Shown here: piece after piece, positions 1 to 64,000 of the stretch
How the letters are laid out: each line of letters begins with the position of its first letter
Position numbering within the stretch: the stretch's first letter is position 1
Virus record (IMG/VR): IMGVR_UViG_3300022824_000016
Span: 1 to 64,000 of that record
From: a virus
Taxonomy: Duplodnaviria; Caudoviricetes
DNA length: 64,000 bases
Strand: one strand, 5' to 3'
Made by a program: the position numbers and the translations under genes
The notes under the pieces: model-generated
Database searches by the model: none
What the model was told of the DNA's origin: nothing
Seen by the model: only the letters and a program-made list of their open reading frames with translations

Positions 1-985
1 AGACGTTGCTTTCACTACATTTCCTGAACCTGTTGTCGCAAGATTACCGAGAACTCCTGCGTTGTCATACAAAATATATCCTGTCGTGCCGTTCGAAACT
101 GATGTTGTTCCTACAGTGATGCTTGCAGACACCGCCGTTACTGTGCAGCTGCCTCCCAATGTACAAGTTTGGCTATTAACTGTAGTTGAAGTGTTAACAA
201 GATCAGCATTCGTTACAAGCCCTGTTGCTGTGAACGAAGAAGTAACAGTCAAATTAGAAATCGAAGGAGACGTTGCTTCCACTACATTTCCTGAACCTGT
301 TGTCGCAAGATTACCGAGAACTCCTGCGTTGTCATACAAAATATATCCTGTCGTGCCGTTCGAAACTGATGTTGTTCCTACAGTGATGCTTGAAGACGCC
401 GCCGTTACTGTGCAACTTCCTCCCAATGTACAAGTTTGGCTATTAACTGTAGTTGAAGTGTTAACAAGAGCAGCATTCGTTACAAGCCCTGTTGCTGTGA
501 ACGAAGAAGTAACAGTTAAATCGGAAATGGAAGGAGACGTTGCTTCCACTACATTTCCTGAACCTGTTGTCGCAAGATTGCCAAGTAATCCACTATTGTC
601 ATATAAAATATATCCTGTTGTGCCGCTCGAAACTGTTGTCGTTCCCACTGTAATTCCAGTAGCTGCCGCCGTAACTGTGCAGCTACCACCCAGCGTGCAG
701 GTTTGGCCATTCACTGTAGTTGAAGTGTTAACAAGATCGGCATTCGTGACCAGTCCCGTCGCCGTGAATGAAGAATAAACAGTCAGATTGGAAATGAATG
801 GCGAAGTTGCTAATACCGCACTCCCAGATCCAGTCGTTACAAGATTACCGAGCACTCCTGCGTTGTCATACAAAATGTATCCGCTGGTTCCGTTGCTTAC
901 CGTCGTTGTACCTACTACAATATCAGCGCCTGTTGCTGTAATTGTGCAACTGCTACCCAGCGTACAGATTTGACCATTCACTGTA
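1..985. repeat. Tandem 267-bp (89-codon) repeats, about 3.7 units
   Basis: Unit anchor AGACGTTGCT at 1, 268 and 535, and CGAAGTTGCT at 802; period exactly 267. Confidence 0.95.
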
Positions 986-1587
986 GTAAAATCGTAAGAA
1001 AGTGCTGCAATGGGAATAGTTGTACTGGCAGTTACAGCACTGCTGCTATTGGCATAAAGATACCCTGTCAAACCTGTGATGGTAATACCAGGCAAAATTA
1101 AATTCCCGGTCATTGTGCCACCAGTCAGACTTAATTTGGCATTGAGTGCTGTCTGCAAATCTGTTTGATTACTAAGAATCCCTGCAATTTGACCCCATAC
1201 GGCACCGGCAATTTGCGATTGAGGATACAAGCCCGTCATAGTGAGTGAAGAAGGATAGGTGTTGGGAGAAATACCTCCACTTAGCACCACATCATAACCT
1301 TGATTCGCTGCTGCAAAAAAAAGCCACGCACCTTTTGATGTAGCTGTAAATGGATTTGACAAAGGTGTTTCCGAAGTATCAGCATAAATTGTTGCAAGCG
1401 TTGTTGTTCCAGTCGAATAAACTGTTACTGTGCAACTCGGAATAATTCCCTGCTGATAATTACTTGAATGCAACCCCGATGTTACTGTTTGAATGCCACC
1501 AAGAACGCAATAATTCGTAATCGCTGCGATCTGCGAGAATGCCGTGCCAGAAAACAAAATCGGCAAAATCAGTAGCCACTTTTTCAT
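1..1587 (-). CDS. Tail-fibre/adhesin-like repeat protein with N-terminal signal peptide; runs off the left edge (missing from the ORF track)
   Basis: Manual translation from ATG 1587: MKKWLLILPILFSGTAFS|QIAAITNYCVLGG...; fibre-type motifs WGQIAGILSNQTDLQTALNAKL and LSLTGGTMTG; 89-aa Thr/Gly/Ser repeats; no stop seen down to base 1. Confidence 0.8.
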   Translation of the reverse strand, partial: MKKWLLILPILFSGTAFSQIAAITNYCVLGGIQTVTSGLHSSNYQQGIIPSCTVTVYSTGTTTLATIYADTSETPLSNPFTATSKGAWLFFAAANQGYDVVLSGGISPNTYPSSLTMTGLYPQSQIAGAVWGQIAGILSNQTDLQTALNAKLSLTGGTMTGNLILPGITITGLTGYLYANSSSAVTASTTIPIAALSYDFTTVNGQICTLGSSCTITATGADIVVGTTTVSNGTSGYILYDNAGVLGNLVTTGSGSAVLATSPFISNLTVYSSFTATGLVTNADLVNTSTTVNGQTCTLGGSCTVTAAATGITVGTTTVSSGTTGYILYDNSGLLGNLATTGSGNVVEATSPSISDLTVTSSFTATGLVTNAALVNTSTTVNSQTCTLGGSCTVTAASSSITVGTTSVSNGTTGYILYDNAGVLGNLATTGSGNVVEATSPSISNLTVTSSFTATGLVTNADLVNTSTTVNSQTCTLGGSCTVTAVSASITVGTTSVSNGTTGYILYDNAGVLGNLATTGSGNVVKATS

Positions 1588-1606
1588 CGCTTTATCCTGT
1601 TTGTTC

Positions 1607-2239
1607 CTAGTTGCTCGGAATGTGTCGTACCAGCGTGACCGGCGATGGATAAGTATTTGGAGAAATACCACCGCTCAGCACAATGTCATAGGTTTGACCA
1701 GTAGCAGCGTAGAAGAGCCATTGACCAGCATTCGTGGCAGTAAATGGATTACTCAGCGTGTCATCAGAAGCATCGGAATAAAGCGTTGCTAATGCTGGTG
1801 TCATAGCAGCAGAGATCGTTGCTGTCCCTGAGCACGTTGCCGTGCCGCTTGAAAATGTCGCCGTTGTTGGGGTTGTAGAATAAACACCAATTGGTTCGGG
1901 AATAGTAAAAGACGTGCCGCTCAAAATTGAGTTGGTTCCGGTAAGCGCAATTGTTCCTGTGCCATTAGTCGTTCCGCCGAGAAAGGTTGCTGTGCAGGTT
2001 TGCCCAGTGGTTCCGGTCACAACACCACCGTTTAGATAGGTTGCATTTTGCACAGAATACAGAGAGTCAAGATAAACAGTAACTGTGCATTGCGAAATAA
2101 TTCCCTGCATATAGTTACTTGATTTCAAACCGGAAACAGAAGCTTGTACTGCTCCCAAAACACAAAAATCGTTAATCACCGATGTCTGCGAAAACATCGG
2201 CACGGCAAACAAAAACAAAAACCATGCAATCTTTTTCAT
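1607..2239 (-). CDS. Signal-peptide protein, paralog of the N-terminal domain of the 1587 gene
   Basis: MKKIAWFLFLFAVPMFS|Q; shares CVLG..SGL.SSNY.QGII..CTVTVY and LSNPFTAT..G.WLF.AA..Q.YD.VLSGGISPNTYPS with the downstream gene. Confidence 0.8.
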   Translation of the reverse strand: MKKIAWFLFLFAVPMFSQTSVINDFCVLGAVQASVSGLKSSNYMQGIISQCTVTVYLDSLYSVQNATYLNGGVVTGTTGQTCTATFLGGTTNGTGTIALTGTNSILSGTSFTIPEPIGVYSTTPTTATFSSGTATCSGTATISAAMTPALATLYSDASDDTLSNPFTATNAGQWLFYAATGQTYDIVLSGGISPNTYPSPVTLVRHIPSN

Positions 2240-2264
2240 TTCTCACCTTCTTAACGAAGCCATC

Positions 2265-5200
2265 TTAGTGAACTCTTCGTGCCACAATGCTTCCATCCGC
2301 ATTCAATGTTCCTGCGTTGAAAGTTCCTGTCGCTACCAGACAGTAAGTAGTCGTTGTTGAGATGAGTGCCTGTTGTATTGAAACTGAAGAACCAAAGTTT
2401 GCAGAACTCGCTGTCAAAACAGGAGGATTTAGATATACTTCCTGCCCGGTTGTTACCTGGGAAGGTGATGAACATCCTGTACCGCTGTTGATACTCAACT
2501 CAAAAGTATTGCCCACAGCAACCGTAGCCGAAGTCGCGAGAAAATTTCCGGATGCCGAAACATTCCAATCACCTGCTGTCAAGGAAATGGAAGCAACTAC
2601 AGCCGGTGTTGCATTTGTAAGCGTGACAGCCGAACCGGAAGGAACCAGAGACTGGATAATCTGTCCAATGTATCCGGTCGATGCGGCTACTCCATCTACC
2701 TCTCCATAGATATTGACTTTGCTTCCGCTCGTCGAGTTACCCACCGTCACTGTTTTTGCGTTTGCATTAGTGCCAATATTGACCGCACCAGTTGTACCGC
2801 TATCTAATGTGACTGTGCCGGTTGTGCCGGATTGAACGGTCAAAGCAGTGGTGGCAAGAGACGTAATTGAACCCAGAAAGTTCGTCGGCCCCTGGTATCC
2901 GGCGATCAGTGTGCAATTGGTAATTGGCGCAAGATTAAAGCCGTAGGCGACATAGGTGGTCGTGCCGGATACGCAAGCTACGCCTGTTCCTGTACCGGTA
3001 ATCAAGCCGCTAAGCGCATGGAGCGTTGAGACGGTATTGGCCGTTGGCAGGTAAATATTGGCTGTCCCTGCCACGGTGCTCAACAGACCGCCGTTGAGCA
3101 GCAATTGCCCACCCACAGTCATATCGATGTTGTAGCCGCTCGTCTTCGTAATGTTTGGGTTATAAAGTGCCAGCGTTGCACTTGTGCCACCGGACTTGAT
3201 TCCCATGCTGCCGGTCAGAGCCTCGCCGTAAAGCAGACCATTTACTGTTAGAGTATTGCTATTGCCGCTTAGATTTACGCCGTACATGTGACTATAACAA
3301 CCCGAACCCAGCACTACATTACCGCCACTGTAACTGCCTCCATGCCGTTCACTGCGCTGCTGACTAGAACAGGTCGAATAGGTGACATTTCCGACAGTGT
3401 TTAGATCGTAGATGGTCATCGGAATTGAATTGGTCGTAACTCCGCCACTGAAAGTCCAGGTTGAATTGTTCCCGTAGATAATTGTTGGAATCGCGGGAAA
3501 CGTCGCCGCAGCGGACATTGAATAGGCTGAATTGGGACTACTCCAGATTGAAACAAGTCCTGTGCTGGGAACAGCCGCAGCCAGCGCAGTAAGCGTCTGG
3601 TAAGGGCGCTCAATAGTACCGTCAGCCGTATAGCTATCTGTGCGATTGCCGTCCAAAGTTAGCATTGATGTATCTGTTGCCGGATAAACAAATGCGGTTG
3701 TGCTGGCCGCTGTTTGATAAGGCTGGGCACCTGCAGAGCCACCAGATAATGCAGACACAGGACCTACAACGCTTTTAGCGTGCAGCACAGCATTTGGTGT
3801 ACTACTACCCAAGTAAATGTCTGTAACTGAACTATTGCCAATGACAGCCGTATTAGATCCTGCGCCTGTTACGCCTTGACCGATGACGATCTCGTTACTG
3901 TCCCCTGCGGCTGATACAGCGGTGCCAGCTCCCAAACATAATAGGTTGCTTCCAGTCGTTGCATTTGAACAGGAATTGGAACCATATACAGAGTTTGAAT
4001 TACCCGAAGTTAATGCCAGACCAGCATACAATCCTACGCCTGTGTTGCTATATGAAGATTCACTTTGTAAAGCCGCAGATCCGATACCGACATTACCGTA
4101 TCCACTAAACGGATTTGCTGCTGATAGTACAGATGCCCCAAGCGCTAAATTGTCGTGACAGGTTGTGCAATACAACCCAGCATAAGTTCCTCCCATAAAA
4201 TTGTTGTATGCTGTAGTTGATGTGCTCATAACTGACGGGCCAATAGCTATGTTATTGTTGCCCGTGGTTGTAGTTGGAAGTGCCTGGAATCCAATGGAAT
4301 AATTTTGGTTCCACGCATTGATTGCAAGAGGCACATTTCCGGCATTGTAATGCACTATCGTATCGTTATAAGTTTCAAAAACCCCAAACATTGCACTATC
4401 GCCCAGAGAAGGCATTGCATTGTATAATCCCGAAAAACGATTAAACGTATATGCCGCTGGTAATGCAGCTAAAATACAATTATGGGAACAGTAAAAATCG
4501 TTATTGTTGACATTTTCTAAAATCTGAATGTCGTTTGTGTTTCCAGCAGTAGTAACTATCCCAAAGTCGCTAAATACAACATATTCACCAACAGACAAAC
4601 CATATAGATCACCACCTTCAATATCAGAATCGCGCATACTTAGAGCAACTACATTGTACGGATACGTGCCCACAACAGAAATAACCGTTCCTGTCCCATC
4701 TGCACCGACTGAACTGTCCTGTACGTGTAGTCGGTTGAATGTCACGTTGTTCAGTTCGCCCACGAGAGATTCCACTAGCATAGATGGAATCGTGCTATTT
4801 CCATTTGCTACACTTTTTGGATATGCCCGTATATAAATGTCATTAAGTGTCAAATTTCCATAGTCATTGCCAGAGGTATTATTGTTAATCAGGTTCAGTC
4901 CGGTATTTATATTATATGCAAACAGTCGATCAGCCTGAATATCTTGAACATTAACAAAGTTCCATGCTCCCGATGTACCATTCACAGTCGTACTACCAAT
5001 CGCATATAAATCACTGAACCTTGAAAACGCCGCCCCTACGATTTGCGCACCACCTAAACTAATTGCATAATTCGTGTAGTTTGTAAAAGCGGCATTTAAA
5101 ATTCCAGCACCACGAATGTTAGAACCTGTAAAGCAGGTGGTAATTCCAGCACAATCAAAAACGGTTCCACCATTCAAAATCATGTTAAGATCAGGCATAC

Positions 5201-5861
5201 TTCCGGAAACAACTTCCATCCTTGGAAGTACACCCTGCACAGTGACACCACTGCACATACTTATCGTGCTAGGAATGGAATACGTCTGCGAGTGTGCAAG
5301 TAATATAACGGCACTCCCCGCACCCGTATTGTTTGTGCCTGCGTAACTACAGGCTGCCGTGTAGGCCGCAGTAAAGTTGGCGTAGTAATTTGCATCGATA
5401 GTCAGCGTGCCGCTGTCAATTCCAAGGTTTGTGCGTGCACCTGCTACCGTCGTGGCGCTTGTGCCCCCATTTGCTATGGGAATATCAGAAACCCACGAAG
5501 GGGCCGCCCCAGATGAACCGTTTCCAGTCTCGGAGAGAAACTCTAAAGAAGATGATGTATTCGGAGCCAGCATGGATGTGACGCTTACTGCGCTCTGATA
5601 TGGAATTGACCCCAAAACGCCGCCAGATAATCCGCTGGAAATTCCGCCAATAAACGCAGTATAGGTACCACCATTGCAGTAATAAGGAGTCCATGTCGTC
5701 GTCAATGTAAAGATGGCACTTCCACTACACGAGGATGGGAGCGTTGCACCAGATTGAAACGACGTTGCCGTATAATTTCCAACAATAATCTGTCCATTCA
5801 TTACGGTGGCCAAAACTCCTAGTCCAAACATCGTCGATAAAAATGCAATCAGTTTTTTCAT
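2265..5861 (-). CDS. Large tail-fibre/tailspike-like protein (beta-helix, N-x-A-x-G repeats) with signal peptide
   Basis: 1198 aa, rich in Ser/Thr/Gly/Asn; NNIAIG/NVGIG/NTGVG repeats; C-terminal ...ISLTAGDWNV...ARRVH like phage fibre C-termini; N-terminus MKKLIAFLSTMFGLGVLATVMNG|Q. Confidence 0.75.
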   Translation of the reverse strand: MKKLIAFLSTMFGLGVLATVMNGQIIVGNYTATSFQSGATLPSSCSGSAIFTLTTTWTPYYCNGGTYTAFIGGISSGLSGGVLGSIPYQSAVSVTSMLAPNTSSSLEFLSETGNGSSGAAPSWVSDIPIANGGTSATTVAGARTNLGIDSGTLTIDANYYANFTAAYTAACSYAGTNNTGAGSAVILLAHSQTYSIPSTISMCSGVTVQGVLPRMEVVSGSMPDLNMILNGGTVFDCAGITTCFTGSNIRGAGILNAAFTNYTNYAISLGGAQIVGAAFSRFSDLYAIGSTTVNGTSGAWNFVNVQDIQADRLFAYNINTGLNLINNNTSGNDYGNLTLNDIYIRAYPKSVANGNSTIPSMLVESLVGELNNVTFNRLHVQDSSVGADGTGTVISVVGTYPYNVVALSMRDSDIEGGDLYGLSVGEYVVFSDFGIVTTAGNTNDIQILENVNNNDFYCSHNCILAALPAAYTFNRFSGLYNAMPSLGDSAMFGVFETYNDTIVHYNAGNVPLAINAWNQNYSIGFQALPTTTTGNNNIAIGPSVMSTSTTAYNNFMGGTYAGLYCTTCHDNLALGASVLSAANPFSGYGNVGIGSAALQSESSYSNTGVGLYAGLALTSGNSNSVYGSNSCSNATTGSNLLCLGAGTAVSAAGDSNEIVIGQGVTGAGSNTAVIGNSSVTDIYLGSSTPNAVLHAKSVVGPVSALSGGSAGAQPYQTAASTTAFVYPATDTSMLTLDGNRTDSYTADGTIERPYQTLTALAAAVPSTGLVSIWSSPNSAYSMSAAATFPAIPTIIYGNNSTWTFSGGVTTNSIPMTIYDLNTVGNVTYSTCSSQQRSERHGGSYSGGNVVLGSGCYSHMYGVNLSGNSNTLTVNGLLYGEALTGSMGIKSGGTSATLALYNPNITKTSGYNIDMTVGGQLLLNGGLLSTVAGTANIYLPTANTVSTLHALSGLITGTGTGVACVSGTTTYVAYGFNLAPITNCTLIAGYQGPTNFLGSITSLATTALTVQSGTTGTVTLDSGTTGAVNIGTNANAKTVTVGNSTSGSKVNIYGEVDGVAASTGYIGQIIQSLVPSGSAVTLTNATPAVVASISLTAGDWNVSASGNFLATSATVAVGNTFELSINSGTGCSSPSQVTTGQEVYLNPPVLTASSANFGSSVSIQQALISTTTTYCLVATGTFNAGTLNADGSIVARRVH

Positions 5862-5865
5862 CGTC

Positions 5866-6243
5866 TTACCTCGTCAACAGCACAGATATGTTCACGGAGT
5901 TGGTTAACGTAACAAGTTTGACGCGCACATATTTCGTATAAAACGATGGCAATTCTATCCGCGTTACATACGAAGCATTCAAACCGGCAGTAATCGCATC
6001 AACCGTTACGTAATGCGAATCCTGATCGATGTCTGCATCTTGAAGATCGACCTCAAAAGCGCCTGGATTTCCGCTAAAAAAAATCTCAAGCGAAATGCCC
6101 CACGGATAAAACGAGCGGTTGACTCTCTCAACCTGACAAGCAATGCTTGCCGTTCCTGCTCTAACCGATTCGTTGTTCCACAAATACAGTTGCTGATTGT
6201 CGCGAATTAAAATTGCCTGCGATGATCCTGGATAGCCCGGCAT
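5866..6243 (-). CDS. Hypothetical virion protein
   Basis: ORF 5866..6300 restarted at ATG 6243 (GGGGAG RBS, abuts the upstream stop). Confidence 0.6.
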   Translation of the reverse strand: MPGYPGSSQAILIRDNQQLYLWNNESVRAGTASIACQVERVNRSFYPWGISLEIFFSGNPGAFEVDLQDADIDQDSHYVTVDAITAGLNASYVTRIELPSFYTKYVRVKLVTLTNSVNISVLLTR

Positions 6244-6244
6244 C

Positions 6245-7258
6245 TTATGCTCCCCATCCGCCAACATTGAGTTGGCCTTCCACCGTGGCATATGGTTCAC
6301 CGAATGCAGACGGGAATCTCTGCATTTTGGTGAAATACAAATCCACCAGATTTCTGTCCATGTTGCGAATCAGCTTCAGACGGTTGTCATATTCGGCGCG
6401 CGCGGCCTGCATAAGAAATTGCCAGTTTGCTCCGGCTCCGCGTTCCATCTCATCGCCCTTCTGCGATTCCTTCCACAGATAAAGCATTTCGTAGGCGCGC
6501 AATTTGACTAACTCTTCTGTCAATGGAAATGGCAAAGTATCAGAAGAATTGACCAGCGTTGGCCAATTTACCTGGCAACCGAAGGTGTAGGGCAATTGTG
6601 TAATCGGATGCGGCCACAGTTCAAAGAGCATTTGTCCATAGGTCGCGCTTCCGGTACGTGTATCCACTCGGTAAGGAACCACATAGAGCGGTTCATCAAA
6701 ATCCGTTCGTTCTGCATCTTCATTTGAAAGATCTATTTCTGTTTTGCTCCACCAATCCATCGAATTGTTATTGGTGGTATCGCGAATGTTGTACCAGCGT
6801 TTGAAGCCAGATGGAGCCGGGAAATATGCCTGGTACGCCATATAACCCGCTTTGGTCTGCGCCGGTTCCATCCATGGACGATCAATCGTCAGCACTACAG
6901 CAGAAGTATTTGTGGCATCTAGCGCAATGACGCTGTAAAGCGAATAATACGGAACGCGAATTTGATATTGCGTGATCAACGGGGGATTTGTGATCGTTGC
7001 GATCCACGCAGCGGAAGCTGTGGCATCGCCGGTGATTGTGTCTGTAAATGGCGTGACGGTAATCTTACCTGGACTAAGAAACTCTATCGATGGACCACCC
7101 AACAATCCGGGCGTCAACCAGCCACCATCCTGCAGTTGAAAGCTCCAGACATTTTCGTTCTGAATCGTAGCCAATGATTCATTGAGCTTGGTTTTAACCA
7201 AGCCAAGATTGCATCCGGGAATACCGAGCAATTCTTGAATCATGTTGGCAAAAGCCAT
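6245..7258 (-). CDS. Putative head-tail adaptor/virion protein
   Basis: Start MAFANMIQ after AGGAG RBS; position downstream of the capsid genes; function inferred from synteny only. Confidence 0.55.
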   Translation of the reverse strand: MAFANMIQELLGIPGCNLGLVKTKLNESLATIQNENVWSFQLQDGGWLTPGLLGGPSIEFLSPGKITVTPFTDTITGDATASAAWIATITNPPLITQYQIRVPYYSLYSVIALDATNTSAVVLTIDRPWMEPAQTKAGYMAYQAYFPAPSGFKRWYNIRDTTNNNSMDWWSKTEIDLSNEDAERTDFDEPLYVVPYRVDTRTGSATYGQMLFELWPHPITQLPYTFGCQVNWPTLVNSSDTLPFPLTEELVKLRAYEMLYLWKESQKGDEMERGAGANWQFLMQAARAEYDNRLKLIRNMDRNLVDLYFTKMQRFPSAFGEPYATVEGQLNVGGWGA

Positions 7259-7332
7259 ACTTTTCTCCTGACAAAAACGGCTCTGCAGATCGCTCCGCAA
7301 GAGCCGCTAATGTGTCTCCGGGAGAGACTTTG

Positions 7333-7671
7333 TTAAAACTGCCCGACCAACGCTGCAATCTGAAACGTTTTGGTCGAGAGATTTCCACTGGCTTGCCCCC
7401 CAGCAGCCAGGTAGTAATACAGATTCCATGTTTGCCGAGTTCCCGAACCAGATGGTCCAGCAATCGCAAAAATGGTACCGTCGGTTGACATCACGCCGCC
7501 ACAAACTGCGTCGATGTAATAGTTAGGCAAAGCAAGTGAAATTGGATCTTCTGCACCAGCGGTATAAGCTGTTGGTCCGGTACCGATTCCGACGAAAAGT
7601 CCGCGCCGTCCTACAAACTCCGGATAGAGTGCTCCACCACCTGCGCCTTTTCCAAGTGCTGTAAGAATCAT
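7333..7671 (-). CDS. Hypothetical virion protein
   Basis: 112-aa ORF in the structural operon. Confidence 0.6.
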   Translation of the reverse strand: MILTALGKGAGGGALYPEFVGRRGLFVGIGTGPTAYTAGAEDPISLALPNYYIDAVCGGVMSTDGTIFAIAGPSGSGTRQTWNLYYYLAAGGQASGNLSTKTFQIAALVGQF

Positions 7672-7739
7672 TGCCGCTCCTTACTGCAATCGCTCAACAG
7701 TGTGCAGGGATGAACATTACTGTTCATCCCCAACTTCAC

Positions 7740-8546
7740 CTAGTCTTGAACCACCGGCAAATTCAATTGCACCTTGAACAGGTTGTTGGCGCTGCCTGTG
7801 TCAATAGATGTACCAATGGTCGCCAAAGCATAGGTTGTCGATCCGCTTGTGACGAGACCGGTGCTGGCGGAATTTACAAAGTTCCCAGCCGTAATGGATC
7901 CATTCGCGAGACACGATGCGGTTCCGAGTTCCTGAACGAATCCATAATTACCAGGTGTAATGGAATTCAGGTAGACAACTGCTCGCCCGGTCTGAACTGG
8001 GGCCTGATCATAACTGGTCACTTCGTTTGGCGTGGTGTTCAATTGCGCCGCAACAGTTCCAACAGAACCTCCGGTCACCAGAGTGAACGTTGGCACGGAA
8101 GTGAAGCCATAACCGCCCTGCAACACGGTCGCCGAAGTTACCGTGCCACCGGAACCAACAACTACCTGAATCAGTGCACCAGTACCACCGCCACCAGAAG
8201 ATGCAATCTGATAAGTACCAGCAGTCTGACCAGAACCTGCACTGGTAATGACAACCGATTGCACAGTGCTTCCAGAACGCAGATAGCCAATCGTTCCTGT
8301 CTTCACGTAGGCTGCTGTTGCGCCGGAGTCGACATGCACAAAACGATATCGGCCAGCAAACAGAGTGCCGTTGGTCGTGTAAGATCCCTGAAATGCTTCC
8401 TGATTGGTGGCATCAAAGAAATCGCCAAGATTCAGGCCACCTGCCGCAAAAGGCTGACCAGTGCGGAGATCCGTAAGCGCGGTCGGCGACGTGAAGTTTC
8501 CGTTATTCCACGCTAACCATGTAGGTACAATAGGCTGAAATGGCAA
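7740..8546 (-). CDS. Putative capsid decoration/cement protein
   Basis: TTG start after GGAG RBS (MPFQPIVPTW...); rich in Gly/Thr/Ser; directly after the capsid gene and endonuclease. Confidence 0.55.
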   Translation of the reverse strand: MPFQPIVPTWLAWNNGNFTSPTALTDLRTGQPFAAGGLNLGDFFDATNQEAFQGSYTTNGTLFAGRYRFVHVDSGATAAYVKTGTIGYLRSGSTVQSVVITSAGSGQTAGTYQIASSGGGGTGALIQVVVGSGGTVTSATVLQGGYGFTSVPTFTLVTGGSVGTVAAQLNTTPNEVTSYDQAPVQTGRAVVYLNSITPGNYGFVQELGTASCLANGSITAGNFVNSASTGLVTSGSTTYALATIGTSIDTGSANNLFKVQLNLPVVQD

Positions 8547-8547
8547 T

Positions 8548-9099
8548 TTAGTTCTCCTTCTGCGCAAGCTGAATTTCCGTAGCAGCGCTATTGACTAAAT
8601 CCTTGACATCCGACACATTCAACAAATCCCATCGATCTTCCATCGCAGCTGTCTTGTCTTGGCTAATTTTCAACCAATAACTTTTGGCATACGAATTCGA
8701 CTTTGAGATACTGCCCCTGCGCGGAAAATAAATCCGCTTGTTTTTGATCGATGTCGGAATAATCCAAAATCGATCTTCATCAATACCCCACAGCACAAAG
8801 AAATCAGCTACGCTTTGATATGATCTGAATTTTTGCGTTGATTGATGATTTGCTGTTTTTGGGTCATAGATTGCTCTGCGCAAATCAAACGCATAAACGC
8901 CTTCTCTGTACATCGCAGTATTCTGAAAAATCAGGCGAGCACATTTGACCTGAATTTTCAATCCGTTTCCAAGCACTAGGTCGTAACCTTCATCAACGCC
9001 GGGGAACAGTATGTTATGGCCGCACAAAGCCAACTGCGAAGCTGCAGCATAAACGCCAGCTTGGCCAATCAATCGAAAACCTGTTCCGCCACGCGGCAT
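8548..9099 (-). CDS. PD-(D/E)XK family (homing-type) endonuclease
   Basis: Motif G.AG...A..L...G..I.FP..D.GYDLV....KIQVK; GGAGG RBS right after the capsid stop. Confidence 0.75.
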   Translation of the reverse strand: MPRGGTGFRLIGQAGVYAAASQLALCGHNILFPGVDEGYDLVLGNGLKIQVKCARLIFQNTAMYREGVYAFDLRRAIYDPKTANHQSTQKFRSYQSVADFFVLWGIDEDRFWIIPTSIKNKRIYFPRRGSISKSNSYAKSYWLKISQDKTAAMEDRWDLLNVSDVKDLVNSAATEIQLAQKEN

Positions 9100-9108
9100 G
9101 ACTTCCTC

Positions 9109-10341
9109 CTAGGCCGTGAATCCAAATGCATAATCGTTATGCCGCGGCTGGGTATTGTAAAGGTTCGTTCCGAGGCGCATGAAGAGCGCATCGATACTGA
9201 CGTTGTTCGGCATCGGTGCCCGGCGCAGACCAAAGTTCCAGCCTTTCTTATTCGTTGGCCGGATCTTGAAACTTTCTGGCTCAAGGAAGTAGAGAACTTC
9301 CGAAGGCTGAATCGTGGTACTCGAAGGCAGTCCGGAACCAGTAGGCGAAACCGAAACGTTCGCACCGTTTTTGGTAAATTGCGGAGTCGTAAAGGCCACT
9401 GTAGTCGTACTGGACCCAACACCGTCTGCCAGATTGGTATTGCCGGCAGCACCGTTCGCCGGAGCAAGCTCGATGTAGTTCTGGGCCTGAGCTGAAGGTG
9501 CCAGCGGATCGGCATAGATATCGACACCGTTAAAATTGAATCCATCCCACTTGATGTCATGCTTTGTATTGCTGACATCGCGGCGTTGCGCATCCAAAGC
9601 AATCGCAATAGCCTTGAATCCGAATACGTTGGTAATGCCCAGCGTCGGATTGCCACCAGCAACCTTGCACTGACTCCACAACTGCATCAAAGCAGCAAAA
9701 TCGATCTGACCGGTAGCGCCAGTCGAAGTGCCCAGATAAAGTGGTGTGGTATTCAGTGCTGTGCCGATATTGCCATTGCGTGCCTGACCACCATAGTTGG
9801 TGTAAATATTGCCAAAAACAGAGGGGTCGATACCGTTGTTCAACGCTTCATCCAAACCGTTGATGGTCTTGATGCGGTTGTCCTGAACGGTTGACGAAGA
9901 AGGCTGTCCATGGCGGAAAGAATCCATCTCTTGCATGGTGTTCATGGTCATTACCATGGCTTCCATGTAGAGCTGATACTCATCCACAATCCGCGACGGA
10001 CCGGAGTTGATTACACCGCCTGTACCGGAACCATCATCCATTTCCCAATCGTCCAGCGGATACCAGGTGGCATACGCTTTGGGCAGAAACTTAATGCCGG
10101 TATTGATCTGTTGGCGGGTCACGGTCACGGTCTGGCCGGGATTCACTGCGGCACCCTGTGTACGTCCATACAGGATGCCTTCCATCATGCCAGCGCCGCC
10201 CAGGAATTCATCCCACACGCCAGCCCTGCGCAGCTTGGCCTGGAACGGAGTGTCCACGAAAAGGTTATTAAAAACTACATTTTTTCGGACACTTTCCAGG
10301 TTCGAGGCGTCGATTTCATTGTACAATGGGTCGGTAGGCAT
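9109..10341 (-). CDS. Major capsid protein
   Basis: 410 aa; follows a scaffold-like gene; N-terminal pattern NNLF..TPF.A.L....F.GG...EGILYG resembles phage capsid families. Confidence 0.8.
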   Translation of the reverse strand: MPTDPLYNEIDASNLESVRKNVVFNNLFVDTPFQAKLRRAGVWDEFLGGAGMMEGILYGRTQGAAVNPGQTVTVTRQQINTGIKFLPKAYATWYPLDDWEMDDGSGTGGVINSGPSRIVDEYQLYMEAMVMTMNTMQEMDSFRHGQPSSSTVQDNRIKTINGLDEALNNGIDPSVFGNIYTNYGGQARNGNIGTALNTTPLYLGTSTGATGQIDFAALMQLWSQCKVAGGNPTLGITNVFGFKAIAIALDAQRRDVSNTKHDIKWDGFNFNGVDIYADPLAPSAQAQNYIELAPANGAAGNTNLADGVGSSTTTVAFTTPQFTKNGANVSVSPTGSGLPSSTTIQPSEVLYFLEPESFKIRPTNKKGWNFGLRRAPMPNNVSIDALFMRLGTNLYNTQPRHNDYAFGFTA

Positions 10342-10362
10342 AACTCATTTCCTCTCAGTCAC

Positions 10363-10893
10363 TTAGGACGCTTTCCGTGTTGCTACAACCGTCAGTAACT
10401 GCTTCTTTTTCTGGTAATACTCAGAACGTTGTGCGCGGCGTTTCTTACCCGTTGCGCTGATTCGACGGTCGCGTTCTTCTTCGTAAAACGAAAGCAATTT
10501 GCTTTGAAGAACGCTGACAGGAATTCCAATTGGAGAGGCACTGCGCAAAAATTCAAGTGCATTAGTACCGTCAAGTTGTTCTCTGCGGCGAACAGTCAAA
10601 AACTCATAGATCAAGCACATGAAAATGCGCGCTCTGTCACCGCAGATATCCCAGGTGTGAACGCCTATGCCTGCGCCGTTATCGCGCACGCTTCCACCAA
10701 ACCAATCGCGAAGGCGATACAGCAGTTCTGGATCTTTTTGCGTAACCGAAGCCATGAAGCCGCGCTTTGTGTGTCCACATAACCGACATGTCCCTTCGCC
10801 CTCGTAGATCCCGGCAGACCAAGCGACATCTATGGCGCTGGGAATCTTTGTAGCTTCAAGTTCCGGTCGATTTGGGCGTGTCCAGTTGTTCAT
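10363..10893 (-). CDS. Single-motif LAGLIDADG homing endonuclease
   Basis: WSAGIYEGEG motif, then SVTQKDPELLY.L...FGG.V; probable start MNNW at 10893. Confidence 0.8.
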   Translation of the reverse strand: MNNWTRPNRPELEATKIPSAIDVAWSAGIYEGEGTCRLCGHTKRGFMASVTQKDPELLYRLRDWFGGSVRDNGAGIGVHTWDICGDRARIFMCLIYEFLTVRRREQLDGTNALEFLRSASPIGIPVSVLQSKLLSFYEEERDRRISATGKKRRAQRSEYYQKKKQLLTVVATRKAS

Positions 10894-10918
10894 TGCGCTT
10901 CCATGTTTTGGCTTCAAA

Positions 10919-10998
10919 CAGAAATGGCTCAAGCCATTTCTGACTTGAGCCATTGCTGATTCCCTGAAGGGGGGCATGTGTCTCGATGATTCAGTTAC
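10919..10998 (-). promoter_or_regulatory. Late-operon leader element, copy 1 (candidate attenuator)
   Basis: Minus strand TCGAGACACATGCCCCCCTTCAGGGAATCAGC-AATGGCTCAAG-T-CAGAAATGGC TTGA GCCATTTCTG-TTTG; near-identical to the copies at 12559 and 18976. Confidence 0.75.
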
Positions 10999-11013
10999 GT
11001 CAACTGCGCAGAG

Positions 11014-12033
11014 TTATGCTGCTACCTGCTGCTCTGCAATCTCATGTTTAATTGCCTGTGATGTTGCTTGTCGACGCTGTTGTTCGTTCAAAGCCAGCGG
11101 GTCAGGCCGGTCACCGGATTTCACTGCTCGTGAAACTTCTGTAAAACGAGAAGGCTGTGCAATCTTTACGTCGGGATTGCTACCAATCTTCTCCGCCCAT
11201 TTGCGATCAGTTTCTTCAATCGCTTTTTGTCGGGCTTTTTCGGCTTCTGCCAGCTTTGCTTCGTAAGGTGCAGTCGCTTCAGCTGCGACTTTGGCATCAT
11301 GTTCCTGCTGTACCTTCTGCCGCACGGCTGCTTCCTTGCCAGAAAAATCGTATTTTCGCGCTACATAATCACGGAATGGCAAACGGGCATTCGTTGCTTC
11401 TTCTGAAAGCTTGTCGAAAGAATCCGGCAAGAACTGACCACCGCTCAATCTCTGATATTCCTGCATTGCCCAGCCAATATTACTAATTCCATTTCCTAAC
11501 CGCTGATCAATGGCTTCCATCGTGAAAGTTGGACTTCCTGGTGTTCCACCAGGAGCATTGGCAACGTAGCGTCCCTGCGAATCACGCGGTTGAGTTGATT
11601 GATCTGTTGAACTGAATAAATTCTGTGTCTGGTAAGCTGGTGCTTCTGCCGGAATAAATCCTGCTGCGCGGCCTGCCTCATTCTGTGCTTTCAGAAATGC
11701 CAACTGCGCTTCCAGATTGGCCTTTTCGTTGCCCCAGTTATTGAGTGCCGGCGCAATGCTTTCGTCATAAAACTGTCGATTTGATCGCTGTGCAACTTCT
11801 GCTGCTTCCTGAGCTTGTGTTGCTGCCTGACGTTCCTGTTCGGCTTTTGCTGCCGCTTCTGCTGCTGCCTGCCGTTCTTGTTCGGCTTTTTGTGAAGCCT
11901 GCAGTGCGGTCTGCCGTTCCTGTTCAGCAGCACTCAAAACTCCGGTGAAAGCAGTGATTGCTTTTGCGTCCAGCGCCGCAATCTGCTCATCATTCAAACC
12001 GGATTGTTTTAATATTTCCTGGACTGTCGGCAT
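11014..12033 (-). CDS. Capsid scaffolding protein
   Basis: 339 aa, Ala/Gln/Glu-rich coiled coil, immediately upstream of the capsid gene. Confidence 0.7.
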   Translation of the reverse strand: MPTVQEILKQSGLNDEQIAALDAKAITAFTGVLSAAEQERQTALQASQKAEQERQAAAEAAAKAEQERQAATQAQEAAEVAQRSNRQFYDESIAPALNNWGNEKANLEAQLAFLKAQNEAGRAAGFIPAEAPAYQTQNLFSSTDQSTQPRDSQGRYVANAPGGTPGSPTFTMEAIDQRLGNGISNIGWAMQEYQRLSGGQFLPDSFDKLSEEATNARLPFRDYVARKYDFSGKEAAVRQKVQQEHDAKVAAEATAPYEAKLAEAEKARQKAIEETDRKWAEKIGSNPDVKIAQPSRFTEVSRAVKSGDRPDPLALNEQQRRQATSQAIKHEIAEQQVAA

Positions 12034-12057
12034 TTCTCGTGTTCTCCCGGAACATTG

Positions 12058-12366
12058 TTAATATTGCGGTTGCTGGCCAACTGGTGTCGGTTGGGGAGGG
12101 CTGACCAAAGCCGTCTGCATTTCCTGAATTCCCTGTGAAACCTTTTCAGCTCCTGCCGCAAGACGTGGATCGGCAGATGCCATTTGCTTTGCGGTTTGAT
12201 ACCAGCGCGCAAGTAGCATTTGCAGCGGATTAGCGGGAGCCTGCGAAGGCGGGGTCTGCGGAGGAGCACCCTGATCGGGAGCACCCTGCGGCGGAGCACC
12301 TGCTCCTTGTGGAGGAGCGGCACCCTGACCTTGCTGATCGGGCATTGCTTGAGGCATCGTTGCCAT
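12058..12366 (-). CDS. Pro/Gln-rich small protein
   Basis: GGAG RBS; MATMPQAMPDQQGQG... Confidence 0.65.
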   Translation of the reverse strand: MATMPQAMPDQQGQGAAPPQGAGAPPQGAPDQGAPPQTPPSQAPANPLQMLLARWYQTAKQMASADPRLAAGAEKVSQGIQEMQTALVSPPQPTPVGQQPQY

Positions 12367-12423
12367 TGAATCTCCAATATGCAATGCCCCCGCAAACAGA
12401 GATCTGTCTGCGGGGGCTACTAA

Positions 12424-12534
12424 CTACGCCTTGATGGCGCTCCTCTTGCCACGACCCTTGCGTCCGCCCTTGCGGCCACGGCCCTTTTTCAAATGGCTGG
12501 CTTTGATTGCGCTGACATGCTTGCGTCTTGCCAT
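12424..12534 (-). CDS. 36-aa protamine-like basic peptide (not in the ORF track)
   Basis: MARRKHVSAIKASHLKKGRGRKGGRKGRGKRSAIKA*; AAGGAG RBS. Confidence 0.75.
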   Translation of the reverse strand: MARRKHVSAIKASHLKKGRGRKGGRKGRGKRSAIKA

Positions 12535-12558
12535 GATGTTTTCTCCTTGGGCTGAAAT

Positions 12559-12644
12559 AGAAATGGCTCAAGAGCCATTTCTGGTCCTGAGCCATTGCTG
12601 ATTCCCCAAGGAGGGGGGGCATGTCGCTCGATTGATTCTGTTAC
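12559..12644 (-). promoter_or_regulatory. Late-operon leader element, copy 2
   Basis: Variant copy keeping both alternative helices; TTGACA (12674-12669, minus) upstream. Confidence 0.75.
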
Positions 12645-12682
12645 ACCAATATTCCGAATTGTTTTTTGTGTCAAGACCAAAA

Positions 12683-12922
12683 TTACAAAATTTTTTCACC
12701 AATCCCGAGTAAAGCACGAATTTCGTTTGCCTGGGATTCTGAAATCTTTGTTCGCTGTTCGACGTTTACGCCCTGCACATTGCCTTGGTTATATTGGATA
12801 ACCATTTTTCCGTTTGTCTTGGTAGCTTTCAGCACTTCATCCACCTGCGACACGTTTGTGGGCAATTCAATGCTGACTTCGGTCAGGTAGTAGTCTTTTT
12901 GAACTTTGATTTCAACAGCCAT
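12683..12922 (-). CDS. Hypothetical protein
   Basis: 79-aa ORF after the portal with a GGAG RBS. Confidence 0.6.
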   Translation of the reverse strand: MAVEIKVQKDYYLTEVSIELPTNVSQVDEVLKATKTNGKMVIQYNQGNVQGVNVEQRTKISESQANEIRALLGIGEKIL

Positions 12923-12932
12923 CGATTTCTCC

Positions 12933-15011
12933 TTACGATTCCGAAACTACCGTCCGTGGATTTCCGCCCTGAGCGCCCTTTTGTCTGAGTTTCGGGCTTT
13001 TGCTACCACTTGGTGGTCGACCACCTCCGCCACCTTTGCTGCCACCTCCACCGCCGCCTTTGCCACCCTTACCACCTTCACCGCCCTGCGGAGGTTCCAT
13101 TCCCAGTTGTTTCATCAACTGTGCGGCTTGTGCAGCCGCAATAATTTTCAATTTTTGCGTTTCAAGTTCTTCATTGAACCATTTTTCGTGTTCGGTGTTG
13201 CCGGGCACCTCTCCATAGTTCTGCACATCCAGCTTCTTCATAACTGTGGACCACGAAATTGGCGCATTGCCACGTTTTAACTGCAGATATTTCAATTGCT
13301 CCTGCATTTGCGTAATGCGCAGCAAGGTGCTGGGCACAGAAACCAGTCGAATCTGTCGCGCAAACCAGCGTGCACGTGTTAGCTGGTCATATTGCGATGG
13401 CGTATTCGGGAATATTCCATTCACCATCTCATCTGGTAAATGGCTGGGAACTAATTCGTCGGGATTAAAATCAAAAACTTCCCGTGCGATATTGTCTGGT
13501 CCGACATATTCCATGATCCGGCTTACATTGAACCATTGCAGAATCAGGAATTTCATGCGGTAGCCAATCGCTTTGTTCGCCTTTTCGATACGCGCTGCAA
13601 TTCCCTTTGCAATTGGACCGATTGACTCCAGCATTTTGTCAGCCGTATCATTAGCAATGTTGGCCTTCATATTTTGTAGATTACCCAGATCCGTAAGACC
13701 CAGCTGAGACTGCTTGCATTCCTTCAAATACTTCAAAAAGGTAAAGTGTTCATTACTTACGCGAACTTCTTCCGGCAACACAGATTGCAAAACGTCTCTT
13801 GGTTTGCCATCGAGTCCAATTCGAACATCTTCTTCAAAAATGTCAAAGTGCTCAATCTTCGGTCCACCGGTTTCCGTGTGGTTATATCCCATCGGCGGAT
13901 TGAGAGTTGCGGTAATAACCTGATCGATTTTTCTTTCAATCTTGCGCGTTGTTGACTCAATAGAACCTACATCGCCTACCAAAGACCTGCCTAAAGGTTC
14001 CCATGCCCAATCATCCACTACATATTGAATGATGGGAATCTTGCCATCCCAGTCAAACGCCGGACCATCATACATGGGTCTGTCGATACCTGGTGAAGTA
14101 ATTAACAAACGCAGGTTGGGATATACGCGGCAATCTTCCACCATTGCCGGACGCATAAAAGGCAGGCCGTTGCGCATCCCGCCAAAAATTGGCTGTCCAA
14201 TAAATGGGACCTTATAGAACCACGTTGTCCCCACATCTCCCATCGGCAATTCATAACCGGTGTTATTGATGCGTAGATCTCTGACAAACGTATAGCGAAT
14301 TTCCGTATAAAGATTTCCAAAGCTGCGGCCCTGATCTCCATACCGATAGCGTTCGGCATAATCTATCCGTTTGGCCTGCACTTGAGTCTTGTAGCTGCGT
14401 GGTCCAACTGTTTGCAATTCACCCTGAAAAAGCGGAAAGCGTCCATGCGCTTCGGCAATTGGCATATAGTCGTAAATTGTGACGGCGTAAGCATCCTGCA
14501 CATCATTGCTTCTAGGAATCTGAACAGGAACTACATCCAAAAGTCCCAATGCTTCAAATACCATTTTGCGTTCGCCGTAGCCATATTCATCAGCCCGCAC
14601 TTTTGGCCACAAATAGCCAATGCCCATTACGCTGGCATACTGCAAAACTTTGAGAATCTGAAAAGGAAAATCCGATTCCAAATAAACGCACTTTGAAACC
14701 TTGGTTAGCATTTCCGCAAATTGTTTATAAGCTGGTATGTCCGATCCATAGCCAGCAATTTCCCGAACTTCTGCCAGCGTCTCACAGAATTTTCGAATGT
14801 CATATTTCAGTTCGTTGGTAACCAGTGTGGAGCGAGACTTATCCCTGAAAACAGCGTCAAAAATACGCATGTTCTGGCCCAACTCTTTGTAACAAAGTTG
14901 TCCTTCAAGGAATCCTTCGCCTTCCTGAATCTGTTCTTCAACCCAACCGACACGTGTACTGCCGGAACTTTCGAATTTTGGTACTTGCCATTGGGTTGTT
15001 TCAGGGTCCAT
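12933..15011 (-). CDS. Portal protein
   Basis: 692 aa between terminase and scaffold; Gly/Lys-rich tail; assignment mainly from size and synteny. Confidence 0.75.
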   Translation of the reverse strand: MDPETTQWQVPKFESSGSTRVGWVEEQIQEGEGFLEGQLCYKELGQNMRIFDAVFRDKSRSTLVTNELKYDIRKFCETLAEVREIAGYGSDIPAYKQFAEMLTKVSKCVYLESDFPFQILKVLQYASVMGIGYLWPKVRADEYGYGERKMVFEALGLLDVVPVQIPRSNDVQDAYAVTIYDYMPIAEAHGRFPLFQGELQTVGPRSYKTQVQAKRIDYAERYRYGDQGRSFGNLYTEIRYTFVRDLRINNTGYELPMGDVGTTWFYKVPFIGQPIFGGMRNGLPFMRPAMVEDCRVYPNLRLLITSPGIDRPMYDGPAFDWDGKIPIIQYVVDDWAWEPLGRSLVGDVGSIESTTRKIERKIDQVITATLNPPMGYNHTETGGPKIEHFDIFEEDVRIGLDGKPRDVLQSVLPEEVRVSNEHFTFLKYLKECKQSQLGLTDLGNLQNMKANIANDTADKMLESIGPIAKGIAARIEKANKAIGYRMKFLILQWFNVSRIMEYVGPDNIAREVFDFNPDELVPSHLPDEMVNGIFPNTPSQYDQLTRARWFARQIRLVSVPSTLLRITQMQEQLKYLQLKRGNAPISWSTVMKKLDVQNYGEVPGNTEHEKWFNEELETQKLKIIAAAQAAQLMKQLGMEPPQGGEGGKGGKGGGGGGSKGGGGGRPPSGSKSPKLRQKGAQGGNPRTVVSES

Positions 15012-15142
15012 GCGCGCATAGTAGGCAAATATAAGTTATTCGTCTACACCATTTTTATTAGCGCAGACTTTCCATGTTACATATACAAAATATAAGTTTA
15101 TCTATGTCGAGTTAGGTCCATAAATATACAAATTGAACTATA

Positions 15143-15532
15143 TTAATGCCCTTTTTCATATCCTTCACTATGAAGATAACTAATTCGGTTCATTTTGGTT
15201 TTGTCCGGTCGCTGATCATAGATTTCCAAATGTCGACGCAAGAATTCTCGATTTAGATTGTTTCTGGCATTGGCCATTTGATGAAGGATGTGATTGCGCA
15301 GATTAGAGCGGATCGGACCTTCAATCATTTCTCGCTGCTCATCTTCCATCTGAATTTTAATTGCTTCCTGTTTTCGCATGCGTTCTGACCACACTTCCGC
15401 ATCATGCGCAGAGTTACAAACAATCTTCTCAAATCCATAAGGAGCTGGATAGCGCTCAGGAAGTCCCATACGGATCTCTCCGGTTGTTCCGTCATACCAG
15501 TAAACTATTTTTGTGCTTAGTTGAGAATTCAA
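15143..15532 (-). CDS. Hypothetical protein
   Basis: Start overlaps the terminase stop (ATGA coupling). Confidence 0.6.
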   Translation of the reverse strand: MNSQLSTKIVYWYDGTTGEIRMGLPERYPAPYGFEKIVCNSAHDAEVWSERMRKQEAIKIQMEDEQREMIEGPIRSNLRNHILHQMANARNNLNREFLRRHLEIYDQRPDKTKMNRISYLHSEGYEKGH

Positions 15533-18500
15533 TTCATTCCTCCAACAGAAACCTTATTCACAGAGCATGATTTCAAAACCAACGGCGGCATTTTTTCCTG
15601 TGGCAAAGCGTACCGCTTTTGCGCTCGGTCCGCAAGAATATCAAAATCATGTGCAGTAAAAAACGATTGTGCGGCGGCGCGTACACGATCATCATGCTGC
15701 CCGCTTCGATGTTCCATCTTGGATATTCTTCCAGCCGCCGCATGGCGTTCCAGAGTTTTCAATTCCTCAATCAACCATTTTGATGACGGTCGATACCAGC
15801 CACCATTAACAGCTTCCGTAAAGCGTGTCATCAGAATAGGCACACTCCATACGTTAGAAAACCATCCTTGTTTTTTTCCTGAATCGTCTTTGATCTTTTT
15901 GCTGTCATAACGCCGTGGAACATGGTGCCAATGGAATCCCATCAGCTTGAGTTGATGCTGGCATGTATCACCAGGACGTCCAATTTGTTCCACGCAAAAT
16001 TTTACGCCGCGTGAATCCTGTGTATTCTCTCCATACCAGGCTGCCATGCAAGCCGCGAATCCCACGATCTGCGCAGAGTTGATCCGGTTCGATGTCAGTT
16101 CGGCAACCTGATAATCGAATTCATCGCCAAATCGATTCCGTGTCATTGATACGCAGGTTCTGTCTTCATCTTCTTTGCCAAGTCCATCAGCCGTATCGAT
16201 TCCGCAACTGTAGCTATAACCGGCTTTGGGTTCTTCGTACACCAGAAACTTGTCAAAGGTCTCCGTCTCAATTTCTTCGTTAACCGGCAAAAGTGGAATC
16301 AGCACCCACTTGTATTGCTGACCGCGATCTGAATTCCAGAGAATCCGTATACGGTCTTTATCATAATCAATGATCGATTCGTCCGGCTCAAAACCATCAT
16401 CGATGGAATCGCCGGTAATCGCATAAGCTTGAACCGGTTTCTTTCTTTCTTTTGTATCGCCTTCCACTTCATAAACATGGTTCTCAATTTCCTGAATTGT
16501 TTCAAGATCAAAAACGCTGTCGTGGACTCCCGTTAAAGCTTCAAAGTCATCGGCTGCCATCTGAGCCAACCAGATTTTTTGGGTGTGGTTCTTGCAAGCC
16601 TGAAGATAATTGAACTCCCAAAACCATTGCTGTTCAATCGGCATCCTCCAGTCTGCACCCACTACATTAGCCAGATAGGGAGTATTGCGAATGTAGAGTT
16701 CGCAACGCTGCACGTGCTTCCGCGTTACCTCCTGCCGCTTTCTCATAAAATCGGCAGGCACAGGAAATTTACGCACCCAGTCTGGCTCCGGATACAGATC
16801 CGGAACCATAGCCCAGGGAATAAATACCGGGCAAAGCCGGGACTGTCCTTTCGGCCAATCAGCTTTTGCCGACCGCCATGTATTTGCCAACCAGCCAGTA
16901 TTGCCTCCTCCAGTTCCTTCAAAAACCATGAACAGGTTGCGCGACGAGTGGGTGGCACGCAGCAGACCTTCCTCAATTACCTTTTCCGGTTTGGGAATAT
17001 CAGCGAGTTCCGACACATGAATACAGTTATGGACAGAACACTGCAATGTGGTGAAAGAATGCGCGGCATCATTTATTTCCACGTCGTAGAACGATTCGCT
17101 AAATCCTTCATCAACTTTTTCGATCTTCACATCAATTGCTGAACCATCTTCGTTGTAATGCCAGTGACGAGCTTTTTCGTGGGAGGGAATATGTTCAAAA
17201 TTGAGGGCCATTCGATAGCGATAGCCACACATCCCCACCATTACAAGTTTCCAGGTTTCGCGCTTTTTACCACCCCATGGTGATTGCATAGCTGCCTGGT
17301 GGTAGATCGATGCCCATCCGAAACCCAGTGAAGCCACCAAATCGCGCATCTGAAGCGTGATGGCTTCGCAGATACAGGGAGCAATGACGTGATTGGAGTT
17401 TTTTTCGCAGTGGCCATCGCCATCGAGATAGCCCTTCAAGAGATAAAGGCAAAAATCGCGGCCTGCTGTCCAAATCCAATCTGGTACATGCTTGTCGTAC
17501 TTACGACCAAAGTTTTCTGCCAACCAACGGGCCAACCATGCACAGGAAATGCAAACCTGTGAACCGTTTTCACCGTGATTCTTTGTGTGTATGTATTGGT
17601 CTTCGCCTAGCACTGCTTTGATTGCTGTTTCAGTTCGTATAGCCTCACGACGATGCACGGTGAAAGTTACTTCCGACAAATATGGCTTTTTGTTGAGTTT
17701 TCCTATTCCGCTTTCATGGCATGATCCTTCAGCAAGATAAAGCCCGGCAAGGTAGGCAACTACCGGCGAATACGTCAGTTCAAATTCAATCGCATGCGCT
17801 GCATCGATCTTTCCGCGCAGCATTTTTTGTAATGGTTCCCCATCGTTTTCAGCGCGGATTTCGCGGACTGGATAACGTACAAAATCGCCTACGCCTAAAT
17901 CTTCTGCTTCGCACCAACCATCAGGAGTCCAGATGCGATGGTCGAGCGTTGATTCAAGCGGCTGATAGCATCCCCATAGCTTGAGTATCCGTGTCGGTTC
18001 ACCATGACGCGAAGTTTTGAAGGAACACTTTACTGCTGCCAATCGACCATCATGGGTCAAAACCCGGTCGCCAAGCGCAAGATCCTCAATGGCTTTTACA
18101 CCACCATTAGCAACGCGTACAGGTGTACCCGGTACCAGGCAGGTCGGTGTCCAACCTTGTGCAATGCCGGTGGCCTGCATACCAGACTGAATCGAAAGGA
18201 CCGAACCATTGTCGTAGGCACCCTTCGGCAAGCGCCGCGGCACCAACCACCAGGGACAACGATTATAAGCCGTGTCCAAAATGCGACCGATCAATTCCGA
18301 CTTATCGGATTGCACGGAAGCCATCACGGCCTGAGTATGCGGAACAAAGAGTAAACGATGAAGGAATTTAAGCGCAGTTTTTGTTGTGACGCCAACCTGT
18401 CGCGCCTTGAGAATCATCAGTTCGATGGAGACCTGTTTTTCGTCAAAGCCAGCAATAACTCCATCAAATATTTTCTGAGATAATCGATTTTGGAATTTAA

Positions 18501-18795
18501 AGATCTGGCCTTTTTCGTCGCAGACCCAGGCATAGCGACTTTCAAAATAGCCGGAGTCCAGACCGCAAAGTGCTTGCTCGTTCTCGATCCAGCGCCAGAT
18601 TTCCTTTTGACGTTTCTGCGTGATGGGACGTTGCAACGTGACATAAGAGGACCGGGAGTTGCTCTCGATCTTAACCAGAGAATCAATGTACTGCTTAAAT
18701 TCCTGTACCTGTTCCAGTGAATGATAAACAGGCATCCAGCCTTCGAGGGCTGCGAATTCGTCCAGATTGCGTAATACAATCCGTTCGCTATACAT
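15529..18795 (-). CDS. terL: Terminase large subunit containing an intein
   Basis: Walker A-like ILKARQVGVTT, Walker B CIHVSE, EGTG coupling motif, nuclease GIDTADG and HDDRV. Confidence 0.9.
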   Translation of the reverse strand: MYSERIVLRNLDEFAALEGWMPVYHSLEQVQEFKQYIDSLVKIESNSRSSYVTLQRPITQKRQKEIWRWIENEQALCGLDSGYFESRYAWVCDEKGQIFKFQNRLSQKIFDGVIAGFDEKQVSIELMILKARQVGVTTKTALKFLHRLLFVPHTQAVMASVQSDKSELIGRILDTAYNRCPWWLVPRRLPKGAYDNGSVLSIQSGMQATGIAQGWTPTCLVPGTPVRVANGGVKAIEDLALGDRVLTHDGRLAAVKCSFKTSRHGEPTRILKLWGCYQPLESTLDHRIWTPDGWCEAEDLGVGDFVRYPVREIRAENDGEPLQKMLRGKIDAAHAIEFELTYSPVVAYLAGLYLAEGSCHESGIGKLNKKPYLSEVTFTVHRREAIRTETAIKAVLGEDQYIHTKNHGENGSQVCISCAWLARWLAENFGRKYDKHVPDWIWTAGRDFCLYLLKGYLDGDGHCEKNSNHVIAPCICEAITLQMRDLVASLGFGWASIYHQAAMQSPWGGKKRETWKLVMVGMCGYRYRMALNFEHIPSHEKARHWHYNEDGSAIDVKIEKVDEGFSESFYDVEINDAAHSFTTLQCSVHNCIHVSELADIPKPEKVIEEGLLRATHSSRNLFMVFEGTGGGNTGWLANTWRSAKADWPKGQSRLCPVFIPWAMVPDLYPEPDWVRKFPVPADFMRKRQEVTRKHVQRCELYIRNTPYLANVVGADWRMPIEQQWFWEFNYLQACKNHTQKIWLAQMAADDFEALTGVHDSVFDLETIQEIENHVYEVEGDTKERKKPVQAYAITGDSIDDGFEPDESIIDYDKDRIRILWNSDRGQQYKWVLIPLLPVNEEIETETFDKFLVYEEPKAGYSYSCGIDTADGLGKEDEDRTCVSMTRNRFGDEFDYQVAELTSNRINSAQIVGFAACMAAWYGENTQDSRGVKFCVEQIGRPGDTCQHQLKLMGFHWHHVPRRYDSKKIKDDSGKKQGWFSNVWSVPILMTRFTEAVNGGWYRPSSKWLIEELKTLERHAAAGRISKMEHRSGQHDDRVRAAAQSFFTAHDFDILADRAQKRYALPQEKMPPLVLKSCSVNKVSVGGMN
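17026..18141 (-). mobile_element. 372-aa intein with LAGLIDADG endonuclease in terL
   Basis: T|CLVPGTPVRV ... STLDHRIW ... YLAGLYLAEG ... LLKGYLDGDG ... FYDVEI ... SVHN|C. Confidence 0.92.
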
Positions 18796-18823
18796 TGATC
18801 TCCGGTTCGAAGAACGTCAGAAT

Positions 18824-18946
18824 CTATGCCTTCACGGCAGAAGTCTTTGCGGCCCGCTTGCCGAGCGTTTTGATTCGTGGCGTCATCTTCTTCAATTGAA
18901 CGAGTTTGGTCGAGTAGATCTGTTTGCCCTTTTTGGTTCTTGCCAT
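18824..18946 (-). CDS. 40-aa basic peptide (not in the ORF track)
   Basis: MARTKKGKQIYSTKLVQLKKMTPRIKTLGKRAAKTSAVKA*; GGGAGG RBS. Confidence 0.75.
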   Translation of the reverse strand: MARTKKGKQIYSTKLVQLKKMTPRIKTLGKRAAKTSAVKA

Positions 18947-18975
18947 GGCTTTCCTCCCTGGAACTGACTGCAAAA

Positions 18976-19055
18976 CAGAAATGGCCCAAGCCATTTCTGA
19001 CTTGAGCCATTGCTGATTCCCTGAAGGGGGGCATGTGTCTCGACTGTTGCTTTAC
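18976..19055 (-). promoter_or_regulatory. Late-operon leader element, copy 3
   Basis: Differs from copy 1 by one base in the hairpin loop (TTGG) across the core; TTGACG upstream on the minus strand. Confidence 0.75.
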
Positions 19056-19105
19056 ATCTATACCCAATCTTTTTTTGCGTCAAGTCTTAGTTATAAAGCA
19101 ACAAA

Positions 19106-19942
19106 TCATTCGCAGAGATTGTAGACCGACATGCAGGAACGAACCGGGAACAGTGGAATCTGATCCTCATCGACACTTTCTATGTAGCGAAAAACATCTG
19201 CGCAAGTTGGAATGGGAACCGTACGGCCGTCTTTGGTGATAACGGATTTTGAACAGAAGCGCGATGGAATCTTGTCGGACCGAAACCATGTTCGATAGTT
19301 TTCTGGATCGTTCGCAGCCTCGTTGGCATGGTTCTCCAAGTCAATCAAACGTGTTTTCAGCTCGGGAAAGAAGCTGATTGCACGTTTCAATTCTCCCAAA
19401 CCGGTCATGATGCAAGGCCAACAGCCAACTCTCGTTGCTCCCATAAGATAAAGTGGATTTGGGCGGATATTGTACTTTTCCATCATAGCGAAACATTGTT
19501 CTGCAGACCAGTGCAGCAAAGGCCGCTTGATCCAGTAGCCACCTGCATCATTGAGCCATTCCGACTCGCTCAACTTAGATCTGGAATAGGATTCATCGGC
19601 GCGAATGCCCTGATAACTGGTCACCTCGTCATCCAGAGATTTAAAATAACGATGCAGCGGAAAAACTTTCAATTCCTGAGTGCAAAAACGCGAATGCACA
19701 CCGGGAACCATTTTTCGGTCAACGACTAATTGTACAAAGCCATCGGAATACTTCTCGCTCTTAAGTGTGACAAGAGCGCCATCCAAAACCGTCTGATTGA
19801 TCTCTTCAACGTAGGCATAGGTAAGTGGATGTTCCCAACCCGTATCACAAAACACAGCCGTAAATTCCGACAGATTTTCCTTTGCCCAAAGAATCAGAGC
19901 CGTCGAATCTTTACCTCCGCTAAAGCAGACAATGTTTTTCAT
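19106..19942 (-). CDS. PAPS reductase family protein
   Basis: FSGGKDS, DTGWEHP, RFCTQELK, GIRADES..R, RVGCWPC motifs. Confidence 0.9.
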   Translation of the reverse strand: MKNIVCFSGGKDSTALILWAKENLSEFTAVFCDTGWEHPLTYAYVEEINQTVLDGALVTLKSEKYSDGFVQLVVDRKMVPGVHSRFCTQELKVFPLHRYFKSLDDEVTSYQGIRADESYSRSKLSESEWLNDAGGYWIKRPLLHWSAEQCFAMMEKYNIRPNPLYLMGATRVGCWPCIMTGLGELKRAISFFPELKTRLIDLENHANEAANDPENYRTWFRSDKIPSRFCSKSVITKDGRTVPIPTCADVFRYIESVDEDQIPLFPVRSCMSVYNLCE

Positions 19943-19947
19943 TCAAA

Positions 19948-20805
19948 TTATTCCTTTAGCAGTCTCTGCCGAATTGGTACCAGTTTTTCCTGCATCGAAC
20001 TTGCCATAGGGAAAAGATCATCCAGATCGTCATCCTCGCCAAAGACGGCATTTGTTTCCTGCTCTTCTTTTTCCCTGGTGCCAGCCGGACCAAAGACTGC
20101 TTTGCCAATAAATGTTGGTCCCTTCGGCGATGGCAGGAAGCCAAGCGCAGTATCAATGGCGTTTCTGTCCTTATCACCACCAGGCAACTGACCGTAAGTA
20201 ATGCGTGCTTTGGTGATCAGCGGATGAGAAGAGAGGGCAATCACTTTGACCATGCTTGCGGAAGCGGCTTGCATCGCAAACAGAATCGATCCGGTCAACT
20301 GCCGAATATCCAGTTTGGCAGCAATCGCCACAGCCTCCCAGGGAATTCTTTGCCGATCTCCCTCGGGAAGCGAGTCGTACTTTTTGAGGAATGCCGCAAT
20401 CACTTCATCCTGCGCCGAAAAACGCATTGCATTAAGAACGCCTTTCAAACCACCCTCAGCATTTTTGAAAAGCGGTGTGATCTGAGGAGCTTCCGCAACT
20501 TTTTCAGGCTTGATCTTCAGACGCTTCAATGCTTCCGCTACCCGATTCTCTTTCTTCAGCGGTCTCGGAACCTGTTTAACGTCCGAGGAATTCTTTTTCC
20601 CTGATTCCGATCCATTCTTCAATCGGTTCGTCGCTTGCACCCTGTTCTTCGCGGATGAGGTCTTCTTCGGTTGGAACACGAGTGACAATCGCTTCCCGTC
20701 TTTTTGCTGGTTCAGGCCACTGTTTGGCGAATTGTCTTTTTTGCGTGTCATCGATACCTGCCAGTGCTTCTGCAATCTGTTCAAATGCTGCCACGAGTCG
20801 TTCAT
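19948..20805 (-). CDS. Hypothetical protein, possibly terminase small subunit (start uncertain)
   Basis: Upstream of terL; N-terminal part overlaps ORF 20576..20821, so the true start is unclear. Confidence 0.4.
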   Translation of the reverse strand: MNDSWQHLNRLQKHWQVSMTRKKDNSPNSGLNQQKDGKRLSLVFQPKKTSSAKNRVQATNRLKNGSESGKKNSSDVKQVPRPLKKENRVAEALKRLKIKPEKVAEAPQITPLFKNAEGGLKGVLNAMRFSAQDEVIAAFLKKYDSLPEGDRQRIPWEAVAIAAKLDIRQLTGSILFAMQAASASMVKVIALSSHPLITKARITYGQLPGGDKDRNAIDTALGFLPSPKGPTFIGKAVFGPAGTREKEEQETNAVFGEDDDLDDLFPMASSMQEKLVPIRQRLLKE

Positions 20806-22018
20806 CCAATTCTGTCGTCATGGAAGATTCTCCTGTTCAACGCAAGGTTCCTCAATCCATTCAGCGTTTCCTTTAAACATCTGAATATATTGTTTTCTGG
20901 TTTCATCGTCAGCATTTGTAATATACGGAAGCGCAGGATCATTCAACATGCCATCAAGCCGTACACGAAATATTTTTGGCGTAGCTATTGATCCAACATC
21001 GGCATGAACCTCAAACATCTGCCCATCGCTTCTTAGCGCACGCAGATACTGCACTTCAAAGTGTTCTTCAGTTCCGGATTCGTCAATGACGCGCACACCG
21101 GAAACCGGCTTCATCCATTGCGTCCTCAACCAGTGCAGTTTATTCATTGCGCTTTCTCAACGATTCAGCGGCTTCCAGCTGAGTTCATCAGGATCACTTC
21201 GGTGACGGCACCACTCACAATCTTCAATTCACCCGAGGTCCCGCCTGATGTGAATGTACGGATTTCTGTTTCAAAAGGCAGTTCAAGAGTCAGATTTGAC
21301 TTCTTGGACGCTGTTTTCATCGGGTTGCTGCAGTCTTTGTGTTCGCAACAATACCATGGAGCAAACCAGCCTACCTTAACGCTGTGCCATTTATGTGCTC
21401 TGAGAATGCGTTTGTGACACAAGCAGCAGATGCGATGCGGATCGCGCGGTGGATTGAAGATCCTGGTGAAACGCTCCAACCATGTCAACTTCTTTCGCTT
21501 CATGTTGAACCTTCTCCGCGCGCCGCCGCGCATCTTCCCGGAGGCAAATCCGGAACCTTATCAAGCCAACTGCATTGTCAGGCTATTTCCAATTCGTCTG
21601 GCTTTCCGGATTCAGCCACAACCGTTCGCCTGGCGTAATGCCGTTTCTTGACGACGATCTTTCCTTCATCATCCTTGGTCAGTGTCGGCACATCCTGCCC
21701 GCTGCGCTCACGCACTGCGTTCAGCCGCGTCTCCAGAGGAATTTCAACACGCGCATCCACCACGGTTTCCTTCACCGCATCTTCACCCAGCGCAGAAAAA
21801 TCGGCTTTTGCCGGCGCACCCACAATGATCTTTGTCTTTACCTGCGCCAGATCCAGCCCGCGCAGATTCAGATGTACTTCAACCCAGCCATCGTAGCCAC
21901 CAGGATAAGCATCCGATCCCCGCAAATTGCAATCCCCGCGAAGTTTACTATCCGTCTGGTCCAGCACATCGTTGATGATCTCTTCTCCCGTCAATCCTTC
22001 CACGTAATCGTCTTCCAC
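20576..22018 (-). CDS. Cluster of small hypothetical genes (20576-20821, 20818-21147, 21165-21533, 21578-22018)
   Basis: Co-oriented, closely packed ORFs; no motifs recognised. Confidence 0.5.
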
Positions 22019-22038
22019 CCTATACCGCCTTTCCTGAT

Positions 22039-22272
22039 TTAAGCTGCCCTCTCCCGGTCATACTTCGCCTTCAACGCCTGAAACTTCCTCAACGTCTCCG
22101 GCCACGGACTTACCTTCCCTGCCTCAATCTGCTGAACCGTCCTGCGACTCAACTCCAGCACCTGAGCCAGCCTTACCTGCGTGAACAGATTCTTCCTGCG
22201 AAACTCCACCCACTCGTGGCGCCGCTGCACACGCTCCTTCAAATCTTCTTCGCTCGGCTTCGGTCTCGGCAT
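22039..22272 (-). CDS. XRE-family HTH regulator
   Basis: FRRKNLFTQVRLAQVLELSRRTVQQIEAGKVSP. Confidence 0.8.
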   Translation of the reverse strand: MPRPKPSEEDLKERVQRRHEWVEFRRKNLFTQVRLAQVLELSRRTVQQIEAGKVSPWPETLRKFQALKAKYDRERAA

Positions 22273-22305
22273 ACCGCCCTCACTGCTTCCTAACTTCCAT
22301 CTAAT

Positions 22306-22511
22306 TCTGCGCCCTGTCAAGACCATTTTTTCTCTATCACCTGCTAACTCAAAAGTTCCACATGGAACCTCTGCGCCCCACGAAATCCGCCCCTCTACAC
22401 CTACAATCCTTTCCTAACTCTGCGCCTTGATAACTCTGCGCTAAGTCTGCGCTTCTTTCGTTTTTCCCACCAAAATTTTTTAGTAGAATAGTCTGCGCCC
22501 AAACTGCGCCC
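22306..22511. repeat. Seven copies of (T)CTGCGC(C) in about 200 bp
   Basis: Copies at about 22306, 22370, 22419, 22435, 22446, 22492 and 22503. Confidence 0.8.
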
Positions 22512-23371
22512 TGACCCCTCACCTACAAAATATTTTTCAGAACTCAAAGGCGTCATAGGCATCGCCACCCCCCCGGGGGGCCTGACAACTCAAAACGCGA
22601 CAATATGGCCCGCTTATGCGCGAATCAGAGACAATGCCGCAACCACCGCGCACCCACCGTTTGGTGTAGTTGCTGTAGAGGGATTCAAACGCGCATCATA
22701 TATATAGAGATACAAGCCGCACACACGAAACTATACACAAACATATACGGAATTCCTCACTATTGCCTCCAGCACGCCGCGCACAGCCTCTGTATACATG
22801 CGCCTGCTCTGTGCATCTACGCGTGCACTGCGCAGCGCTCACGCGCCTGCAGGGCAGGTTTGAACGCTGTTCTGCGCTCTCTTTTGATAGGCGGCCAGGA
22901 ATTTCGTTCCAGCGTCGAAAAGGTTTCATTTCATGCGGATGTTTTGCGGCGTTGTGTGTGCACAATTGGGGTGTGTTTGTATTTTGAGATTGGAGTTTGT
23001 TGTGCGGGTGAATATCAGGTTTTGGTGATAATTGCAGGGAAAGTGGGTTTGTGTTGTTGGTGGAGAGTGAATGTATATAGCGTATAGAGGGATTGTATTA
23101 GGCTGACGGTTTTCGACGGGTGCCGGTGAAGCGGGCAGCTTCGGGCATAAGTGAATGTGCAAAGCAGAGCAAGCGTTTTGTTTTGGTCTGTGTGTGTGTT
23201 TGGGATGCAGTTGTTGAGTGATTATCACGTTTTGGTGATATTTACAGGAAAGGTACGAAAGAGGTTTTTTGTGGTGGAGTTGTAATACAGAGAGAGTGTG
23301 TATATAGGTAGAGAGTTGTATGAAGGGGCGCGGTTTTCGGCACCTGTCGGCAGTCCGGATTCTGGATTCTG

Positions 23372-23605
23372 CTAGTCTTTCGGCGGTTTGCACATATAGC
23401 ATTTACAGCCCGGCGCATGAGCTGGGCGCGTATAGTTGGCGGTTTCCGGCAGGCGTGGTGCGGTCTGGTGGTGGTCTTTGGGCGAGAGTCCACGCTCTAT
23501 TAAGATGATGGCGGTTTTGTGAACGGTTTCGCCCTGCTTTTTTGCATACGCTTCCAGCGCATCATAAAGCGCATCGGTTAACCGGGCGGAAAGCATTTTA
23601 GACAT
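23372..23605 (-). CDS. Ribbon-helix-helix (CopG/Arc-like) regulator
   Basis: MSKMLSARLTDALYDALEAYAKKQGETVHKTAIILIERGL. Confidence 0.65.
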   Translation of the reverse strand: MSKMLSARLTDALYDALEAYAKKQGETVHKTAIILIERGLSPKDHHQTAPRLPETANYTRPAHAPGCKCYMCKPPKD

Positions 23606-24477
23606 AGAGCAACTGTATTATAGTGCGCGGTTTTCGGCACAAAAAAACAGCCCGCCGGATCTGGACGGGCTGGGGAGTCCAGATTCTGGACTGCCTAACT
23701 CTTCAGACTTTTTCGCGCGCGCCAGTATGGCCCATCATCATACAATTCCCAACCTACCGGGAGCACAGCTGCGCATTCTTTCAGGTTAGGGGACGGTCCT
23801 ACGGCTTCTTTCGTGCGTGGATCCATCGCAACAAAAGAAAGATTACCGTCGCCTGGTGCATATGAATGAATGATTGCGGTGCGGTCCCCATCCTCATCCC
23901 TACGGTCAATAATCGGGCGCGTCATGATTCCTCAATTCTGCCGGATTACCGGCGATTTTCTGTAAATATCAGGAAAACCCGATATTTACTTACACTTTCC
24001 ACTATACCGGTCCACCCTTCCGAAACTACGCACCTTAGTGCGTTTATTTATTGTTCACTTTAACGCGTTTTTATGTTGACACTATGGTGAAGAAAGGCGC
24101 AAAGTAAAGAAGTAATGCGGCATGGTTGAGCGCTTCACCGCTCACAGCCCGGAAAGGATCAAAATGAAAATTTTCCTCTTTGCACAGCCGTTACCTATTG
24201 AGCCAGTCAGACAGCCTATCGGACCGCATTTTGATTATGTGAATCAGGCATGGACGATGAACGGGCGATATATCGCCTGTGAGCATCCCGGCAAATGCAA
24301 CTGCTACGGCACTCGGCACGCGGGCGAACTCGCACCGATTGAAAATCTGCCCACCGCTAACGATTGACGGGGTTTTTCCCGTCCACCAGATAAAACGGTG
24401 CTGGTGCTGAATAAGCGCGACTCAGCGAAGTCTAAGCGCGAAACGGGAACATAGTTCCGAGAATCAGGGGATTCAGA

Positions 24478-25425
24478 ATGAACACATTCGCACACAATTT
24501 TTCTATCGGCGCGGCAATCAATCCCGGAGTAGCTCTCCGCCAGCAAACCCCGCTTACTCTTGATGCACTCCGCCACTTTGCGCCGTCTGCTTTCGCTACG
24601 GCTGCCCACGAATCGCGTTCTATGCGCTATACCTATATCCCTACTTCCGATATTATCGCCGGACTCATGCGTGAAGGATTTAAGCCATTCAAAGCCACTC
24701 AAGGCCGCTGCAGGATTGCAGGCAAAGCTGATTTTACAAAGCATTTGATTCGCTTTCGCCATCCAGATTCTTTCAACGCGATTCAACGTGTAGGCGATTC
24801 CGTGCCGGAAGTGGTTTTAGTGAACAGCCACGACGGCACAAGCGCATACAAACTTTCGGCCGGCTTGTTTCGGCTGGTTTGCTCGAATGGCCTTATGGTT
24901 TCAGATAGCACCGTTCCTATGCTTTCCGTTCAGCACAAAGGGAACATAGTCGATGAAGTTATCGAAGGATCTTTTCAGATTGTTCAACAGTCAGAAAAGG
25001 CACTTGCGCGCGCCGATGAATGGAATCAGCTCCAGCTTACGGTAGGCGAGCAGATGGCCTTTGCCGATGCAGCCCGCGAACTGCGCTTTGCGGACGTGGA
25101 AGGCACGATAAAAACGCCGATCACCGCTGAACAGCTTTTGCGCCCACGCCGTGAAGCCGATGCAGAAGGAATTATTGACTATCGCAAACCAGCCGCACCT
25201 AAACCGGACCTTTGGCACACCATGAATGTGGTTCAGGAAAACGTCATTCGTGGCGGTTTGCATGGTACTTTGCGCGGAATTGATCCCAACACAAAACAGC
25301 GCACCTTTCGCCGCGTAACCACACGGGAAGTAAAAGGCATTGACCAGGACGTGAAATTGAATCGCGCTCTCTGGATGCTAGCGGAACGTATGGCGGAACT
25401 GAAGGACGCGACCGTAGCAGCCTAG
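24478..25425 (+). CDS. DUF932-family phage/plasmid protein
   Basis: APSAFA...HESRS.RY.YIPT, FTKHLIRFR, LVNSHDGTSAY.L.AG.FRLVCSNG. Confidence 0.85.
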   Translation: MNTFAHNFSIGAAINPGVALRQQTPLTLDALRHFAPSAFATAAHESRSMRYTYIPTSDIIAGLMREGFKPFKATQGRCRIAGKADFTKHLIRFRHPDSFNAIQRVGDSVPEVVLVNSHDGTSAYKLSAGLFRLVCSNGLMVSDSTVPMLSVQHKGNIVDEVIEGSFQIVQQSEKALARADEWNQLQLTVGEQMAFADAARELRFADVEGTIKTPITAEQLLRPRREADAEGIIDYRKPAAPKPDLWHTMNVVQENVIRGGLHGTLRGIDPNTKQRTFRRVTTREVKGIDQDVKLNRALWMLAERMAELKDATVAA

Positions 25426-25433
25426 TTTCTTCC

Positions 25434-25470
25434 AAGTGAACGGGCGGAAACTCTCCGCCCGTTCACTTTT
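25434..25470 (+). terminator. Intrinsic terminator
   Basis: AAGTGAACGGGCGGA-AACTC-TCCGCCCGTTCACTT followed by T's. Confidence 0.8.
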
Positions 25471-25484
25471 CCGATGCGCAACCA

Positions 25485-28400
25485 ATGGGAGAAAAAATGA
25501 CTATTGACGGAATCATTCAACATTACAGTATGCCCGGGTATGAGCCGTTATCTGTGGAAGAACTTTTTGCGTCCTACGGTAAAAAGTGGACAAAAGACAA
25601 CTGGCAAATTGAAAGATTCACAGAACTTTTTGCAATTTGCCATGATGGAATTATCCGCCCGCGCCGCTTGCGATTGACTGATTCAAGTTTGGTAATTGAT
25701 ACATCGGTGCGCAGTTTCTGAGGTTTTTAACCGGCGTAATGCTCGCCCATTGCAACTACTTTTCACACATCGGGAGTAACGAAAATGCAAAGCAGCGATA
25801 TGATTACCGATTTTATTCTCCGCAAAGATTCTTACGTCACACCAGAGGGAACCTTTACGGATTACGAAAAGGCGCGTACAGCTTGCCCTGGTCAGAATTT
25901 AGACCAGTATCACCGCATAAAAATGTCAACAGTTCATTCTTTGTTGAAAGCGATAAATGCGCAATTTGGCGCGCTGGCTGAAGAATACAGCTTTAGCCTG
26001 GATTTTAATCTGGTGGGTGAGTCTGGCCTTAAAGCAAAACCCGGCGTTTCTCCGTCTCTCATCCCTCAAGACTTCCACGAATTGATAGCCTATGCCGTTG
26101 AAGGCGGTTCAGAAGGCTATTACGTCCATATCTGCGCTTTGTTGCCCAATGGCCATTTTATGCCTTTCGGCATTGCCAAAACATGGAATCCCGATAGCGC
26201 CTATGAGCTCGCAAAACAGGCGTCCCGTTTCCTCGCTGCAGCACGCTGGAATTAGGATATGCCCGCCCGTGGGCTGATACGTGGGCAAGGAAAAAACAAT
26301 GATTGATTTTAGCTCTGAAGGAATTTTGCGGGAAGCAAAACACCGCGCGCGCCCAATCAATGAGGCGATTCTAGCGGAACGCATGAAAGCGTATGACGCG
26401 ATTAAAGGGCCACGCGTGGGCGATTGGGTAGACACTCCGGTAGGTCGGTTTCGCATTGCCCACCATTGGGGGGATTCTGTTCAGCTTTCATCTTATGCCG
26501 GTGACCACAACGGCATTTATCTGTCTGTGGGTTCCGCGTCCTACAGCGGCGGGCTGGATTCCCCGATTCCGATAGGCCGGATCATGCCCACGGAAGAAAC
26601 GCGCACGGCCACGGTTTGGTTTTTCAGCGAAAACTATGTCTGTGCCCACAATGCTGTTTACCTGAAAACGGATTTTCGCGTTTTTCGTTTGGCGTAATCA
26701 ACAGAAGAAAGGGGGATTCATGCACATCTTATTCACTATCGCTTTGCTTTTTGTGGCGGGGGCTTTGCTGGCATATGCAAAACGGCATCTTTCCCGCCTG
26801 CTCTATATCATTCTGTGGTTTTTTGCCTCAGCCCTAACAATCACGGCAGGCTGGATCTTTGCATTTTGAAATTGAGTCCGGATTCCGGACTGCACCAGGT
26901 AACTGCACATTCAACCGGCGAAATGCGCCAGACGGTGAGGAAAAACAATGTCTGCATTCATGGTAAGCAAAGGACAGATAGACGCAATTATTGCAGTGGT
27001 CGCATGCGGCCCGGCACACTCCGAAAAAGATGCGCAGCTATGGGCAGATTCTATGCGCTGGGCTGGCATTTTGACAAAAACACAGAATCCGCTCGGAGAG
27101 CTGGGCGAGATATTCATCCGCGAAAATCTGGCGAGCATTAACGCGCGCTATCCGAATACAGTCGGCAAGCCTGAGCATGTTCCCGGCCCGTGTGAGCCTT
27201 ACTGGTTGGCACCTTATGTCTATCACCAGCCGTCGCGCATTCCTTCCGTGGTTGAAGCACTAAAACTCATTGACTGCTATGAGTATCAATCTTGTGAGCA
27301 TGACGGCTGGAAAACTTCGCAGGCAAAGCGACTTTGCGAAAAACTACGCGGGAATCTCATTACCGCGTTGCCTGGCTATGAATCTGCAAAGTGGTCAATT
27401 GACTAGCCTTGTGATAGCGGTAACTGGAGTCCGATATTATTAAGGCGCAGAGTATCAATGACAGAGGAAACGAGAATGTACACGACTTTTGAAGATGAGC
27501 GCGCGGTATACGTCCACCGTAACGGTGAGGCACTGGTAACGGCGACAATCAACGGCAAGCGCGCATATGTTGCCGCGGTAAAAGACGGATTACGAACCGA
27601 TTACCCAATTGACTACGGTACCGGGCAAATTGGCTGGGATAATCCGGAGTGGTTCACAGAGGGATTCAAGAGCAAGGCACGCAAGGCCATTCTAGCAGGA
27701 AAGGGGCTTTAGATGGAACATATCCGGGCAATAGTGAATCAAGTGGGAATTGCAATGGAATTGCATGAGCACACCGATAAGCCGGTCATGCTTAATTTGA
27801 TCAGCTATCGGGAATTAGGCGCATATCGGGCAGAACTGGCAAAGTCGAATCCAGATATGCAGCACGCGACGATTGGGCAGTTGGCCGTTATGTACGCTAA
27901 CCGGAGCTATCAGAACATTACTATCAGCCAATTGCCATGGACGTATAACGCAAGCTCGGACACCTACGAACGCGGGCGGTAAACCTTGCATCCGCACGTG
28001 GGTCTGTACGCAGGCAAGAATCCACAAGGCACACGGGGGAAACACAATGAACTTTGTAACGCCAATGACCAAAGAACAGGCACAGGCGTATCAGGATGAG
28101 TTACGGGCAGAGCTGGCGCACTTGCTTTTGATTGAAACACCGATCAGATATGAAAGCGAACGTATTTACCAGATTCGGCGTTATTTCAAAGAGCTGGGCA
28201 AGGAATGTGAATCTGCGCGTAAAACGAAAATCGTTGCTCAGTTTGGGCCGGAGTACACCTTTGTATCTGATAGCCAAGATACAGCGCCGATCAAGGCGGA
28301 TATAGCGGGCGCGAAAGACTATGACGCGTTTTTCGTGCTTCTTGGAGACGGCGAGTATACGGAAGTTTGGGGTATGGCTGGAATTGTGCCTTTCCGCTCG

Positions 28401-30473
28401 AAGCTTGTAACACGGCTGCTTTAACTGCCGCATCCGCGAGTTTTTACTAACCCTTCGCCCGCCCGCGGGCATAGAGTACGCGGGCAAGGATTGAATCATG
28501 CTAAACACTGAAACCAACACGCACGCCATGGAAACGCGGATTTTGAAAGCAGTAAATGGAAAGCTGGTCAATCCGGCGCGCCGTTACGTGGAATTTCGTA
28601 CCTTTTTTGAGCATGGCCAATGGTGGATTGAACATTTGCCAAGCGGCGCGCAGTGGTCTGTCTGCGATGCGTCCGGCCCGAGCTGCCCGGATGGATTCGA
28701 CTTCGAGCAAGTGACGCAGGGCGACGAAGAATAGCCATCTTAGTCCAGAATCCGGACTTTGATAGGTGACCAACGTTTTTCCAACTATCCGGAAATTCCG
28801 GAGAATTGAGAACTTCATGAAATTCACACTTGAAATTGAATTGGGCGACGACGCAATGAGAACTCCGTGGGACGTGGCAGTCGCGCTTTCGTCCGCTGTG
28901 ATGGCACTGCAAGACAACAGCCGCAACCTCGCAGACGGCGAGAATGGAATACTGCGCGACTTCTACGGAAACACCGTGGGCGGCTGGGGAGTAAAGTGTG
29001 ATCTTTGCGCCGCATCCAACGCTGAAAAACAAAAAAGTAAACAGTCTGCTTAGTCCAACTTTCTTTGATAGGTGACCAATTTTTTTAACCGGGCCGACAA
29101 TTCGGCAGAACTGAGAACACCATGAAATTTACGCTCGAAATTGAATTGGGCAATGACGCCATGCAAAACGGAACCGATGTGATCAAGGCAATTCAGGAAA
29201 GTCTGAAGGGTGAAGAAAGTCTGCCTTTGGACGCGGGTACTGCGGGACGACTTTGGGACGAAAACGGCAACCTTGCAGGCAGCTGGAAAGTAATAGAAGA
29301 TGCGCCAACGCTGCCTGTATCTGTCGTGGCTTCTGTACTCCCGGCTGAAACACCGCATCCTTTTGATGACCACGACACCATGGGATTCTGCTCTGTTTGT
29401 GGCCGGAGAAAGTATGATCCGGACGCGAATCACATCGAATAACTGGGCAACTGGTAAGGATTCCTTACCAGTTCAATCGCAACCAGCAACAGCCGCATAT
29501 CGGCAGAATCGAGTATTGATCATGGCACAGGAACCGAAACAAATTATTCCTATCCCCGCATTGAACATTGAAGAAGGCGCGGCACAGCTAACACTTACCA
29601 CGGAAAAGTATTTTAACGGTCAGATTGTTTCCGCCGCACACATCTATTTTGCGAAAAATGGCATGATCACCTTTGAACTAGCTGGCGACTTCAGGAAGGT
29701 GCTTTTGCGCACCCGTGAACGCGCCACACAAAAGGCACTCGACACACAGCACGCGAACACCTTTACCCCCGAAGTCATCGAAGCGCTAAAAGCTGAAGCA
29801 CTCGCTTTCTACGCTGAAAAGCGGAAAAGTAAACAGTCTGCTTAATCTATCACTCTCTTTGATAGGTGACCAAATTTTTAGAACCCAAAGTACATACAGG
29901 CCATGGAGGGCCATCCCAATGAATCCAATTCAGTCCCATCCCGGCAGCTATTGGCATAGCAATGACGCAGCTGATATCTGGCTCAACACTTTCGCAGCAG
30001 AAAAGCCCGAGACCATCAAAGTATTCGATTCCGGTGCATCGGAAAGCTCTTCCGGTCTGGTAACAATTCCGCTTGTATCACTACGATTCATTAGTGCGGG
30101 GATCTTCGGAGAAGGCCGTCCCTGCAGTTTCAACTCAAAATCAAAATGGACAGGTGACTCTCACCGCTATGGCGTCTACTTCTTTGAAGAAGATCCAAAC
30201 AAACAGCACCCGGTGATCCTTGAGACGCATGGCGGCGGAACACAAGGCGTTATGTTTCCATCCTATACCACAGATTTATGGAGCGTGATTGCAGTCGGAC
30301 TTTTGCCTGAGCAGCTCTGGGATATGTGTCACAACATCATGCAGTATGGCGCCAATATGCAAAGAGCTACAGAAAAACGCATTCATTCCGCCTTTGTTGA
30401 AGACCGACTGATTAAGCGGCGGCGTCATGGAAATGTCTATGTAGAAACCAAACCAGTCGAGCCGCTCCTTTGA
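25485..30473 (+). CDS. Array of about 13 small early hypothetical genes, including a 49-aa two-TM peptide at 26720-26869
   Basis: Co-oriented short ORFs (25785-26255, 26299-26697, 26948-27406, 27458-27712, 27713-27982, 28047-28424, 28498-28734, 28818-29053, 29122-29442, 29522-29845, 29919-30473). Confidence 0.6.
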
Positions 30474-32520
30474 TAGAGGACCAAATTTTTGTCCCCTAAC
30501 CAAAAAACTCAAACGCAATTCTAACCGGCGCACTGCGCCAGAAAGCAGCGTCAACATCATGGCTACTCTTGCCACTTCCTTCGATGAAACCGCAGTGCCC
30601 TCTATCTCCAAAACTGCCCAGCGCTTCCGCACCTGGGCTGACGCCCTGCAGCCAAAGATCGACCACGCAGGACGACCAATGACGCTGAATTCCACGCCCA
30701 AGCGGAATAAGGAATACCAGTCTCGGCTGCATGATTGCCGCAATCTGGAGCGCACACAGCGGGCATTGCTCACTCTCGCTGACGCCCACGAAAACGGAAC
30801 GATTCTTCCCGAGCTGGCCGGATTTACAAAGAAAAATGAAATTGAACGGATGGTACATAAGGGAATCGACTGCGGCAAAGGCGGTTATTATTCTGTGATT
30901 GAATCAGACGACTATTCCGACACTTCCGAATCGGCACGGCTCCTGCAGTCTATGATTGACGGCAATTCCACCGAGCGCATCGAACGCGAACGACTGCGCA
31001 AAATCAGCGAACTCGAAGCCGAAATCCAACTATCCAATATTCCTGGATACTTCCCCACGCCTGCGCCCGTAATTGAAATCATGTTGCGCCGTGCACGGTT
31101 GAGCCGACTTAGCAAGGGAATGCGCATTCTGGAACCGGAAGCAGGCAGCGGACATATTGCCGATGCGATCCACGCCGCTTACCCTGAGTTGGAATTGGAA
31201 GTCATCGAGCCGGTTTTGCGGTTGCGCAAGATCCTGCAACTCAAGGGTTACAAGTTGGTCGGAGACGATTTTCTTCAGGTTTCTACCGCCGAACTCGGAA
31301 CCTATAACCGGATCATCATGAATCCGCCCTTTGAGCGGCAGCAAGATCTGGACCACATCCGCAAGGCATACTCTTTGCTCGCGCCTAGCGGCGCTTTGAT
31401 TTCCGTTCTGAGCCCCAGCTTTGAATTCCGCAACGACCGCAAGAGCACGGAGTTTCGCGCATGGTTGCAATCGCTCAATGCCCAATGGGAAGAACTTCCG
31501 GATGGTTCTTTCAAGGCCAGCGGTACCGGCGTTTCCACGCGGTTGCTAGTGATTGAGCGCTACTAGAAAGATCTTTTGATAGAGCAACCACAAATTCAAA
31601 GACAGCGGGAAAAAGGAATAAGCCCATGAGCTATGCGCAGATGATGAAGTGGCACCGCACCCACCGCAAGGGAACTCGTCAGCCGGTTCTGATGTCGACC
31701 GGCTCCGGATTCTGGCCCGCTCACAGTTGGCTGGAAAACACTTTTGCGCCTTACGTCGAACAGTGCAAAGCGGCAGACATTGAACCGATGGAATGCCAAG
31801 CCTATTACAACGCCACACTGAGCGGAGGAATCGGCGATCCACGGTTCGCTGATGATTGACAATCATTCACACTTTGGTGTTTTCCTGCTATTGACGCCGA
31901 GGTGCGAACAAGCGCATTCTTTCAAGAGATCTATTTGATAGAGGGTCAATGGATCTTAAACCATTTTGAAAAACTGGCCCGGCGTTCCGGGCACACCGAG
32001 GCAACCATGAACGCAGCACAGACATACCGGCCACAGCTCCTGATTGATTTGCCGCCGATGGCTGAAAATGCGATCTGGCGCGCTATCGATCCGCGCGACC
32101 GGCACCGCATTGATTGCGACCACATTGGCACGTGCGGAGAACAAGCTATTTGGGCAACTCAGCACGGCAGACTGTACGTCTGCAACTATCACCGCTTTGT
32201 CTACGAGGTTCAGCGCGCCGTCGAAGCGCTGAAAGTCCAGGATCCGGACTGCGATCAGGATCTCGAACCGGATGATTCGGTACTGGCATAAGAGAAATCA
32301 GGATGGCCAACGAACGCACAAAACTCCGGCACAAGCCGCTTCCGGCGCTAACGCTGCGCTGTGAATGGTGCAAACGACTTTTTGCGTGGAAGCCAGGCTG
32401 TACCACGCAAGCCATGTTTTTTGTACGCCGCACCTGCTCCAGGTATTGCCGCAGCAGATTGCGCAGCTGGGAACTGGCACATCCATCATCGGCTACAATT
32501 CTTCTTTGATAGAAGACCAG
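28758..32520 (+). repeat. Dispersed motif TTTGATAG-(G/A)(T/G)-GACCAA at gene boundaries, 7 copies
   Basis: Copies at 28758, 29064, 29858, 30469, 31575, 31934 and 32505 (the last three degenerate); a weaker copy at 22883. Confidence 0.75.
30559..31566 (+). CDS. N6-adenine DNA methyltransferase with N-terminal extension
   Basis: YFPTP, ILEPEAGSG (motif I), IIMNPPF (motif IV). Confidence 0.85.
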   Translation: MATLATSFDETAVPSISKTAQRFRTWADALQPKIDHAGRPMTLNSTPKRNKEYQSRLHDCRNLERTQRALLTLADAHENGTILPELAGFTKKNEIERMVHKGIDCGKGGYYSVIESDDYSDTSESARLLQSMIDGNSTERIERERLRKISELEAEIQLSNIPGYFPTPAPVIEIMLRRARLSRLSKGMRILEPEAGSGHIADAIHAAYPELELEVIEPVLRLRKILQLKGYKLVGDDFLQVSTAELGTYNRIIMNPPFERQQDLDHIRKAYSLLAPSGALISVLSPSFEFRNDRKSTEFRAWLQSLNAQWEELPDGSFKASGTGVSTRLLVIERY

Positions 32521-35500
32521 AAATGCAGTGCTGTTTGGCCTTTTTTTCAATGAGTTTTTGTCGAACTTTTACTTTTCAGATTAAAGGGAGTCGTGCGTGA
32601 TCGAAGAAATTGTTAAAAAGGTTTATCACTGCACCTGCGATCATGCCGACTGCCGACATGTATGGGATGCCTGGGAAATACCAAAACGGTGCGCCAAATG
32701 CAAAAGACATACCTGGAACCGTCCAGACCGTCGACACGAATCTCTAGCCAATACGGCGGAGCATAATTGGATACGTTTAAAACAATGCACAGTCTGTCAC
32801 GGTACCGAGTGGATCAAGGATGCACAAGGAAAATCAGTTTGTGCTCATTGTGCCGCCGATATAACATCCACCAGGGAGAAAAAGAAAACACCAGCAAAGA
32901 TCCGCAAATGAAGGGGGTGCTCTTTCGATGACGCATATTTTTTCATTGCGTGCTGCATGGAAATATCGGGGCGCAGCTCCGTATGTGCCGGGATGCGAGT
33001 GGTACACATGGGGCAATTGCAATGTCTTTGTAGGTCTGGAGCAGGTTGGCTGGCACCTGAGTATCAGCACTCCCAATCGCAATCCCACGTGGGAAGAGAT
33101 CAAGCAGGCGCGTTATGATCTGCTTCCTCATGACGTGACCATGGCCCTGATTTTGCCGCCCACTGCAGAATATGTGAACATTCATGAGTTCTGCTTCCAT
33201 CTTTACCAAATATCAAATGAGGAGTTACAGCAATGATTCATCGTGGCCGCATTCCTGGCTGGCATTGCGTCTGCAACCTCTGCGGATACAAGTGGGATTC
33301 TATTGCCAAAGATCCACCTGAAGCCTGCGCGAATCACACCTGCCACTCCCGCGAATGGAATGGCAAAAAGATACATGCTCCCAGACTGACCATTGAACTG
33401 CCGAAGCCGAGAAAAGTGCGACACTCTGCATTCGATTGAGAACATGTGAATCGAAAAACATTTAAGATGCGCCTCAAATGCGCTTTGCGGCTTTTTAATG
33501 TTTTTGGACATAGAATAGTGGCATGAAAAAACCGCCCAAAAAGTCCAGCACGCATCGCGTTCCTGATTCCGACACGGAGCCCGACTGGACCGGAAAATGC
33601 GCTGTCTGCGGCGCATCACCAATCGTTCCGGCAACCGGTCTGTGCGGACCCTGCACATGGGGAGAAGCAGACACCGCGGACGGTAATTGGTAAACCCGAT
33701 GAACACGAGGTACACCTCTATGGATCTGCAAATGATTTTGATAAATGTGCTGAGCGCGTTTGTGTGGTGCATGGTTTTGCTGGTGGTCGGCCTCTGTGCA
33801 CTTGCTGGTGTTTCTTTGTGCGGCGTACTGAAAACGATTTTTCGCAAAAAGCCAATGCGATAACTCTGTTTATTAAAGTTTAAAACGTTTATTACTCGAC
33901 AAAACAAACTAGTTTGTATAATATAAAAATAAACATACTTTTGCTGCGCACAAGCGGCGAGAAATCGAGGAAAAAAATGCCTGGAATTTTGCAATTGACA
34001 CTACCCAGAGAAGAGCCAAAACGGGGCCGCGGTCGTCCGCGCACGCCTCCCGAAGTCATCGCTGAACGGCAGCGCCTTGCAGCCCAGCAGCAAACTGCAC
34101 AAATCACCAACCCGGTGGATCAGGCGCGTGCCGTCTTCCGTTCCGGCAATCGGCTTTCTGCCCTGGTTGGGCTGATAATGGGTGGATTCGTTCCTCTCGC
34201 CTGCTACACGCTGATTCACCTGGAAGTTAGCACCCGTCCCACATTGTGGGTGCTAGTGGCCGGTGGACTGGTATATAGTGCTCTCAACATGTTCAGTTGG
34301 ATGCAGAGACTGTTCGGGAACTGGTGGATGCCGTTAGGATGGGTTGTACTGCTCGAAGGCAGCATGACGGCCAGCAAAATTGCGTGGCTTAGCCTTACCG
34401 GTCTGGCGATTTTGATGATTTTGGATGGCGTAACGACAGCCATTACTATCACTCTCCAGAAACCGAGGGAAGAACAATGATTAACTGGACCTCTTTGGCA
34501 ATTGGCGTTGTTATCGGTATTGACCTGACTTCCCTTGGAATCAGCCTTTGGAATCTTTGCTACAGGCCCATCAGGCGCACTAATGAGCCGGTTATCACAC
34601 ATAAATGCCGCGAATGCGGAAAAATTACTGGACACGGGGGAAATAATGATTGTAGCTAGTGTCAATAAGGCGTCGACCAAAAACGGCAATAACCTATTGC
34701 TGTTGATTTTGGAACCTGCAAATCTGGAGAAGTTAAAACTTGGGCAACCGATCATAAAAAACCTTAACCAGTTTTTTCCTCAGTTGCCCGAAAAAGTCGA
34801 TTTGATGCTTGCCTACACGCCAGATGCTGAATGGCTTTCTGAACAACTTGCGAACAACAAAAATCTGGTTGATTCCCTTTCCAACAGTTTGGAACGCCCT
34901 GAAGTTTTGATCCGTCCTTACCATGAAGCAGAAGATTTGACTCAACATCAAAAAATAGAGGGAGAAGAAGCATGACCGAAACCTGGGATTTCGTCATATT
35001 GGTGACTATGATTTTTGTTAGCATTCTGCTCAACTATTGCCAATTCAGCATGCTTGAAAAGCTCCACAAAGAAAGCGAATCGCGTAGTGACCAGATGAAT
35101 ACGGAATTAACAGCGCGCATTGACCGCATAAATTTTGAACTACACACACGGCTGGACCAGCAGTAATCGAAACGGCATTAAAATTGAGATACTGGAAAAG
35201 AAACCAGTGGATGATACATCATGGCCCACATCTACAACTTTGCCGAATTCCAGGTTGATCGTAAGTCGGATACTCATGGCTGGACTATTTCCATGGGTGG
35301 CATGGGCGGCAAATCGGATTGCCCGCATCTCCGTCTGCTTTTTGATGAAAACGGTCATACGGTTGAGTGCAAAGACTGTGGCAAAGAGGTCAGCGCATGG
35401 TGGGCATTTATGTCGATTATGGAACGTTTCCAGCACGAATGGGACAAGCTGAAATCCGCACAGGCCATTCTGGAAAAGGCCGAAGCGCGTGTACTGACTC

Positions 35501-35700
35501 ACAAAGCAGCAATCATTGTGGAAGATGCCTGGCGGCGCCACAAATACGTTCCCACTTGCCCGCACTGCAACAAACCCATTTTTCCAATCGATAAATTTGG
35601 TCTTAGCTGTATCAGCCGTGAGTACGCGGAAGCCAATGCAAAACCAATGAAATTGAAAGCTAATTTGGAATTAGTACAGACTGCAGAACCGGATAAATAA
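31626..35700 (+). CDS. Cluster of small hypothetical genes, several Zn-ribbon-like, one membrane protein (33977-34480)
   Basis: CxxC pairs in 32597-32911, 33233-33439 and 35221-35700; GRGRPR plus hydrophobic helices in 33977-34480. Confidence 0.55.
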
Positions 35701-35708
35701 ACCGCATC

Positions 35709-36053
35709 TCAAATACGATGTACGTAGACTCTGATTCCTTTTTTGGTAGCGTAGTCGATCATGTGCTTTGTACCATGGCTTTTGCCGTCCCACAACGCAA
35801 TCAATGCTTCAGCATAATCTCCCATCTGTTTATTGCGAACGAATGCCGCATGCGGCCGACCGTATCTTTTCCTGTCGGGAGGAAAGAGTTTGATGGGGAT
35901 ATTGTTGATTTCTGCCCATTGCTCTCCTAGTGTGTCTACACCTGCCGCATGTCCGGAGACGACTTCGGTGATCTCAAATTCCGATTCGTGAATCGCGACA
36001 TCAAGTGCGTCCATGTCGGTAATCGATCGGCTACCAGCGAGAATAACTTTCAT
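35709..36053 (-). CDS. DUF2493/SLOG-family protein
   Basis: MKVILAGSR...VVSGHAAGVDTLGEQWA...RNKQM...ALWDGKSHGT. Confidence 0.85.
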   Translation of the reverse strand: MKVILAGSRSITDMDALDVAIHESEFEITEVVSGHAAGVDTLGEQWAEINNIPIKLFPPDRKRYGRPHAAFVRNKQMGDYAEALIALWDGKSHGTKHMIDYATKKGIRVYVHRI

Positions 36054-36151
36054 TTTACGTCCTCATGGGAACAGTCCAGAATCCGGACTTTTTCAATTAT
36101 AATTGCGGGCGTGAAAAAAACAGTGTATATTCCCTCTGCTGGAGGAAATCC

Positions 36152-36913
36152 ATGGCAAAGCTGCATGAACTGTTGGCCGTGCTGAGCAACCTGAGCGGCC
36201 AGGCTACCAAAAAGCGCACAGACCTGAAGACGACTTTTGACAAAAAGCGGCATCTCTTTGAGGAAACGCGCAAGACATTTACGTCCAATGATGAGCAGGA
36301 AAAACCACAGGTTGAAGAGCAGAAGGATATTCAGTCGACTGTGATCGGTGAAATCTCCTGGATCAGACCCGCTCTGGCAAAGGCGCTGGATGTGGCTTAC
36401 CAGATAGACGTTGCCAATACTGAGGCCAAAGCTGATGTGGTAACGGAAGATGGCGATATTTTGCTGAAAGAAGTACCAGCAACCACATTGCTGCAGCTGG
36501 AAAAGCGCGTGGCTGAATGGAAGGATTTGATTCAGGCCATTCCTACCCTTGATCCAGCGAAGGGCTTTCAGCCGGATGAAGCGCGAGGAAAAGGCTATTA
36601 CAAAGCACGCGATGTGACGAAGCCACGCACAAAGAAGGTACCAGACGTGATTACGCTGGCACCGGCTACCAAAGAGCATCCGGCTCAGACTCAGTTGATT
36701 TCGGTGGATAAGCCAGTTGGCACGATTTTGGAGCAGGAATGGAGTTCTCTGATTACGCCTGCAATCAAATCAGATCTACTGGATCGCGTGGAAACATTGC
36801 TGCGCGCTGTGTCCAAGGCTCGTTCCAAGGCCAATGACCATGCGGTTGACACGCACGACAAAAAGATTGGGGCGGAGTTGCTGGACTTTGTTTTTCAGCC
36901 GCTCGGTTCCTAA
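36152..36913 (+). CDS. Conserved uncharacterised protein (family with KL..L.AV N-terminus, LL.LEK, RTKK...A.AT.EHPAQ)
   Basis: GGAGG RBS; motifs recalled from a widespread actinobacterial/phage hypothetical family. Confidence 0.75.
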   Translation: MAKLHELLAVLSNLSGQATKKRTDLKTTFDKKRHLFEETRKTFTSNDEQEKPQVEEQKDIQSTVIGEISWIRPALAKALDVAYQIDVANTEAKADVVTEDGDILLKEVPATTLLQLEKRVAEWKDLIQAIPTLDPAKGFQPDEARGKGYYKARDVTKPRTKKVPDVITLAPATKEHPAQTQLISVDKPVGTILEQEWSSLITPAIKSDLLDRVETLLRAVSKARSKANDHAVDTHDKKIGAELLDFVFQPLGS

Positions 36914-36916
36914 AAG

Positions 36917-37013
36917 TTTGGGTGGGGCCGAAAGGTCCGATCCAGGCTCAGACTCAGACTTGTACGCAGACTCAACTCCGGCATCTGAAAGCCGGATCAG
37001 ACTTTCACCCAAA
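36917..37013 (+). ncRNA. Y-RNA-like element (Ro60-type helix)
   Basis: Ends pair (TTTGGGTG/CACCCAAA); GGTCCGATCC pairs with GGATCAGACT leaving the second C of GGUCCGA unpaired. Confidence 0.55.
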
Positions 37014-37038
37014 GGTTTATCGCAGTAAACGATAGCGA

Positions 37039-37157
37039 ACCGGGCGAAACTTACGAACGGAAGGCGCGGGTTCGAATCCCGCAGGGCGCCCCAAAAAAAT
37101 ATGCGCCCTTGGCTCAGGGGTAGAGCGTCTGCATCAGATTAAAAGTTTCGGGCTGGT
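37039..37157 (+). ncRNA. YrlA-like circularly permuted tRNA mimic
   Basis: T-arm GCGGG-TTCGAAT-CCCGC, then loop-closed acceptor AGGGCGC/GCGCCCT, then D-arm GCTC-AGGGGTA-GAGC, all enclosed by a long stem (CGAAACTT/AAGTTTCG, ACCGG/CTGGT). Confidence 0.75.
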
Positions 37158-37179
37158 AAGCAAGGCGTGCTGCACAACC

Positions 37180-37252
37180 AATCGACTAGCTCAGTTGGTA
37201 GAGCGTCTGACTTGTAATCAGAATGTCGCCGGTTCAAATCCGGTGTCGATAT
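37180..37252 (+). tRNA. tRNA-Thr(TGT), no encoded CCA, 1:72 mismatch
   Basis: ATCGAC/GTCGAT acceptor, TAGCTCAGTTGGTAGAGC D-arm, TCTGA-CTTGTAA-TCAGA anticodon arm, GCCGG-TTCAAAT-CCGGT T-arm. Confidence 0.85.
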
Positions 37253-37257
37253 TCGTA

Positions 37258-37294
37258 GGGCCGTCCGCGCGGAAGCGGGCGGCCCATTAATTTT
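37258..37294 (+). terminator. Terminator after the ncRNA/tRNA cluster
   Basis: GGGCCGTCCGC-GCGGAA-GCGGGCGGCCC followed by an AT-rich tail. Confidence 0.7.
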
Positions 37295-37375
37295 GGATCA
37301 TGTTTTTGCATTGAAAATGCCTGCACCTGTGCGGCAGCGCTATAATTACGCACGTGACAAACACAGAGGCATGAC

Positions 37376-37468
37376 ATGTCAGGTGTAAACGTAAAAGACG
37401 TTACCGGATTTTTTATGCTTCTGCTGTTTTTTGTTTTGGCGATGCTTTCCAGGAATAAGCGAAATTAA
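37376..37468 (+). CDS. 30-aa hydrophobic peptide (not in the ORF track)
   Basis: MSGVNVKDVTGFFMLLLFFVLAMLSRNKRN*; AGAGG RBS; TATAAT about 35 nt upstream. Confidence 0.5.
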   Translation: MSGVNVKDVTGFFMLLLFFVLAMLSRNKRN

Positions 37469-37572
37469 GCCGTTCCAGAAAAGTGGACAGCTTTTCAATT
37501 GTGGCATTTAGATGTGTTATTTTAATTGCGCGCATCGCATAAAATCAATAAACTGTTTGCGAGGAGTTTGCG

Positions 37573-39834
37573 ATGATTCAACACTTAACCTACGATGACA
37601 CCTATGTTTATGTGCATGCCGCTGATACGTCGCTGAAAACCACCAAAGCCTTTACGCATGGCACGATTGTTTTTGATATAACATCGCGCACGGTGGTTTT
37701 TGGAAATCTGGACGCCGTGGAGATTCCAAAAGGTCTCATTCTTGAAGCAGGCAAAACGCTCACCTTTCAACTGGTGGGGTCCAACGGCAAATTGCGCCCG
37801 CAGACTCGCTCCGGCGCATTGCTGGGGAATGAGAAACATCCGGAGCTGCTGCGTGTGTCTGGCATGGCAAAGACACCACGCCGATTTGCCGCTGAAGACG
37901 GTTGGGGAAATGCAATCTATAAATTCCGCGCCTACTTTACACATCCCGGAATTGACATGACCTCCGACGGACAGTTCAAAAAATTTGAAGATCTTCCTGA
38001 GTGGCTCAGAGGCTGTATTGAAAGACAAAAAGCGTTATGGAACCGGCTGGCGTGGCTTTGCCGCGATGCGCGGAGAAAATGCTCTCCGGTTTTGCCTGAG
38101 CAGATCGCAGAGTTTGTGGCGAATACAATCCTGCCAGAGATCGATGCTTTCAATCTAACGCGGAGCAGAGACAAAACCAAAGAAAAAATGCGGCACCCAG
38201 CTAAACTCAAAATAGCAGCACCCGGCGTGGACGGGTTGTGGAGTTTTGTTGGCGAACTGCGCGGGCGGATCGAAAAAAAACTCCCGGTACCAGATGGGCT
38301 GCTCGAAAAGGTGGTGGAATATGCCGAACAGTTTAAACCAGACTATACGCCACTGAATGAGTTTATGCGCGACTTTACAGAGATTGCTGAAAAAGAGGCT
38401 GTGGCATTGGGACTGAAACGCTTTGAGATCCGGCCTACTGTGAGCGCCTTCAAAGCAGTTCTGGACCGACGTAAAACTACCGCAGCTTCCTGGTCAGAAG
38501 GCTGGCCATTGATCAAATATCCTGACGGCCCCAAAGCTGGCAATTGGGGGATACATTATTACTTCAACAAGGCGGGTGTAGGTTCAGAACTTTTTGAAAA
38601 CGGCCAAAATATACCGGGCATATGTGCAGGTCCGGCTTTTCAGCCTGCGCAGGGGGGCAGAGGAAAAGACACCATCTCTTTCTTCCAGCCTTTCGGCAAA
38701 ATATCTGTTGTTGGCACAGTGACAAAACGAGCCCTACGTCCAGTAGTGATTTCGATTCCTGCAGAGAAAGGAGAGCGATGGGATTTTCATTTTTCGATCA
38801 TGGAACACCGCGCTTTGCCGCTTAACTCTCACATCAAGGAATGGAAACTGATCTATCAGGATGGCAAACTTTGGCTGTGTCTGGTAGTTGAATTGCAGCG
38901 TCCAATTCCCAAAAAGGACTCACTTGCGGCGGGTTTGGAAATTGGCTGGCGGAGAACGGAAGAAGGTATCCGTTTTGCCACGCTTTACGAACCGACAACG
39001 AAAAGCATCTGTGAAGCAACAATCAACTTTCAGCGATCTCCCAAAGATCACAAAGATCGTGTCCCGTTTCGCATTGACTTGGGTCCCACACGATGGGAGA
39101 AACGTCATATCACTGAATTGCTTCCAGATTGGAAACCGAAAGATGCAATTCCCAATGTGATTGAAATACGAATGGTTTTAGCCGCACGCTGTGATTATCT
39201 GAAAGATACAGCCAAAATTCGGCTGCGCAAGCATCTGGGCGAAAATACGCCGCCATGGCTGGAGAAAGCCGGAAGCAACGGTTTGCACAGGCTGGCGCAG
39301 GAATTTATGGAAGACACTACCGTTCAAACCATTGTGAACGAATGGGAGGCAAATAATCGGCGAATTGCAAAATTGTCTGCTTTTTATTTTGCTCAAACAA
39401 CCGAGCGTTTGGAATACGCTCAACTGCAGGTAGCACACGATATTTGCAAGCATCTGCAAGCGAAAGGCATGGGACGGTTGATTTTGGAAGAAAATTTTCT
39501 GTCCAAAATTGCGCAACGGCACGACAATGAAGATCCCGAAAGTCTGAAGCGGTCGCAAAAGTATCGGCAGTTTGCAGCTCCAGGTAAATTTGTTTCTGCA
39601 GTAAAGATGATCGCAATGAAGTATGGAATCGCAATAGAGAGTCGCGAGAACATTAACCTCACACGTATATGTCATTACTGCGATCATCTGAATCCGTCCA
39701 CCGAAGCAGAAACACTTATCTGTGAAGGGTGCGGACGGGAGATCAAGCAGGACCACAACACGGCCATTAATCTCGTGCGCTTTGAAGATCTTGAACTGGC
39801 GGAAAAAGCACTGCACGCCGGAAGCAAAAAATAG
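37573..39834 (+). CDS. cas12m: Type V CRISPR effector, Cas12m-like (V-M/V-U1), with N-terminal extension
   Basis: HRALP, GLEIGWRRTEEG (RuvC-I), LILEE (RuvC-II), FAAPG, CxxC...CxxC Zn finger, QDHNTAINL (RuvC-III); GAGGAG RBS; abuts cas4. Confidence 0.75.
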   Translation: MIQHLTYDDTYVYVHAADTSLKTTKAFTHGTIVFDITSRTVVFGNLDAVEIPKGLILEAGKTLTFQLVGSNGKLRPQTRSGALLGNEKHPELLRVSGMAKTPRRFAAEDGWGNAIYKFRAYFTHPGIDMTSDGQFKKFEDLPEWLRGCIERQKALWNRLAWLCRDARRKCSPVLPEQIAEFVANTILPEIDAFNLTRSRDKTKEKMRHPAKLKIAAPGVDGLWSFVGELRGRIEKKLPVPDGLLEKVVEYAEQFKPDYTPLNEFMRDFTEIAEKEAVALGLKRFEIRPTVSAFKAVLDRRKTTAASWSEGWPLIKYPDGPKAGNWGIHYYFNKAGVGSELFENGQNIPGICAGPAFQPAQGGRGKDTISFFQPFGKISVVGTVTKRALRPVVISIPAEKGERWDFHFSIMEHRALPLNSHIKEWKLIYQDGKLWLCLVVELQRPIPKKDSLAAGLEIGWRRTEEGIRFATLYEPTTKSICEATINFQRSPKDHKDRVPFRIDLGPTRWEKRHITELLPDWKPKDAIPNVIEIRMVLAARCDYLKDTAKIRLRKHLGENTPPWLEKAGSNGLHRLAQEFMEDTTVQTIVNEWEANNRRIAKLSAFYFAQTTERLEYAQLQVAHDICKHLQAKGMGRLILEENFLSKIAQRHDNEDPESLKRSQKYRQFAAPGKFVSAVKMIAMKYGIAIESRENINLTRICHYCDHLNPSTEAETLICEGCGREIKQDHNTAINLVRFEDLELAEKALHAGSKK

Positions 39835-40470
39835 ATGGAGGACGATGATTTCATTTTGATCTCTGCGCTACAGCACTATAGCTATTGCCAGCGTCAGTGT
39901 GCATTGATTCACGCAGAACAGAGTTTTGCGGATAACGTGCACACGGCGCGAGGCAACGCGGATCATAGATTCGTCGATCTGGAAGGTTATGAATCACATG
40001 CAGATGTGCATATCGAACGAGCACTTCCTCTGGTTTGTGAGAAGATCGGTTTGCGTGGAAAAGCCGATATTGTCGAATTTTTCTCTGACGGTTCAGCCTA
40101 TCCCGTCGAGTACAAACATGGTGTGCGTCGCCCGCAGAATCATGACGACATACAACTGGTTGCCCAAGCTCTCTGCCTTGAAGAGATGACTGGCCATGTT
40201 GTACCGTTTGGTGCAATTTATCACATCGGTAGCCGTCGAAGACGCGAAGTAAAGATCACAGATGAATTACGCCAACAGGTGGTTGACATAACTCAGACAA
40301 TTCGGGAAATGCTGCAATCAGAAAAGATGCCACCTGCCCCCAACGATGCTCGTTGTACTGAATGCTCACTGATTGAAATCTGTCAACCGCAAATGCTTGC
40401 AGAACAAGTGAAACGGCAGACTTTGCGCAAAAATTTGTTCAGCGTGGAGGATGATTGCAGATCCTGTTAA
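39835..40470 (+). CDS. cas4: CRISPR-associated protein Cas4 (I-C-like)
   Basis: ISALQHYSYCQRQCALIH, GKADIVE, PVEYKHG, QLVAQALCLEEM, C-terminal CxxCSLxxxC. Confidence 0.95.
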   Translation: MEDDDFILISALQHYSYCQRQCALIHAEQSFADNVHTARGNADHRFVDLEGYESHADVHIERALPLVCEKIGLRGKADIVEFFSDGSAYPVEYKHGVRRPQNHDDIQLVAQALCLEEMTGHVVPFGAIYHIGSRRRREVKITDELRQQVVDITQTIREMLQSEKMPPAPNDARCTECSLIEICQPQMLAEQVKRQTLRKNLFSVEDDCRSC

Positions 40471-41486
40471 ATACTCTTTATCTAACTCTGCCCGGCTATC
40501 TGCATTTAGATAACGATACCTTGCGTTTTGATGTGGAGCGAATTACCCGTTTGCGAGTGCCACTACATCACATTGGAGGCGTTGTCTGCTTTGGCGACGT
40601 GCTGGTTTCGCCTGCGGTAATGGGACGGTTAGCCGGAGAAGGAAAGTCGTTGGTATTTCTTGATCGGAATGGACGCTTTAAGGCTCGTCTTGAAGGACCA
40701 GTCAACGGCAATATTTTGCTACGTAAAGCACAGTTTGCGCATGCTGATTCGCCAATGTTTGTCTTGGCACATGCCAAAGCCTGCATAGCGGGTAAACTGA
40801 AAAACAGCCGTTGCGTGCTCTTGCGTAGTGCACGCGATGCTGGCGAAGAAAGCGATGCCGAACGACTGCGTGAAGTTACGAAATCCATTGCTGTCAATTT
40901 GCGCTCTCTGGAGTCGGCACCAACGCTCGATGTTGTACGCGGTCTAGAGGGTGAGTCGGCTCGCTGTTATTTTGCGGTGTTTTCTTGTTTAATTCACAGG
41001 GAGCAACGTGCAGCGTTTACGTTGGATGGCCGGAGTCGCCGTCCACCACGGGATCGGATGAACGCATTGCTTTCCTTTCTCTACAGCATGGTGATGAACG
41101 ATTGCCGCAGTGCGCTCGAATCTGTTGGACTTGATCCGCAACTTGGTTATCTTCATACTGTGCGTCCTGGACGTGCATCATTGGCTCTTGATCTGATGGA
41201 AGAGTTTCGTTCCGTTATCGCAGATCGGCTAGCGGTTACTTTGGTCAATCGTAAACAAATCCAAGCAAATGATTTTGAAGAACGACCAGGTGGCATGGTG
41301 CAGTTACGGGATGCTGCACGCAAGACGCTGGTTCTTGCTTTTCAGGAACGCAAGCGAGATCTTACTTCCCATCCATTGCTTGATCAAAAGTTAACCATAG
41401 GATTACTACCTCAGATTCAAGCGCGACTATTGGCCCGTGTTATTCGTGGTGAAGTCGAGGACTATCTTCCTTATTTGGAGGGTTAG
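40455..41486 (+). CDS. cas1: CRISPR-associated endonuclease Cas1 (type I-C-like)
   Basis: LLNTLY...[55 protein letters not shown]; TTG start. Confidence 0.97.
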
Positions 41487-41488
41487 CT

Positions 41489-41779
41489 GTGCTTATTTTG
41501 GTGTGTTATGACGTAGCGACGGATACCCCACAAGGTCGAAGACGCTTGCACCGAGTGGCTAAAACTTGTGAGGCTGTTGGCCAGCGAGTACAGCGGTCAG
41601 TTTTTGAATGCCATGTAAACCAAATAGAATATGAGAAATTGGAACGGAAGCTGCTGGATGAAATTGATCCTTTGGAAGATTGCTTGCGCTTTTATCGGTT
41701 GACCGAACCGTTCAACCAACATTTGAAGGAATACGGTAAATTCAAGGCATTCGATTTTGATGGACCATTGATTGTGTGA
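41489..41779 (+). CDS. cas2: CRISPR-associated protein Cas2
   Basis: LVCYDV...RRL.RVAK.C...GQRVQ.SVFEC...D.LRFY. Confidence 0.97.
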
Positions 41780-41964
41780 ACCTGTTTCCACGAACCAGAA
41801 GTGACAGACAAAAGGCGGGAGGTTCGCGGAACGCGGAAGTTTCCTGTTTTCAAGGAGATAAGTATGACATACCAATTTTGTGATTATGGAAAAGATGTGG
41901 AAAAGACGAGGTTCGCGATTTCCACAGGACAAACCATTGATGCTATTATGTTTTTAGTGCCGAA
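41780..41964 (+). promoter_or_regulatory. CRISPR leader
   Basis: Between cas2 and the first repeat; contains GAACC...GAGGTTCGCG twice, a pattern common in leaders. Confidence 0.65.
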
Positions 41965-42718
41965 GGCACAATGAACATAAAGTGCATCGCACAGATGCAA
42001 CATGCCCTGATTCAGCACTTCAACGCCCACAACCTATCGGCACAATGAACATAAAGTGCATCGCACAGATGCAACAGAGAAAGCTACAGTTCGATCAACG
42101 ATGCTAGATCGGCACAATGAACATAAAGTGCATCGCACAGATGCAACTGTGAGGCTCGCTGGCTCACGGCCCTTCGTGATAGGCACAATGAACATAAAGT
42201 GCATCGCACAGATGCAACTCAGCAGCGTGCGTCTGGAGCGGCAACAATACCGGGGCACAATGAACATAAAGTGCATCGCACAGATGCAACTTATCCGCTG
42301 CTGTGCCAACAATACTACCCGACTGGGCACAATGAACATAAAGTGCATCGCACAGATGCAACGTAATCTGTCTGCTCCTGAACAGCACTATTTCGCGGCA
42401 CAATGAACATAAAGTGCATCGCACAGATGCAACCAGAACTACTGGTGAGTTCACTGCCCATTGATCTTGGCACAATGAACATAAAGTGCATCGCACAGAT
42501 GCAACCAGAACTACTGGTGAGTTCACTGCCCATTGATCTTGGCACAATGAACATAAAGTGCATCGCACAGATGCAACTGATAGCGTGCGCCGCCCTGCAT
42601 CGCAGGTCCGCGGCACAATGAACATAAAGTGCATCGCACAGATGCAACTGAATACCATTCCAACGTTGTTGCGTGATCCAAGGCACAATGAACATAAAGT
42701 GCATCGCACAGATGCAAC
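41965..42718 (+). CRISPR. CRISPR array: 11 identical 37-bp repeats GGCACAATGAACATAAAGTGCATCGCACAGATGCAAC and 10 spacers (33-37 nt)
   Basis: Repeats start at 41965, 42039, 42111, 42182, 42254, 42326, 42397, 42469, 42541, 42612 and 42682; spacers 7 and 8 identical; 3' hairpin TGCATC-GCACA-GATGCA-AC. Confidence 0.99.
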
Positions 42719-42897
42719 CCTCTGAAAAACACGGTTCCGTTGTTTGATGGGAATTTATAGAATTACCAATATATTTTCTTACAGAAAGTTCAATAGAGAA
42801 TTTTGAATTCATCAAATAAAAAAGATTTTCTCTGAATTTTTGAACATTAAAAAATCTACGTGAAAAAAATGCCATCGTGATCGCATCCATTGTCTAC

Positions 42898-43149
42898 TTA
42901 TGCCACCTTCTTTGGACGACCCCCGTGATATTCCGAACGCGGATGGCTTTTTGCGGCCAATTTTGAGAAATAATCCGTGCCTTTTTGGCGCACCAGCTTT
43001 TCCCCGGCAATTCTCGCAATTTTCGAGTAAAAAAGCGGATCAGCTTTGGTAAGCTTTTTCTTTTTTTCAATTGGATTTGTCTTTTTCTTCATGCGCGCAG
43101 CATAAGACAAATTCAGTTTGGCGTCTACACCAATTTTTACCGTAGACAA
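42898..43149 (-). CDS. Small basic hypothetical protein
   Basis: 83 aa, Lys-rich, antisense to its neighbours. Confidence 0.5.
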   Translation of the reverse strand: MSTVKIGVDAKLNLSYAARMKKKTNPIEKKKKLTKADPLFYSKIARIAGEKLVRQKGTDYFSKLAAKSHPRSEYHGGRPKKVA

Positions 43150-43203
43150 AAATTAAAAATCAGAATATTCGTGAAAATACCGAGGACCGCAAAGGAGGCG
43201 GTC

Positions 43204-44334
43204 ATGCCTGAAGAAACCGTCGTGAATCCTGAACTTTTAATCGCCGGGGTCCCAAAACTACATCATTCCGCCGAGTTCAAAAATATCTACGCTGCCTTTA
43301 TTCAGGCGCAGGCGGAATTTACATCCGTGCCAAAAAATAAAACGGCGACAATTCGCAACCAGAAGACAGGCAACGTTTACACCTACAAATATGCCGATCT
43401 GGCCGATGTTTTGGCTATGGCTTTGCCGGTGCTGACCAGACATGATCTGGGCCTCTTACAGCCACATCTTCGGGTGGATGGTCGGTTGCGGGTTTGCACG
43501 CGGTTGATTCACTCCACTGGCGAATGGCTGATGTCGGATGGTGTGGCGATTCTGGAGTCTGGCAGCCCACAGGAGTTTGGCACCGATTCAACCTATTACC
43601 GTCGTTATGATGCCTGCACATTTCTAGGCATTGTGGCAGACGAAGACATTGACGCACAGAAAAACGCTGAGATTCGGCAATCCACACCATCAGTGCGCCA
43701 ACCTGCAGCCGTTGCTAAACCTGCCACCGGTCCAAAGCTGCAGCCAAAAACTGAACCTTCTCCTGAACCAACTTTGGTTGCCAGCAAATCAGAGCAGTTG
43801 GTTTCTGAGGAAGCCGATAAGCACCTCACTGAACGTGAAGATCTGATTCTCAAGCTGAAAACTTTGGTCATAGACAACAAAGAACTGGGCAAGCGGGCTG
43901 CAGCGATGTTTCCTCAGCACCGCAGCACCAAAACTTTGATGGTCGCAGACTTGCAACGGCTTTATGAAACCCTGCAAAGCGAAAAGGAATATCGGGAATC
44001 GCTTACGGAAATAGTGAATCCGGCGCCATTTGTTGCTTCAGTGCCACCGACACACAAGGAAACGGCTGATATTGCCACCATGTTTGCCGAAGGCAAGCTG
44101 ACCACGGCAAGCAGGATTACAGGCCCGACAATCGGCAAAGGGTTGGCACAGCGGCTGCACAAATTGATTGCCATTCACAAGATTCATACCGAAGAGGAGT
44201 TATTGGAAGACTATTTGAAGCCGATGGGTCTGGAACATGCTTCGGACCTGCCACGGGATCTCTACGCATCGTTATGCGACTGGGCAGAAGGAAAATTGCA
44301 GGAAGGAACTTCAAATGGAGAAAATGGCGAATAA
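43204..44334 (+). CDS. erf: ERF-family single-strand annealing protein with C-terminal extension
   Basis: YKYADLADV...PVL..H.L...Q; Q.FGT..TY.RRY...FLGI..DED.DA. Confidence 0.85.
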   Translation: MPEETVVNPELLIAGVPKLHHSAEFKNIYAAFIQAQAEFTSVPKNKTATIRNQKTGNVYTYKYADLADVLAMALPVLTRHDLGLLQPHLRVDGRLRVCTRLIHSTGEWLMSDGVAILESGSPQEFGTDSTYYRRYDACTFLGIVADEDIDAQKNAEIRQSTPSVRQPAAVAKPATGPKLQPKTEPSPEPTLVASKSEQLVSEEADKHLTEREDLILKLKTLVIDNKELGKRAAAMFPQHRSTKTLMVADLQRLYETLQSEKEYRESLTEIVNPAPFVASVPPTHKETADIATMFAEGKLTTASRITGPTIGKGLAQRLHKLIAIHKIHTEEELLEDYLKPMGLEHASDLPRDLYASLCDWAEGKLQEGTSNGENGE

Positions 44335-44560
44335 GGTACCAGAGATGCCGTTAGAACCCGTGGCACACAGCAGTCATGTGGCAGCCACCGGTTATGACGA
44401 GGATACGGCGCGCATGGTGGTGGAGTATCTGGACGGGAGTTTTTATCGCTGGGAAGGGATTCCGGCTTCCGTTTATTCTGCGATGCGCGCTGTACAAAGC
44501 GTGGGAAAATATTTGCGCACAGTGGAAAAACAATTTGGAAAAGGAATTTGCATGAAATGA
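44315..44560 (+). CDS. KTSC-domain protein
   Basis: SSHVAATGYDE......VEY..G..Y.W.GIP..VY.AM....SVGKY. Confidence 0.85.
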   Translation: MEKMANKVPEMPLEPVAHSSHVAATGYDEDTARMVVEYLDGSFYRWEGIPASVYSAMRAVQSVGKYLRTVEKQFGKGICMK

Positions 44561-44888
44561 ATTATTATTTCTCCGTTGTTAAAAAAAATACCGGGGAGAT
44601 GTCTAATGCGAATGTTGGATCAATCCGCAGCTTTTCCGAAGAAAACAAACATCGATCAATATATGCCACTGATCGATGCAGCGCTTGCAGCCACTCTTGG
44701 AGCTGACAAACTACCAAAGGCGGTGCTGGAGGATTACGCTACCGTCGAATTAGCCACAAAGGCGGCCAAAACGATCCGCTATTACGTTCAACAAAGAAAG
44801 ATCGACTTATGTGTCGTGCGTCCAAAAGAGTCGAAAACTGTTGCGGTATACAAAGGAAAAACGCAGCGCAGACAGAGGCGAAGCGAAA

Positions 44889-45572
44889 ATGAACCAAACG
44901 CCACAACCAATCAGCCCGCGCCATCCGAATCCCCACAGGCTTAAAATCTCTGGTGGCTGGTTTGAGCCGGACGGACACGTCTATCGTGACGCTCAGGGAA
45001 ATCGGGTTCTGAGCGTCACGCAGATCTTTCAGATGCTGGGTTTGGTGAATTATGACGATGTCAGTCCGGATGTTTTGGAACACAAGTCAGAGGTTGGCAT
45101 TGCTGTACACAAAGCAGTTGAATTGCTGTTACAGGGTTTGCTGGATTGGGATACAGTCGATGAAGCAGCAATGGCTTACGTAGTAGGAGCGGAGATACAG
45201 TTTCGCAACATGGCTTTTGAATTGGCCGAATGTGAACAACAGGGCATTTTAGAAACTCACGGCATGAAGGTTGGCTACCAGTACGACCAGCGTGGATGGA
45301 TTCTGTATAACGGGCGCAAGAGGCCGGTAATTGTGGATTTAAAGACTGCCGTGCAGGAAAGTGATACATGGGCATTGCAGACGGCAGCGTATGCGCTGGC
45401 TGCGCCCGGATTGAAGGATGGAGAACATTATCTGCGGGTAGTTTTGCATTTGCAGAAAGACGGTCGGGTCAAGCCGCTCTATTATGAAGATCCGCAGGAT
45501 GAACGCACTTTTTTGTATATGGCGTATTGTGCTCAGTGGAAACAAAATCACGGATATAAACTTGCCGCGTAA
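44889..45572 (+). CDS. PD-(D/E)XK exonuclease-like protein
   Basis: SVTQI, G.AVH.A.E, IVDLKT, W.LQTAAY. Confidence 0.75.
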   Translation: MNQTPQPISPRHPNPHRLKISGGWFEPDGHVYRDAQGNRVLSVTQIFQMLGLVNYDDVSPDVLEHKSEVGIAVHKAVELLLQGLLDWDTVDEAAMAYVVGAEIQFRNMAFELAECEQQGILETHGMKVGYQYDQRGWILYNGRKRPVIVDLKTAVQESDTWALQTAAYALAAPGLKDGEHYLRVVLHLQKDGRVKPLYYEDPQDERTFLYMAYCAQWKQNHGYKLAA

Positions 45573-45583
45573 AGGAGAATGCC

Positions 45584-46063
45584 GTGAAAATTGTTTTTCT
45601 CGACTTCGATGGGCCAATTATTCCGGTTCAGTCGCATGTACATAATCGCAGTGTTAAAGAAAAAGCGTGGCCTCCTTGCGTAAAAGCGCTGAATCGAATT
45701 ACGGATTCAACCGGAGCCAAAATTGTTGTAACCAGTTCATGGCGTGATACCTCCGCAAAAAATCTTTTTTATGGTCAGGCAATAAAAATCGTGCAAACAC
45801 TTTTGAAACAGTGGGGTGTCACTGGAGAAGTTTTGGGACAAATACCGTATTGCATAGAAATTCAAGGAAATTACGCAATTGAAGCGCCAAGGGGTCAGGA
45901 AATAGCCTCTTTTCTAAAAATATGCGATAACGTAGAATCATTTGTCATTCTGGATGATGATGACGACATGGAGGATTTAAGGGAATTTTTAATTCAGACA
46001 CCGTTCGAAAAGGGGTTAACGGAGGCTGACGCTGATCGAGCGATCAGGATGTTATCGCAATAA
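45584..46063 (+). CDS. HAD-family (Swiss Army Knife RNA-repair-like) phosphatase domain
   Basis: KIVFLDFDG, IVVTSSWR, RGQEI, FVILDDDDDM. Confidence 0.85.
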   Translation: MKIVFLDFDGPIIPVQSHVHNRSVKEKAWPPCVKALNRITDSTGAKIVVTSSWRDTSAKNLFYGQAIKIVQTLLKQWGVTGEVLGQIPYCIEIQGNYAIEAPRGQEIASFLKICDNVESFVILDDDDDMEDLREFLIQTPFEKGLTEADADRAIRMLSQ

Positions 46064-46100
46064 CCAAACAGCAGTAAACCGAGGAGAAAGCGATGAAGGC

Positions 46101-47131
46101 GTGGAGGATTTTGAATTTGAACCGGCTTCGGAATTAACAACTGATTTAGCGTTACGGGCTGAACCAACGTTGTTGTTGCCCAGCAACTTTGACAGTCGCG
46201 TAGCAGCATTGCGCAAAGAAATCGACGTTATTCTGCGCCATGCAGAAACCTTCACTGAAATTACCAGTTTGGAGCAACGCGACCGCGGAATTGAAGCAGG
46301 ACAGTTGCTTCAGGTAATGTCTAAAAACGTTGCTGAATTTTATAAACCCATCAAACAGGCTATTGACCAGTTAAAACAGCCCATTCTGGAAATGGAACAC
46401 GTTGATGCGGACGCGTTGAAAACCGCCAAAGAGCGGTTGGCCATAGCAATTCAGGAGTTTGAAAACCGTCAGGCATTGATTGAAGCTGCCGCCATGGAGC
46501 AGGCACAGCTCGCAGCAGCTGCGGAAACTCCGGATGGAGAGTTGCCGTTGCCGGTGATTGTGCCCGCCGTCGTTCCGGCAAAGACGCGCGGCAAAGTCGA
46601 GACCGCAAAATGGCACGCAGAAGTCGTGGATTTGTTGAAGTTGGTGCAAGCAGTGGTTTCGGGCCAGGTACTAATTCAGGCCGTTCTGGCCAATCAAAAA
46701 TATCTGGACAAGCGCGCCGATTCTGACCGGGAAGGAATGAACATTCCCGGCGTGGAAGCGCATGAAACGAAAAAAATTCATTTCAGAGTTTGAGCAAGAG
46801 TAGAGGGGGGTTCATGAAAACTGCTGTTTGTTTTTTCCTGAGTATCGTTTGTTTGACCGCGCCTGTTTGGGCACAAACATCATCCCAAAATCCGCAGGAC
46901 TTGCCGATTGCCGTTTCGGCACCGCAATCGTTGCAGACTCAGATTGATGGTGCCTGGAAAGATGTGCGGATCGCGCAATTGCAACTGACCCTGATTGTGC
47001 AACAGGCTTTAGCGGGAATGGAAAAGGGTGCGTATTACGACTTTACCCAGCAGAAGTTTTTCCGTCCTGCGGAACCACCGAAAAGCACTGTAAAAACGCC
47101 GAAAGGAGCAATTCCAGAGAAAAAGCAGTAA
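46101..47131 (+). CDS. Two hypothetical genes: a coiled-coil protein (46101-46793) and a signal-peptide protein (about 46814-47131)
   Basis: ORF track; second begins MKTAVCFFLSIVCLTAPVWA|Q. Confidence 0.55.
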
Positions 47132-47267
47132 TTGAAACGGCAAGATTGATACATCATGCGGCCAGTCCAGATTCTGGACTGGCCGCAACAGAAAATGGAA
47201 CCTATAGAAAAAGCAGTCTTTTTTAATAGCTCTTGACACAAAAATGGATGCAAAGCAGGATGCAGAT

Positions 47268-47399
47268 GACGCATGTGCCTCGAACATGCGTCTATTCGGT
47301 CGCGATGCGGAGTCGACCCCTCCAGTTGGTTGCGGCCAGCAAGTCGTGATGGGCTGGTTGGTCCTCGGTGCCGGCCCGTCGCGACGGGTTCACTCTTTT
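47268..47399 (+). ncRNA. Candidate small RNA
   Basis: TTGACA at 47233; 5' hairpin GACGCATGT-GCCTCGA-ACATGCGTC at the expected start; ends in a CCCGTCGCGACGGG palindrome followed by TTCACTCTTTT; no convincing ORF. Confidence 0.4.
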
Positions 47400-47579
47400 G
47401 GGACAAATTAGATTTCCACAACCTTTTTGATTTTTTGGGGAAAAATGTTGCGTTTCGGTTCAAAAAGGTCTACCTTAATTGCATCAGAACGAATAGAATG
47501 TTTCGGTTCAAAAAGGTTTATAAACGAGCAATTGGAATGGAATAAGTATTCTTGTGCATCCATAACCAAGGAGCAGAGG

Positions 47580-47858
47580 ATGAAATCCGTTGAAGCCGAT
47601 CGTCCCTATGAACCGCTAATCAAATCGGAAAAAGCAGCCGAATTTTTGGGTTGTGCCCCCCTTACCGTGCGCCGGATGGCACGCGATGGAAGGTTGCCTT
47701 CGATTCCCTTTCCGAGAGGAAATGGAAAATTTCAGCATCGTTTTCGCCTTTCAGAATTGCAGGCATACGTGGAGAGTCTGTCACAGTCATACAACAGGCC
47801 AACGTGTCAGGGAACAGACTTCGACGCGCAAAAGCGAAATGACAATCCGGGTGCCTGA
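47580..47858 (+). CDS. xis: Excisionase-like HTH protein
   Basis: KAAEFLGCAPLTVRRMARDGRLPSI; convergent with the integrase. Confidence 0.75.
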   Translation: MKSVEADRPYEPLIKSEKAAEFLGCAPLTVRRMARDGRLPSIPFPRGNGKFQHRFRLSELQAYVESLSQSYNRPTCQGTDFDAQKRNDNPGA

Positions 47859-47915
47859 TTTTTGGTATGCAACGAGCGGCTGTCCAACCGCACGATTTGT
47901 CGGACAGCCGCTTTT

Positions 47916-49205
47916 TCAGGCCACCAGGTGCACGTCATATTCGCTTTCATGACGACATTTGTCGATAAAGTCGGCCCAGTGCTGCATCATTTTAGTGCGG
48001 GCAGCCAGATATTTTGCTTTGTTGTAGACGGCGGCAACCTCACCTTTGCCGATATGCGAAAGCTGCATCTCAACATGCGTTGGATCAAAGCCCTGCTCAT
48101 TGAGATACGTAGACGCAATGTGCCTCCAGCCGTGTCCGGTCATGCGGCCTTTATAGCCCATCCGATCCAGTGCTTTGAGAATAGTATTGTTGCTCATTAT
48201 GCCCGTGCCACCGTTGTAATCAGGAAAAAGACGATCTGTATCGCCACTGACAGTTTGCAGACGTTTTAGTACGGCAAGAGCCTGTGAGGAGAGCGGCACA
48301 ATATGTTCGCGCTTCATCTTCATGCGTTCTGCCGGGATAACCCAGAGATTCTGTTTCCAATCGATTTCTTCCCATCGGCCACCGATCAACTCCCCGGTAC
48401 GAATAAAGGTCAGGCTGAGTAGTTCCATGGCCAGCCGGGTCAGAACGTTTCCGTTATAGTTGCGCATCTTTGCAAGCAGTTCCGGTACATCACCGATGTC
48501 CAGATGGGCGAAGTTCTTTTGAACTACTCTGGACAGGATCTGGCCCGGCTCGATGCTGGCAGCTGGATTTGTGGCATTTTCATCAAGAAAGCCATTATTC
48601 AATCCCCAATCAAAGATCTGACGAATGATCTGCAGATTGCGGCGCGCAATATCGCGGGCACCGCGGGCATCCACAGCCTGAGAGAGAGCCACGATGTCCA
48701 TGCGTTTGATCTCATCGGGACGTTTTTTGCCAATTTGAGCAATTACGTCGTTTTCCAGCCGGGCTTCAACATTGGCGGCGTATTTCCGGTTCTTATCGGC
48801 TTTCCACCAGGTAAACCATTTACGGACCAGATACTCGAAACAGTCCGTAGCGGTTTTCTCTTCCTCGGCGCACTCCGCTTTTTTCACTTCTTTGGCTTCT
48901 TTACGCACAGCCATGGGATCGACGCCTGTGGCCAGAAGAGCCCGAGCTTTGGCATGGCACACACGTGCTTCCGCCAGGGAAACATCGGGATACTTGCCCA
49001 ATGCCATTTGTTTTTCTTTTCCTTCAAAACGATAGCGCCAACGCCAGAGTTTTCCACCAGTTGGTGCAACTAACAGATAAAGTCCTCCTCTATCAGCGAG
49101 GTAGTATGGCTTTGATTCTGGCATGGATTTTTGGCATTTCAGATTGGTTAATTCGGCTGAAAGCTTCGATGAATTGCTTGATGTTTTTTCTTTCAAAGTT
49201 TGCAT
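47916..49205 (-). CDS. int: P4-type tyrosine integrase
   Basis: Arm-binding N-terminus (DRGGLYLLVAPTGGKLWRWRYRF), FIRTGE, HGWRH, QLSH, AAVYNKA. Confidence 0.95.
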   Translation of the reverse strand: MQTLKEKTSSNSSKLSAELTNLKCQKSMPESKPYYLADRGGLYLLVAPTGGKLWRWRYRFEGKEKQMALGKYPDVSLAEARVCHAKARALLATGVDPMAVRKEAKEVKKAECAEEEKTATDCFEYLVRKWFTWWKADKNRKYAANVEARLENDVIAQIGKKRPDEIKRMDIVALSQAVDARGARDIARRNLQIIRQIFDWGLNNGFLDENATNPAASIEPGQILSRVVQKNFAHLDIGDVPELLAKMRNYNGNVLTRLAMELLSLTFIRTGELIGGRWEEIDWKQNLWVIPAERMKMKREHIVPLSSQALAVLKRLQTVSGDTDRLFPDYNGGTGIMSNNTILKALDRMGYKGRMTGHGWRHIASTYLNEQGFDPTHVEMQLSHIGKGEVAAVYNKAKYLAARTKMMQHWADFIDKCRHESEYDVHLVA

Positions 49206-49212
49206 GTTTTCC

Positions 49213-49812
49213 TCATTTTCCTGTTTCTTTGCGAATGGTTTTCAAATCAATACCCAAAGCAAGCAGTTCTTGTATTTGCTTTTCAAAAGCAGCCCGATTT
49301 AAAACCGACAGATTATGGGTCAGATTTTTAAAAGCCAAATTGCTTTCGGCCAATATTTTATGGGCCATGTTTTCGAAATTGCGGCTGCTTGTAACCAACA
49401 ATTCGTTCATCAACTTTTCGTAAGCTCGACTACTTGAATTGAGTAATTGAGATGCCAGTTTTTCTTGTGCCAGCATCGCAGCAGCCAAAATGGATATTTT
49501 CTTTTCTTCGCGAAATTCCGCTCTCTTTCTCAATTTTTCAGATTTTCTTTTGGCTATGGGATCAACACCCGTGGCCAGAAGAGTCCGTGCTTTGGCATGA
49601 AGTACGCGTGCTTCCATCAAAGAAATATTGGGATATTTGCCCAACGCCATGAGTTTTTCTTTTTCTTCAAAACGGTAGCGCCATTGCCAGTGTTTGCTTC
49701 CTCTCGGTGTTATCAACAAACACAAACCATGCCCGTCGGTAAGGCGATAGAGCTTCAGACGAGGAGATGCTCTTTGGCAAATCAGATCGGAAAGTCTGTT
49801 TGTAGCCTTCAT
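49213..49812 (-). CDS. Integrase arm-binding-domain-only paralog with helical C-terminus
   Basis: DGHGLCLLITPRGSKHWQWRYRF..KEKLMALGKYP...ATGVDP; no catalytic domain. Confidence 0.8.
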   Translation of the reverse strand: MKATNRLSDLICQRASPRLKLYRLTDGHGLCLLITPRGSKHWQWRYRFEEKEKLMALGKYPNISLMEARVLHAKARTLLATGVDPIAKRKSEKLRKRAEFREEKKISILAAAMLAQEKLASQLLNSSSRAYEKLMNELLVTSSRNFENMAHKILAESNLAFKNLTHNLSVLNRAAFEKQIQELLALGIDLKTIRKETGK

Positions 49813-49820
49813 GTTTCCCC

Positions 49821-49902
49821 TATTCCGTACATATTTTTCTTCCCAAAAATATGTACGGAATAATTCCGTACACGCATCGTACTTTATCTCAAAAAATGTA
49901 CG
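49821..49902. promoter_or_regulatory. Probable integrase arm-type sites
   Basis: 18-bp inverted repeat TATTCCGTACATATTTTT/AAAAATATGTACGGAATA plus further TCCGTAC and ATGTACG copies. Confidence 0.55.
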
Positions 49903-50071
49903 TAGTAAATAGCTGCTTCCGGAAAAGTCTCTTAGGGCATTATCGTGTCAGATGAACGAATTTTGGGAGAGGATTGGCATTAAATCGTTGATTTTAAAGG
50001 ATAGAAAAGCAGGAAAGAAGTAGAGACACGTCGAGTAATGTTTAGGTAAGTTTAGGTTGAAAAAAGGGAAA

Positions 50072-50090
50072 TGGCTGCCCCCCAGGGATT
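50072..50090 (-). other. attP core: 3' end of a tRNA (probably tRNA-Gln)
   Basis: Minus strand AATCCCTGGGGGGCAGCCA = T-arm end, acceptor strand GGGGGCA, G73, CCA; lies between int and alpA. Confidence 0.65.
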
Positions 50091-50286
50091 ATGATGTATA
50101 TGAAAAACAAGGAGTTATATGCGTTTTCCAGAGAAATATCCACAAATATATACATACCCCTAAAAAACACTGCCATCAAAATTCGTTCAAATAATTCATT
50201 TCAAACGTTTCTCGACTTCTCTTCGTTATCTTTCAAAATCGCTTGCAGACAACCAAAAAGCATGGATAATCACTATGGAGTTTGCT

Positions 50287-50508
50287 ATGACGAAAACAAG
50301 CAAATCAATGGATACAACCTCCTTTCCCCAGATCCTGCGTAAGAAGCAGGTGCTCTCGATGGTGGGGCTGAGTGCCAGCACTGTTTACGTGCTGCAGAAG
50401 GCCGGAAAGTTTCCCCTTCCCATCAAATTGAGCCAGCGCGCAACCGGATGGTTGGACAGCGATATTACGCGTTGGCTGGCCGACAGAGCCGCTGAGAGAG
50501 CCGCCTAA
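50287..50508 (+). CDS. alpA: AlpA-family regulator
   Basis: ILRKKQVLSMVGLSASTVY......FPLPIKLSQRATGW. Confidence 0.9.
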   Translation: MTKTSKSMDTTSFPQILRKKQVLSMVGLSASTVYVLQKAGKFPLPIKLSQRATGWLDSDITRWLADRAAERAA

Positions 50509-50609
50509 AAAGCTCCCACAACCAGTACCTTTTTCAATTTACCCCATGGCCCCTTCAACGGGTCAAAGGGACGTTTCGCGTTTTTTCAGGATTCAGTCGA
50601 CGGAGAAAG

Positions 50610-52313
50610 ATGCGTGCCTACTATAACGATTCTGATCCCTTCAAATGCGAAGTGATTAGAGAAGCAATTAAGGCAGGTGCCATCGCACCAGGGGACGTGG
50701 ATGAACGGAGTATTGCCGATGTCGAGCCAGTTGACCTTATGGGATACATCCAATGTCACTTCTTTGGAGGCGGCGAATTTTGGTCTCTCGCCCTGCGACA
50801 GGCTGGATGGCCAGACGACCGCGAAGTTTGGACAGGGAGTTGTCCCTGTCCGAGTTTTTCCGCAGCGGGCAAAGGACAAGGGTTTGCAGACCCTCGTCAC
50901 CTCTGGCCTCATTGGGCACAACTCATCCGCGAGTGCCACCCTTCAACAATTTTTGGAGAACAGGTTAGTGCAGCGATTGGACATGGGTGGCTCGACCTTA
51001 TTCAAACTGACTTGGAAGCACAAGACTACGCCGTTGGGAAGGCAGTATTTGGAGCGTGCAGCGTCGGCGCTCCGCACATCCGGCAAAGACTTTACTTCGT
51101 GGCCAACTCCTTGCGCGGAGCAAGCCAACGGAGAACCAGAAGCATTTTTGGAGCGGAAGCGACGAGCGGTGATGCGGGGAGTGCAGATGGGCGTTGCACT
51201 GACCGACCTGAATATGGTGGCGAAACTGAGTTCGTGGCGCAGTCCCAATGCACGACTGAATGGGGGCGGGGACTATTCAGACCCGGAGAAAGCAGCGAAG
51301 CGACTGGAACAAGGACATCAGTTGAATCTCAGCGAAGAGGTGTTGATATCGGCATGGCCGACACCGCAGACGCACGACGACAAGCTGCGAGGCAACACGG
51401 AAGCGGACCATCATTTTTTCCCGCACGATCTGAGCAATGCGGCAACTCTATCCAGTTGGCCGACACCATCGGCAACCGAGAGGAGCGGTCAGGGACCGTT
51501 GAACTCGTCACTGATGCAGGATGCTCGTTTGGCATCGTGGAGCACACCACGGAACGAGGATGCGGAATCGGCGGGGATGCGACACAGCCGGGGAACGGCG
51601 GATACGCTGACGGCGCAAAGTTCGCTTGCAGCGTGGTCCAGTCCATCCGCACGGGATTGGAAGGATACAGCGGAAATGGCGACGACCGGAACCAATCCGG
51701 ACGGGTCGGAGAGATCACGACTGGACCAGTTGCCGAGGCAAGCGAACCTGGCGGGCTGGCCAACTCCGATGGCGGGAAGTCCGGCGACAGAGAACTACAA
51801 CGAAGCGGGCAACAACGACAGCAGCCGGAAGACGGTGGAACTGTGTGGATGGGCATCTCCGAAAGTAAACGACGACAATCTGGATCGGCGCGGCGCAGAG
51901 GCGACGAAGAAGGAATGGAATCGCGAGAACGCGAGCCGCAGCAGCCTACCTCTGGAAGTGAAGATGCTGGCTGCGTGGCCGACACCAAATTGTCCGAATG
52001 GTGGCAGGGTGCAGTCGGACGAAGTGACTATGACCCAGCGCAAGACGGATGGAACGAAAGCACAAGCGGCGCTGGAGAACGTAGCACGATTGAGCGGTCC
52101 GGTCCGGTTAACGGCTGGTGGGCAGGTGCTGACTGGATCGGATGCCGGGATGGAAAGTTCCGGCCAGTTAGACGGGGCTCATTCCCTTTGGCTCCAAGGT
52201 ATCCCGGAAGAGTGGCGGAACTTCGTCTCGCAGGCGACGCAATCTGTATCCCTGCAGCGCAGACATTCATCAAAGCGTTCATCGAAATCACCGAGGCAAA
52301 ACGAGGCAAATGA
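50610..52313 (+). CDS. C5 cytosine DNA methyltransferase, alpha polypeptide (motifs I-VIII and X)
   Basis: CHFFGGG, TGSCPCPSFS, GEQV, GAPHIRQRLYFVA; C-terminal LRLAGDAI. Confidence 0.8.
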   Translation: MRAYYNDSDPFKCEVIREAIKAGAIAPGDVDERSIADVEPVDLMGYIQCHFFGGGEFWSLALRQAGWPDDREVWTGSCPCPSFSAAGKGQGFADPRHLWPHWAQLIRECHPSTIFGEQVSAAIGHGWLDLIQTDLEAQDYAVGKAVFGACSVGAPHIRQRLYFVANSLRGASQRRTRSIFGAEATSGDAGSADGRCTDRPEYGGETEFVAQSQCTTEWGRGLFRPGESSEATGTRTSVESQRRGVDIGMADTADARRQAARQHGSGPSFFPARSEQCGNSIQLADTIGNREERSGTVELVTDAGCSFGIVEHTTERGCGIGGDATQPGNGGYADGAKFACSVVQSIRTGLEGYSGNGDDRNQSGRVGEITTGPVAEASEPGGLANSDGGKSGDRELQRSGQQRQQPEDGGTVWMGISESKRRQSGSARRRGDEEGMESREREPQQPTSGSEDAGCVADTKLSEWWQGAVGRSDYDPAQDGWNESTSGAGERSTIERSGPVNGWWAGADWIGCRDGKFRPVRRGSFPLAPRYPGRVAELRLAGDAICIPAAQTFIKAFIEITEAKRGK

Positions 52314-52320
52314 AAGTTAA
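50677..52320 (+). CDS. Overlapping-frame methyltransferase beta/specificity polypeptide with 9 W(P/S/A/R)(T/S)P repeats
   Basis: Open for 547 codons over the alpha gene; GSTLFKLTWK; motif IX-like GQLDGAHSLWLQGIPEEW. Confidence 0.7.
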   Translation: MPSHQGTWMNGVLPMSSQLTLWDTSNVTSLEAANFGLSPCDRLDGQTTAKFGQGVVPVRVFPQRAKDKGLQTLVTSGLIGHNSSASATLQQFLENRLVQRLDMGGSTLFKLTWKHKTTPLGRQYLERAASALRTSGKDFTSWPTPCAEQANGEPEAFLERKRRAVMRGVQMGVALTDLNMVAKLSSWRSPNARLNGGGDYSDPEKAAKRLEQGHQLNLSEEVLISAWPTPQTHDDKLRGNTEADHHFFPHDLSNAATLSSWPTPSATERSGQGPLNSSLMQDARLASWSTPRNEDAESAGMRHSRGTADTLTAQSSLAAWSSPSARDWKDTAEMATTGTNPDGSERSRLDQLPRQANLAGWPTPMAGSPATENYNEAGNNDSSRKTVELCGWASPKVNDDNLDRRGAEATKKEWNRENASRSSLPLEVKMLAAWPTPNCPNGGRVQSDEVTMTQRKTDGTKAQAALENVARLSGPVRLTAGGQVLTGSDAGMESSGQLDGAHSLWLQGIPEEWRNFVSQATQSVSLQRRHSSKRSSKSPRQNEANES

Positions 52321-53501
52321 TGGAATCCAAGGTCGATATTTGGATGCCGCTGGCAATCGGAGATTACCTGGCGGATACATCCCATTTGGACACGACCCAG
52401 CATGGCGCTTATCTGCTGCTGCTGATGCACTATTGGCGCAAAGGCCCGTTGCCCAACGATGCGGAACAGCTCGCCAATATCTGTCGACTAAGCGCAGAAG
52501 CATGGGCAATTAATTCTCGAACCATTCTGCCTTTTTTCAAGATTGAAGAGGACGGCATGTTGCACCAGAAACGACAAGACGCTGAAAGAGAAAAAGCCCT
52601 TAACCAGAAGCGGCGCGGCGTGGCCGGTGCGCAAGGAAAATGGTGTACGAATGGACAGGAAGAGAAGATGAAGCGGTCGCAACGACTAGCCGAAGCTCGT
52701 AAAAAAGGAACTCACACGGCTGCGGAATGGGAACTCTTGCAGACGTTTTGCAGGCATCAATGTGTTCGTTGCCAGGCATCTGACGGTGACTTAGTGAAAG
52801 ATCACATCGTGCCTATTTATCAGGGTGGGTCGGACTCGATTGACAACATTCAGCCCCTATGCCGTAACTGCAACGCGAGCAAGGGTCCAGAGACCATCGA
52901 TTACCGTCCAAATGGCTGGCAAAATGCCTGCAAAATGCCTACGGAAATGCCTACAAACGTCTGGACATTACCATTACCGTCACAATTACCTTCACCAATA
53001 CCTTCACCAAAAGAAAAAGAACTGCCGGAAATCGCAAAAAACGCGATTTCCTCGTCGAACGGCAAGCCGTTGGACGACAGTCCGGATTTCCAACTTACAA
53101 ACGATTTTGAATTTGAAGAATCTACCACTCAAACCAACCCCAGGAAAAAAACAAAGCCGGAACTGGACAAGGCCGTACGCGAAGTCTTCGCCTACTACCT
53201 CGACGTGATGAATCTTAATCCTTCCACCTACACCCTGACACCGAAGCGCCGTCAAAAGGGATTCAGTCGGCTTTCAGAAGCGCTGCGCATTTCTCATGGC
53301 GATCTGAACAATGCCGTGGAGTTGATGAAGGGAGCAGTCGACGAGTTGGCAACTTCAGACTGGCACATGGGCCGCGACGAACGCACCAACGGTAAGCGCT
53401 ATTGCGATTGGGAAAATCATCTTTTCCGTAATACCGAGCAATTTGAAAAATGGCTTCAGCAGGCGCAGGACGCTGCTGCGAGGGAGGTCAAACATGTTTG
53501 A
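52320..53501 (+). CDS. DUF1376-type replication initiator with internal HNH domain
   Basis: WMPLAIGDYLADT.HL....HGAYLLLLM.YW; CVRC...DHIVP...GG.D...N.QPLC..CN..K. Confidence 0.8.
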   Translation: MESKVDIWMPLAIGDYLADTSHLDTTQHGAYLLLLMHYWRKGPLPNDAEQLANICRLSAEAWAINSRTILPFFKIEEDGMLHQKRQDAEREKALNQKRRGVAGAQGKWCTNGQEEKMKRSQRLAEARKKGTHTAAEWELLQTFCRHQCVRCQASDGDLVKDHIVPIYQGGSDSIDNIQPLCRNCNASKGPETIDYRPNGWQNACKMPTEMPTNVWTLPLPSQLPSPIPSPKEKELPEIAKNAISSSNGKPLDDSPDFQLTNDFEFEESTTQTNPRKKTKPELDKAVREVFAYYLDVMNLNPSTYTLTPKRRQKGFSRLSEALRISHGDLNNAVELMKGAVDELATSDWHMGRDERTNGKRYCDWENHLFRNTEQFEKWLQQAQDAAAREVKHV

Positions 53502-53874
53502 AGTTCTTGTCCGAATGAATGCTTTGGAACTGAAACTCTTTCGCAGGGCTTTGGCCAAAGCGGCAGACGATGGATTACTGGAACCAACAGTTGCCGTACG
53601 GCGGATCTGCGAACTGGATGTATTGCGATGGGAAGCGGAAGAGGCAACGAACCAACCATCTGAATTGCCGTTGAAGCGGAGAGTGGCATGAATCGACAAA
53701 GACCGGTTTACGTGAGGCGTTATGGACTGAGCAAAGGACAGTCAAAGCATATTTTTTCTAACACCAGATTGCTGGATCAACTTGCTGCCTGCAAAAGCGA
53801 AGAGGCACGGAGATTATTGTTGGGCGTTTCAATAAAGACGAATCACGAAGCTGAGCAGAAAGAGAAAATGGCGC

Positions 53875-55620
53875 ATGTCTGAGTTCAAACCTACTTTCGA
53901 TCAGGCTTATGCCTACTATGCCTATCGGCTACCGATGGAGCGGTTGCCAAAGCGGGACAGCGTCAATGCGCATTGCCCATTTCACAAAGACGAGAATCCG
54001 TCGCTGAGTCTGAATCTGGCCAAAGGGATTTGGAACTGCCATTCCTGTAACGCGTCGGGAGGAATGCTGGACTTTGAACGAAAGATGATGGCCACGGATG
54101 TGGAAACGTCCTGGGCGCAGATATATCGCATCACCGGCATGGAACCTCCCAAAATCACGCACAAGCTGGTGAAGGTCTATGACTACACGGACGTGACTGG
54201 AAAACTGCTCTACCAGAAGCTGCGCTACGAACCCAAGGATTTCAACCAACGGCAACCGGATGGCAAGGGTGGTTGGTGGTACAACCTCAACGGCGTGAAA
54301 AAGGTGCTTTACCGCTTACCGGAGGTGGTGACATCAAAACTCTGCTTTTGTACTGAAGGCGAAAAAGACTGTGACAATTTGCGCAATGCGCTAACTGTAG
54401 CCGGCATTAAGGACTTTGCAGTAACGACCACCTTTGACGGCGCAGGACATTGGAAACCGGAGTATGCGCCCTATTTTACAGGGCGGATGGTAGTGGTGAT
54501 TCCCGACAACGATGCCAAAGGCAAAGCACATGCACAAACCATTGCAGCCAGCGTGAAGCCGTTTGCAGAAAGAGTGAAATTGGTTGAACTGCCAGGATTG
54601 CCAGAAAAGGGCGATGTCTCGGATTGGCTGGAAGAATCTGTTATCGGAGCGGCAGATCAATCTATCAGCGAGATTTTACAGACTCGAATCAAAGAGTTGT
54701 TTTCCTTAATAAAGGCCACGCCTTTGTGGTTACCAGAACAAAGCGAGCATGTGCTACTCGAAGAGATGCGCGATTTTTTGGATCGAGCTCCGGAAGAGAT
54801 TGACTGGCTTGTCGAAGGATTGATTCCGGTGCGGACGCGCGGCTTGATGGTGGCAGACGGCAAAGTCGGGAAATCGCCATTGAGCCTTGATCTGGCACTG
54901 GCGCTGGCATCGGGTTCGTCATGGCTGGGCCACGTAGTGCCCAAACGGCGGCGCGTGGCAGTGATTAGCCGTGAGGATGCGCCACAGGAGACTGCTCGGC
55001 GTCTGAAGTTGCTTTCAGCCGGAACGGCGGCGCGCGCCGAATACAACTGGGGCCAGATCTGGCTAAACACCATGGACCAGAGTCCGCTGTTTCATTTAGA
55101 CAACTTCGAACACGTAGACCCGCTAATCAAAGAACTGCAGATGGAGCAGTTCGATCTGGTCATTTTTGATGTGCTACGCAATTTGCACTCCGGTGACGAA
55201 AACGATAACACGGTGATGGCGGCAGTGATGGCAGCGCTGACGCAAATTCAGGTAGAGGCGCGATGTGGAGTATTGCTGTTACACCACATCAGCAAAGCAC
55301 AAAGCACAAACGTCTTTCGCGATGCGCGCGGAGCCGGCGCGATTCATGGTTGGACGGAATGGGGCGTGGGATTGACGGTAGTGGACGAAACAGTACCACG
55401 GCGTCAATGGGTGCGCAAGGTGGAATTTGAGCTGAAGTATGCTTGTCCAGCTGATCCGGTGCATTTCATGATTGTGGGCGATGAGACAGCGTTGCGCATT
55501 GAACTGACTGAATCGGAAGAAAAACCAACTATGACACCACGACGCAGCAAAGTACGAGAGATTGCGAATCGAGATTTTCCGCCACATTGGACGGAAAAAA
55601 CAGAAAGAGAAGAAGCATGA
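53875..55620 (+). CDS. Primase-helicase (CHC2 zinc finger, TOPRIM, RecA/RepA-like helicase)
   Basis: CPFH.D..PSL...WNCHSC; EGEKD, PDND; GKVGKS Walker A; LVIFD Walker B; LLHH. Confidence 0.9.
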   Translation: MSEFKPTFDQAYAYYAYRLPMERLPKRDSVNAHCPFHKDENPSLSLNLAKGIWNCHSCNASGGMLDFERKMMATDVETSWAQIYRITGMEPPKITHKLVKVYDYTDVTGKLLYQKLRYEPKDFNQRQPDGKGGWWYNLNGVKKVLYRLPEVVTSKLCFCTEGEKDCDNLRNALTVAGIKDFAVTTTFDGAGHWKPEYAPYFTGRMVVVIPDNDAKGKAHAQTIAASVKPFAERVKLVELPGLPEKGDVSDWLEESVIGAADQSISEILQTRIKELFSLIKATPLWLPEQSEHVLLEEMRDFLDRAPEEIDWLVEGLIPVRTRGLMVADGKVGKSPLSLDLALALASGSSWLGHVVPKRRRVAVISREDAPQETARRLKLLSAGTAARAEYNWGQIWLNTMDQSPLFHLDNFEHVDPLIKELQMEQFDLVIFDVLRNLHSGDENDNTVMAAVMAALTQIQVEARCGVLLLHHISKAQSTNVFRDARGAGAIHGWTEWGVGLTVVDETVPRRQWVRKVEFELKYACPADPVHFMIVGDETALRIELTESEEKPTMTPRRSKVREIANRDFPPHWTEKTEREEA

Positions 55621-56036
55621 AAGAACTGACAAAGGATGTTTCAGTCGAAGCTGCGGAATTAAACGCAGCGCGGGAACATGTGGCCTATTGGCAACGGGAG
55701 TTGCGTTTGGATCATCTGGATATTGACGTGGAACTGATGCCTCGTGATGAAGATGGCAATCTGGCGTTGTCACTGATCGCTCCGCTGCATCACCGGCAAC
55801 GGTTGCGAATACGGCATCCCGAAAATCGAAAGCCCTCGGAATTGCGCGATATGCGGCAGGATCTGGAAACGGCGATTGTACACGAATTGCTGCATACAAA
55901 AGAAATTCCCTGGCGCGACCATCCATCGGTGCAGAAAGTGCTGGATGAAGACACATGGTTGAAGCACCTGCATGAGGATTCAATTGATGCGATTGCAGAA
56001 GCTCTGGTACGGGCACGGCGCGGTGAGCGCAGATAG
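55617..56036 (+). CDS. Hypothetical protein with HELLH zincin-like motif
   Basis: AIVHELLH. Confidence 0.5.
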   Translation: MKELTKDVSVEAAELNAAREHVAYWQRELRLDHLDIDVELMPRDEDGNLALSLIAPLHHRQRLRIRHPENRKPSELRDMRQDLETAIVHELLHTKEIPWRDHPSVQKVLDEDTWLKHLHEDSIDAIAEALVRARRGERR

Positions 56037-56266
56037 GAAGAAACGATGAGGGGAATCAACATCTTTGCTGGCTTTATTCAATGTTGTGTGAGGTATCCGA
56101 TTTGGTTTTTTCTTGTTTACACGGTTCTTACCACGATTCATCCGGACCGCCTGATTTGGTTTCTTTTTTGGGTTTATGTGTCATTGGGGATACTGACCAC
56201 GTTGGTTCAAGGAGTGATCGAAGTAATTGAAAAGAACGACACCAAAAAGTAAACGCAGGAGACAGC

Positions 56267-58798
56267 ATGTATCAGATTTTGGAGGGTGATGTGACTGAAC
56301 AACTAAAGACGCTGGAGAATGCGTCAGTGGACGCCATTGTCACGGATCCTCCGTATGGATTGGAATTCATGGGCAAAGACTGGGATGCTCCGTGGAAGAC
56401 CGATCATAGACAGGGATTTTACGGTACCATGCAGATTTCTGACAGCCCATTTGGACGTAGTAAGGTCCGCACCGGAAATGGCGCAAGTTACGGTGCGGAT
56501 GCGCACATCATGCAGGCGCTGCAGGACTGGCATTTCCACTGGGCCAGTGAAGCTCTACGTGTGTTGAAGCCGGGTGGTTATCTACTGGCTTTTGGTGGCA
56601 GTCGTACTTATCACCGCTTGGCTTGCGCTGTTGAGGATGCGGGATTCGAAATCCGTGACCAGATTATGTGGATCTACGGATGCCTTGATGAGCAGACTGA
56701 ACTTGTGGCCGAAAGCGGCGTAAAGCCATACCATAAAGCCAGAATAGGAGAGCGCATATTGTGCTACGATCTTGAGAACGGCAAGTATTCTTACCAGCCG
56801 ATTCTGGAGATTGTCGAGTATGACTACTGCGATACCGCCTATCGTCTTATCGGAGATTTTGGGGAGCAAGTTGTTTCCAGAAACCATCGTTGCATTGTTG
56901 AACAAAACGGAAAAGAAGTATTCCAAGTTGCCGAAACGCTCGGGACCGAAGCGCGTGTACCCATTCTGGAAGGTTTGCCAGAGTTGCAGCAAGCCCTTTC
57001 CGACCTTCAATCGAACACAAGCGGCGCGAAAGAAATCATGCAGCCCGAAGTGTTCCAAGGCGCTGATTGGGAAAGCGAACAGCAGAGCGACGCCACTAGA
57101 GCAAAGGAAAGGGGAGGTAATTACCTGCGTGGTTTGCCGAGCCAAGAAGTGGGTTCCGTCTGCATGGTTGAAGAAAGTAAAGAAGCCAACATGCAGCCGC
57201 AAGTGCAATGGCGTTCTCAGGGGCGCGGAGTGGAAGAAACATGCGCACGAGGGACGGATGCACTGGACGTCGGAGTCGGAGTCGGCGATGAAGGTACGGA
57301 TGACAGGCGAGAGCAATCCGGGGTGGAAGGGCGGGCTAACCTACCGGAAACGCAAGGGCGCTTATGCGGATCAGTCAATCAAGTACGTCCGCTGTCCGCT
57401 GGAATTCCAGAGCATGGCGCGGAAAGACGGCTATGTTATGGAACATCGACTGGTGGTGGCAAAGGCGATAGGACGGCCATTGTTGCGAGTGGAAGTGGTT
57501 CATCATCGGAACCGTCGTGCGGTGGACAACGAACCGACAAATCTGATGCTGTTTGCCACCAATGCGGATCACAAGGCGTACGAGCATGGCGCGGACATCA
57601 AACCGTTGTGGTGCGGGTTTTGCCATTCCACTATGTCGGAAAAGTCTGGTGCTTGCATGTGCCGACGGGAGCCTTTGTCGCTGTCCGTAATGGCGTAGCT
57701 TTTCCTACCGGAAATAGCGGTTTTCCAAAGTCGCTGGATGTAAGCAAGGCAATTGACAAAACGGCTGGTGCCGAACGGGTGATTGTTGGCTCAAAGAAAG
57801 ATTTGCCGGGATACTCACTGAAGCCAGATAAGGGACGTGGTGTTTATTCCCCAGATGGACGAAGCAGTGAAATAGAGTGTGCAATTACAGCACCAGCGAC
57901 CGACGCTGCAAAGCAGTGGGCTGGCTGGGGTACAGCGTTGAAGCCGGCGCATGAACCAATAGTTGTTGCGCGTAAGCCGTTGATCGGTACCGTGGCGGCA
58001 AATGTTTTGAAGTACGGAACCGGAGCACTGAACATCGATGCGTGCCGCGTGGGTGAGTTTGTCAATACAACTCCAAGTGGTGTGGACCGGCGCAATCAAA
58101 CATTGGCCAATATGGGATATCGGCCCAACGCGTATCAGGTTGGACAATCAGAATTGAGCGGGGCCATTGGCCGCTGGCCTGCCAATGTAATTCACGATGG
58201 CAGCGAAGAAGTGCTTGCAGTTTTTCCTGACGCACCTGGAGCGCTGGGGGTGGTTACCGGCGAGGAACCGAGTTCTCCCACTCAGGATATTTACGGAAAC
58301 TTCAAAAAGCGCGCTACCTCCAATCCGCGCGATGGGGAGCCGAGTGCCCAGCGCCGCTACGCAACCAAAGGCGCAACCAACTTCGCAGCGTTGCCGGGCG
58401 AACGTCGGATCGATTCGGGTTCTGCTGCGCGGTTTTTCTATTGTGCGAAAAGTAGCCGCCAAGAACGCAACACGGGCTGCGAAAATCTTGGCAAAAAACC
58501 ACTGCTTTGGTCTTTAGGTACCCAATCGCCGGGAACTTTTCAGGCGAAAGGTACCGACCACAGTGCGCAGAATTTCCATCCGACGGTCAAACCTATTGCT
58601 TTAATGGCTTATCTCTGTCGATTGGTAACGCCGCCGCAAGGGACCGTACTGGATCTGTTTATGGGTTCGGGATCGACGGGCATCGCGGCATTGCGCGAGA
58701 AATTCAATTTTATCGGTATCGAAGTAAACCCGGAATACGTGGAGATTGCGCGGCGGCGCATTGAAGCGGATGCGCCGTTATTCAACAAGGAGGGGTGA
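56267..58798 (+). CDS. Beta-class N4/N6 DNA methyltransferase with intein
   Basis: VTDPPY, LKPGG, HPTVKP, VLDLFMGSGSTG; RDQIMWIYG|...|SGFPKS rejoins across the insert. Confidence 0.9.
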   Translation: MYQILEGDVTEQLKTLENASVDAIVTDPPYGLEFMGKDWDAPWKTDHRQGFYGTMQISDSPFGRSKVRTGNGASYGADAHIMQALQDWHFHWASEALRVLKPGGYLLAFGGSRTYHRLACAVEDAGFEIRDQIMWIYGCLDEQTELVAESGVKPYHKARIGERILCYDLENGKYSYQPILEIVEYDYCDTAYRLIGDFGEQVVSRNHRCIVEQNGKEVFQVAETLGTEARVPILEGLPELQQALSDLQSNTSGAKEIMQPEVFQGADWESEQQSDATRAKERGGNYLRGLPSQEVGSVCMVEESKEANMQPQVQWRSQGRGVEETCARGTDALDVGVGVGDEGTDDRREQSGVEGRANLPETQGRLCGSVNQVRPLSAGIPEHGAERRLCYGTSTGGGKGDRTAIVASGSGSSSEPSCGGQRTDKSDAVCHQCGSQGVRAWRGHQTVVVRVLPFHYVGKVWCLHVPTGAFVAVRNGVAFPTGNSGFPKSLDVSKAIDKTAGAERVIVGSKKDLPGYSLKPDKGRGVYSPDGRSSEIECAITAPATDAAKQWAGWGTALKPAHEPIVVARKPLIGTVAANVLKYGTGALNIDACRVGEFVNTTPSGVDRRNQTLANMGYRPNAYQVGQSELSGAIGRWPANVIHDGSEEVLAVFPDAPGALGVVTGEEPSSPTQDIYGNFKKRATSNPRDGEPSAQRRYATKGATNFAALPGERRIDSGSAARFFYCAKSSRQERNTGCENLGKKPLLWSLGTQSPGTFQAKGTDHSAQNFHPTVKPIALMAYLCRLVTPPQGTVLDLFMGSGSTGIAALREKFNFIGIEVNPEYVEIARRRIEADAPLFNKEG
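56681..57715 (+). mobile_element. 345-aa intein in the methyltransferase
   Basis: G|CLDEQTEL ... VSRNHRC ... VWCLHVPTGAFV ... PTGN|S. Confidence 0.85.
56772..57698 (+). CDS. HNH endonuclease encoded in an alternative frame inside the intein (start uncertain)
   Basis: CxxC clusters, NPGWKGG, YVMEHRLV....GR.L...EVVHHRN....DN...NL.L. Confidence 0.8.
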   Translation: MRTASILTSRFWRLSSMTTAIPPIVLSEILGSKLFPETIVALLNKTEKKYSKLPKRSGPKRVYPFWKVCQSCSKPFPTFNRTQAARKKSCSPKCSKALIGKANSRATPLEQRKGEVITCVVCRAKKWVPSAWLKKVKKPTCSRKCNGVLRGAEWKKHAHEGRMHWTSESESAMKVRMTGESNPGWKGGLTYRKRKGAYADQSIKYVRCPLEFQSMARKDGYVMEHRLVVAKAIGRPLLRVEVVHHRNRRAVDNEPTNLMLFATNADHKAYEHGADIKPLWCGFCHSTMSEKSGACMCRREPLSLSVMA

Positions 58799-58837
58799 TG
58801 TGTCTGAAACGAGAGATGAAAAGAAAGGAGGATCGAG

Positions 58838-59605
58838 ATGCTGATTGACGATTTGGTAAAACCGGTGAAACAGGAACGAAGCGATCTGGATGAACGTCTG
58901 TTGCAGGCGGATCGAAATATTTCAGAAGCTTGGATAGGGTTGACCAAACGGTCGATGCTGATTGGTTGGGAAGGTGCTTTCATCAAGCGCTACAACGGGT
59001 GGGAGCGCTTGGGCTACATGGATGAAAAGCACTATCGGGCTGACAAAGGCATTGGCCGTTCGACCTGGTACAAGATGGTTGGGCTGGCAGAACACTTTCC
59101 CAATGTGAGCAAAGAACAGTTTCTTGCCATGTCAATCGAAAACGCCGAGCAACTGGCAGTAGTGCCACTGGAAGCACGAGAGAATCCAGCATTGCTATCG
59201 GCAGCGGCCACAAAAACAGCGCGGGAATTTGAGAACGATTTGGTATCTGACACGGCGGAGCGCGAGAACAAGCCGGTGAGCGAAGTCTTTGTCACCATGA
59301 AATGGCGTATCAGGCAGGCGCAGCGCGAAGTGATCGAGCGTGGATTGGAAGACTGGCAGCATGAGCACGGCATCGACGATCCCGGCTACGCGTTGGAGTT
59401 GATGATTGCTGAGGTGCACGACCGACCGACGCTGGTTGGTTTTATGACCGAATCCATTCCGCGACTGAGTCGAGCAGTAATGGCGGCTGAAAGCCAGGAG
59501 GATCTGGAAGATCTACGCAAGCTGTTTGCCAGGCACATTCAGGAGATGGGTGAAATCCTGAAGATGTGTTGCGGAGAATTTAATGCCGAGCAAGAAGCGG
59601 CTTAA
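58838..59605 (+). CDS. Hypothetical protein
   Basis: 255-aa ORF with GGAGG RBS. Confidence 0.6.
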   Translation: MLIDDLVKPVKQERSDLDERLLQADRNISEAWIGLTKRSMLIGWEGAFIKRYNGWERLGYMDEKHYRADKGIGRSTWYKMVGLAEHFPNVSKEQFLAMSIENAEQLAVVPLEARENPALLSAAATKTAREFENDLVSDTAERENKPVSEVFVTMKWRIRQAQREVIERGLEDWQHEHGIDDPGYALELMIAEVHDRPTLVGFMTESIPRLSRAVMAAESQEDLEDLRKLFARHIQEMGEILKMCCGEFNAEQEAA

Positions 59606-60023
59606 CGATGTCGCCGTCCTGCATCTCCCACTGCCGGTGGGAACGAATCGAAAGCAATTCCGGTTCGCAGGGACGGATTACGTCCCACGGAAGTGAAGTC
59701 GACTGACGTGGGTTTGGCTCGGGGAGTCTGGTCCTATAAGCACGCTGGATTCCCCGCTTTTTTAAGGATTTTTGAGATGGTTTTTCCAGCAAACCCAAAT
59801 GTTTTACGGTCGACCGGATATCGGTTTTTGGAGCTTGGAACATGTGATGGGTGCAACGCGATCGTGGAATGGTGGCGAACGCCAAAAAAGCGTCAGATAC
59901 CGATCAATCCAATGCCTGCGGAAACGTCGCCAGCACAGCCTCATTGGGCGATCTGCCCGGTAGTAATGCGGTGCAAACAAAAAACGGTTGTGAACAAAAA
60001 CTGAGGAGGAAAGCGATGCGGAG

Positions 60024-60401
60024 ATGTTGGAAAGGTCGAAACAAAAAAACAATTCTGCAGTCCGAAAACTTAAAGACGGCAGAGAAATTTGCAATCTGCT
60101 GACCAAAGAAGGACGCGATGAATACATGCGGCGCATCCGCACGATGTGGGAGCGGCAGGGACGGCGGTGCTGTCTGGAAGGCTGGATCAAAGAGTGTCCA
60201 GGAGCTTTGAAAATCAGCGATGCAACTTTTGAGCACCAGGATGGGCGGGGCATGGACGCCGGGCACCGCGACGACAGGATCGAGAAACCCGATCCAAAGA
60301 CGGGCGAGATGAGGCCCTATAACGGAGCGGCGCACGCATGGTGCAACAGCAGAAAGTTGTCGAAACGGATGGACTACACGAACTTTTACGAGGTGCCGTA
60401 G
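60024..60401 (+). CDS. HNH-like small protein
   Basis: CC...ATFEH...AAHAWCNSRK. Confidence 0.5.
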   Translation: MLERSKQKNNSAVRKLKDGREICNLLTKEGRDEYMRRIRTMWERQGRRCCLEGWIKECPGALKISDATFEHQDGRGMDAGHRDDRIEKPDPKTGEMRPYNGAAHAWCNSRKLSKRMDYTNFYEVP

Positions 60402-60566
60402 TGACAATGCAAAAAGTTTACACATGCAACATTTGCGGCACTGATCGCAAAAATGCCAACCATTGGTTTGTGGTCGGCACATCACTACCGGAAAGGTTTA
60501 TGGCGCAAAACGCAGAACAACCAACGCAATCAACCTCCCGCTGCGGCGGAGAAATGAGAGAAGACA

Positions 60567-61109
60567 ATGAATCGCAGATTCTTCCTGAAGACTTCAATTC
60601 CAACAGGCGTCATGGTAGCGGGAGCACCTTCTCTGTTAACCATGGAGGGATGTGATTCGGCTACGCTGAAAAGTTATCTTAACACCGTTTTGGATGCTGC
60701 CGAAAAAATTTTAGCATTGAGCAGTTCTACCGAATCCTGGTACACCACTCTGACCAAAGCTATTGCGGCATTGAAGGCTACTGAATCGAGCTGGAGCGGC
60801 AGCACGGCGGTGGCTGCAATAATCAGCGCCCTCGACACACTGGAAGCGGTGTTGGCAGTGATTCCACTGACCTCTGGCTATTCAGTCCTGATTGATTTGC
60901 TGGTATCAGTAATCGACACGATTCTGACTACTTTCGTTTCGGCAACAGCACCAGCGGCGATTCCTAAAGCGATGGCTATGGCTAATGCGCACCGCGGTCG
61001 TATACCGCTGAAGAAGCCACACCTTTTTCAGAGCAAAGTCGGTGCTTTTAAGCAGCAATGGAATGAGCTGGTATCTGCCAACCCCGATTTGGCAAAAGCA
61101 AAACTGTAA
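60567..61109 (+). CDS. Putative Tat-exported (lipo)protein
   Basis: MNRRFFLK twin-arginine motif; ..MEGC possible lipobox. Confidence 0.6.
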   Translation: MNRRFFLKTSIPTGVMVAGAPSLLTMEGCDSATLKSYLNTVLDAAEKILALSSSTESWYTTLTKAIAALKATESSWSGSTAVAAIISALDTLEAVLAVIPLTSGYSVLIDLLVSVIDTILTTFVSATAPAAIPKAMAMANAHRGRIPLKKPHLFQSKVGAFKQQWNELVSANPDLAKAKL

Positions 61110-61127
61110 TTTCGATGGGAGCAGAAA

Positions 61128-61865
61128 ATGCATTGTCTGGGCAGAAAGGCAGTAAAAACTGATACGCGCACGCTGCGTTTGGCAAAATATCTCACCCCAA
61201 CCCTTCCCTCTCCGCCACCGGCAGTGGACTGGACAAAGGGAATCACGTCGTTTGGCGAAATGCTCAACAATCAGATTGGAGACTGCACGATTGCCGGGTT
61301 GGGACATGCAATACAAATATGGAGCGCAAACACCAGCACGGAAGTTACTCTTTCCGACACAATCATCCAAAGCGCCTACGAGGATTGGTGCGGTTATGAT
61401 CCAAACGATCCAGATACAGATCAGGGAGGAATCGAACTAGATGTTTTGGCCGATTGGCGCAAAAATGGTCTGGGCGGTCACAAACTTTTGGCTTTTGCTG
61501 ATTCCAGCGTGGCGAACCTAACCGAAGTGCGCACCGCCATCGACTTGTTTGGGGGCGTCTATATCGGACTGAATTTGCCGATTTCGGCGCAAACGCAGGA
61601 AGTATGGGATGACATTGATTCAAAAGACGAAAATGACAACCTGGCGGGTTCGTGGGGAGGCCATGCGGTTTTTGTGCCAGCTTACGATACCAGCAGTTTT
61701 ACCTGCATCACCTGGGGCACTCTCAAAAAAATGACAACAGCTTTTTGGTTGACGTATTGCGATGAAGCTCATGCGCTGCTATCGCCGGACTGGATAGCAC
61801 AGACTGAGCAACCCGGACGCTTTGATCTGGCGACTTTGCAGACGGATCTGGCTCTTATTCACTAG
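61128..61865 (+). CDS. Papain-like cysteine peptidase-fold protein
   Basis: NQIGDCTIAG (Cys) ... WGGHAV (His) ... TWG. Confidence 0.65.
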   Translation: MHCLGRKAVKTDTRTLRLAKYLTPTLPSPPPAVDWTKGITSFGEMLNNQIGDCTIAGLGHAIQIWSANTSTEVTLSDTIIQSAYEDWCGYDPNDPDTDQGGIELDVLADWRKNGLGGHKLLAFADSSVANLTEVRTAIDLFGGVYIGLNLPISAQTQEVWDDIDSKDENDNLAGSWGGHAVFVPAYDTSSFTCITWGTLKKMTTAFWLTYCDEAHALLSPDWIAQTEQPGRFDLATLQTDLALIH

Positions 61866-61887
61866 GTTTAAGCAATAATATAAACCA

Positions 61888-61930
61888 AAGTGCGGCGCTT
61901 GTCGAGTCAAACGCCGCACTTGTTTTTTTT
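61888..61930 (+). terminator. Intrinsic terminator
   Basis: AAGTGCGGCG...CGCCGCACTT followed by a T-tract. Confidence 0.8.
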
Positions 61931-61989
61931 GAGTGGCTAAACGAAACAGGCTTGTTAAAATGACACAGTAAACAAAGAAGGAGGAAAAA

Positions 61990-63791
61990 ATGCAGTGTCC
62001 TATTCACAAGGTTGAAATGGTTTGCCCGGTTTGTGTGGGATCAATGGGAGGCAAACGCGGCGGGAAATCCCGCACGGAAACCAAGCAGAAGGCTGCGCGG
62101 AAGAATATCCAGAAAGCACGTGAAGTGCACATCGAAAAGGCACAACAAAGAAAGGCATTGGTTCTGCCACAGGAAAAAATTGACCGGAAAACGATTTGGG
62201 GTATAGATGATTGCCGCACTTATTTTTCAAGGTATCCCAGAAGAAATGTTAAAGCAAGCGATCTAATTGCCGCTGCTTCCCCCACAAAAAAAGCCAGTGC
62301 CCGCCTCTATGCAAGACAACGGCTACACATGCTGGCACAACGCGGCGAGATTGTACAGATCAGCCGAGGGATCTATCACAAGGCTGAAACGCACTAAAAG
62401 CAAAAAAATTACGATGCGCGCAAATTTTTGTGGACAAATGGCTCCTTTTCTCTTAAATTGGTGGCCAAGTCGAATCCTTTTTGAACCGAGGACTTATGCG
62501 AAATACAACAATGATGGAGAAGCTTGCAGCTGTCTTTCCAGTGAGAAAAGAAGAACCAGAAGAAATACTGTTAGACTCTATAACACTTCCTGTTCCGGTC
62601 GAAGAGGAAGTCCCTCCTGCGCCCGAACCCTCAGCAAAACCAACAATTTCGGTTACAAAAGCAAAGAGCACGGTCACAAAAGCAAAGAAGAAAAAAGTTA
62701 CACCCGCAAAGAAATCATCTTCCAAAGCAAAAAAAGTTACGACCCAGGTAGAAACCACAGACACTGTGACAATCAGGATTGTAGACACTACAAACGTAGA
62801 CACGAATGAGAGCTTAGGGCCGCGCTATATTCCTAATCCCAAACTGAAAAATCCATTTTCCGTTCATGTCTATCCGGTTCTTGCTCCGGGACAGAATGAT
62901 GATCCATATGCCGAAGAGCCGGAAACGCCCGTTTTACCGCTTGAAACAAAGCAGTCTGGTACGGAAGCGGTATCCGGGAAAGTGGAAGATGCACAGACCC
63001 AAGAACCAGTCGTTTTACAAAATGCTCCCTTAGTGGTTGAAACATCTCAACCAGAATCGACTTTGCAGATTGTTGAGGAACTAAAGGAAGAGTCCACTAT
63101 GAATGCGACCCAGGCCGTTATTGTTTCTCCTGAATCGGCAGAGAAAATCTCGCTGGTACCCCAACTAAAGTCAGATCTTCCCGTCGAGATCAAAGATTCC
63201 CCCAAACCGGAGGAAAAACCTGCTGTAGTTGTATCTTCATCGTCGAATCTTGAGTGGCTGAATAAACCCACACCTTTTAAAGACCATCTGAAAGGGATGG
63301 TGGAAAACCTGAGCGATGCCAAAAACAATATCGCGTTCACTCTGGAACAATTGCGAGCACGGCAAAAAAAGCTGGAAAGCGAACTGTTTGAAGTACAATT
63401 TTTGATCGAGCAGCAAAAAGACAATCTGCGACAACTCGACGACACAATCTCTGCCTGTGCCCTTGTCGCAGAACAAAGCGCGAGCATACCACCAGGACTG
63501 CTTACTTCTGTTACGGCTCATAAAACACACGCTAAAACAGAGGATTATACCAACGGAAAAATCAAACATCGAGGTCTGGATGATCCAACTGCGTGCCACC
63601 AGGGGGATATTGTGAAGTTTTTTGCGATGCATCCGAATTCAGACTGGACATCTTCAACAATCCTCGAAGAGTTGCCGGAGATCAAGCGAGAACACGCAAA
63701 AAAATATTTGAACGTATTGCTTCCGACGATGTATAAGGGCGGTAAAATTCAGCGGGTAGGTATCGGCATCTATCGAGCACTGGAAAGTTAA
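61990..63791 (+). CDS. Hypothetical proteins (61990-62397 basic; 62481-63791 low-complexity/coiled-coil)
   Basis: ORF track; no family recognised. Confidence 0.55.
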
Positions 63792-64000
63792 TTTGAAGGG
63801 AAGAAAGAGATGGAAGATGAATCCGAATCACTGTGGATTGGGACGTATATTTTGGATGATCAGGGAAATGCTCATCCGGAATATGATATTTTGACATGGG
63901 CAAAATGGATGGAAAAATCTGGTCGACCGTTAGTCTGCACTGAATTTGCGTGGGGAAGAGTCTCGACGGTCTTTCTTGGCCTGAATCACAATTTTTTTCC

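Follow-up and report, generated by a model that had tools for sequence, protein, structure and literature searches.

A repeated late-gene leader RNA with competing helices, a candidate two-state switch in temperate phages of soil Acidobacteriota

Leader Copies and Their Gene Setting

The window (the whole stretch analysed, positions 1 to 64,000 of the 78.6-kb IMG/VR record IMGVR_UViG_3300022824_000016) derives from a temperate phage of soil Acidobacteriota, a dominant, rarely cultured soil phylum. On its minus strand, which carries the late genes, a leader RNA of about 85 nt lies upstream of the terminase, scaffold and capsid genes (Table 1). The three copies described in the initial annotation (10919-10998, 12559-12644 and 18976-19055) were recovered by sequence reading, by a 16-mer search and by covariance-model searching. 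A filter-free covariance-model search found these three sense-strand copies only (99-115 bits, E 1e-21 to 1e-25), its other matches in the window being the reverse strand of the palindromic element or noise (E > 0.2), and the 16-mer search revealed no further sense copy in the whole record. Each of the motifs first listed for the element is present: TCGAG..CATG, a hairpin of a C-run and a G-run, AATCAGC, AATGGCTCA(A/G)G, a 10-bp hairpin and a U-rich tail. The differences between copies preserve both of the helices originally proposed (U-A to U.G at 18986, A-U to G.U at 12587), and copy 2 carries a +1/+2 indel pair relative to copies 1 and 3 that is mutually compensating inside hairpin A. A wider covariance-model search gave 145 hits, which reduce to 89 distinct copies on the sense strand. 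All of them run in the direction of the late genes; they come from roughly 75 IMG/VR contigs of related phages and from one Acidobacteriota MAG, with three to four copies per genome.

Copies 2 and 3 follow TTGAC(A/G) promoter-like sites, as had been noted, and the distance is fixed in relatives: a conserved CTTGAC(A/G)-N17-TAnnnn precedes CAUGC by about 50 nt in the T- and S-type copies only. A simple sigma-70 scan does not list the site of copy 3, as T never occupies the final -10 position. Copy 1 and the C-type copies have no promoter-like site. The leader heads terminase and head-gene units as first described, but not every copy does so; copy 1 is internal and starts 30 nt past the stop codon of the scaffold-like gene (TAA 11014-11016). 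Small Arg/Lys-rich ORFs of 33-40 aa directly follow the T- and S-type leaders. The Shine-Dalgarno (SD) sequence of the next gene starts 10-40 nt past the hairpin, which leaves too little space for a second promoter.

Table 1. Positions of the leader parts in the window.
Feature	Position	Strand	Parts	Basis
Copy 3 (T-type) promoter-like site	19055..19083	-	TTGACG 19078-19083, 17-nt A-rich spacer, TAGATG 19055-19060	
Copy 3 putative antiterminator module	19001..19041	-		RNAalifold consensus, pair counts, nascent-transcript MFE
Copy 3 region 0	19031-19035, 19039-19041	-	GAG 19039-19041, CAUGC 19031-19035	
Copy 3 stem-loop 1	19019-19030	-	followed by an A-rich linker	
Copy 3 region 1	19001-19013	-	GCAAUGGCUCAAG, pairs with region 0 (P0)	
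Copy 3 hairpin A (proposed terminator)	18980..19011	-	14 bp, GAAA loop	MFE, terminator-scan flag, covariation
Copy 3 hairpin B	18977..18998	-	AGAAAUGGCU / GGCCAUUUCU	RNAalifold consensus, pair counts
Copy 3 U-rich tail	18971..18979	-	UCUGUUUUG	sequence reading, tail statistics
Copy 3 downstream partner Y and start codon	18944..18964	-	GUUCC-AG-GGAGG, SD inside; ATG 18944-18946 of a 40-aa basic ORF	
Copy 2 (S-type) promoter-like site	12646..12674	-	TTGACA 12669-12674, 17-nt spacer, TATTGG 12646-12651	
Copy 2 putative antiterminator module	12586..12629	-	GAG 12627-12629, CAUGC 12619-12623, region 1 12586-12598	
Copy 2 stem-loop 1	12604-12618	-	anti-SD CUCCUUGGG at 12605-12613	
Copy 2 hairpin A	12562..12596	-	15 bp, one bulged C, GAAA loop	MFE
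Copy 2 hairpin B	12559..12582	-	10 bp, loop CUUG	
Copy 2 U-rich tail, SD partner and start codon	12532..12561	-	tail 12554-12561; CCCAAGGAG 12543-12551; ATG 12532-12534 (36-aa basic ORF)	
Copy 1 (C-type, internal) putative antiterminator module	10944..10984	-	GAG 10982-10984, CAUGC 10974-10978	
Copy 1 stem-loop 1	10962-10973	-		
Copy 1 region 1	10944-10956	-		
Copy 1 hairpin A	10923..10954	-	14 bp, GAAA loop	MFE, terminator-scan flag
Copy 1 hairpin B and U-rich tail	10914..10941	-	hairpin 10920-10941; tail UCUGUUUGA	

Conserved Helices and Their Competition

In the covariation model built from related phages, four helices (P0, stem 1, A and B) are supported. P0, absent from the initial annotation, pairs GAGnnnCAUGC with GCAAUGGCUC. 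It is paired in 98.7% of cells, a level reached by 0 of 500 shuffles, while slid controls were 32-49% paired. A separate count of its pairs gave 682 Watson-Crick, 16 G.U and 1 A.C. Compensatory changes affect three of its five core pairs (35/102, AU to GC or UA; 36/100, UA to GC or CG; 37/99, GC to AU), the helix being largely invariant in sequence and its covariation coming from a limited number of diverged lineages. Neither a bulge nor substitutions that have nothing to do with a repeated 8-mer abolish the pairing; one copy (L099) has two mismatches. Stem 1 is the C-run/G-run stem, variable in sequence and with a loop of variable length and sequence; the spacer leading to region 1 ranges from 13 to 42 nt. 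Unpaired bases at the P0/stem-1 junction (CC, AA and a bulged A) are conserved.

Hairpin A, of 14-15 bp with a GAAA loop, is the minimum-free-energy (MFE) fold of all three window copies. The 11-bp alternative pairing proposed earlier does exist, but as a part of this longer hairpin. No hairpin other than A occurs throughout the family, and a U-rich tract always adjoins it, apart from one C-type copy (L067) in which the U-tract is missing. Compensatory changes occur in 9 of its 14 pairs, the apical part covarying independently of the 8-mer, and its pairs comprise 1044 Watson-Crick, 97 G.U and 2 A.C, counts biased toward A by an alignment (A3) whose model contained it. Because the mismatches in this helix are 97 G·U against 2 A·C, the element acts as a sense-strand RNA. 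Among 42 listed copies the energy of A lies between -17 and -25 kcal/mol with a single exception (group means -20.5 and -20.8 kcal/mol). With a stable stem followed by a U-rich tract, A has the sequence features of an intrinsic terminator and is flagged as such by a consensus scan; three relatives (L047, L102, L079) have canonical terminator tails, e.g., GAGCC-UUUUUUGUUUUU.

Hairpin B uses the same 3' strand as A, and in it the A loop is paired with the beginning of the U-tract. The sequences of loop and tail change together (GAAA/UUUC, GCAA/UUGC, GUAA/UUAC), as do the bases of pair 120/150 (AU:64, CG:14, UG:5). About ten distinct copies have no B-like hairpin (B energy 0 to -3.6 kcal/mol) and keep P0, stem 1, A and the tail. 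B is followed by GUUU or AUUU, with U at three of the first four nucleotides, and could itself be a terminator. The end of A lies only five bases upstream of that of B and, because the bases of both helices are A-U rich, the two cannot be ranked as terminators from sequence alone.

Region 1 serves P0 as well as A, and region 3 serves B as well as A, so that A is mutually exclusive with the other two. This is the general pattern of an attenuator, with competing helices on one terminator strand and compensatory changes placing both under selection. For a transcript ending at region 1 the MFE fold is P0 with stem 1, and A takes over once region 3 has been made. P0, stem 1 and B sum to about -22.7 kcal/mol, to be set against -20.5 kcal/mol for A alone, in which the contribution of stem 1 is not counted. 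The RNAalifold consensus is P0 with stem 1 and B.

A further pairing, also absent from the initial annotation, links stem 1 to the SD in the terminator state. In copy 2 the MFE fold (-48.1 kcal/mol) pairs CUCCUUGGG with CCCAAGGAG, and enforcing P0 raises the energy to -34.9 kcal/mol. Predicted SD pairing probabilities are 0.96-1.0 in T- and S-type leaders, including the equilibrium fold of copy 3, and about 1.0 in copy 2; in a C-type relative, two of the five SD bases are at 0.77 and 0.22, and the predicted pairing is otherwise about 1.0. The energy of the stem-1/SD duplex is -14.1 kcal/mol for cognate and -12.1 kcal/mol for permuted combinations, a difference reached in 0 of 5000 permutations and modest inside gene classes (p 0.016-0.037), complementarity of an SD to any C/U-rich strand being partly trivial. 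Individual compensatory cases exist as well, for example in L068 (CUUGGG/CCCAAG to CUUCGG/CCGAAG).

A Candidate Two-State Switch

Each copy is probably a two-state, cis-acting leader switch in which A terminates and a P0-led fold reads through, a reading to which we assign a probability of roughly 0.55. A is most likely the terminator, and P0 with stem 1 the antiterminator, because P0 and A compete for one strand. Only this assignment fits all copies, since about ten of them lack B. The initial annotation had taken the 10-bp hairpin (B) as terminator and the long hairpin (A) as antiterminator; those ten copies and the universality of A speak against these roles. Its more general proposal of an attenuator survives as a sense-strand cis leader with mutually exclusive helices beside a U-rich tract, the parts played by the hairpins being probably reversed.

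In the OFF state, the thermodynamic ground state, region 1 (GCAAUGGCUCAAG) pairs with region 3 (CUUGAGCCAUU) to form hairpin A, which would act as an intrinsic terminator because it sits directly before the U-rich tract. In transcripts that nevertheless read through, both strands of stem-loop 1 may pair with the SD of the next gene, so that translation would be blocked too. In the ON state, the 5' GAGnnnCAUGC would capture region 1 to form P0, stacked under stem-loop 1, and thereby deprive the terminator of its 5' arm. Hairpin B could then form from the duplicated AGAAAUGGCU, region 3 and the U-tract's first five bases; it would fix the leader in its read-through fold, take up part of the U-tract and nearly balance the energies of both states. 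Because B would keep stem-loop 1 closed, the ribosome site would stay free.

P0 with stem 1 folds first on the nascent RNA but is weaker than A, from which we infer a trans-acting factor that is made before late expression and holds this fold. Candidates would be a small ligand or a protein of the phage, for which the short arginine/lysine-rich peptides encoded behind the leaders are one possibility. Such an antiterminator would act on its own terminator only, and every regulated unit would therefore need its own copy, which would explain why a genome has three to four of them, among them the one without a promoter between the scaffold and capsid genes. That P0/stem-1 is itself the sensor, either as a new, very small riboswitch aptamer or as the target of the 33-40-aa Arg/Lys-rich peptides, is a tentative and rather unlikely suggestion. 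An aptamer would make the expression of virion genes depend on a metabolite of host or phage; a peptide target would amount to a minimal N-like peptide/RNA positive feedback that is local and acts on transcription and translation together.

Pfam scans of 40 window ORFs, and PHROGs for 20 of the 40, gave no known antiterminator or RNA-binding domain, and PDB sequence searches with four upstream ORFs were empty or insignificant. The statement that no riboswitch family is recognizable was borne out with Rfam: Rfam 15 at gathering thresholds detected only a tRNA in the whole window, and permissive scans of copies 3 and 2 gave nothing better than SdsR_RyeB (19.1 bits, GA 38) and, on the opposite strand, whalefall-1 (21.2 bits, GA 37).

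Alternative Readings

The same helices could work with reversed polarity, B being the terminator, A the antiterminator and P0 an anti-antiterminator, in a trp-like arrangement where 0:1 and 2:3 terminate and 1:3 reads through. Such a scheme would account for the covariation of B and the U's behind it and for the RNAalifold consensus, and termination would become the kinetic default, P0 forming first during transcription. However, the members lacking B retain A and the U-tract, and A, which ends upstream of B, has the U-richer tail (mean 5.4 against 4.1 U in 9 nt). Transcription would also be on while translation is off, because the read-through fold A sequesters the SD as well. We regard reversed polarity as unlikely, and hold the same view of a leader that is not a regulated switch at all, but a constitutive partial terminator combined with an mRNA-end or processing hairpin, the alternative helices being mere folding intermediates. 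Its roles could be setting the ratios of terminase, scaffold and capsid messages, protecting 3' or 5' ends, or offering RNase III a cleavage site in A and the stem-1/SD duplex. The stability of A beside U's in every copy would suit this, as would the internal copy between two structural genes and the long irregular duplex of about 30 bp formed by A, its extensions and the stem-1/SD helix, which resembles the sites cut by RNase III in the leaders of lambda N and T7. Yet a plain terminator needs no conserved 5' segment constrained only by complementarity to the terminator's 5' arm, as P0 is, the loop-tail covariation of B would be superfluous for a terminator or processing site, and two folds so close in energy have the look of a switch under selection.

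The copies could be small-RNA genes, promoter and terminator giving an RNA of about 80 nt whose C/U-rich stem-loop 1 acts in trans on SD sites, a counterpart of StxS, the short PR'-terminated RNA of Stx phages (PMC7547250). The T- and S-type copies do join promoter-like motifs to terminator-like ends, and stem-loop 1 contains an anti-SD sequence. This is nonetheless quite improbable: there is no room for a promoter before the SD of the next gene, so the late genes need read-through; the C-type copy has no promoter, and the SD partner covaries in cis with its cognate leader. As a by-product, a small RNA can coexist with the two-state switch. Control by a leader peptide, in which ribosomes on an AUG-CCC-CCC (Met-Pro-Pro) frame choose between helices, had been raised in the initial annotation. 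The AUG lies in region 0 of 72 of the 89 distinct copies, followed by a run of proline codons, and the embedded frame does survive the indels in the window, being open in all three copies there, but it is not conserved in relatives. In 17 of the 89 the AUG is replaced, 11 times by a non-start codon (AGA, AGG, GCG, TCG, ACG, ATA) that is compensated in P0; the spacer to region 1 falls 49/21/19 over the three frames; the ORF has 3 codons in L102 and L079 and more than 100 in the window; and a convincing upstream SD is absent. The loss of the start codon and the spread of frames largely refute such control, which we consider very improbable. Scarcely credible, finally, is an element read as DNA, with AATGGCT half-sites (two direct, one inverted) as operators for a late regulator or packaging protein. 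Each element does contain the 8-mer three times, and in diverged copies all three change together (AAAGGCT in L102), although the sense-strand mismatches are nearly all G.U, covariation in the apical part of A does not depend on the 8-mer, P0 persists through the bulge and the 8-mer-unrelated changes, and orientation always follows the direction of transcription.

Comparison With Known Systems

In RAT leaders with BglG/SacY/LicT, in ANTAR targets and in HutP or GlpP sites, as in the proposed switch, the 5' arm of an intrinsic terminator is partly shared with a weak hairpin on its 5' side, antitermination acts locally rather than processively with an own copy for each unit, and the ground state is termination. 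The sequence and fold of the element are, however, unrelated to any Rfam family. Among the 40 phage ORFs scanned there is no CAT/PRD (CAT_RBD, PRD), ANTAR or HutP domain, which separates the element from RAT sites of the BglG-SacY-LicT kind, although a factor encoded by the host may act here. It also has one interrupted hairpin with a spacer of 13-42 nt and variable stem-1 loops, where ANTAR targets have a tandem of two short hairpins with conserved hexaloops (A at position 1, G at position 4), the second of them overlapping the terminator. Further differences from RAT-type leaders are the phage late genes downstream, the additional hairpin B that absorbs the U-tract, and the coupled sequestration of the SD.

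ON-type transcriptional riboswitches such as the pbuE adenine riboswitch also have a 5' domain whose closing helix competes with the 5' arm of the terminator, conserved unpaired junction bases, and coupled transcription and translation platforms. Here there is no known aptamer or ligand, and the 5' domain consists of just one interrupted hairpin whose loop varies; to our knowledge, no riboswitch controls phage terminase, scaffold or capsid genes. As in trp-type attenuators, four or five consecutive segments form alternative pairings (0:1, 1:3, 2:3) beside a U-tract, but a conserved leader ORF is lacking and the competing hairpins share a 3' strand rather than the 5' strand of the terminator.

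We know of little on the timing of virion-gene expression in temperate phages beyond a few model systems, and a literature search found no description of it for Acidobacteriota phages. The covariance model could be used for annotating late operons in soil viromes, the element is a starting point from which a new antiterminator factor or ligand might be identified, and the compensatory pairs in P0, A and B are clear mutational handles. A second hairpin that absorbs the U-tract and balances the folds is a design that may suit engineered switches. The DNAVirus_X candidate structured RNAs, for which no mechanism is given, were likewise mined from IMG/VR intergenic regions by covariation, and many have Rho-independent terminators or lie upstream of genes (PMC10690425).

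The lambda N/nut, HK022 put and lambdoid Q/qut systems share with the element a phage-timed read-through of terminators and an RNA element just downstream of promoters. The order of promoter, RNA element and small basic ORF echoes PL-nutL-N, and a late promoter with a terminator directly behind it recalls PR'-tR'. Those systems are processive, with one loading event per promoter and no overlap with the terminator that they suppress. In contrast, the element holds its own putative terminator, recurs internally without a promoter, and seems to have no boxA/boxB-like consensus, no boxA-like motif being seen in it by eye. Both this overlap with the terminator and the copy that lacks a promoter speak against processive action. 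The compact architecture, strongly backed by covariation, instead predicts that every late unit has its transcription termination and its ribosome access controlled jointly, unlike the processive mechanisms of Q, N and put.

Genomic Setting and Positional Classes of the Leader

The element is a leader RNA of ~85 nt, and the three minus-strand copies placed by the initial annotation are all found at their sites (see table). Searching the entire 78.6-kb provirus record by 16-mer recovers only these three as sense copies. Scanned with the covariance model and no filters, the window gives them at 99-115 bits (E 1e-21 to 1e-25), the only other matches being their own palindromic reverse strands. 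The terminase gene between copies 3 and 2 encodes 1088 aa, of which about residues 217-560 are the intein with its Hint and LAGLIDADG domains. At the place of the free-standing endonuclease, relatives carry a different endonuclease (starting MIVCKDKPGLDATK..) or none, and insertions seem to recur at this spot, immediately behind the leader hairpin.

Late-region features in late-strand order, fourth-class copies in loci of related contigs (L numbers), and other repeats of the record
Feature	Position	Strand	Remark
PAPS-reductase-like gene	19106-19942	minus	followed by copy 3
Promoter-like motif, copy 3	19055-19083	minus	same in relatives
Copy 3 (T-type)	~18976-19055	minus	
40-aa basic Arg/Lys-rich ORF	18824-18946	minus	directly behind copy 3
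Large terminase with Hint/LAGLIDADG intein	15529-18795	minus	next after 40-aa ORF
129-aa ORF		minus	between terminase and 692-aa ORF
Portal-sized ORF, 692 aa	12933-15011	minus	
79-aa ORF		minus	between 692-aa ORF and copy 2
Promoter-like motif, copy 2	12646-12674	minus	same in relatives
Copy 2 (S-type)	~12559-12644	minus	
36-aa basic Arg/Lys-rich ORF	12424-12534	minus	directly behind copy 2
108-aa ORF		minus	between 36-aa ORF and scaffold-like ORF
Scaffold-like ORF, 339 aa	11014-12033	minus	followed by copy 1
Copy 1 (C-type)	~10919-10998	minus	
LAGLIDADG-like homing endonuclease, free-standing	10363-10893	minus	between copy 1 and capsid gene
Major capsid protein	9109-10341	minus	after endonuclease
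Fourth-class copy, L046	20924-21041		
Fourth-class copy, L077	21071-21196		
Fourth-class copy, L055	20040-20165		
Fourth-class copy, L063	19868-19989		
Fourth-class copy, L045	14004-14146		
CRISPR array	41947-42753		11 repeats of 37 nt, within provirus record
28-nt motif (..TTTGATAGGTGACCAA..TTTT), four times	28752-30490		early region, beside duplicated gene starts
Tandem 267-nt repeats, 3-4 copies	1-915		75-99% identical; inside long minus-strand ORF, end of virion region

An invariant 18-mer of the element occurs in 39 IMG/VR loci, and capsid relatives (65-100% identity) add 80 further loci and one Acidobacteriota MAG, the only host-linked relative in a capsid-protein scan of genome contigs. 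The family covariance model, built on 75 distinct copies, gives 145 matches in the collected loci; removal of reverse-strand echoes and duplicates leaves 89 distinct copies, all in sense orientation with the late genes. T-type leaders lie ahead of a small basic ORF or directly ahead of TerL. S-type leaders, also ahead of a small basic ORF, precede the capsid gene by ~1.7 kb, and almost every relative has one, even at 65% capsid identity. C-type leaders, which lie in the gap from the scaffold stop to the capsid gene, are found in close relatives only; relatives lacking this copy have a 60-nt spacer there. Some relatives carry a fourth class, located downstream of the capsid start at a distance of ~10.9 kb. 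Its copies lie ahead of a gene for an 85-aa basic protein (MAKL..) or ahead of other genes, and the equivalent position here would fall past the left edge of the window and contig.

The motif CTTGAC(A/G)-N17-TAnnnn stands at a constant distance upstream of T- and S-type copies, a conserved ATTCGG immediately preceding its -10 region, and C-type copies lack this motif. Because the last -10 position of this motif is never T, the sequences suggest late promoters that depend on an activator or factor, not on plain sigma-70.

RNA Structure of the Leader

The comparative support for the structure of the element is solid. In every window copy the MFE fold is hairpin A (region 1 with region 3), AAUGGCUCAAGUCA-GAAA-UGGCUUGAGCCAUU, which is followed 3' by a U-rich tract reading UCUGUUUU / UCUAUUUC. 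Compensatory changes affect 9/14 of its pairs, and none of 500 shuffles reaches the observed values; these counts come from an alignment fitted to a covariance model with hairpin A, and an independent MAFFT alignment agrees. P0, a new helix proposed by RNAalifold, joins region 0 to region 1 by pairing GAG with CUC and CAUGC with GCA(A)UG. Its cells are paired in 98.7% of cases, dropping to 32-49% in slid controls, and diverged lineages carry compensatory changes (CAGAC/GUCAUG, CGCGC/GCAGCG, CGUGC/GUACCG, CUUGC/GUAGAG). Stem 1, enclosed by P0, is a C-run/G-run stem with a variable loop and compensatory changes at all four pairs. The 10-bp hairpin of the initial annotation (B, region 2 with region 3) is borne out in that the loop of A covaries with the tail 3' of A (GAAA/UUUC, GCAA/UUGC, GUAA/UUAC; pair 120/150 is AU in 64, CG in 14 and UG in 5), at positions on which helix A itself places no constraint. 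It is not general to the family: nothing like B is present in ~10 distinct copies.

Non-Watson-Crick cells in the long helix (A) comprise 97 G.U vs 2 A.C, and those in P0 16 G.U vs 1 A.C, an asymmetry that neither a DNA palindrome nor an antisense RNA would show. A DNA operator or palindrome is thus disfavoured, as it is by the apical covariation. The leader peptide offered by the initial annotation as one possible mode of control does not survive comparison: the AUG is replaced in 17/89 distinct copies, 11 times by a non-start triplet, and ORF length ranges from 3 to >100 codons. The coding frame is rejected because the start-codon losses are compensated in P0 and the spacer lengths do not hold to one frame, splitting 49/21/19 among the three. 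No known RNA family fits, Rfam giving no match at gathering or permissive thresholds. A hammerhead-like CUGA..GAAA, compared by eye on both strands, misfits the ribozyme core, and Rfam is likewise silent on it.

Probable Terminator and Antiterminator

Three observations point to hairpin A as the probable terminator. A is present in every copy and is stable, with energies between -17 and -25 kcal/mol for each listed copy except one, and the next 9 nt hold on average 5.4 U after A vs 4.1 after B. The copy in the related locus L047 is a textbook terminator, GGCUCAAGCC..GGCUUGAGCC-UUUUUUGUUUUU, and some other copies are alike. The B-less copies (including both of L082, both of L083, and those of L081, L085, L086, and L088) retain P0 and stem 1 along with A and the tail, so that A as terminator with P0 as antiterminator is the sole reading fitting all members. 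The initial annotation had the opposite polarity, with B as terminator and the long hairpin as antiterminator. This stays a rival, at odds with the B-less copies, because GUUU or AUUU follows B, which may therefore also terminate; here lies the main uncertainty.

With A as terminator, hairpin B, which has its 3' strand in common with A and joins AGAAA to the UUUCU that opens the U-tract, would be a lock for the read-through fold. P0, stem 1, and B together reach ~-22.7 kcal/mol, compared with -20.5 for A alone, stem 1 contribution not counted. While the RNA is still growing, its MFE structure consists of P0 and stem 1 until regions 2 and 3 emerge, and then of A. Because the balance in full leaders tips towards the A fold by 6-13 kcal/mol, a factor stabilizing the P0 fold would be expected. 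Support for this mechanism is moderate.

Predicted Coupling to Translation and Candidate Triggers

When the next gene start is included, equilibrium folds place the Shine-Dalgarno sequence (SD) in a helix with the pyrimidine strand of stem 1, and the GGGAA strand of this stem is predicted to pair with a C-rich run just upstream of the SD. For T-, S- and C-type leaders alike, the predicted probability of SD pairing is mostly ~1.0 (0.96-1.0 for T and S), with two of five SD bases lower, at 0.77 and 0.22, in a C-type relative. Cognate stem 1/SD pairs are stronger than permuted ones (0/5000 permutations reach the observed value; within gene classes p 0.016-0.037). Compensatory changes convert UUGGGG/CCCAA to UUGGAG/CUCCAA (L066 and L070) and CUUGGG/CCCAAG to CUUCGG/CCGAAG (L068). 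Since stem 1 is predicted to be shut in the P0 fold and open in the A fold, one switch would govern both termination and ribosome access. The MFE structure also pairs CAUG of region 0 with the start-codon CAUG, a predicted helix of 4 bp only.

Searches of 40 ORFs against Pfam, and of 20 of these against PHROGs, give no antiterminator, sigma-like, CAT/PRD, ANTAR, Q, N, or RinA-type match. A PDB sequence search with four unassigned ORFs just upstream of the late region finds nothing like an antiterminator or sigma factor. The Arg/Lys-rich ORFs behind T- and S-type leaders (33-40 aa) are kept even in distant relatives, with features MAK/R.., ..SHLKKG.., ..LGKRA.KT.. and an [AS][IV]K[AG] end. They may act as RNA binders of the N-like kind or as DNA-binding peptides of the virion. 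The N-like link is only a lead because C-type and some distant T-type copies have no such ORF behind them.

Comparison with Known Systems

A literature search found no description of this element, which might be among the 8495 unnamed IMG/VR structured-RNA candidates of a 2023 catalogue (PMC10690425). Promoter, RNA element, and small basic ORF follow one another in an order reminiscent of lambda PL-nutL-N. Control by lambda-type Q, N, and put is processive and needs no copy at each terminator, unlike this element. The logic of a local antiterminator/terminator leader is that of RAT/BglG-type systems and ON riboswitches; in contrast to these, the present element lies in a phage late region and combines a second, U-tract-absorbing hairpin with predicted coupled sequestration of the SD.

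Follow-up and report, generated by a model that had tools for sequence, protein, structure and literature searches.

A circularly permuted, anticodon-less tRNA mimic encoded behind DUF7873 genes in phages and bacteria

Positions 37,039 to 37,157 of the phage DNA analysed here carry the arms of a tRNA in permuted order, and the question raised by this locus is whether they form a genuine RNA, to which family such an RNA belongs, and what it might do. The window, 64,000 nucleotides in length, covers the opening 64 kb of a provirus record from IMG/VR that measures 78.6 kb and is 59% complete. We confirmed that the segment is a real, transcribed RNA domain of permuted tRNA shape without an anticodon, and it makes up the 3′ part of a longer non-coding RNA, ~260 nt in all (36917 to about 37179); its fold and family assignment are near certain. 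For the whole, we lean slightly toward the account that this RNA is a Ro60-independent, YrlA-like tRNA mimic that partners the DUF7873 protein encoded upstream and is handled by tRNA-processing enzymes.

The DUF7873 gene, the RNA, an ordinary tRNA-Thr gene and an intrinsic terminator form one unit in that order (Table 1), with the RNA directly 3′ of the DUF7873 gene on the same strand and the terminator closing the unit; the DUF7873 open frame itself opens at 36065, and its stop codon occupies 36911-13. Processing of the 5′ end of tRNA-Thr would fix the 3′ end of the mimic RNA. The tRNA found behind the mimic is Thr (UGU) in the window and Arg (UCU) in the 91%-identical nearest relative, L005 (5038-5110); the anticodon loops of the two differ at one base, and position 1:72 of the acceptor stem is unpaired in both.

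Table 1. Features of the DUF7873-RNA-tRNA unit and parts of the permuted head, in window coordinates
Feature	Position	Strand	Evidence or remark
DUF7873 gene	36152..36913	+	Pfam PF25283, 226 bits; 253 aa if begun where homologues in databases begin
RNA 5′ domain	36917..37013	+	closing helix kept in 4 relatives; metatranscriptome contig starts; alignment A1
Small linker hairpin between both RNA domains	37018..37036	+	folds; kept in L005
Permuted tRNA-like domain with closing helices	37039..37157	+	Rfam alignment, fold, covariation
tRNA-like core: anticodon-stem analogue, 4-nt variable loop, T-arm, closed acceptor stem, D-arm	37056..37133	+	model R1, covariation
Acceptor loop	37090..37102	+	sequence, family counts
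Ordinary tRNA-Thr (UGU)	37180..37252	+	ARAGORN; Rfam tRNA 63.9 bits
Intrinsic terminator of the DUF7873-RNA-tRNA unit	37258..37296	+	11-bp stem with 10 G-C, then T run
Outer closing helix	37039-37043 with 37153-37157
Inner closing helix	37045-37052 with 37143-37150
Anticodon-stem analogue, 4 bp	37058-37061 with 37128-37131
T-arm	37066-37082
Acceptor 3′ strand	37083-37089
Discriminator C and CCA	37090-37093
Acceptor 5′ strand	37103-37109
D-arm	37112-37126

The permuted order claimed in the earlier note (T-arm, acceptor 3′ strand with CCA, 13-nt loop, acceptor 5′ strand, D-arm) held in full, with every element where it had been placed. The loop that joins the two acceptor strands is 13 nt long if the discriminator C and CCA are included, and these are followed by an A-run and by UAU at 37100-02 (positions -3 to -1 relative to the 5′ strand). 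The note's further claim of an anticodon stem extended into a long closing helix is also backed by relatives, which revealed a 4-bp analogue of that stem, absent from the single-sequence fold; the closing helices sit past an asymmetric internal loop, and the inner one differs from that of L005 by one A-U to G-C double change.

The proof of this structure comes from covariation. Alignment A4 holds 25 homologous cores, the window and 24 relatives matched column for column, and 93.5% of its cells are paired, a figure that is biased upward for three of the helices, which served as the selection rule for the sequences. Both-sided, compensatory changes were observed at 21 of the 22 base pairs, and the covariation score was 0.893, compared with 0.238 after shuffling (none of 500 shuffles reached 0.893) and 0.13-0.17 with slid partners. 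The anticodon-stem analogue stood outside the selection rule and is nonetheless paired in 22-25 of the 25 sequences, where double changes are frequent. A covariance model built from A4 (R1) gives one match in the window, at 74.6 bits, a score reached by construction as the window is among the seed sequences.

Relatives were gathered through the upstream protein, which yielded 15 viral loci and, out of at least 571 bacterial loci, the 80 best. All 15 viral loci have one to three heads just 3′ of the DUF7873 gene. At these 80 best bacterial loci, a pattern scan that required a T-arm, a closed 7-bp stem and a D-arm returned 77 matches on the strand of the gene and 2 on the opposite strand, nearly all of them 50-500 nt downstream of the DUF7873 gene. 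With R1, at least one match lies just downstream in 83 of 92 DUF7873 loci, which span phages and more than ten bacterial phyla; no head was found by R1 at the other nine, which comprise two spirochaete loci and a Cytophagales group that accounts for most of them. An all-against-all comparison of the neighbouring open frames found no gene family other than DUF7873 common to the neighbourhoods. The linkage rate may be lower in distant relatives, since the 80 loci are the closest of at least 571, and the DUF7873 family itself occurs in at least 571 representative bacterial genomes and many phages. The window RNA thus belongs to a widespread family of DUF7873-linked RNAs with one to three anticodon-less, circularly permuted tRNA mimics, for which our literature search found no published account. 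Three R1 matches of 48-51 bits, ~520 nt apart, also occur on the Bernardetia chromosome (G008:C1:2738602-2739743), far from its DUF7873 gene, whose own locus is without a match.

Most DUF7873-linked relatives carry two heads, of which the second is of the class-I type; the window head, which aligns with the 24 relatives of A4, is of this type. The first head in relatives has a tRNA-Leu-like D-arm and a discriminator A in 35 of 43 cases. In the window no tandem pair with a tRNA-Leu-like first head is present, consistent with the single R1 match, and a hairpin domain stands in place of the first head, within the same closing helix, in the window and in three relatives (L005, L007 and L008). The phage lineage of the window therefore carries a one-headed variant of the DUF7873-linked RNA, a compact form (about 260 nt with a 253-aa protein) that suits experiments. 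Its 5′ domain is closed by a helix of 36917-24 with 37006-13, in which pairing is kept through two double changes among 4 relatives, and encloses a hairpin with a GAAA loop (36926-38), another hairpin (36978-95) and a hexamer that is present four times. The linker hairpin that follows is retained in L005 with altered loop and stem bases.

Two candidate features of the 5′ domain were set aside. The GAAA-loop hairpin was considered as a Ro60 site and ruled out; its stem compensates in L005, where the exact heptamer is lost. The short repeats were considered as a protein track and dropped, as their enrichment is modest, with 5 copies of the hexamer's core pentamer at this locus and 7 in L005 compared with ~3.7 in shuffles, and as no word other than the tRNA motifs is common to the whole family, the hexamer word varying by lineage. 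The four hexamer copies lie within 36949-37003, and a close variant is found in the internal loop of the head domain (37134-37139).

The protein partner offers few clues of its own. Database searches returned an identical 253-aa protein (P0001) and over 1200 homologues, all hypothetical, and no paper mentioning DUF7873 was found in the literature. An AF2 model (pLDDT 87) has four long helices and three long beta hairpins; Foldseek against PDB and BFVD gave nothing at E <= 0.001, and structure-library comparisons revealed no recognisable RNA-binding fold. The best match of the wide VIA-align comparison, a designed helical protein with Z 8.2, was rejected as a generic helical-bundle likeness, ESM Atlas features (0.81 to unnamed clusters) gave no lead, and the PDB sequence search, PHROGs, PADLOC and NCBIfam held nothing informative, with no PADLOC model matched. 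On the strict linkage between gene and RNA, we put the chance that DUF7873 binds the RNA at about even; the family gains a concrete, testable partner.

Evidence for expression was obtained from assembled contigs of the RNA libraries of one peat study, a form of data that gives neither the true ends nor the strand of an RNA. Within the 2.7 kb compared, two peat metatranscriptomes (X4 and X6) match only inside 36917-37091, and contigs identical to the window cover 36940-37091 and 36986-37089; one of the expression contigs has read length. Contigs of close variants begin at 36917, in X4 directly after Illumina adapter letters. In a third library (X1), one contig (36790-36967) spans the end of the DUF7873 gene and the RNA, and other parts of the region are covered too. 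The prospect raised in the earlier note that the element might be silent has thus fallen away. We read the contigs as an RNA that is made, probably in one transcript with the DUF7873 gene, and that accumulates beyond the mRNA. No contig covers 37092-37180, and none in X1 covers 36968-37180, although a gap in cover proves nothing; the identical contigs end 2 and 4 nt short of the A of CCA, and no contig crosses the loop. These ends are a weak hint of a 177-nt 5′ piece (36917-37093) and a short 3′ piece that might have been lost in library preparation.

The same data bear on the possibility that the RNA acts only in cis, as a 3′-UTR element with no role of its own, at which cutting by tRNA-processing enzymes sets and protects two ends, the 3′ end of the mRNA for DUF7873 and the 5′ end of the tRNA behind it (tRNA punctuation). 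Such an element could well begin 3 nt past the stop codon (36917), as the RNA does, and lie downstream always on the same strand; a search for a separate promoter found none, an RNA contig bridges the gene end and the RNA, and CCA with U at -1 would suit a processing signal. A cleavage signal would not, however, need 250-450 nt with as many as three heads, nor scaffold helices and an anticodon-stem analogue that are both conserved. Two RNA libraries show the RNA without the mRNA, and at most loci no tRNA gene follows it. We regard a purely cis-acting element as unlikely.

Relation to the bacterial Y RNAs is the next issue, as the earlier note had assigned the segment the architecture of YrlA. 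The Rfam YrlA model (RF02553) supports this with an end-to-end alignment, at 33.3 bits and a local E of 1.7e-5, though the gathering score of 69 bits is not reached and the model's second helix is deleted; a phage RNA beside a TROVE gene also scores only 39.9 bits with RF02553, so that the threshold is strict for distant members. As in YrlA of Salmonella Typhimurium, other bacteria and phages (Rfam RF02553; PMC4201824; bioRxiv 10.1101/312249), the order is T-arm, loop-closed acceptor-like stem and D-arm, with paired ends; in both, the stem at the anticodon position runs into a helix made by the two ends of the RNA, the T-loop and D-loop bases are tRNA-like, and both YrlA-type and DUF7873-linked RNAs occur in phages and bacteria. 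Moreover, R1 scores Ro60-adjacent YrlA-like RNAs at 50-61 bits, which places the DUF7873-linked and Ro60-adjacent sets in one fold class. The differences lie in the partner and in the details: YrlA is defined by Ro60 binding and encoded beside rsr, whereas no rsr is near the window RNA and its constant neighbour is DUF7873, and the window RNA is longer, has an extra 5′ domain and encodes CCA behind a full 7-bp stem.

These likenesses would be explained most directly if the RNA were a true YrlA, whose closing stem binds a host (or missing phage) Ro60/Rsr and whose head tethers an effector such as PNPase. The full-length alignment with the Rfam model, the R1 scores of Ro60-adjacent RNAs and the shared architecture agree with this, and are countered by the low Rfam score and the deleted helix. 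In YrlA, GNCGAAN0-1G on the 5′ strand of the closing stem is the Ro60 module (Chen et al. 2014, PMC4201824). Positions one to six of this motif are present on the corresponding strand of the window RNA (37043-48), a partial match, and the final G is missing; in L005 an A within the motif is changed, with a compensating change on the opposite strand, and 5′ of the family's heads the motif is not enriched (5 of 75, compared with 9 of 75 control stretches). No TROVE gene was matched in the 78.6-kb record, which at 59% completeness leaves room for one elsewhere in the phage or in its host, and none was found in two relatives among the phages whose completeness is 91% and 94%. The Ro60 tether proposed in the earlier note consequently finds no backing in either the motif or the gene content.

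Genomes that hold both systems are informative here. The related jumbo phage G002 has a TROVE gene 19 kb from its DUF7873-RNA locus, with its own YrlA-like RNA in front, and in Paraliomyxa a Ro60-adjacent YrlA-like RNA and the DUF7873-RNA likewise stand at separate loci, each with its own RNA, an arrangement that counts against a true YrlA. Among 54 bacterial carrier genomes of DUF7873, a TROVE gene was detected in 23 (43%) and none was found in 31, including one complete Bernardetia chromosome. In two carrier genomes TROVE lies within 1-6 kb of the DUF7873 locus; in Nonomuraea fastidiosa the two are 6 kb apart among housekeeping genes, and TROVE adjoins the locus in a Planctomycetaceae contig (L040). 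From the co-occurrence and from these distances, some functional tie between the DUF7873-linked RNA and Ro60 may exist. Nevertheless, the DUF7873-linked RNA shows no sign of requiring Ro60, and we consider a true YrlA quite unlikely. In our reading, the window RNA works like a YrlA-type mimic but stands outside the Ro60-defined family. Bacterial Y RNAs have so far been defined through Ro60; the same mimic design is here tied to DUF7873, which suggests that RNA-protein particles are built on permuted tRNA mimics more generally than has been recognised. Two details of these loci may be added: in G002, the YrlA-like RNA (L022, 735-880) has its own terminator and lies ~550 nt before a 580-aa TROVE gene, and in L040 (3761-6055) a TROVE gene, which has a permuted head of its own, is convergent with the DUF7873-RNA unit and within 2 kb of it.

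How a DUF7873-linked mimic might work is suggested by its processing signals. The window head combines a 7-bp acceptor stem, an encoded CCA and UAU at positions -3 to -1, and bacterial RNase P favours U at -1 and a 3′ CCA. Among 52 non-identical heads of the window type, CCA directly follows the discriminator in 19, where chance would give ~1, U stands at -1 in 33, and G is the first base of the stem (+1) in 43; most heads lack CCA, and a third have another base at -1. The best precedent is YrlA of Mycobacterium smegmatis, the only YrlA studied that shares the 7-bp stem (PMC4201824), which RNase P cuts both in vitro and in vivo, leaving two pieces in cells, one of them ending in CCA, with charging held possible by the authors (PMC4201824). 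In that RNA the two cut pieces stay together, the precursor is shared with a second RNA (YrlB), and CA is added after cutting, whereas the window encodes CCA; M. smegmatis YrlA is bound to Rsr and lies upstream of rsr, with no link to DUF7873 reported, whereas the neighbour in the window is DUF7873. On the stem, the encoded CCA, the UAU and this precedent, a putative RNase P site can be placed between 37102 and 37103, and the earlier note's alternative, in which RNase P and 3′ trimming could yield a two-piece tRNA-Val-like molecule, is the better-supported half of its proposal: CCA in register and U at -1 are enriched in the family, and the precedent exists. The valine identity is not supported. 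We judge RNase P processing of the head to have slightly less than an even chance, and the encoded CCA with an RNase P-type leader makes the locus a good system for studying the role of an anticodon-less mimic with a free acceptor end.

Put together, the RNA would be freed from the 3′ end of the DUF7873 transcript and would assemble with DUF7873 into a particle that needs no Ro60. Host tRNA enzymes may take the head for a pre-tRNA, since it retains the tRNA elbow, an acceptor stem of 7 bp, CCA and U at -1. RNase P would then open the loop at 37102/37103, and the 3′ end would be trimmed to the CCA at 37093, producing a nicked two-piece mimic with a free CCA end, joined by the acceptor and closing helices. 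By analogy with tethering by Y RNAs, the head might be a handle for recruiting or occupying a host factor that binds tRNA. A stronger version holds that DUF7873 and the RNA form an undescribed ribonucleoprotein, parallel to and independent of the Ro60/Y RNA particle, the heads of which become anticodon-less two-piece tRNAs whose free, possibly aminoacylated CCA end engages or blocks a host factor that recognises tRNA ends, as part of the phage tRNA toolkit; this we consider unlikely.

The mimic could instead serve counter-defence, absorbing toxins or sensors with which the host acts on the body or the CCA end of tRNAs and so shielding phage translation. It is set among phage tRNA genes, both here and in jumbo phages such as L008 (12 tRNAs), its elbow is intact, and it has the acceptor stem and CCA that such a decoy would present; phages also carry tRNA-repair and tRNA-replacement functions. 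The earlier note had named anticodon nucleases beside other tRNA-sensing defences, but anticodon nucleases would not be addressed by an RNA without an anticodon loop, which no relative has. The same gene-RNA pair is also found among housekeeping genes of Nonomuraea chromosomes and in numerous settings other than phages, no PADLOC model matches DUF7873, and a decoy does not obviously need a dedicated protein, all of which make this role improbable.

Still less probable is a split, chargeable tRNA or a tmRNA-like molecule, whose two pieces would be aminoacylated and used in translation or peptide tagging. Two-piece, circularly permuted tmRNAs were reportedly described by Keiler et al. in 2000 in alpha-proteobacteria and some cyanobacteria. 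In their genes the T-arm comes first, then the acceptor 3′ strand with CCA, a spacer that is excised and the acceptor 5′ strand, an order shared by the window head, and the tmRNA pieces are held by base pairing; the 7-bp stem, in-register CCA and U at -1 fit such a molecule as well. The hallmarks of a tmRNA are G3:U70, which serves alanine charging, a degenerate D region, pseudoknots and a tag reading frame. The window head has none of them, its pair 3:70 being G-C and its D-arm canonical; ARAGORN detects no tmRNA at the locus, and no tag reading frame is kept in the relatives. The seven nucleotides taken for a valine anticodon loop (37050-56) are not the same in L005, and the closing helix includes three of them in its pairs, which leaves the identification as tRNA-Val without support. 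No alanine, histidine or other identity set was seen in the head, and we know of no bacterial identity set that fits a discriminator C with U at -1. Permuted genes of the red alga Cyanidioschyzon merolae, reportedly described by Soma et al. in 2007, likewise encode the 3′ half of a tRNA first and join the halves through the acceptor ends. They give rise, via a circular intermediate, to normal tRNAs with anticodon loops, whereas the window head and all its relatives have a scaffold helix in that place. Charging has been held possible for M. smegmatis YrlA (PMC4201824), and aminoacylation of the window head is speculative.

A likeness by chance is already refuted, as is an origin from two decayed tRNA genes side by side, the other failing that the earlier note had allowed for. 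Although the single-sequence fold energy is unremarkable (z = -1.9) and tandem identical tRNA genes can imitate a permuted pattern (PMC4201824), every helix, the one between the two ends among them, shows compensatory changes, the place behind one gene family is kept across phyla, ARAGORN detects only the neighbouring ordinary tRNA-Thr, and neither ARAGORN nor the Rfam YrlA alignment places an anticodon arm on either side of the head.

Finally, the earlier note had drawn attention to the CRISPR locus next to the RNA, which begins at 37573 and comprises a Cas12-like gene, cas4, cas1, cas2 and an array of 11 repeats. The three closest relatives carry the Cas12-like gene (68% identity) and more distant carriers of the RNA do not. 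No anti-repeat was found in the RNA, the longest complement to the repeat within 36900-37572 being 7 nt, which is background level and lends no support to a role of the RNA in CRISPR. The adjacency is thus a lineage-specific accident and not a trait of the RNA. Within the CRISPR region (37573-42753), the effector is a compact Cas12-like protein of 753 aa with a weak TNB-domain match, and the array consists of 11 identical 37-nt repeats, with two neighbouring spacers identical; contigs of the closest relatives keep the effector, with no match to cas1 or cas4. Elsewhere in the window, a 1088-aa frame on the minus strand (15529-18795) has weak matches to Hint and LAGLIDADG, which suggests an intein inside a large phage gene.

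Follow-up and report, generated by a model that had tools for sequence, protein, structure and literature searches.

A phage-borne type V CRISPR-Cas locus joining a Cas12m-related effector to adaptation genes of type I-C ancestry

Cas12m is currently described from minimal, nonadaptive loci on plasmids and a few prophages. Type V-M has been reported to lack cas1, cas2, and cas4 (PMC10691335, PMC11013384), in agreement with an earlier note on the DNA studied here, which held that V-M loci mostly lack these genes. The phage locus analyzed here contradicts this picture and raises the question of whether a Cas12m-like gene lying beside cas4, cas1, cas2, and a CRISPR array represents a single working system and, if so, where its adaptation genes came from and what it does. 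We consider it probable that the locus is a complete phage-borne type V CRISPR-Cas system, consisting of a Cas12m-related effector, a type I-C-derived cas4-cas1-cas2 module and leader, and an array of the effector family's own repeat.

Organization of the locus

The window is the whole stretch of DNA analyzed, 64,000 nucleotides in length (IMGVR_UViG_3300022824_000016:1-64000), and positions are counted from its first letter. The effector gene, cas4, cas1, cas2, leader, and array form a single co-oriented block at 37573 to 42718, all on the + strand. The effector gene and cas4 are separated by a 0-bp gap, cas4 and cas1 overlap by 16 nt, and cas1 and cas2 are 2 bp apart; recomputed from the sequence, the gene coordinates and junctions (0, -16, and +2 bp) are as the earlier note had claimed. 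The sequence comes from an IMG/VR provirus record (78,587 b) that is phage-like along its whole length and encodes a tail fiber, major head protein, large terminase, ERF recombinase, integrase, primase-helicase, methyltransferases, and endolysin. Its structural, terminase, integrase, and endolysin genes bear out the temperate-phage setting previously proposed, and the carrier is a temperate phage of peat-soil Acidobacteria. The effector gene is present in one copy in the record. No cas3, cas5, cas8, or cas7 was found in the whole 78.6-kb record (estimated to be 59% complete), in which tblastn with host I-C proteins detected cas4, cas1, and cas2 only and PF05107 gave no match. Similarly, no Y1 transposase was found in the record and neither a Y1 nor a serine transposase beside the effector gene, in line with the earlier statement that the locus has no cas3/5/7/8 and no transposase. 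The phage carries a complete CRISPR system, and in this the earlier observation is confirmed.

The closest known relative of the effector is Cas12m

The effector (P0001; 37573 to 39834, + strand) is a Cas12m-related type V protein of 753 aa, matched by the PADLOC Cas12u1 model at 2.3e-28. A phmmer search of the PDB matched it to UnCas12m4a (9e-7) and Cas12m2 (8e-5), and hhalign comparison of the effector family with V-M alignments gave a probability of 100 and E values of 1e-46 to 1e-51 over ~530 aligned columns. The AF2 model of the effector (pLDDT 85) matched Cas12m2 (8hhl) in Foldseek with an E value of 4e-20, versus 1e-10 for Cas12f, and VIA structural alignment placed effector residues 105 to 740 on Cas12m2 residues 1 to 592 with a Z score of 19.6. 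By sequence, profile, and predicted fold, the closest known relative of the effector is Cas12m (V-M). The Cas12m-likeness proposed in the earlier note therefore stands, and the motifs on which it was based are all present, HMMER pairing HRALP, LEIGWRRTEEG, FAAPG, and CEGCG..QD with HRWLP, LHLGWRSTEEG, HAAPG, and CDGCG..DQD of MmCas12m2.

The hallmarks of type V are present, namely, RuvC-I, -II, and -III motifs, a CxxC...CxxC ribbon, a Cas12/TnpB-like fold, and an adjoining array, which lies 2.1 kb downstream of the effector gene here and directly downstream in relatives. The zinc-ribbon (TNB) cysteines C700, C703, C717, and C720, together with the RuvC-III residue Asp727 (KQDHNTAINL), are encoded at 39670 to 39753 (+ strand), within the PF07282 match (residues 671 to 734). 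In a 45-sequence family alignment, C717 and C720 are invariant, C703 is present in 44 of the 45 sequences, and C700 is present in 35, with His in the other 10. Residues H412-R413 take the place of H269-R270 of Cas12m2 in the alignment and hardly vary within the family, and the His-Arg pair with which Cas12m2 reads the crRNA 3' end (PMC10442227) is conserved in the phage effector. A tblastn search of GenBank phages with the effector found no match.

Placement relative to type V-M and other systems

The effector falls in a separate clade of ~720- to 850-aa proteins that have an extra conserved 104-residue N-terminal domain. In an unrooted FastTree phylogeny, a branch with 98% local support separated this family and a sister group of 640- to 690-aa proteins from 53 V-M-like proteins, among them close relatives of GoCas12m and MmCas12m2; positions as sister to V-M and nested within V-M are indistinguishable in this tree. 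The relative HHalign score against V-M was 0.21 to 0.30, calculated from our own alignments rather than published profiles and equivalent to a UPGMA depth of ~0.6 to 0.8, compared with a subtype limit of 1.5 to 2 under the rule taken from PMC10442227 and PMC12669027. Judged by this score rule, the effector would count as a V-M variant, within or beside V-M, and not as a new type or subtype. It did not group with the TnpB proteins of transposons or with any subtype in which adaptation genes are routine, two outcomes that the earlier note had named as contrary to its reading.

Like the type V-M systems of MmCas12m2 (PDB 8HHL/8HIO), GoCas12m (8PM4), and UnCas12m4a (23VU), the phage system has a WED-REC-RuvC-zinc-ribbon body, a single effector with a downstream array, carriage by a mobile element, a repeat ending in a hairpin plus AC with no tracrRNA signal found here, and a RuvC triad that drifts within the family. 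It differs from them in the length of the effector (753 aa versus ~500 to 630 aa), in the additional N-terminal domain, and in its dedicated cas4-cas1-cas2 genes and long uniform array, although most of its relatives fit the V-M layout. Types V-A, V-B, and V-E also combine one RuvC effector with cas4, cas1, cas2, and an array (PMC10691335), but their effectors are ~1000 to 1300 aa long and give Foldseek E values of 1e-5 to 1e-6, against the far stronger Cas12m match. Cas12j/CasPhi and CasLambda resemble the phage system in being phage-borne, ~700 to 800 aa, and crRNA-only, with small arrays, but their structural matches are weaker, with Z scores of 12 to 13. The phage-borne Cas12m loci of a September 2026 preprint, which presents phage Cas12m as new or first, differ in that they are described as without adaptation genes.

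Two other identities for the locus have to be weighed at this point. The large gene might be a transposon TnpB that happens to neighbor an orphan I-C module and array, and TnpB models do match its C-terminal 120 residues weakly; however, its NF040570 score of 24.8 bits is far under the cutoff of 100, the gene has no Y1 or serine transposase next to it, and in dozens of loci it lies beside arrays of this repeat family, with a repeat unlike that of I-C. On the sub-cutoff score, the lack of a Y1 transposase in the record, and the repeat-family linkage, we rejected a TnpB identity as extremely improbable. It is less far-fetched, though still rather unlikely, that the system has already been catalogued without a name, either as one of the ~12 adaptation-capturing type V lineages ("V-U*") of Altae-Tran et al. 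2023 or as a Cas12m clade of Wu et al. 2022. The survey in PMC10691335 drew on JGI metagenomes and recognized ~50 Cas12 origins with at least 12 adaptation-gene captures, many variants are still unnamed (PMC12669027), and the HHalign score against V-M lies inside the usual subtype limit. Nevertheless, PMC10691335 itself gives V-M no other cas genes, and the September 2026 preprint still calls phage Cas12m new. Among 104 related protein clusters, none is named Cas12 by any source, and a full-text literature search found no matching system described. The Cas12m-related reading is preferred in what follows.

The adaptation genes are related to those of host type I-C systems

cas4 (39835 to 40470, + strand) encodes a 211-aa protein of the I-C type (PF01930, 1.5e-24; PADLOC Cas4c, 4.4e-75) that is 69% identical to the Cas4 of a chromosomal I-C locus and retains the RecB motif and four cluster cysteines. 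cas1 (40455 to 41486, + strand) encodes a Cas1c protein of 343 aa (PF01867, 8e-93; NCBIfam TIGR03640, 472.9 bits, cutoff 385), 84 to 85% identical to Cas1 of the complete chromosomal I-C loci L078 and L079, including Terracidiphilus-labeled MAGs, and cas2 (41489 to 41779, + strand) encodes a protein of 96 aa (PF09827, 8.9e-23; PADLOC Cas2c, 6e-36) that is 77% identical to the host chromosomal I-C Cas2. The nearest relatives of Cas1 lie in cas3-cas5c-cas8c-cas7c-cas4-cas1-cas2 loci, NCBIfam models for type V Cas1 and Cas4 fall far short, on the phage proteins, of the scores reached by I-C and general Cas models, and in a Cas1 tree the effector-linked proteins cluster together beside the host I-C group (84% local support). 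To judge from these sequence relationships, the phage adaptation genes are of type I-C ancestry and appear to have been taken from a host I-C system; with TIGR03640 above its cutoff and the nearest relatives in complete I-C loci, the derivation suggested in the earlier note is upheld.

The phage module and the Acidobacteriaceae (Terracidiphilus-like) I-C module are alike in gene order, tight coupling, and leader motifs, and host I-C arrays have a 37-nt repeat, 33- to 37-nt spacers, and a 70- to 74-nt period, the same geometry as the phage array. They differ in that the phage record is without cas3, cas5c, cas8c, and cas7c and in that its repeat is that of the Cas12m-like effector. A C-terminal C-x-x-C tail on Cas4 is a further difference, being common only to effector-linked copies.

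Leader, repeat, and array

I-C-type motifs (GGTTCGCG) begin at 41821 and at 41910 in the leader (185 bp; 41780 to 41964, + strand), which can be aligned to, and has motifs in common with, leaders from host I-C arrays and from other effector-linked arrays. It also contains a promoter-like site, TCCACA-17-TATTAT, at 41921 to 41949, in a scan that was not above chance over the whole region. The array (41965 to 42718, + strand) consists of 11 identical 37-nt repeats and 10 spacers of 33 to 37 nt. Folding of the repeat bears out the description of its 3' end as a hairpin plus AC, the hairpin having 6 bp; across 18 distinct family repeats its pairing is 100%, and three of the six pairs show compensatory changes. 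No anti-repeat of 10 nt or more, as expected of a tracrRNA, was found within 36.9 to 43 kb. The phage repeat is strongly unlike the host I-C repeat in sequence, and the family repeat was found in most of the ~70 related loci scanned, whether cas genes were present or absent, indicating that the repeat travels with the effector. In module-bearing loci, the cas-adjacent array has 11 to 22 identical repeats, and the three orphan arrays of the same record have degenerate repeats. Spacers 7 and 8 of the phage array are identical, and the array of L001, too, contains a duplicated spacer, pointing to recombination or slippage besides acquisition in these two arrays.

The adaptation module recurs among relatives and has probably been lost from others

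The effector family comprises more than 100 related protein clusters. The effector-cas4-cas1-cas2 order recurs in at least seven further distinct loci (found at L024/L068, L060, L070, L080, L081/L082, and L083), and the module is kept, with motifs intact and genes tightly coupled, among effectors sharing as little as 57% identity. Most relatives, including one with a 95%-identical effector, consist of effector and array only, and the cas-less locus of that 95%-identical effector has entirely different spacers. Apparent deletion scars were seen in cas-less relatives (L001 and L053/L054/L058), as were remnants of cas4 and cas2, and cas-less relatives retain the I-C-type leader. The scars suggest that the module was ancestral in the effector clade and has been lost repeatedly. 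The idea that this phage gained its module recently and locally was dropped because the module is present in diverged relatives, an I-C-type leader is present in cas-less loci, and cas4 and cas2 remnants occur. Of the proposal that the locus is a candidate undescribed system, the part that stands is that it is a real and apparently unreported variant; it is not isolated, given the further four-gene loci, and it lies within or beside V-M.

Mode of action

The proposed working of the system begins with Cas4-Cas1-Cas2, which would choose spacers of 33 to 37 nt, probably taken beside a T-rich 5' PAM as in type I-C, and insert them at the leader end of the array. The array would be transcribed from the leader on the + strand, and the effector would trim and hold each crRNA by its 3' hairpin-AC handle, using His412-Arg413 and no tracrRNA. 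The crRNA complex would then bind matching DNA beside the PAM. During lysogeny, the phage would most likely turn the system on rival mobile elements. A set of 290 unique spacers, from the family and from host I-C arrays, yielded no protospacer in the fetched loci or the full phage record, the sole matches being spacers shared between sister arrays. Nor was a target found by blastn of the array against GenBank phages, by exact 22- to 24-nt scans of IMG/VR with the phage array spacers, or by BLAST comparison of the array with four host MAGs and 401 host-family genomes. As no spacer target was found, the PAM and targets, like the choice between binding and cutting by the effector, can only be inferred, and the inter-phage competition favored in the earlier note is without support.

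The RuvC triad bears on the choice between binding and cutting. The RuvC-I position is Glu456 (GLEIGW; 38938 to 38940, + strand), where most relatives have Asp (27 D, 9 H, 8 E, and 1 N in the 45-sequence alignment); the RuvC-II position is Glu639 (LILEENF; 39487 to 39489, + strand), in a column with 34 E and 9 Q; and the RuvC-III position, Asp727, is D in 43 of the 45 sequences. The phage effector has an E-E-D triad, and the triads found in the family are D-E-D, E-E-D, and H-Q-D. E-E-D sets the phage effector apart from V-M in that it falls outside the four clade triads of Wu et al. 2022 in the form in which PMC10442227 cites them.

Two alternatives concern how the locus works. At an otherwise identical locus, the effector might actively cleave target DNA under RNA guidance, as most Cas12 proteins do, a view we regard as possible but doubtful. 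Acidic residues stand at all three RuvC positions (E456, E639, and D727), E456 departs conservatively from the canonical D-E-D triad of most family members, and additional mass in the REC and N-terminal parts makes the protein larger than Cas12m. However, no DNA cutting was seen with the D-E-D Cas12m proteins that have been tested (PMC11013384), conversion of HDD to DED in Cas12m2 did not restore cutting (PMC10442227), and the triad drift, the same in this family as in V-M, suggests relaxed selection on catalysis. Tight binding and silencing, as in Cas12m, would be somewhat likelier than cutting. The other alternative, for which we see only a slim chance, makes the phage cas4, cas1, and cas2 genes passengers, with the arrays extended mainly by host I-C proteins in trans or by recombination. 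Host I-C arrays share repeat and spacer lengths and related leader motifs with the phage array; the duplicated spacers in two arrays, the retained I-C-type leader of cas-less loci, and the wholly different spacers of the cas-less locus with the 95%-identical effector also fit, as do the long uniform arrays of the cas-less relatives L022 (25 identical repeats) and L071 (17), which mean that array quality is no proof of extension by the phage's own module. This alternative is opposed by the maintenance of an intact, tightly coupled module down to 57% effector identity and by the repeat itself, which is so unlike that of host I-C that it may be no substrate for host Cas1-Cas2. That the phage system is self-sufficient and would acquire its own spacers, as the earlier note proposed, is suggested by its intact motifs, its identical repeats, its I-C-type leader, and spacers of I-C geometry.

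More tentatively, and with a little less than even confidence, we suggest that this may be the first Cas12m-type system to be adaptive in its own right. A lineage of temperate phages would have captured Cas4-Cas1-Cas2 and a leader from host I-C, refitted them to a Cas12m-type repeat, and used them to record and silence invaders, probably without cutting; the N-terminal domain would be a new functional part, and clean deletions would switch loci between "learning" and "fixed-memory" states. The relatives form a natural series, in which the module of one effector clade is present, absent, or reduced to remnants, alongside the donor host system. The coupling of a type V effector to a foreign adaptation module is now testable, and leader, repeat length, spacer length, and PAM compatibility are open to direct comparison across the series. 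A compact effector that binds DNA, coupled with an acquisition module that matches it, might also serve as a natural template for adaptation-coupled CRISPR interference or recording tools.

The extra N-terminal domain

Residues 1 to 104 of the effector (37573 to 37884, + strand) form a domain that Cas12m is without. Among the PDB Cas12/TnpB alignments shown, none extends before model residue 101, and that with Cas12m2 starts at 105. Modeled alone, the domain has a pLDDT of 84 and a best PDB match of just Z 4.2, and the model has no recognizable fold among PDB matches. An AbrB/MazE-like identity was rejected, with no solved chain above Z 4.2 and a protein-atlas feature search reaching at most 0.79. 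The domain is conserved across the clade, and its conserved columns include M1, V14, F27, P52, L67, G72, R75, R79, and G97.

A Cas12m-related effector gene lies in one unit with cas4, cas1, cas2, and an array

The effector gene, encoding the 753-aa protein P0001 (37573-39834, plus strand), is the first of four tightly coupled genes that lie in one orientation in the ORF map. It is followed with a 0-bp gap by cas4 (39835-40470, +; 211 aa), which overlaps cas1 (40455-41486, +; 343 aa) by 16 nt, and a 2-bp gap separates cas1 from cas2 (41489-41779, +; 96 aa). A 185-bp leader precedes the CRISPR array (41965-42718), which consists of 11 identical 37-nt repeats and 10 spacers of 33-37 nt, and a promoter scan placed a plus-strand promoter-like site with an extended -10 element 16 bp upstream of the first repeat. 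Cas4 and Cas2 were identified by Pfam, NCBIfam, and PADLOC, and Cas1 scores above the cutoff of the curated type I-C model (472.9 bits against 385). An earlier note had described the effector gene, cas4, cas1, cas2, leader, and array as one coupled unit whose repeat ends in a hairpin followed by AC; the gene junctions bear this out, as does folding of the repeat, the 3' end of which forms a 6-bp hairpin followed by AC.

The same hairpin-AC ending recurs in most of about 70 related loci taken from IMG/VR, JGI metagenomes, MAGs, and ENA assemblies, where the array adjoins the effector gene whether cas genes are present or absent. The six hairpin pairs are formed in all 18 distinct repeats, and three of the six carry changes on both sides. 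The hairpin-AC repeat thus belongs to the effector. MAGs among these loci are labelled Terracidiphilus and other Acidobacteriaceae and come from peat and bog samples. An ERF gene lies downstream in many of the loci, so that the effector-bearing loci largely represent one lineage of temperate phages that are related to each other. In a subclade with an effector about 66% identical (L003:10288-10471; L029, L030, and L033), the array has three repeats and runs in the opposite orientation to the effector gene.

The effector is best read as a variant of V-M with an additional N-terminal domain

At the sequence level, several lines of evidence point to Cas12m. The best profile matches of P0001, which span only its C-terminal half, are PADLOC Cas12u1 (2.3e-28), the old name of V-M, and a model labelled Cas12f (7.8e-29). 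A phmmer search of solved structures returned only Cas12m proteins (UnCas12m4a at 9e-7, MmCas12m2 and GoCas12m at about 1e-4), followed by TnpB, and its alignment pairs the effector motifs with those of Cas12m2, as the earlier note had claimed. The structural evidence agrees with this. A confident AlphaFold2 model (pLDDT 85, pTM 0.74), built on 45 relatives, gave Cas12m2 (E 4e-20) and GoCas12m (4e-18) as top Foldseek matches, with Cas12f and TnpB next at 1e-10. A second structural aligner matched residues 105-740 of the model to the whole of Cas12m2 with Z 19.6 (about 16 for Cas12f), so that in the model residues 1-104 are extra relative to Cas12m2. These residues are conserved across the clade and fold confidently when modelled alone, and structural comparison found no solved chain resembling them (best Z 4.2).

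A search of 5.8 billion proteins yielded 104 clusters of P0001 relatives, mostly of 720-795 aa, and the names given to them, where there are any, are only "hypothetical", "zinc ribbon", or "transposase". In an exhaustive HMMER search, about 43 representative clusters scored at E < 1e-30, followed by a gap and then by proteins of Cas12m size (E about 1e-15 to 1e-6), two of them closely related to GoCas12m and MmCas12m2 (E 1e-108 to 1e-126). In an unrooted tree, the family and a sister group of 640-690 aa split from 53 V-M-like proteins with 98% local support. Profile-profile comparison of the family with V-M alignments gave a probability of 100, and the relative score was 0.21-0.30; on the scale used for CRISPR subtypes the limit is about 0.02-0.05 (PMC10442227, PMC12669027). 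By this rule the family falls well inside one subtype, and we therefore take it to be a distinct V-M variant and not a new type or subtype. P0001 may already lie within an unnamed "V-U*" clade of the published Cas12/TnpB tree. In most members the RuvC triad is D-E-D; the subclade of P0001 has E-E-D and a further subclade, of about 790 aa, has H-Q-D. This variation parallels the "gradual inactivation" that PMC10691335 describes for V-M.

The adaptation module derives from host type I-C loci

The proposal that the cas4-cas1-cas2 module derives from type I-C is upheld by its closest relatives. The nearest Cas1 proteins, at 84-85% identity, come from complete chromosomal cas3-cas5c-cas8c-cas7c-cas4-cas1-cas2 loci, one of them on a 620-kb contig. 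Proteins closely related to these are named type I-C Cas1c of Terracidiphilus. Host I-C arrays have the geometry of the phage array (a 37-nt repeat and a 70-74-nt period), although the repeat sequences differ, and the phage and host I-C leaders share an inverted motif pair (CGCGAACC ... GGTTCGCG), a second GGTTCGCG, and a TTGAT box.

The same order of effector gene, cas4, cas1, cas2, leader, and array is found at further loci, where the effector is 81% (L081/L082), 61% (L060), 60% (L080 and L070), 59% (L083), or 57% (L024/L068) identical to P0001, and one more contig probably shares the four-gene order, since the effector P0030 and the Cas1 protein P0325 are each recorded on a contig of equal length. 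Effector-linked Cas1 proteins form one group (support 84) beside a tight host I-C cluster (support 93). Effector-linked Cas4 has an extra C-terminal C-x-x-C tail (C-[RK]-[SR]-C) that has no counterpart in chromosomal I-C Cas4; at 40453-40470 its coding sequence overlaps the start of cas1, as it does in L080 and L081.

Cas genes are missing from most relatives, several of which retain traces of the module. In L001, which has the same phage backbone and an effector 95% identical, the effector stop codon is followed by ATGGA, as at the cas4 start; this is joined to sequence that corresponds to the final bases of cas2 and to an I-C-type leader of reduced length. In L053, L054, and L058 (effectors 51% identical), about 34 nt resembling the cas4 start (MESEDLILISA versus MEDDDFILISA) are fused directly to the first repeat (L053:8243-8278). 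Equal scores were reached by 10 of 2,000 random windows, but the position is exactly as expected; the stretch resembles a scar left by deletion of the adaptation module. L022 and L019 retain an I-C-type leader directly after the effector gene. The simplest reading is that the module was probably ancestral in the clade, captured once long ago and then repeatedly and cleanly deleted.

V-M has been described as having no other cas genes (PMC11013384, PMC10691335) and reported from plasmids and "some prophages", and a September 2026 preprint presents a cas-less phage Cas12m as a first. The present locus is real and recurrent, a V-M variant that has apparently gone unreported. It combines a larger effector, extended by a new N-terminal domain, with an inherited, host-I-C-derived module, and is carried by temperate phages of peat Acidobacteriaceae. 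The observation behind the idea of a self-sufficient system joining a Cas12m-like effector to I-C adaptation is confirmed and its interpretation was largely right, although the claim is better narrowed to a variant of V-M.

Spacer acquisition and interference

By analogy with type I-C, Cas4, Cas1, and Cas2 would select PAM-adjacent spacers and insert them at the leader end. The uniform repeats and host-like spacer length of the array fit the idea that it is being extended, as does the contrast with three decayed orphan arrays on the minus strand of the same record beyond the window, at 65002-65463, 67352-67461, and 78208-78532 (L018:5003-5464, L018:7353-7462, and L018:18209-18533). These have 7, 2, and 5 repeats, respectively, all degenerate copies of the window repeat that keep the 3' hairpin-AC and vary in their 5' part. 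The evidence is not decisive, because the arrays of the cas-less loci L022 and L071 are also long and uniform, L001 has a wholly different spacer set though it too lacks cas genes, and two arrays contain a duplicated spacer, spacers 7 and 8 being the identical pair in the window array. Recombination and the host's I-C proteins, working in trans, may therefore contribute to array growth. Each of the two duplications is a tandem one, at 42434-42468 and 42506-42540 in the window and at L001:3812-3845 and 3883-3916, where the doubled spacer differs from that of the window phage.

For interference, the fold resembles that of Cas12m, the His-Arg pair is conserved, and no anti-repeat of at least 10 nt was found within 36.9-43 kb. 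All three features fit Cas12m and jointly suggest a single-crRNA complex that would recognize double-stranded DNA adjoining a PAM. The Cas12m proteins tested so far, including those with D-E-D triads, all bind and do not cut (PMC11013384), and on this analogy we favor silencing as the somewhat likelier activity of the effector, cleavage being a less probable though appreciable alternative. No spacer target was found by array BLAST against GenBank phages, four host MAGs, and 401 host-family genomes, or by exact 22-24-nt scans of IMG/VR with the window spacers. Comparison of 290 unique family and host I-C spacers with the fetched loci and the full phage record returned only spacers shared between sister arrays, and the 11 further spacers of the orphan arrays had no match in their own phage record.

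Phage context

The IMG/VR provirus record is 78,587 b long, the window being its first 64 kb, and phage functions are distributed across the whole record. They include genes for structure and packaging (tail fibre, major head protein, and a large terminase with a probable intein), replication and recombination (DUF932, ERF recombinase, exonuclease, and primase-helicase), and integration (an integrase and a truncated second copy), as well as several DNA methyltransferases, an endolysin, and a peptide deformylase. The absence of cas3, cas5, cas7, and cas8 noted earlier holds across the entire record, and that of transposases holds there for Y1 transposase.

A tRNA-Thr gene and the ERF gene flank the CRISPR locus. 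Just upstream of this tRNA gene (37180-37252) and a strong terminator-like hairpin (37258-37285) is a full-length but subthreshold match to YrlA, a Y-RNA-like tRNA mimic (37046-37152, +; Rfam RF02553, 33.3 bits against a gathering score of 69, E 2.5e-4). The full tyrosine integrase gene (47916-49205, -), flanked on both sides by phage genes, adjoins a 199-aa gene in which the Arm DNA-binding domain is the sole domain (49213-49812, -), and this pair is also present in L001. Hint and LAGLIDADG matches make it probable that the large terminase gene (15529-18795, -; 1088 aa) harbours an intein bearing a homing endonuclease. Candidate auxiliary metabolic genes are a PAPS-reductase-family gene (19106-19942, -) and the peptide deformylase gene (L018:6050-6640, -). 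A 19-nt palindromic motif (AGTCCAGAATCCGGACT-like), which may act as an operator or a terminator, occurs six times across the early region, at 23676, 26875, 28742, 32234, 36073, and 47164.
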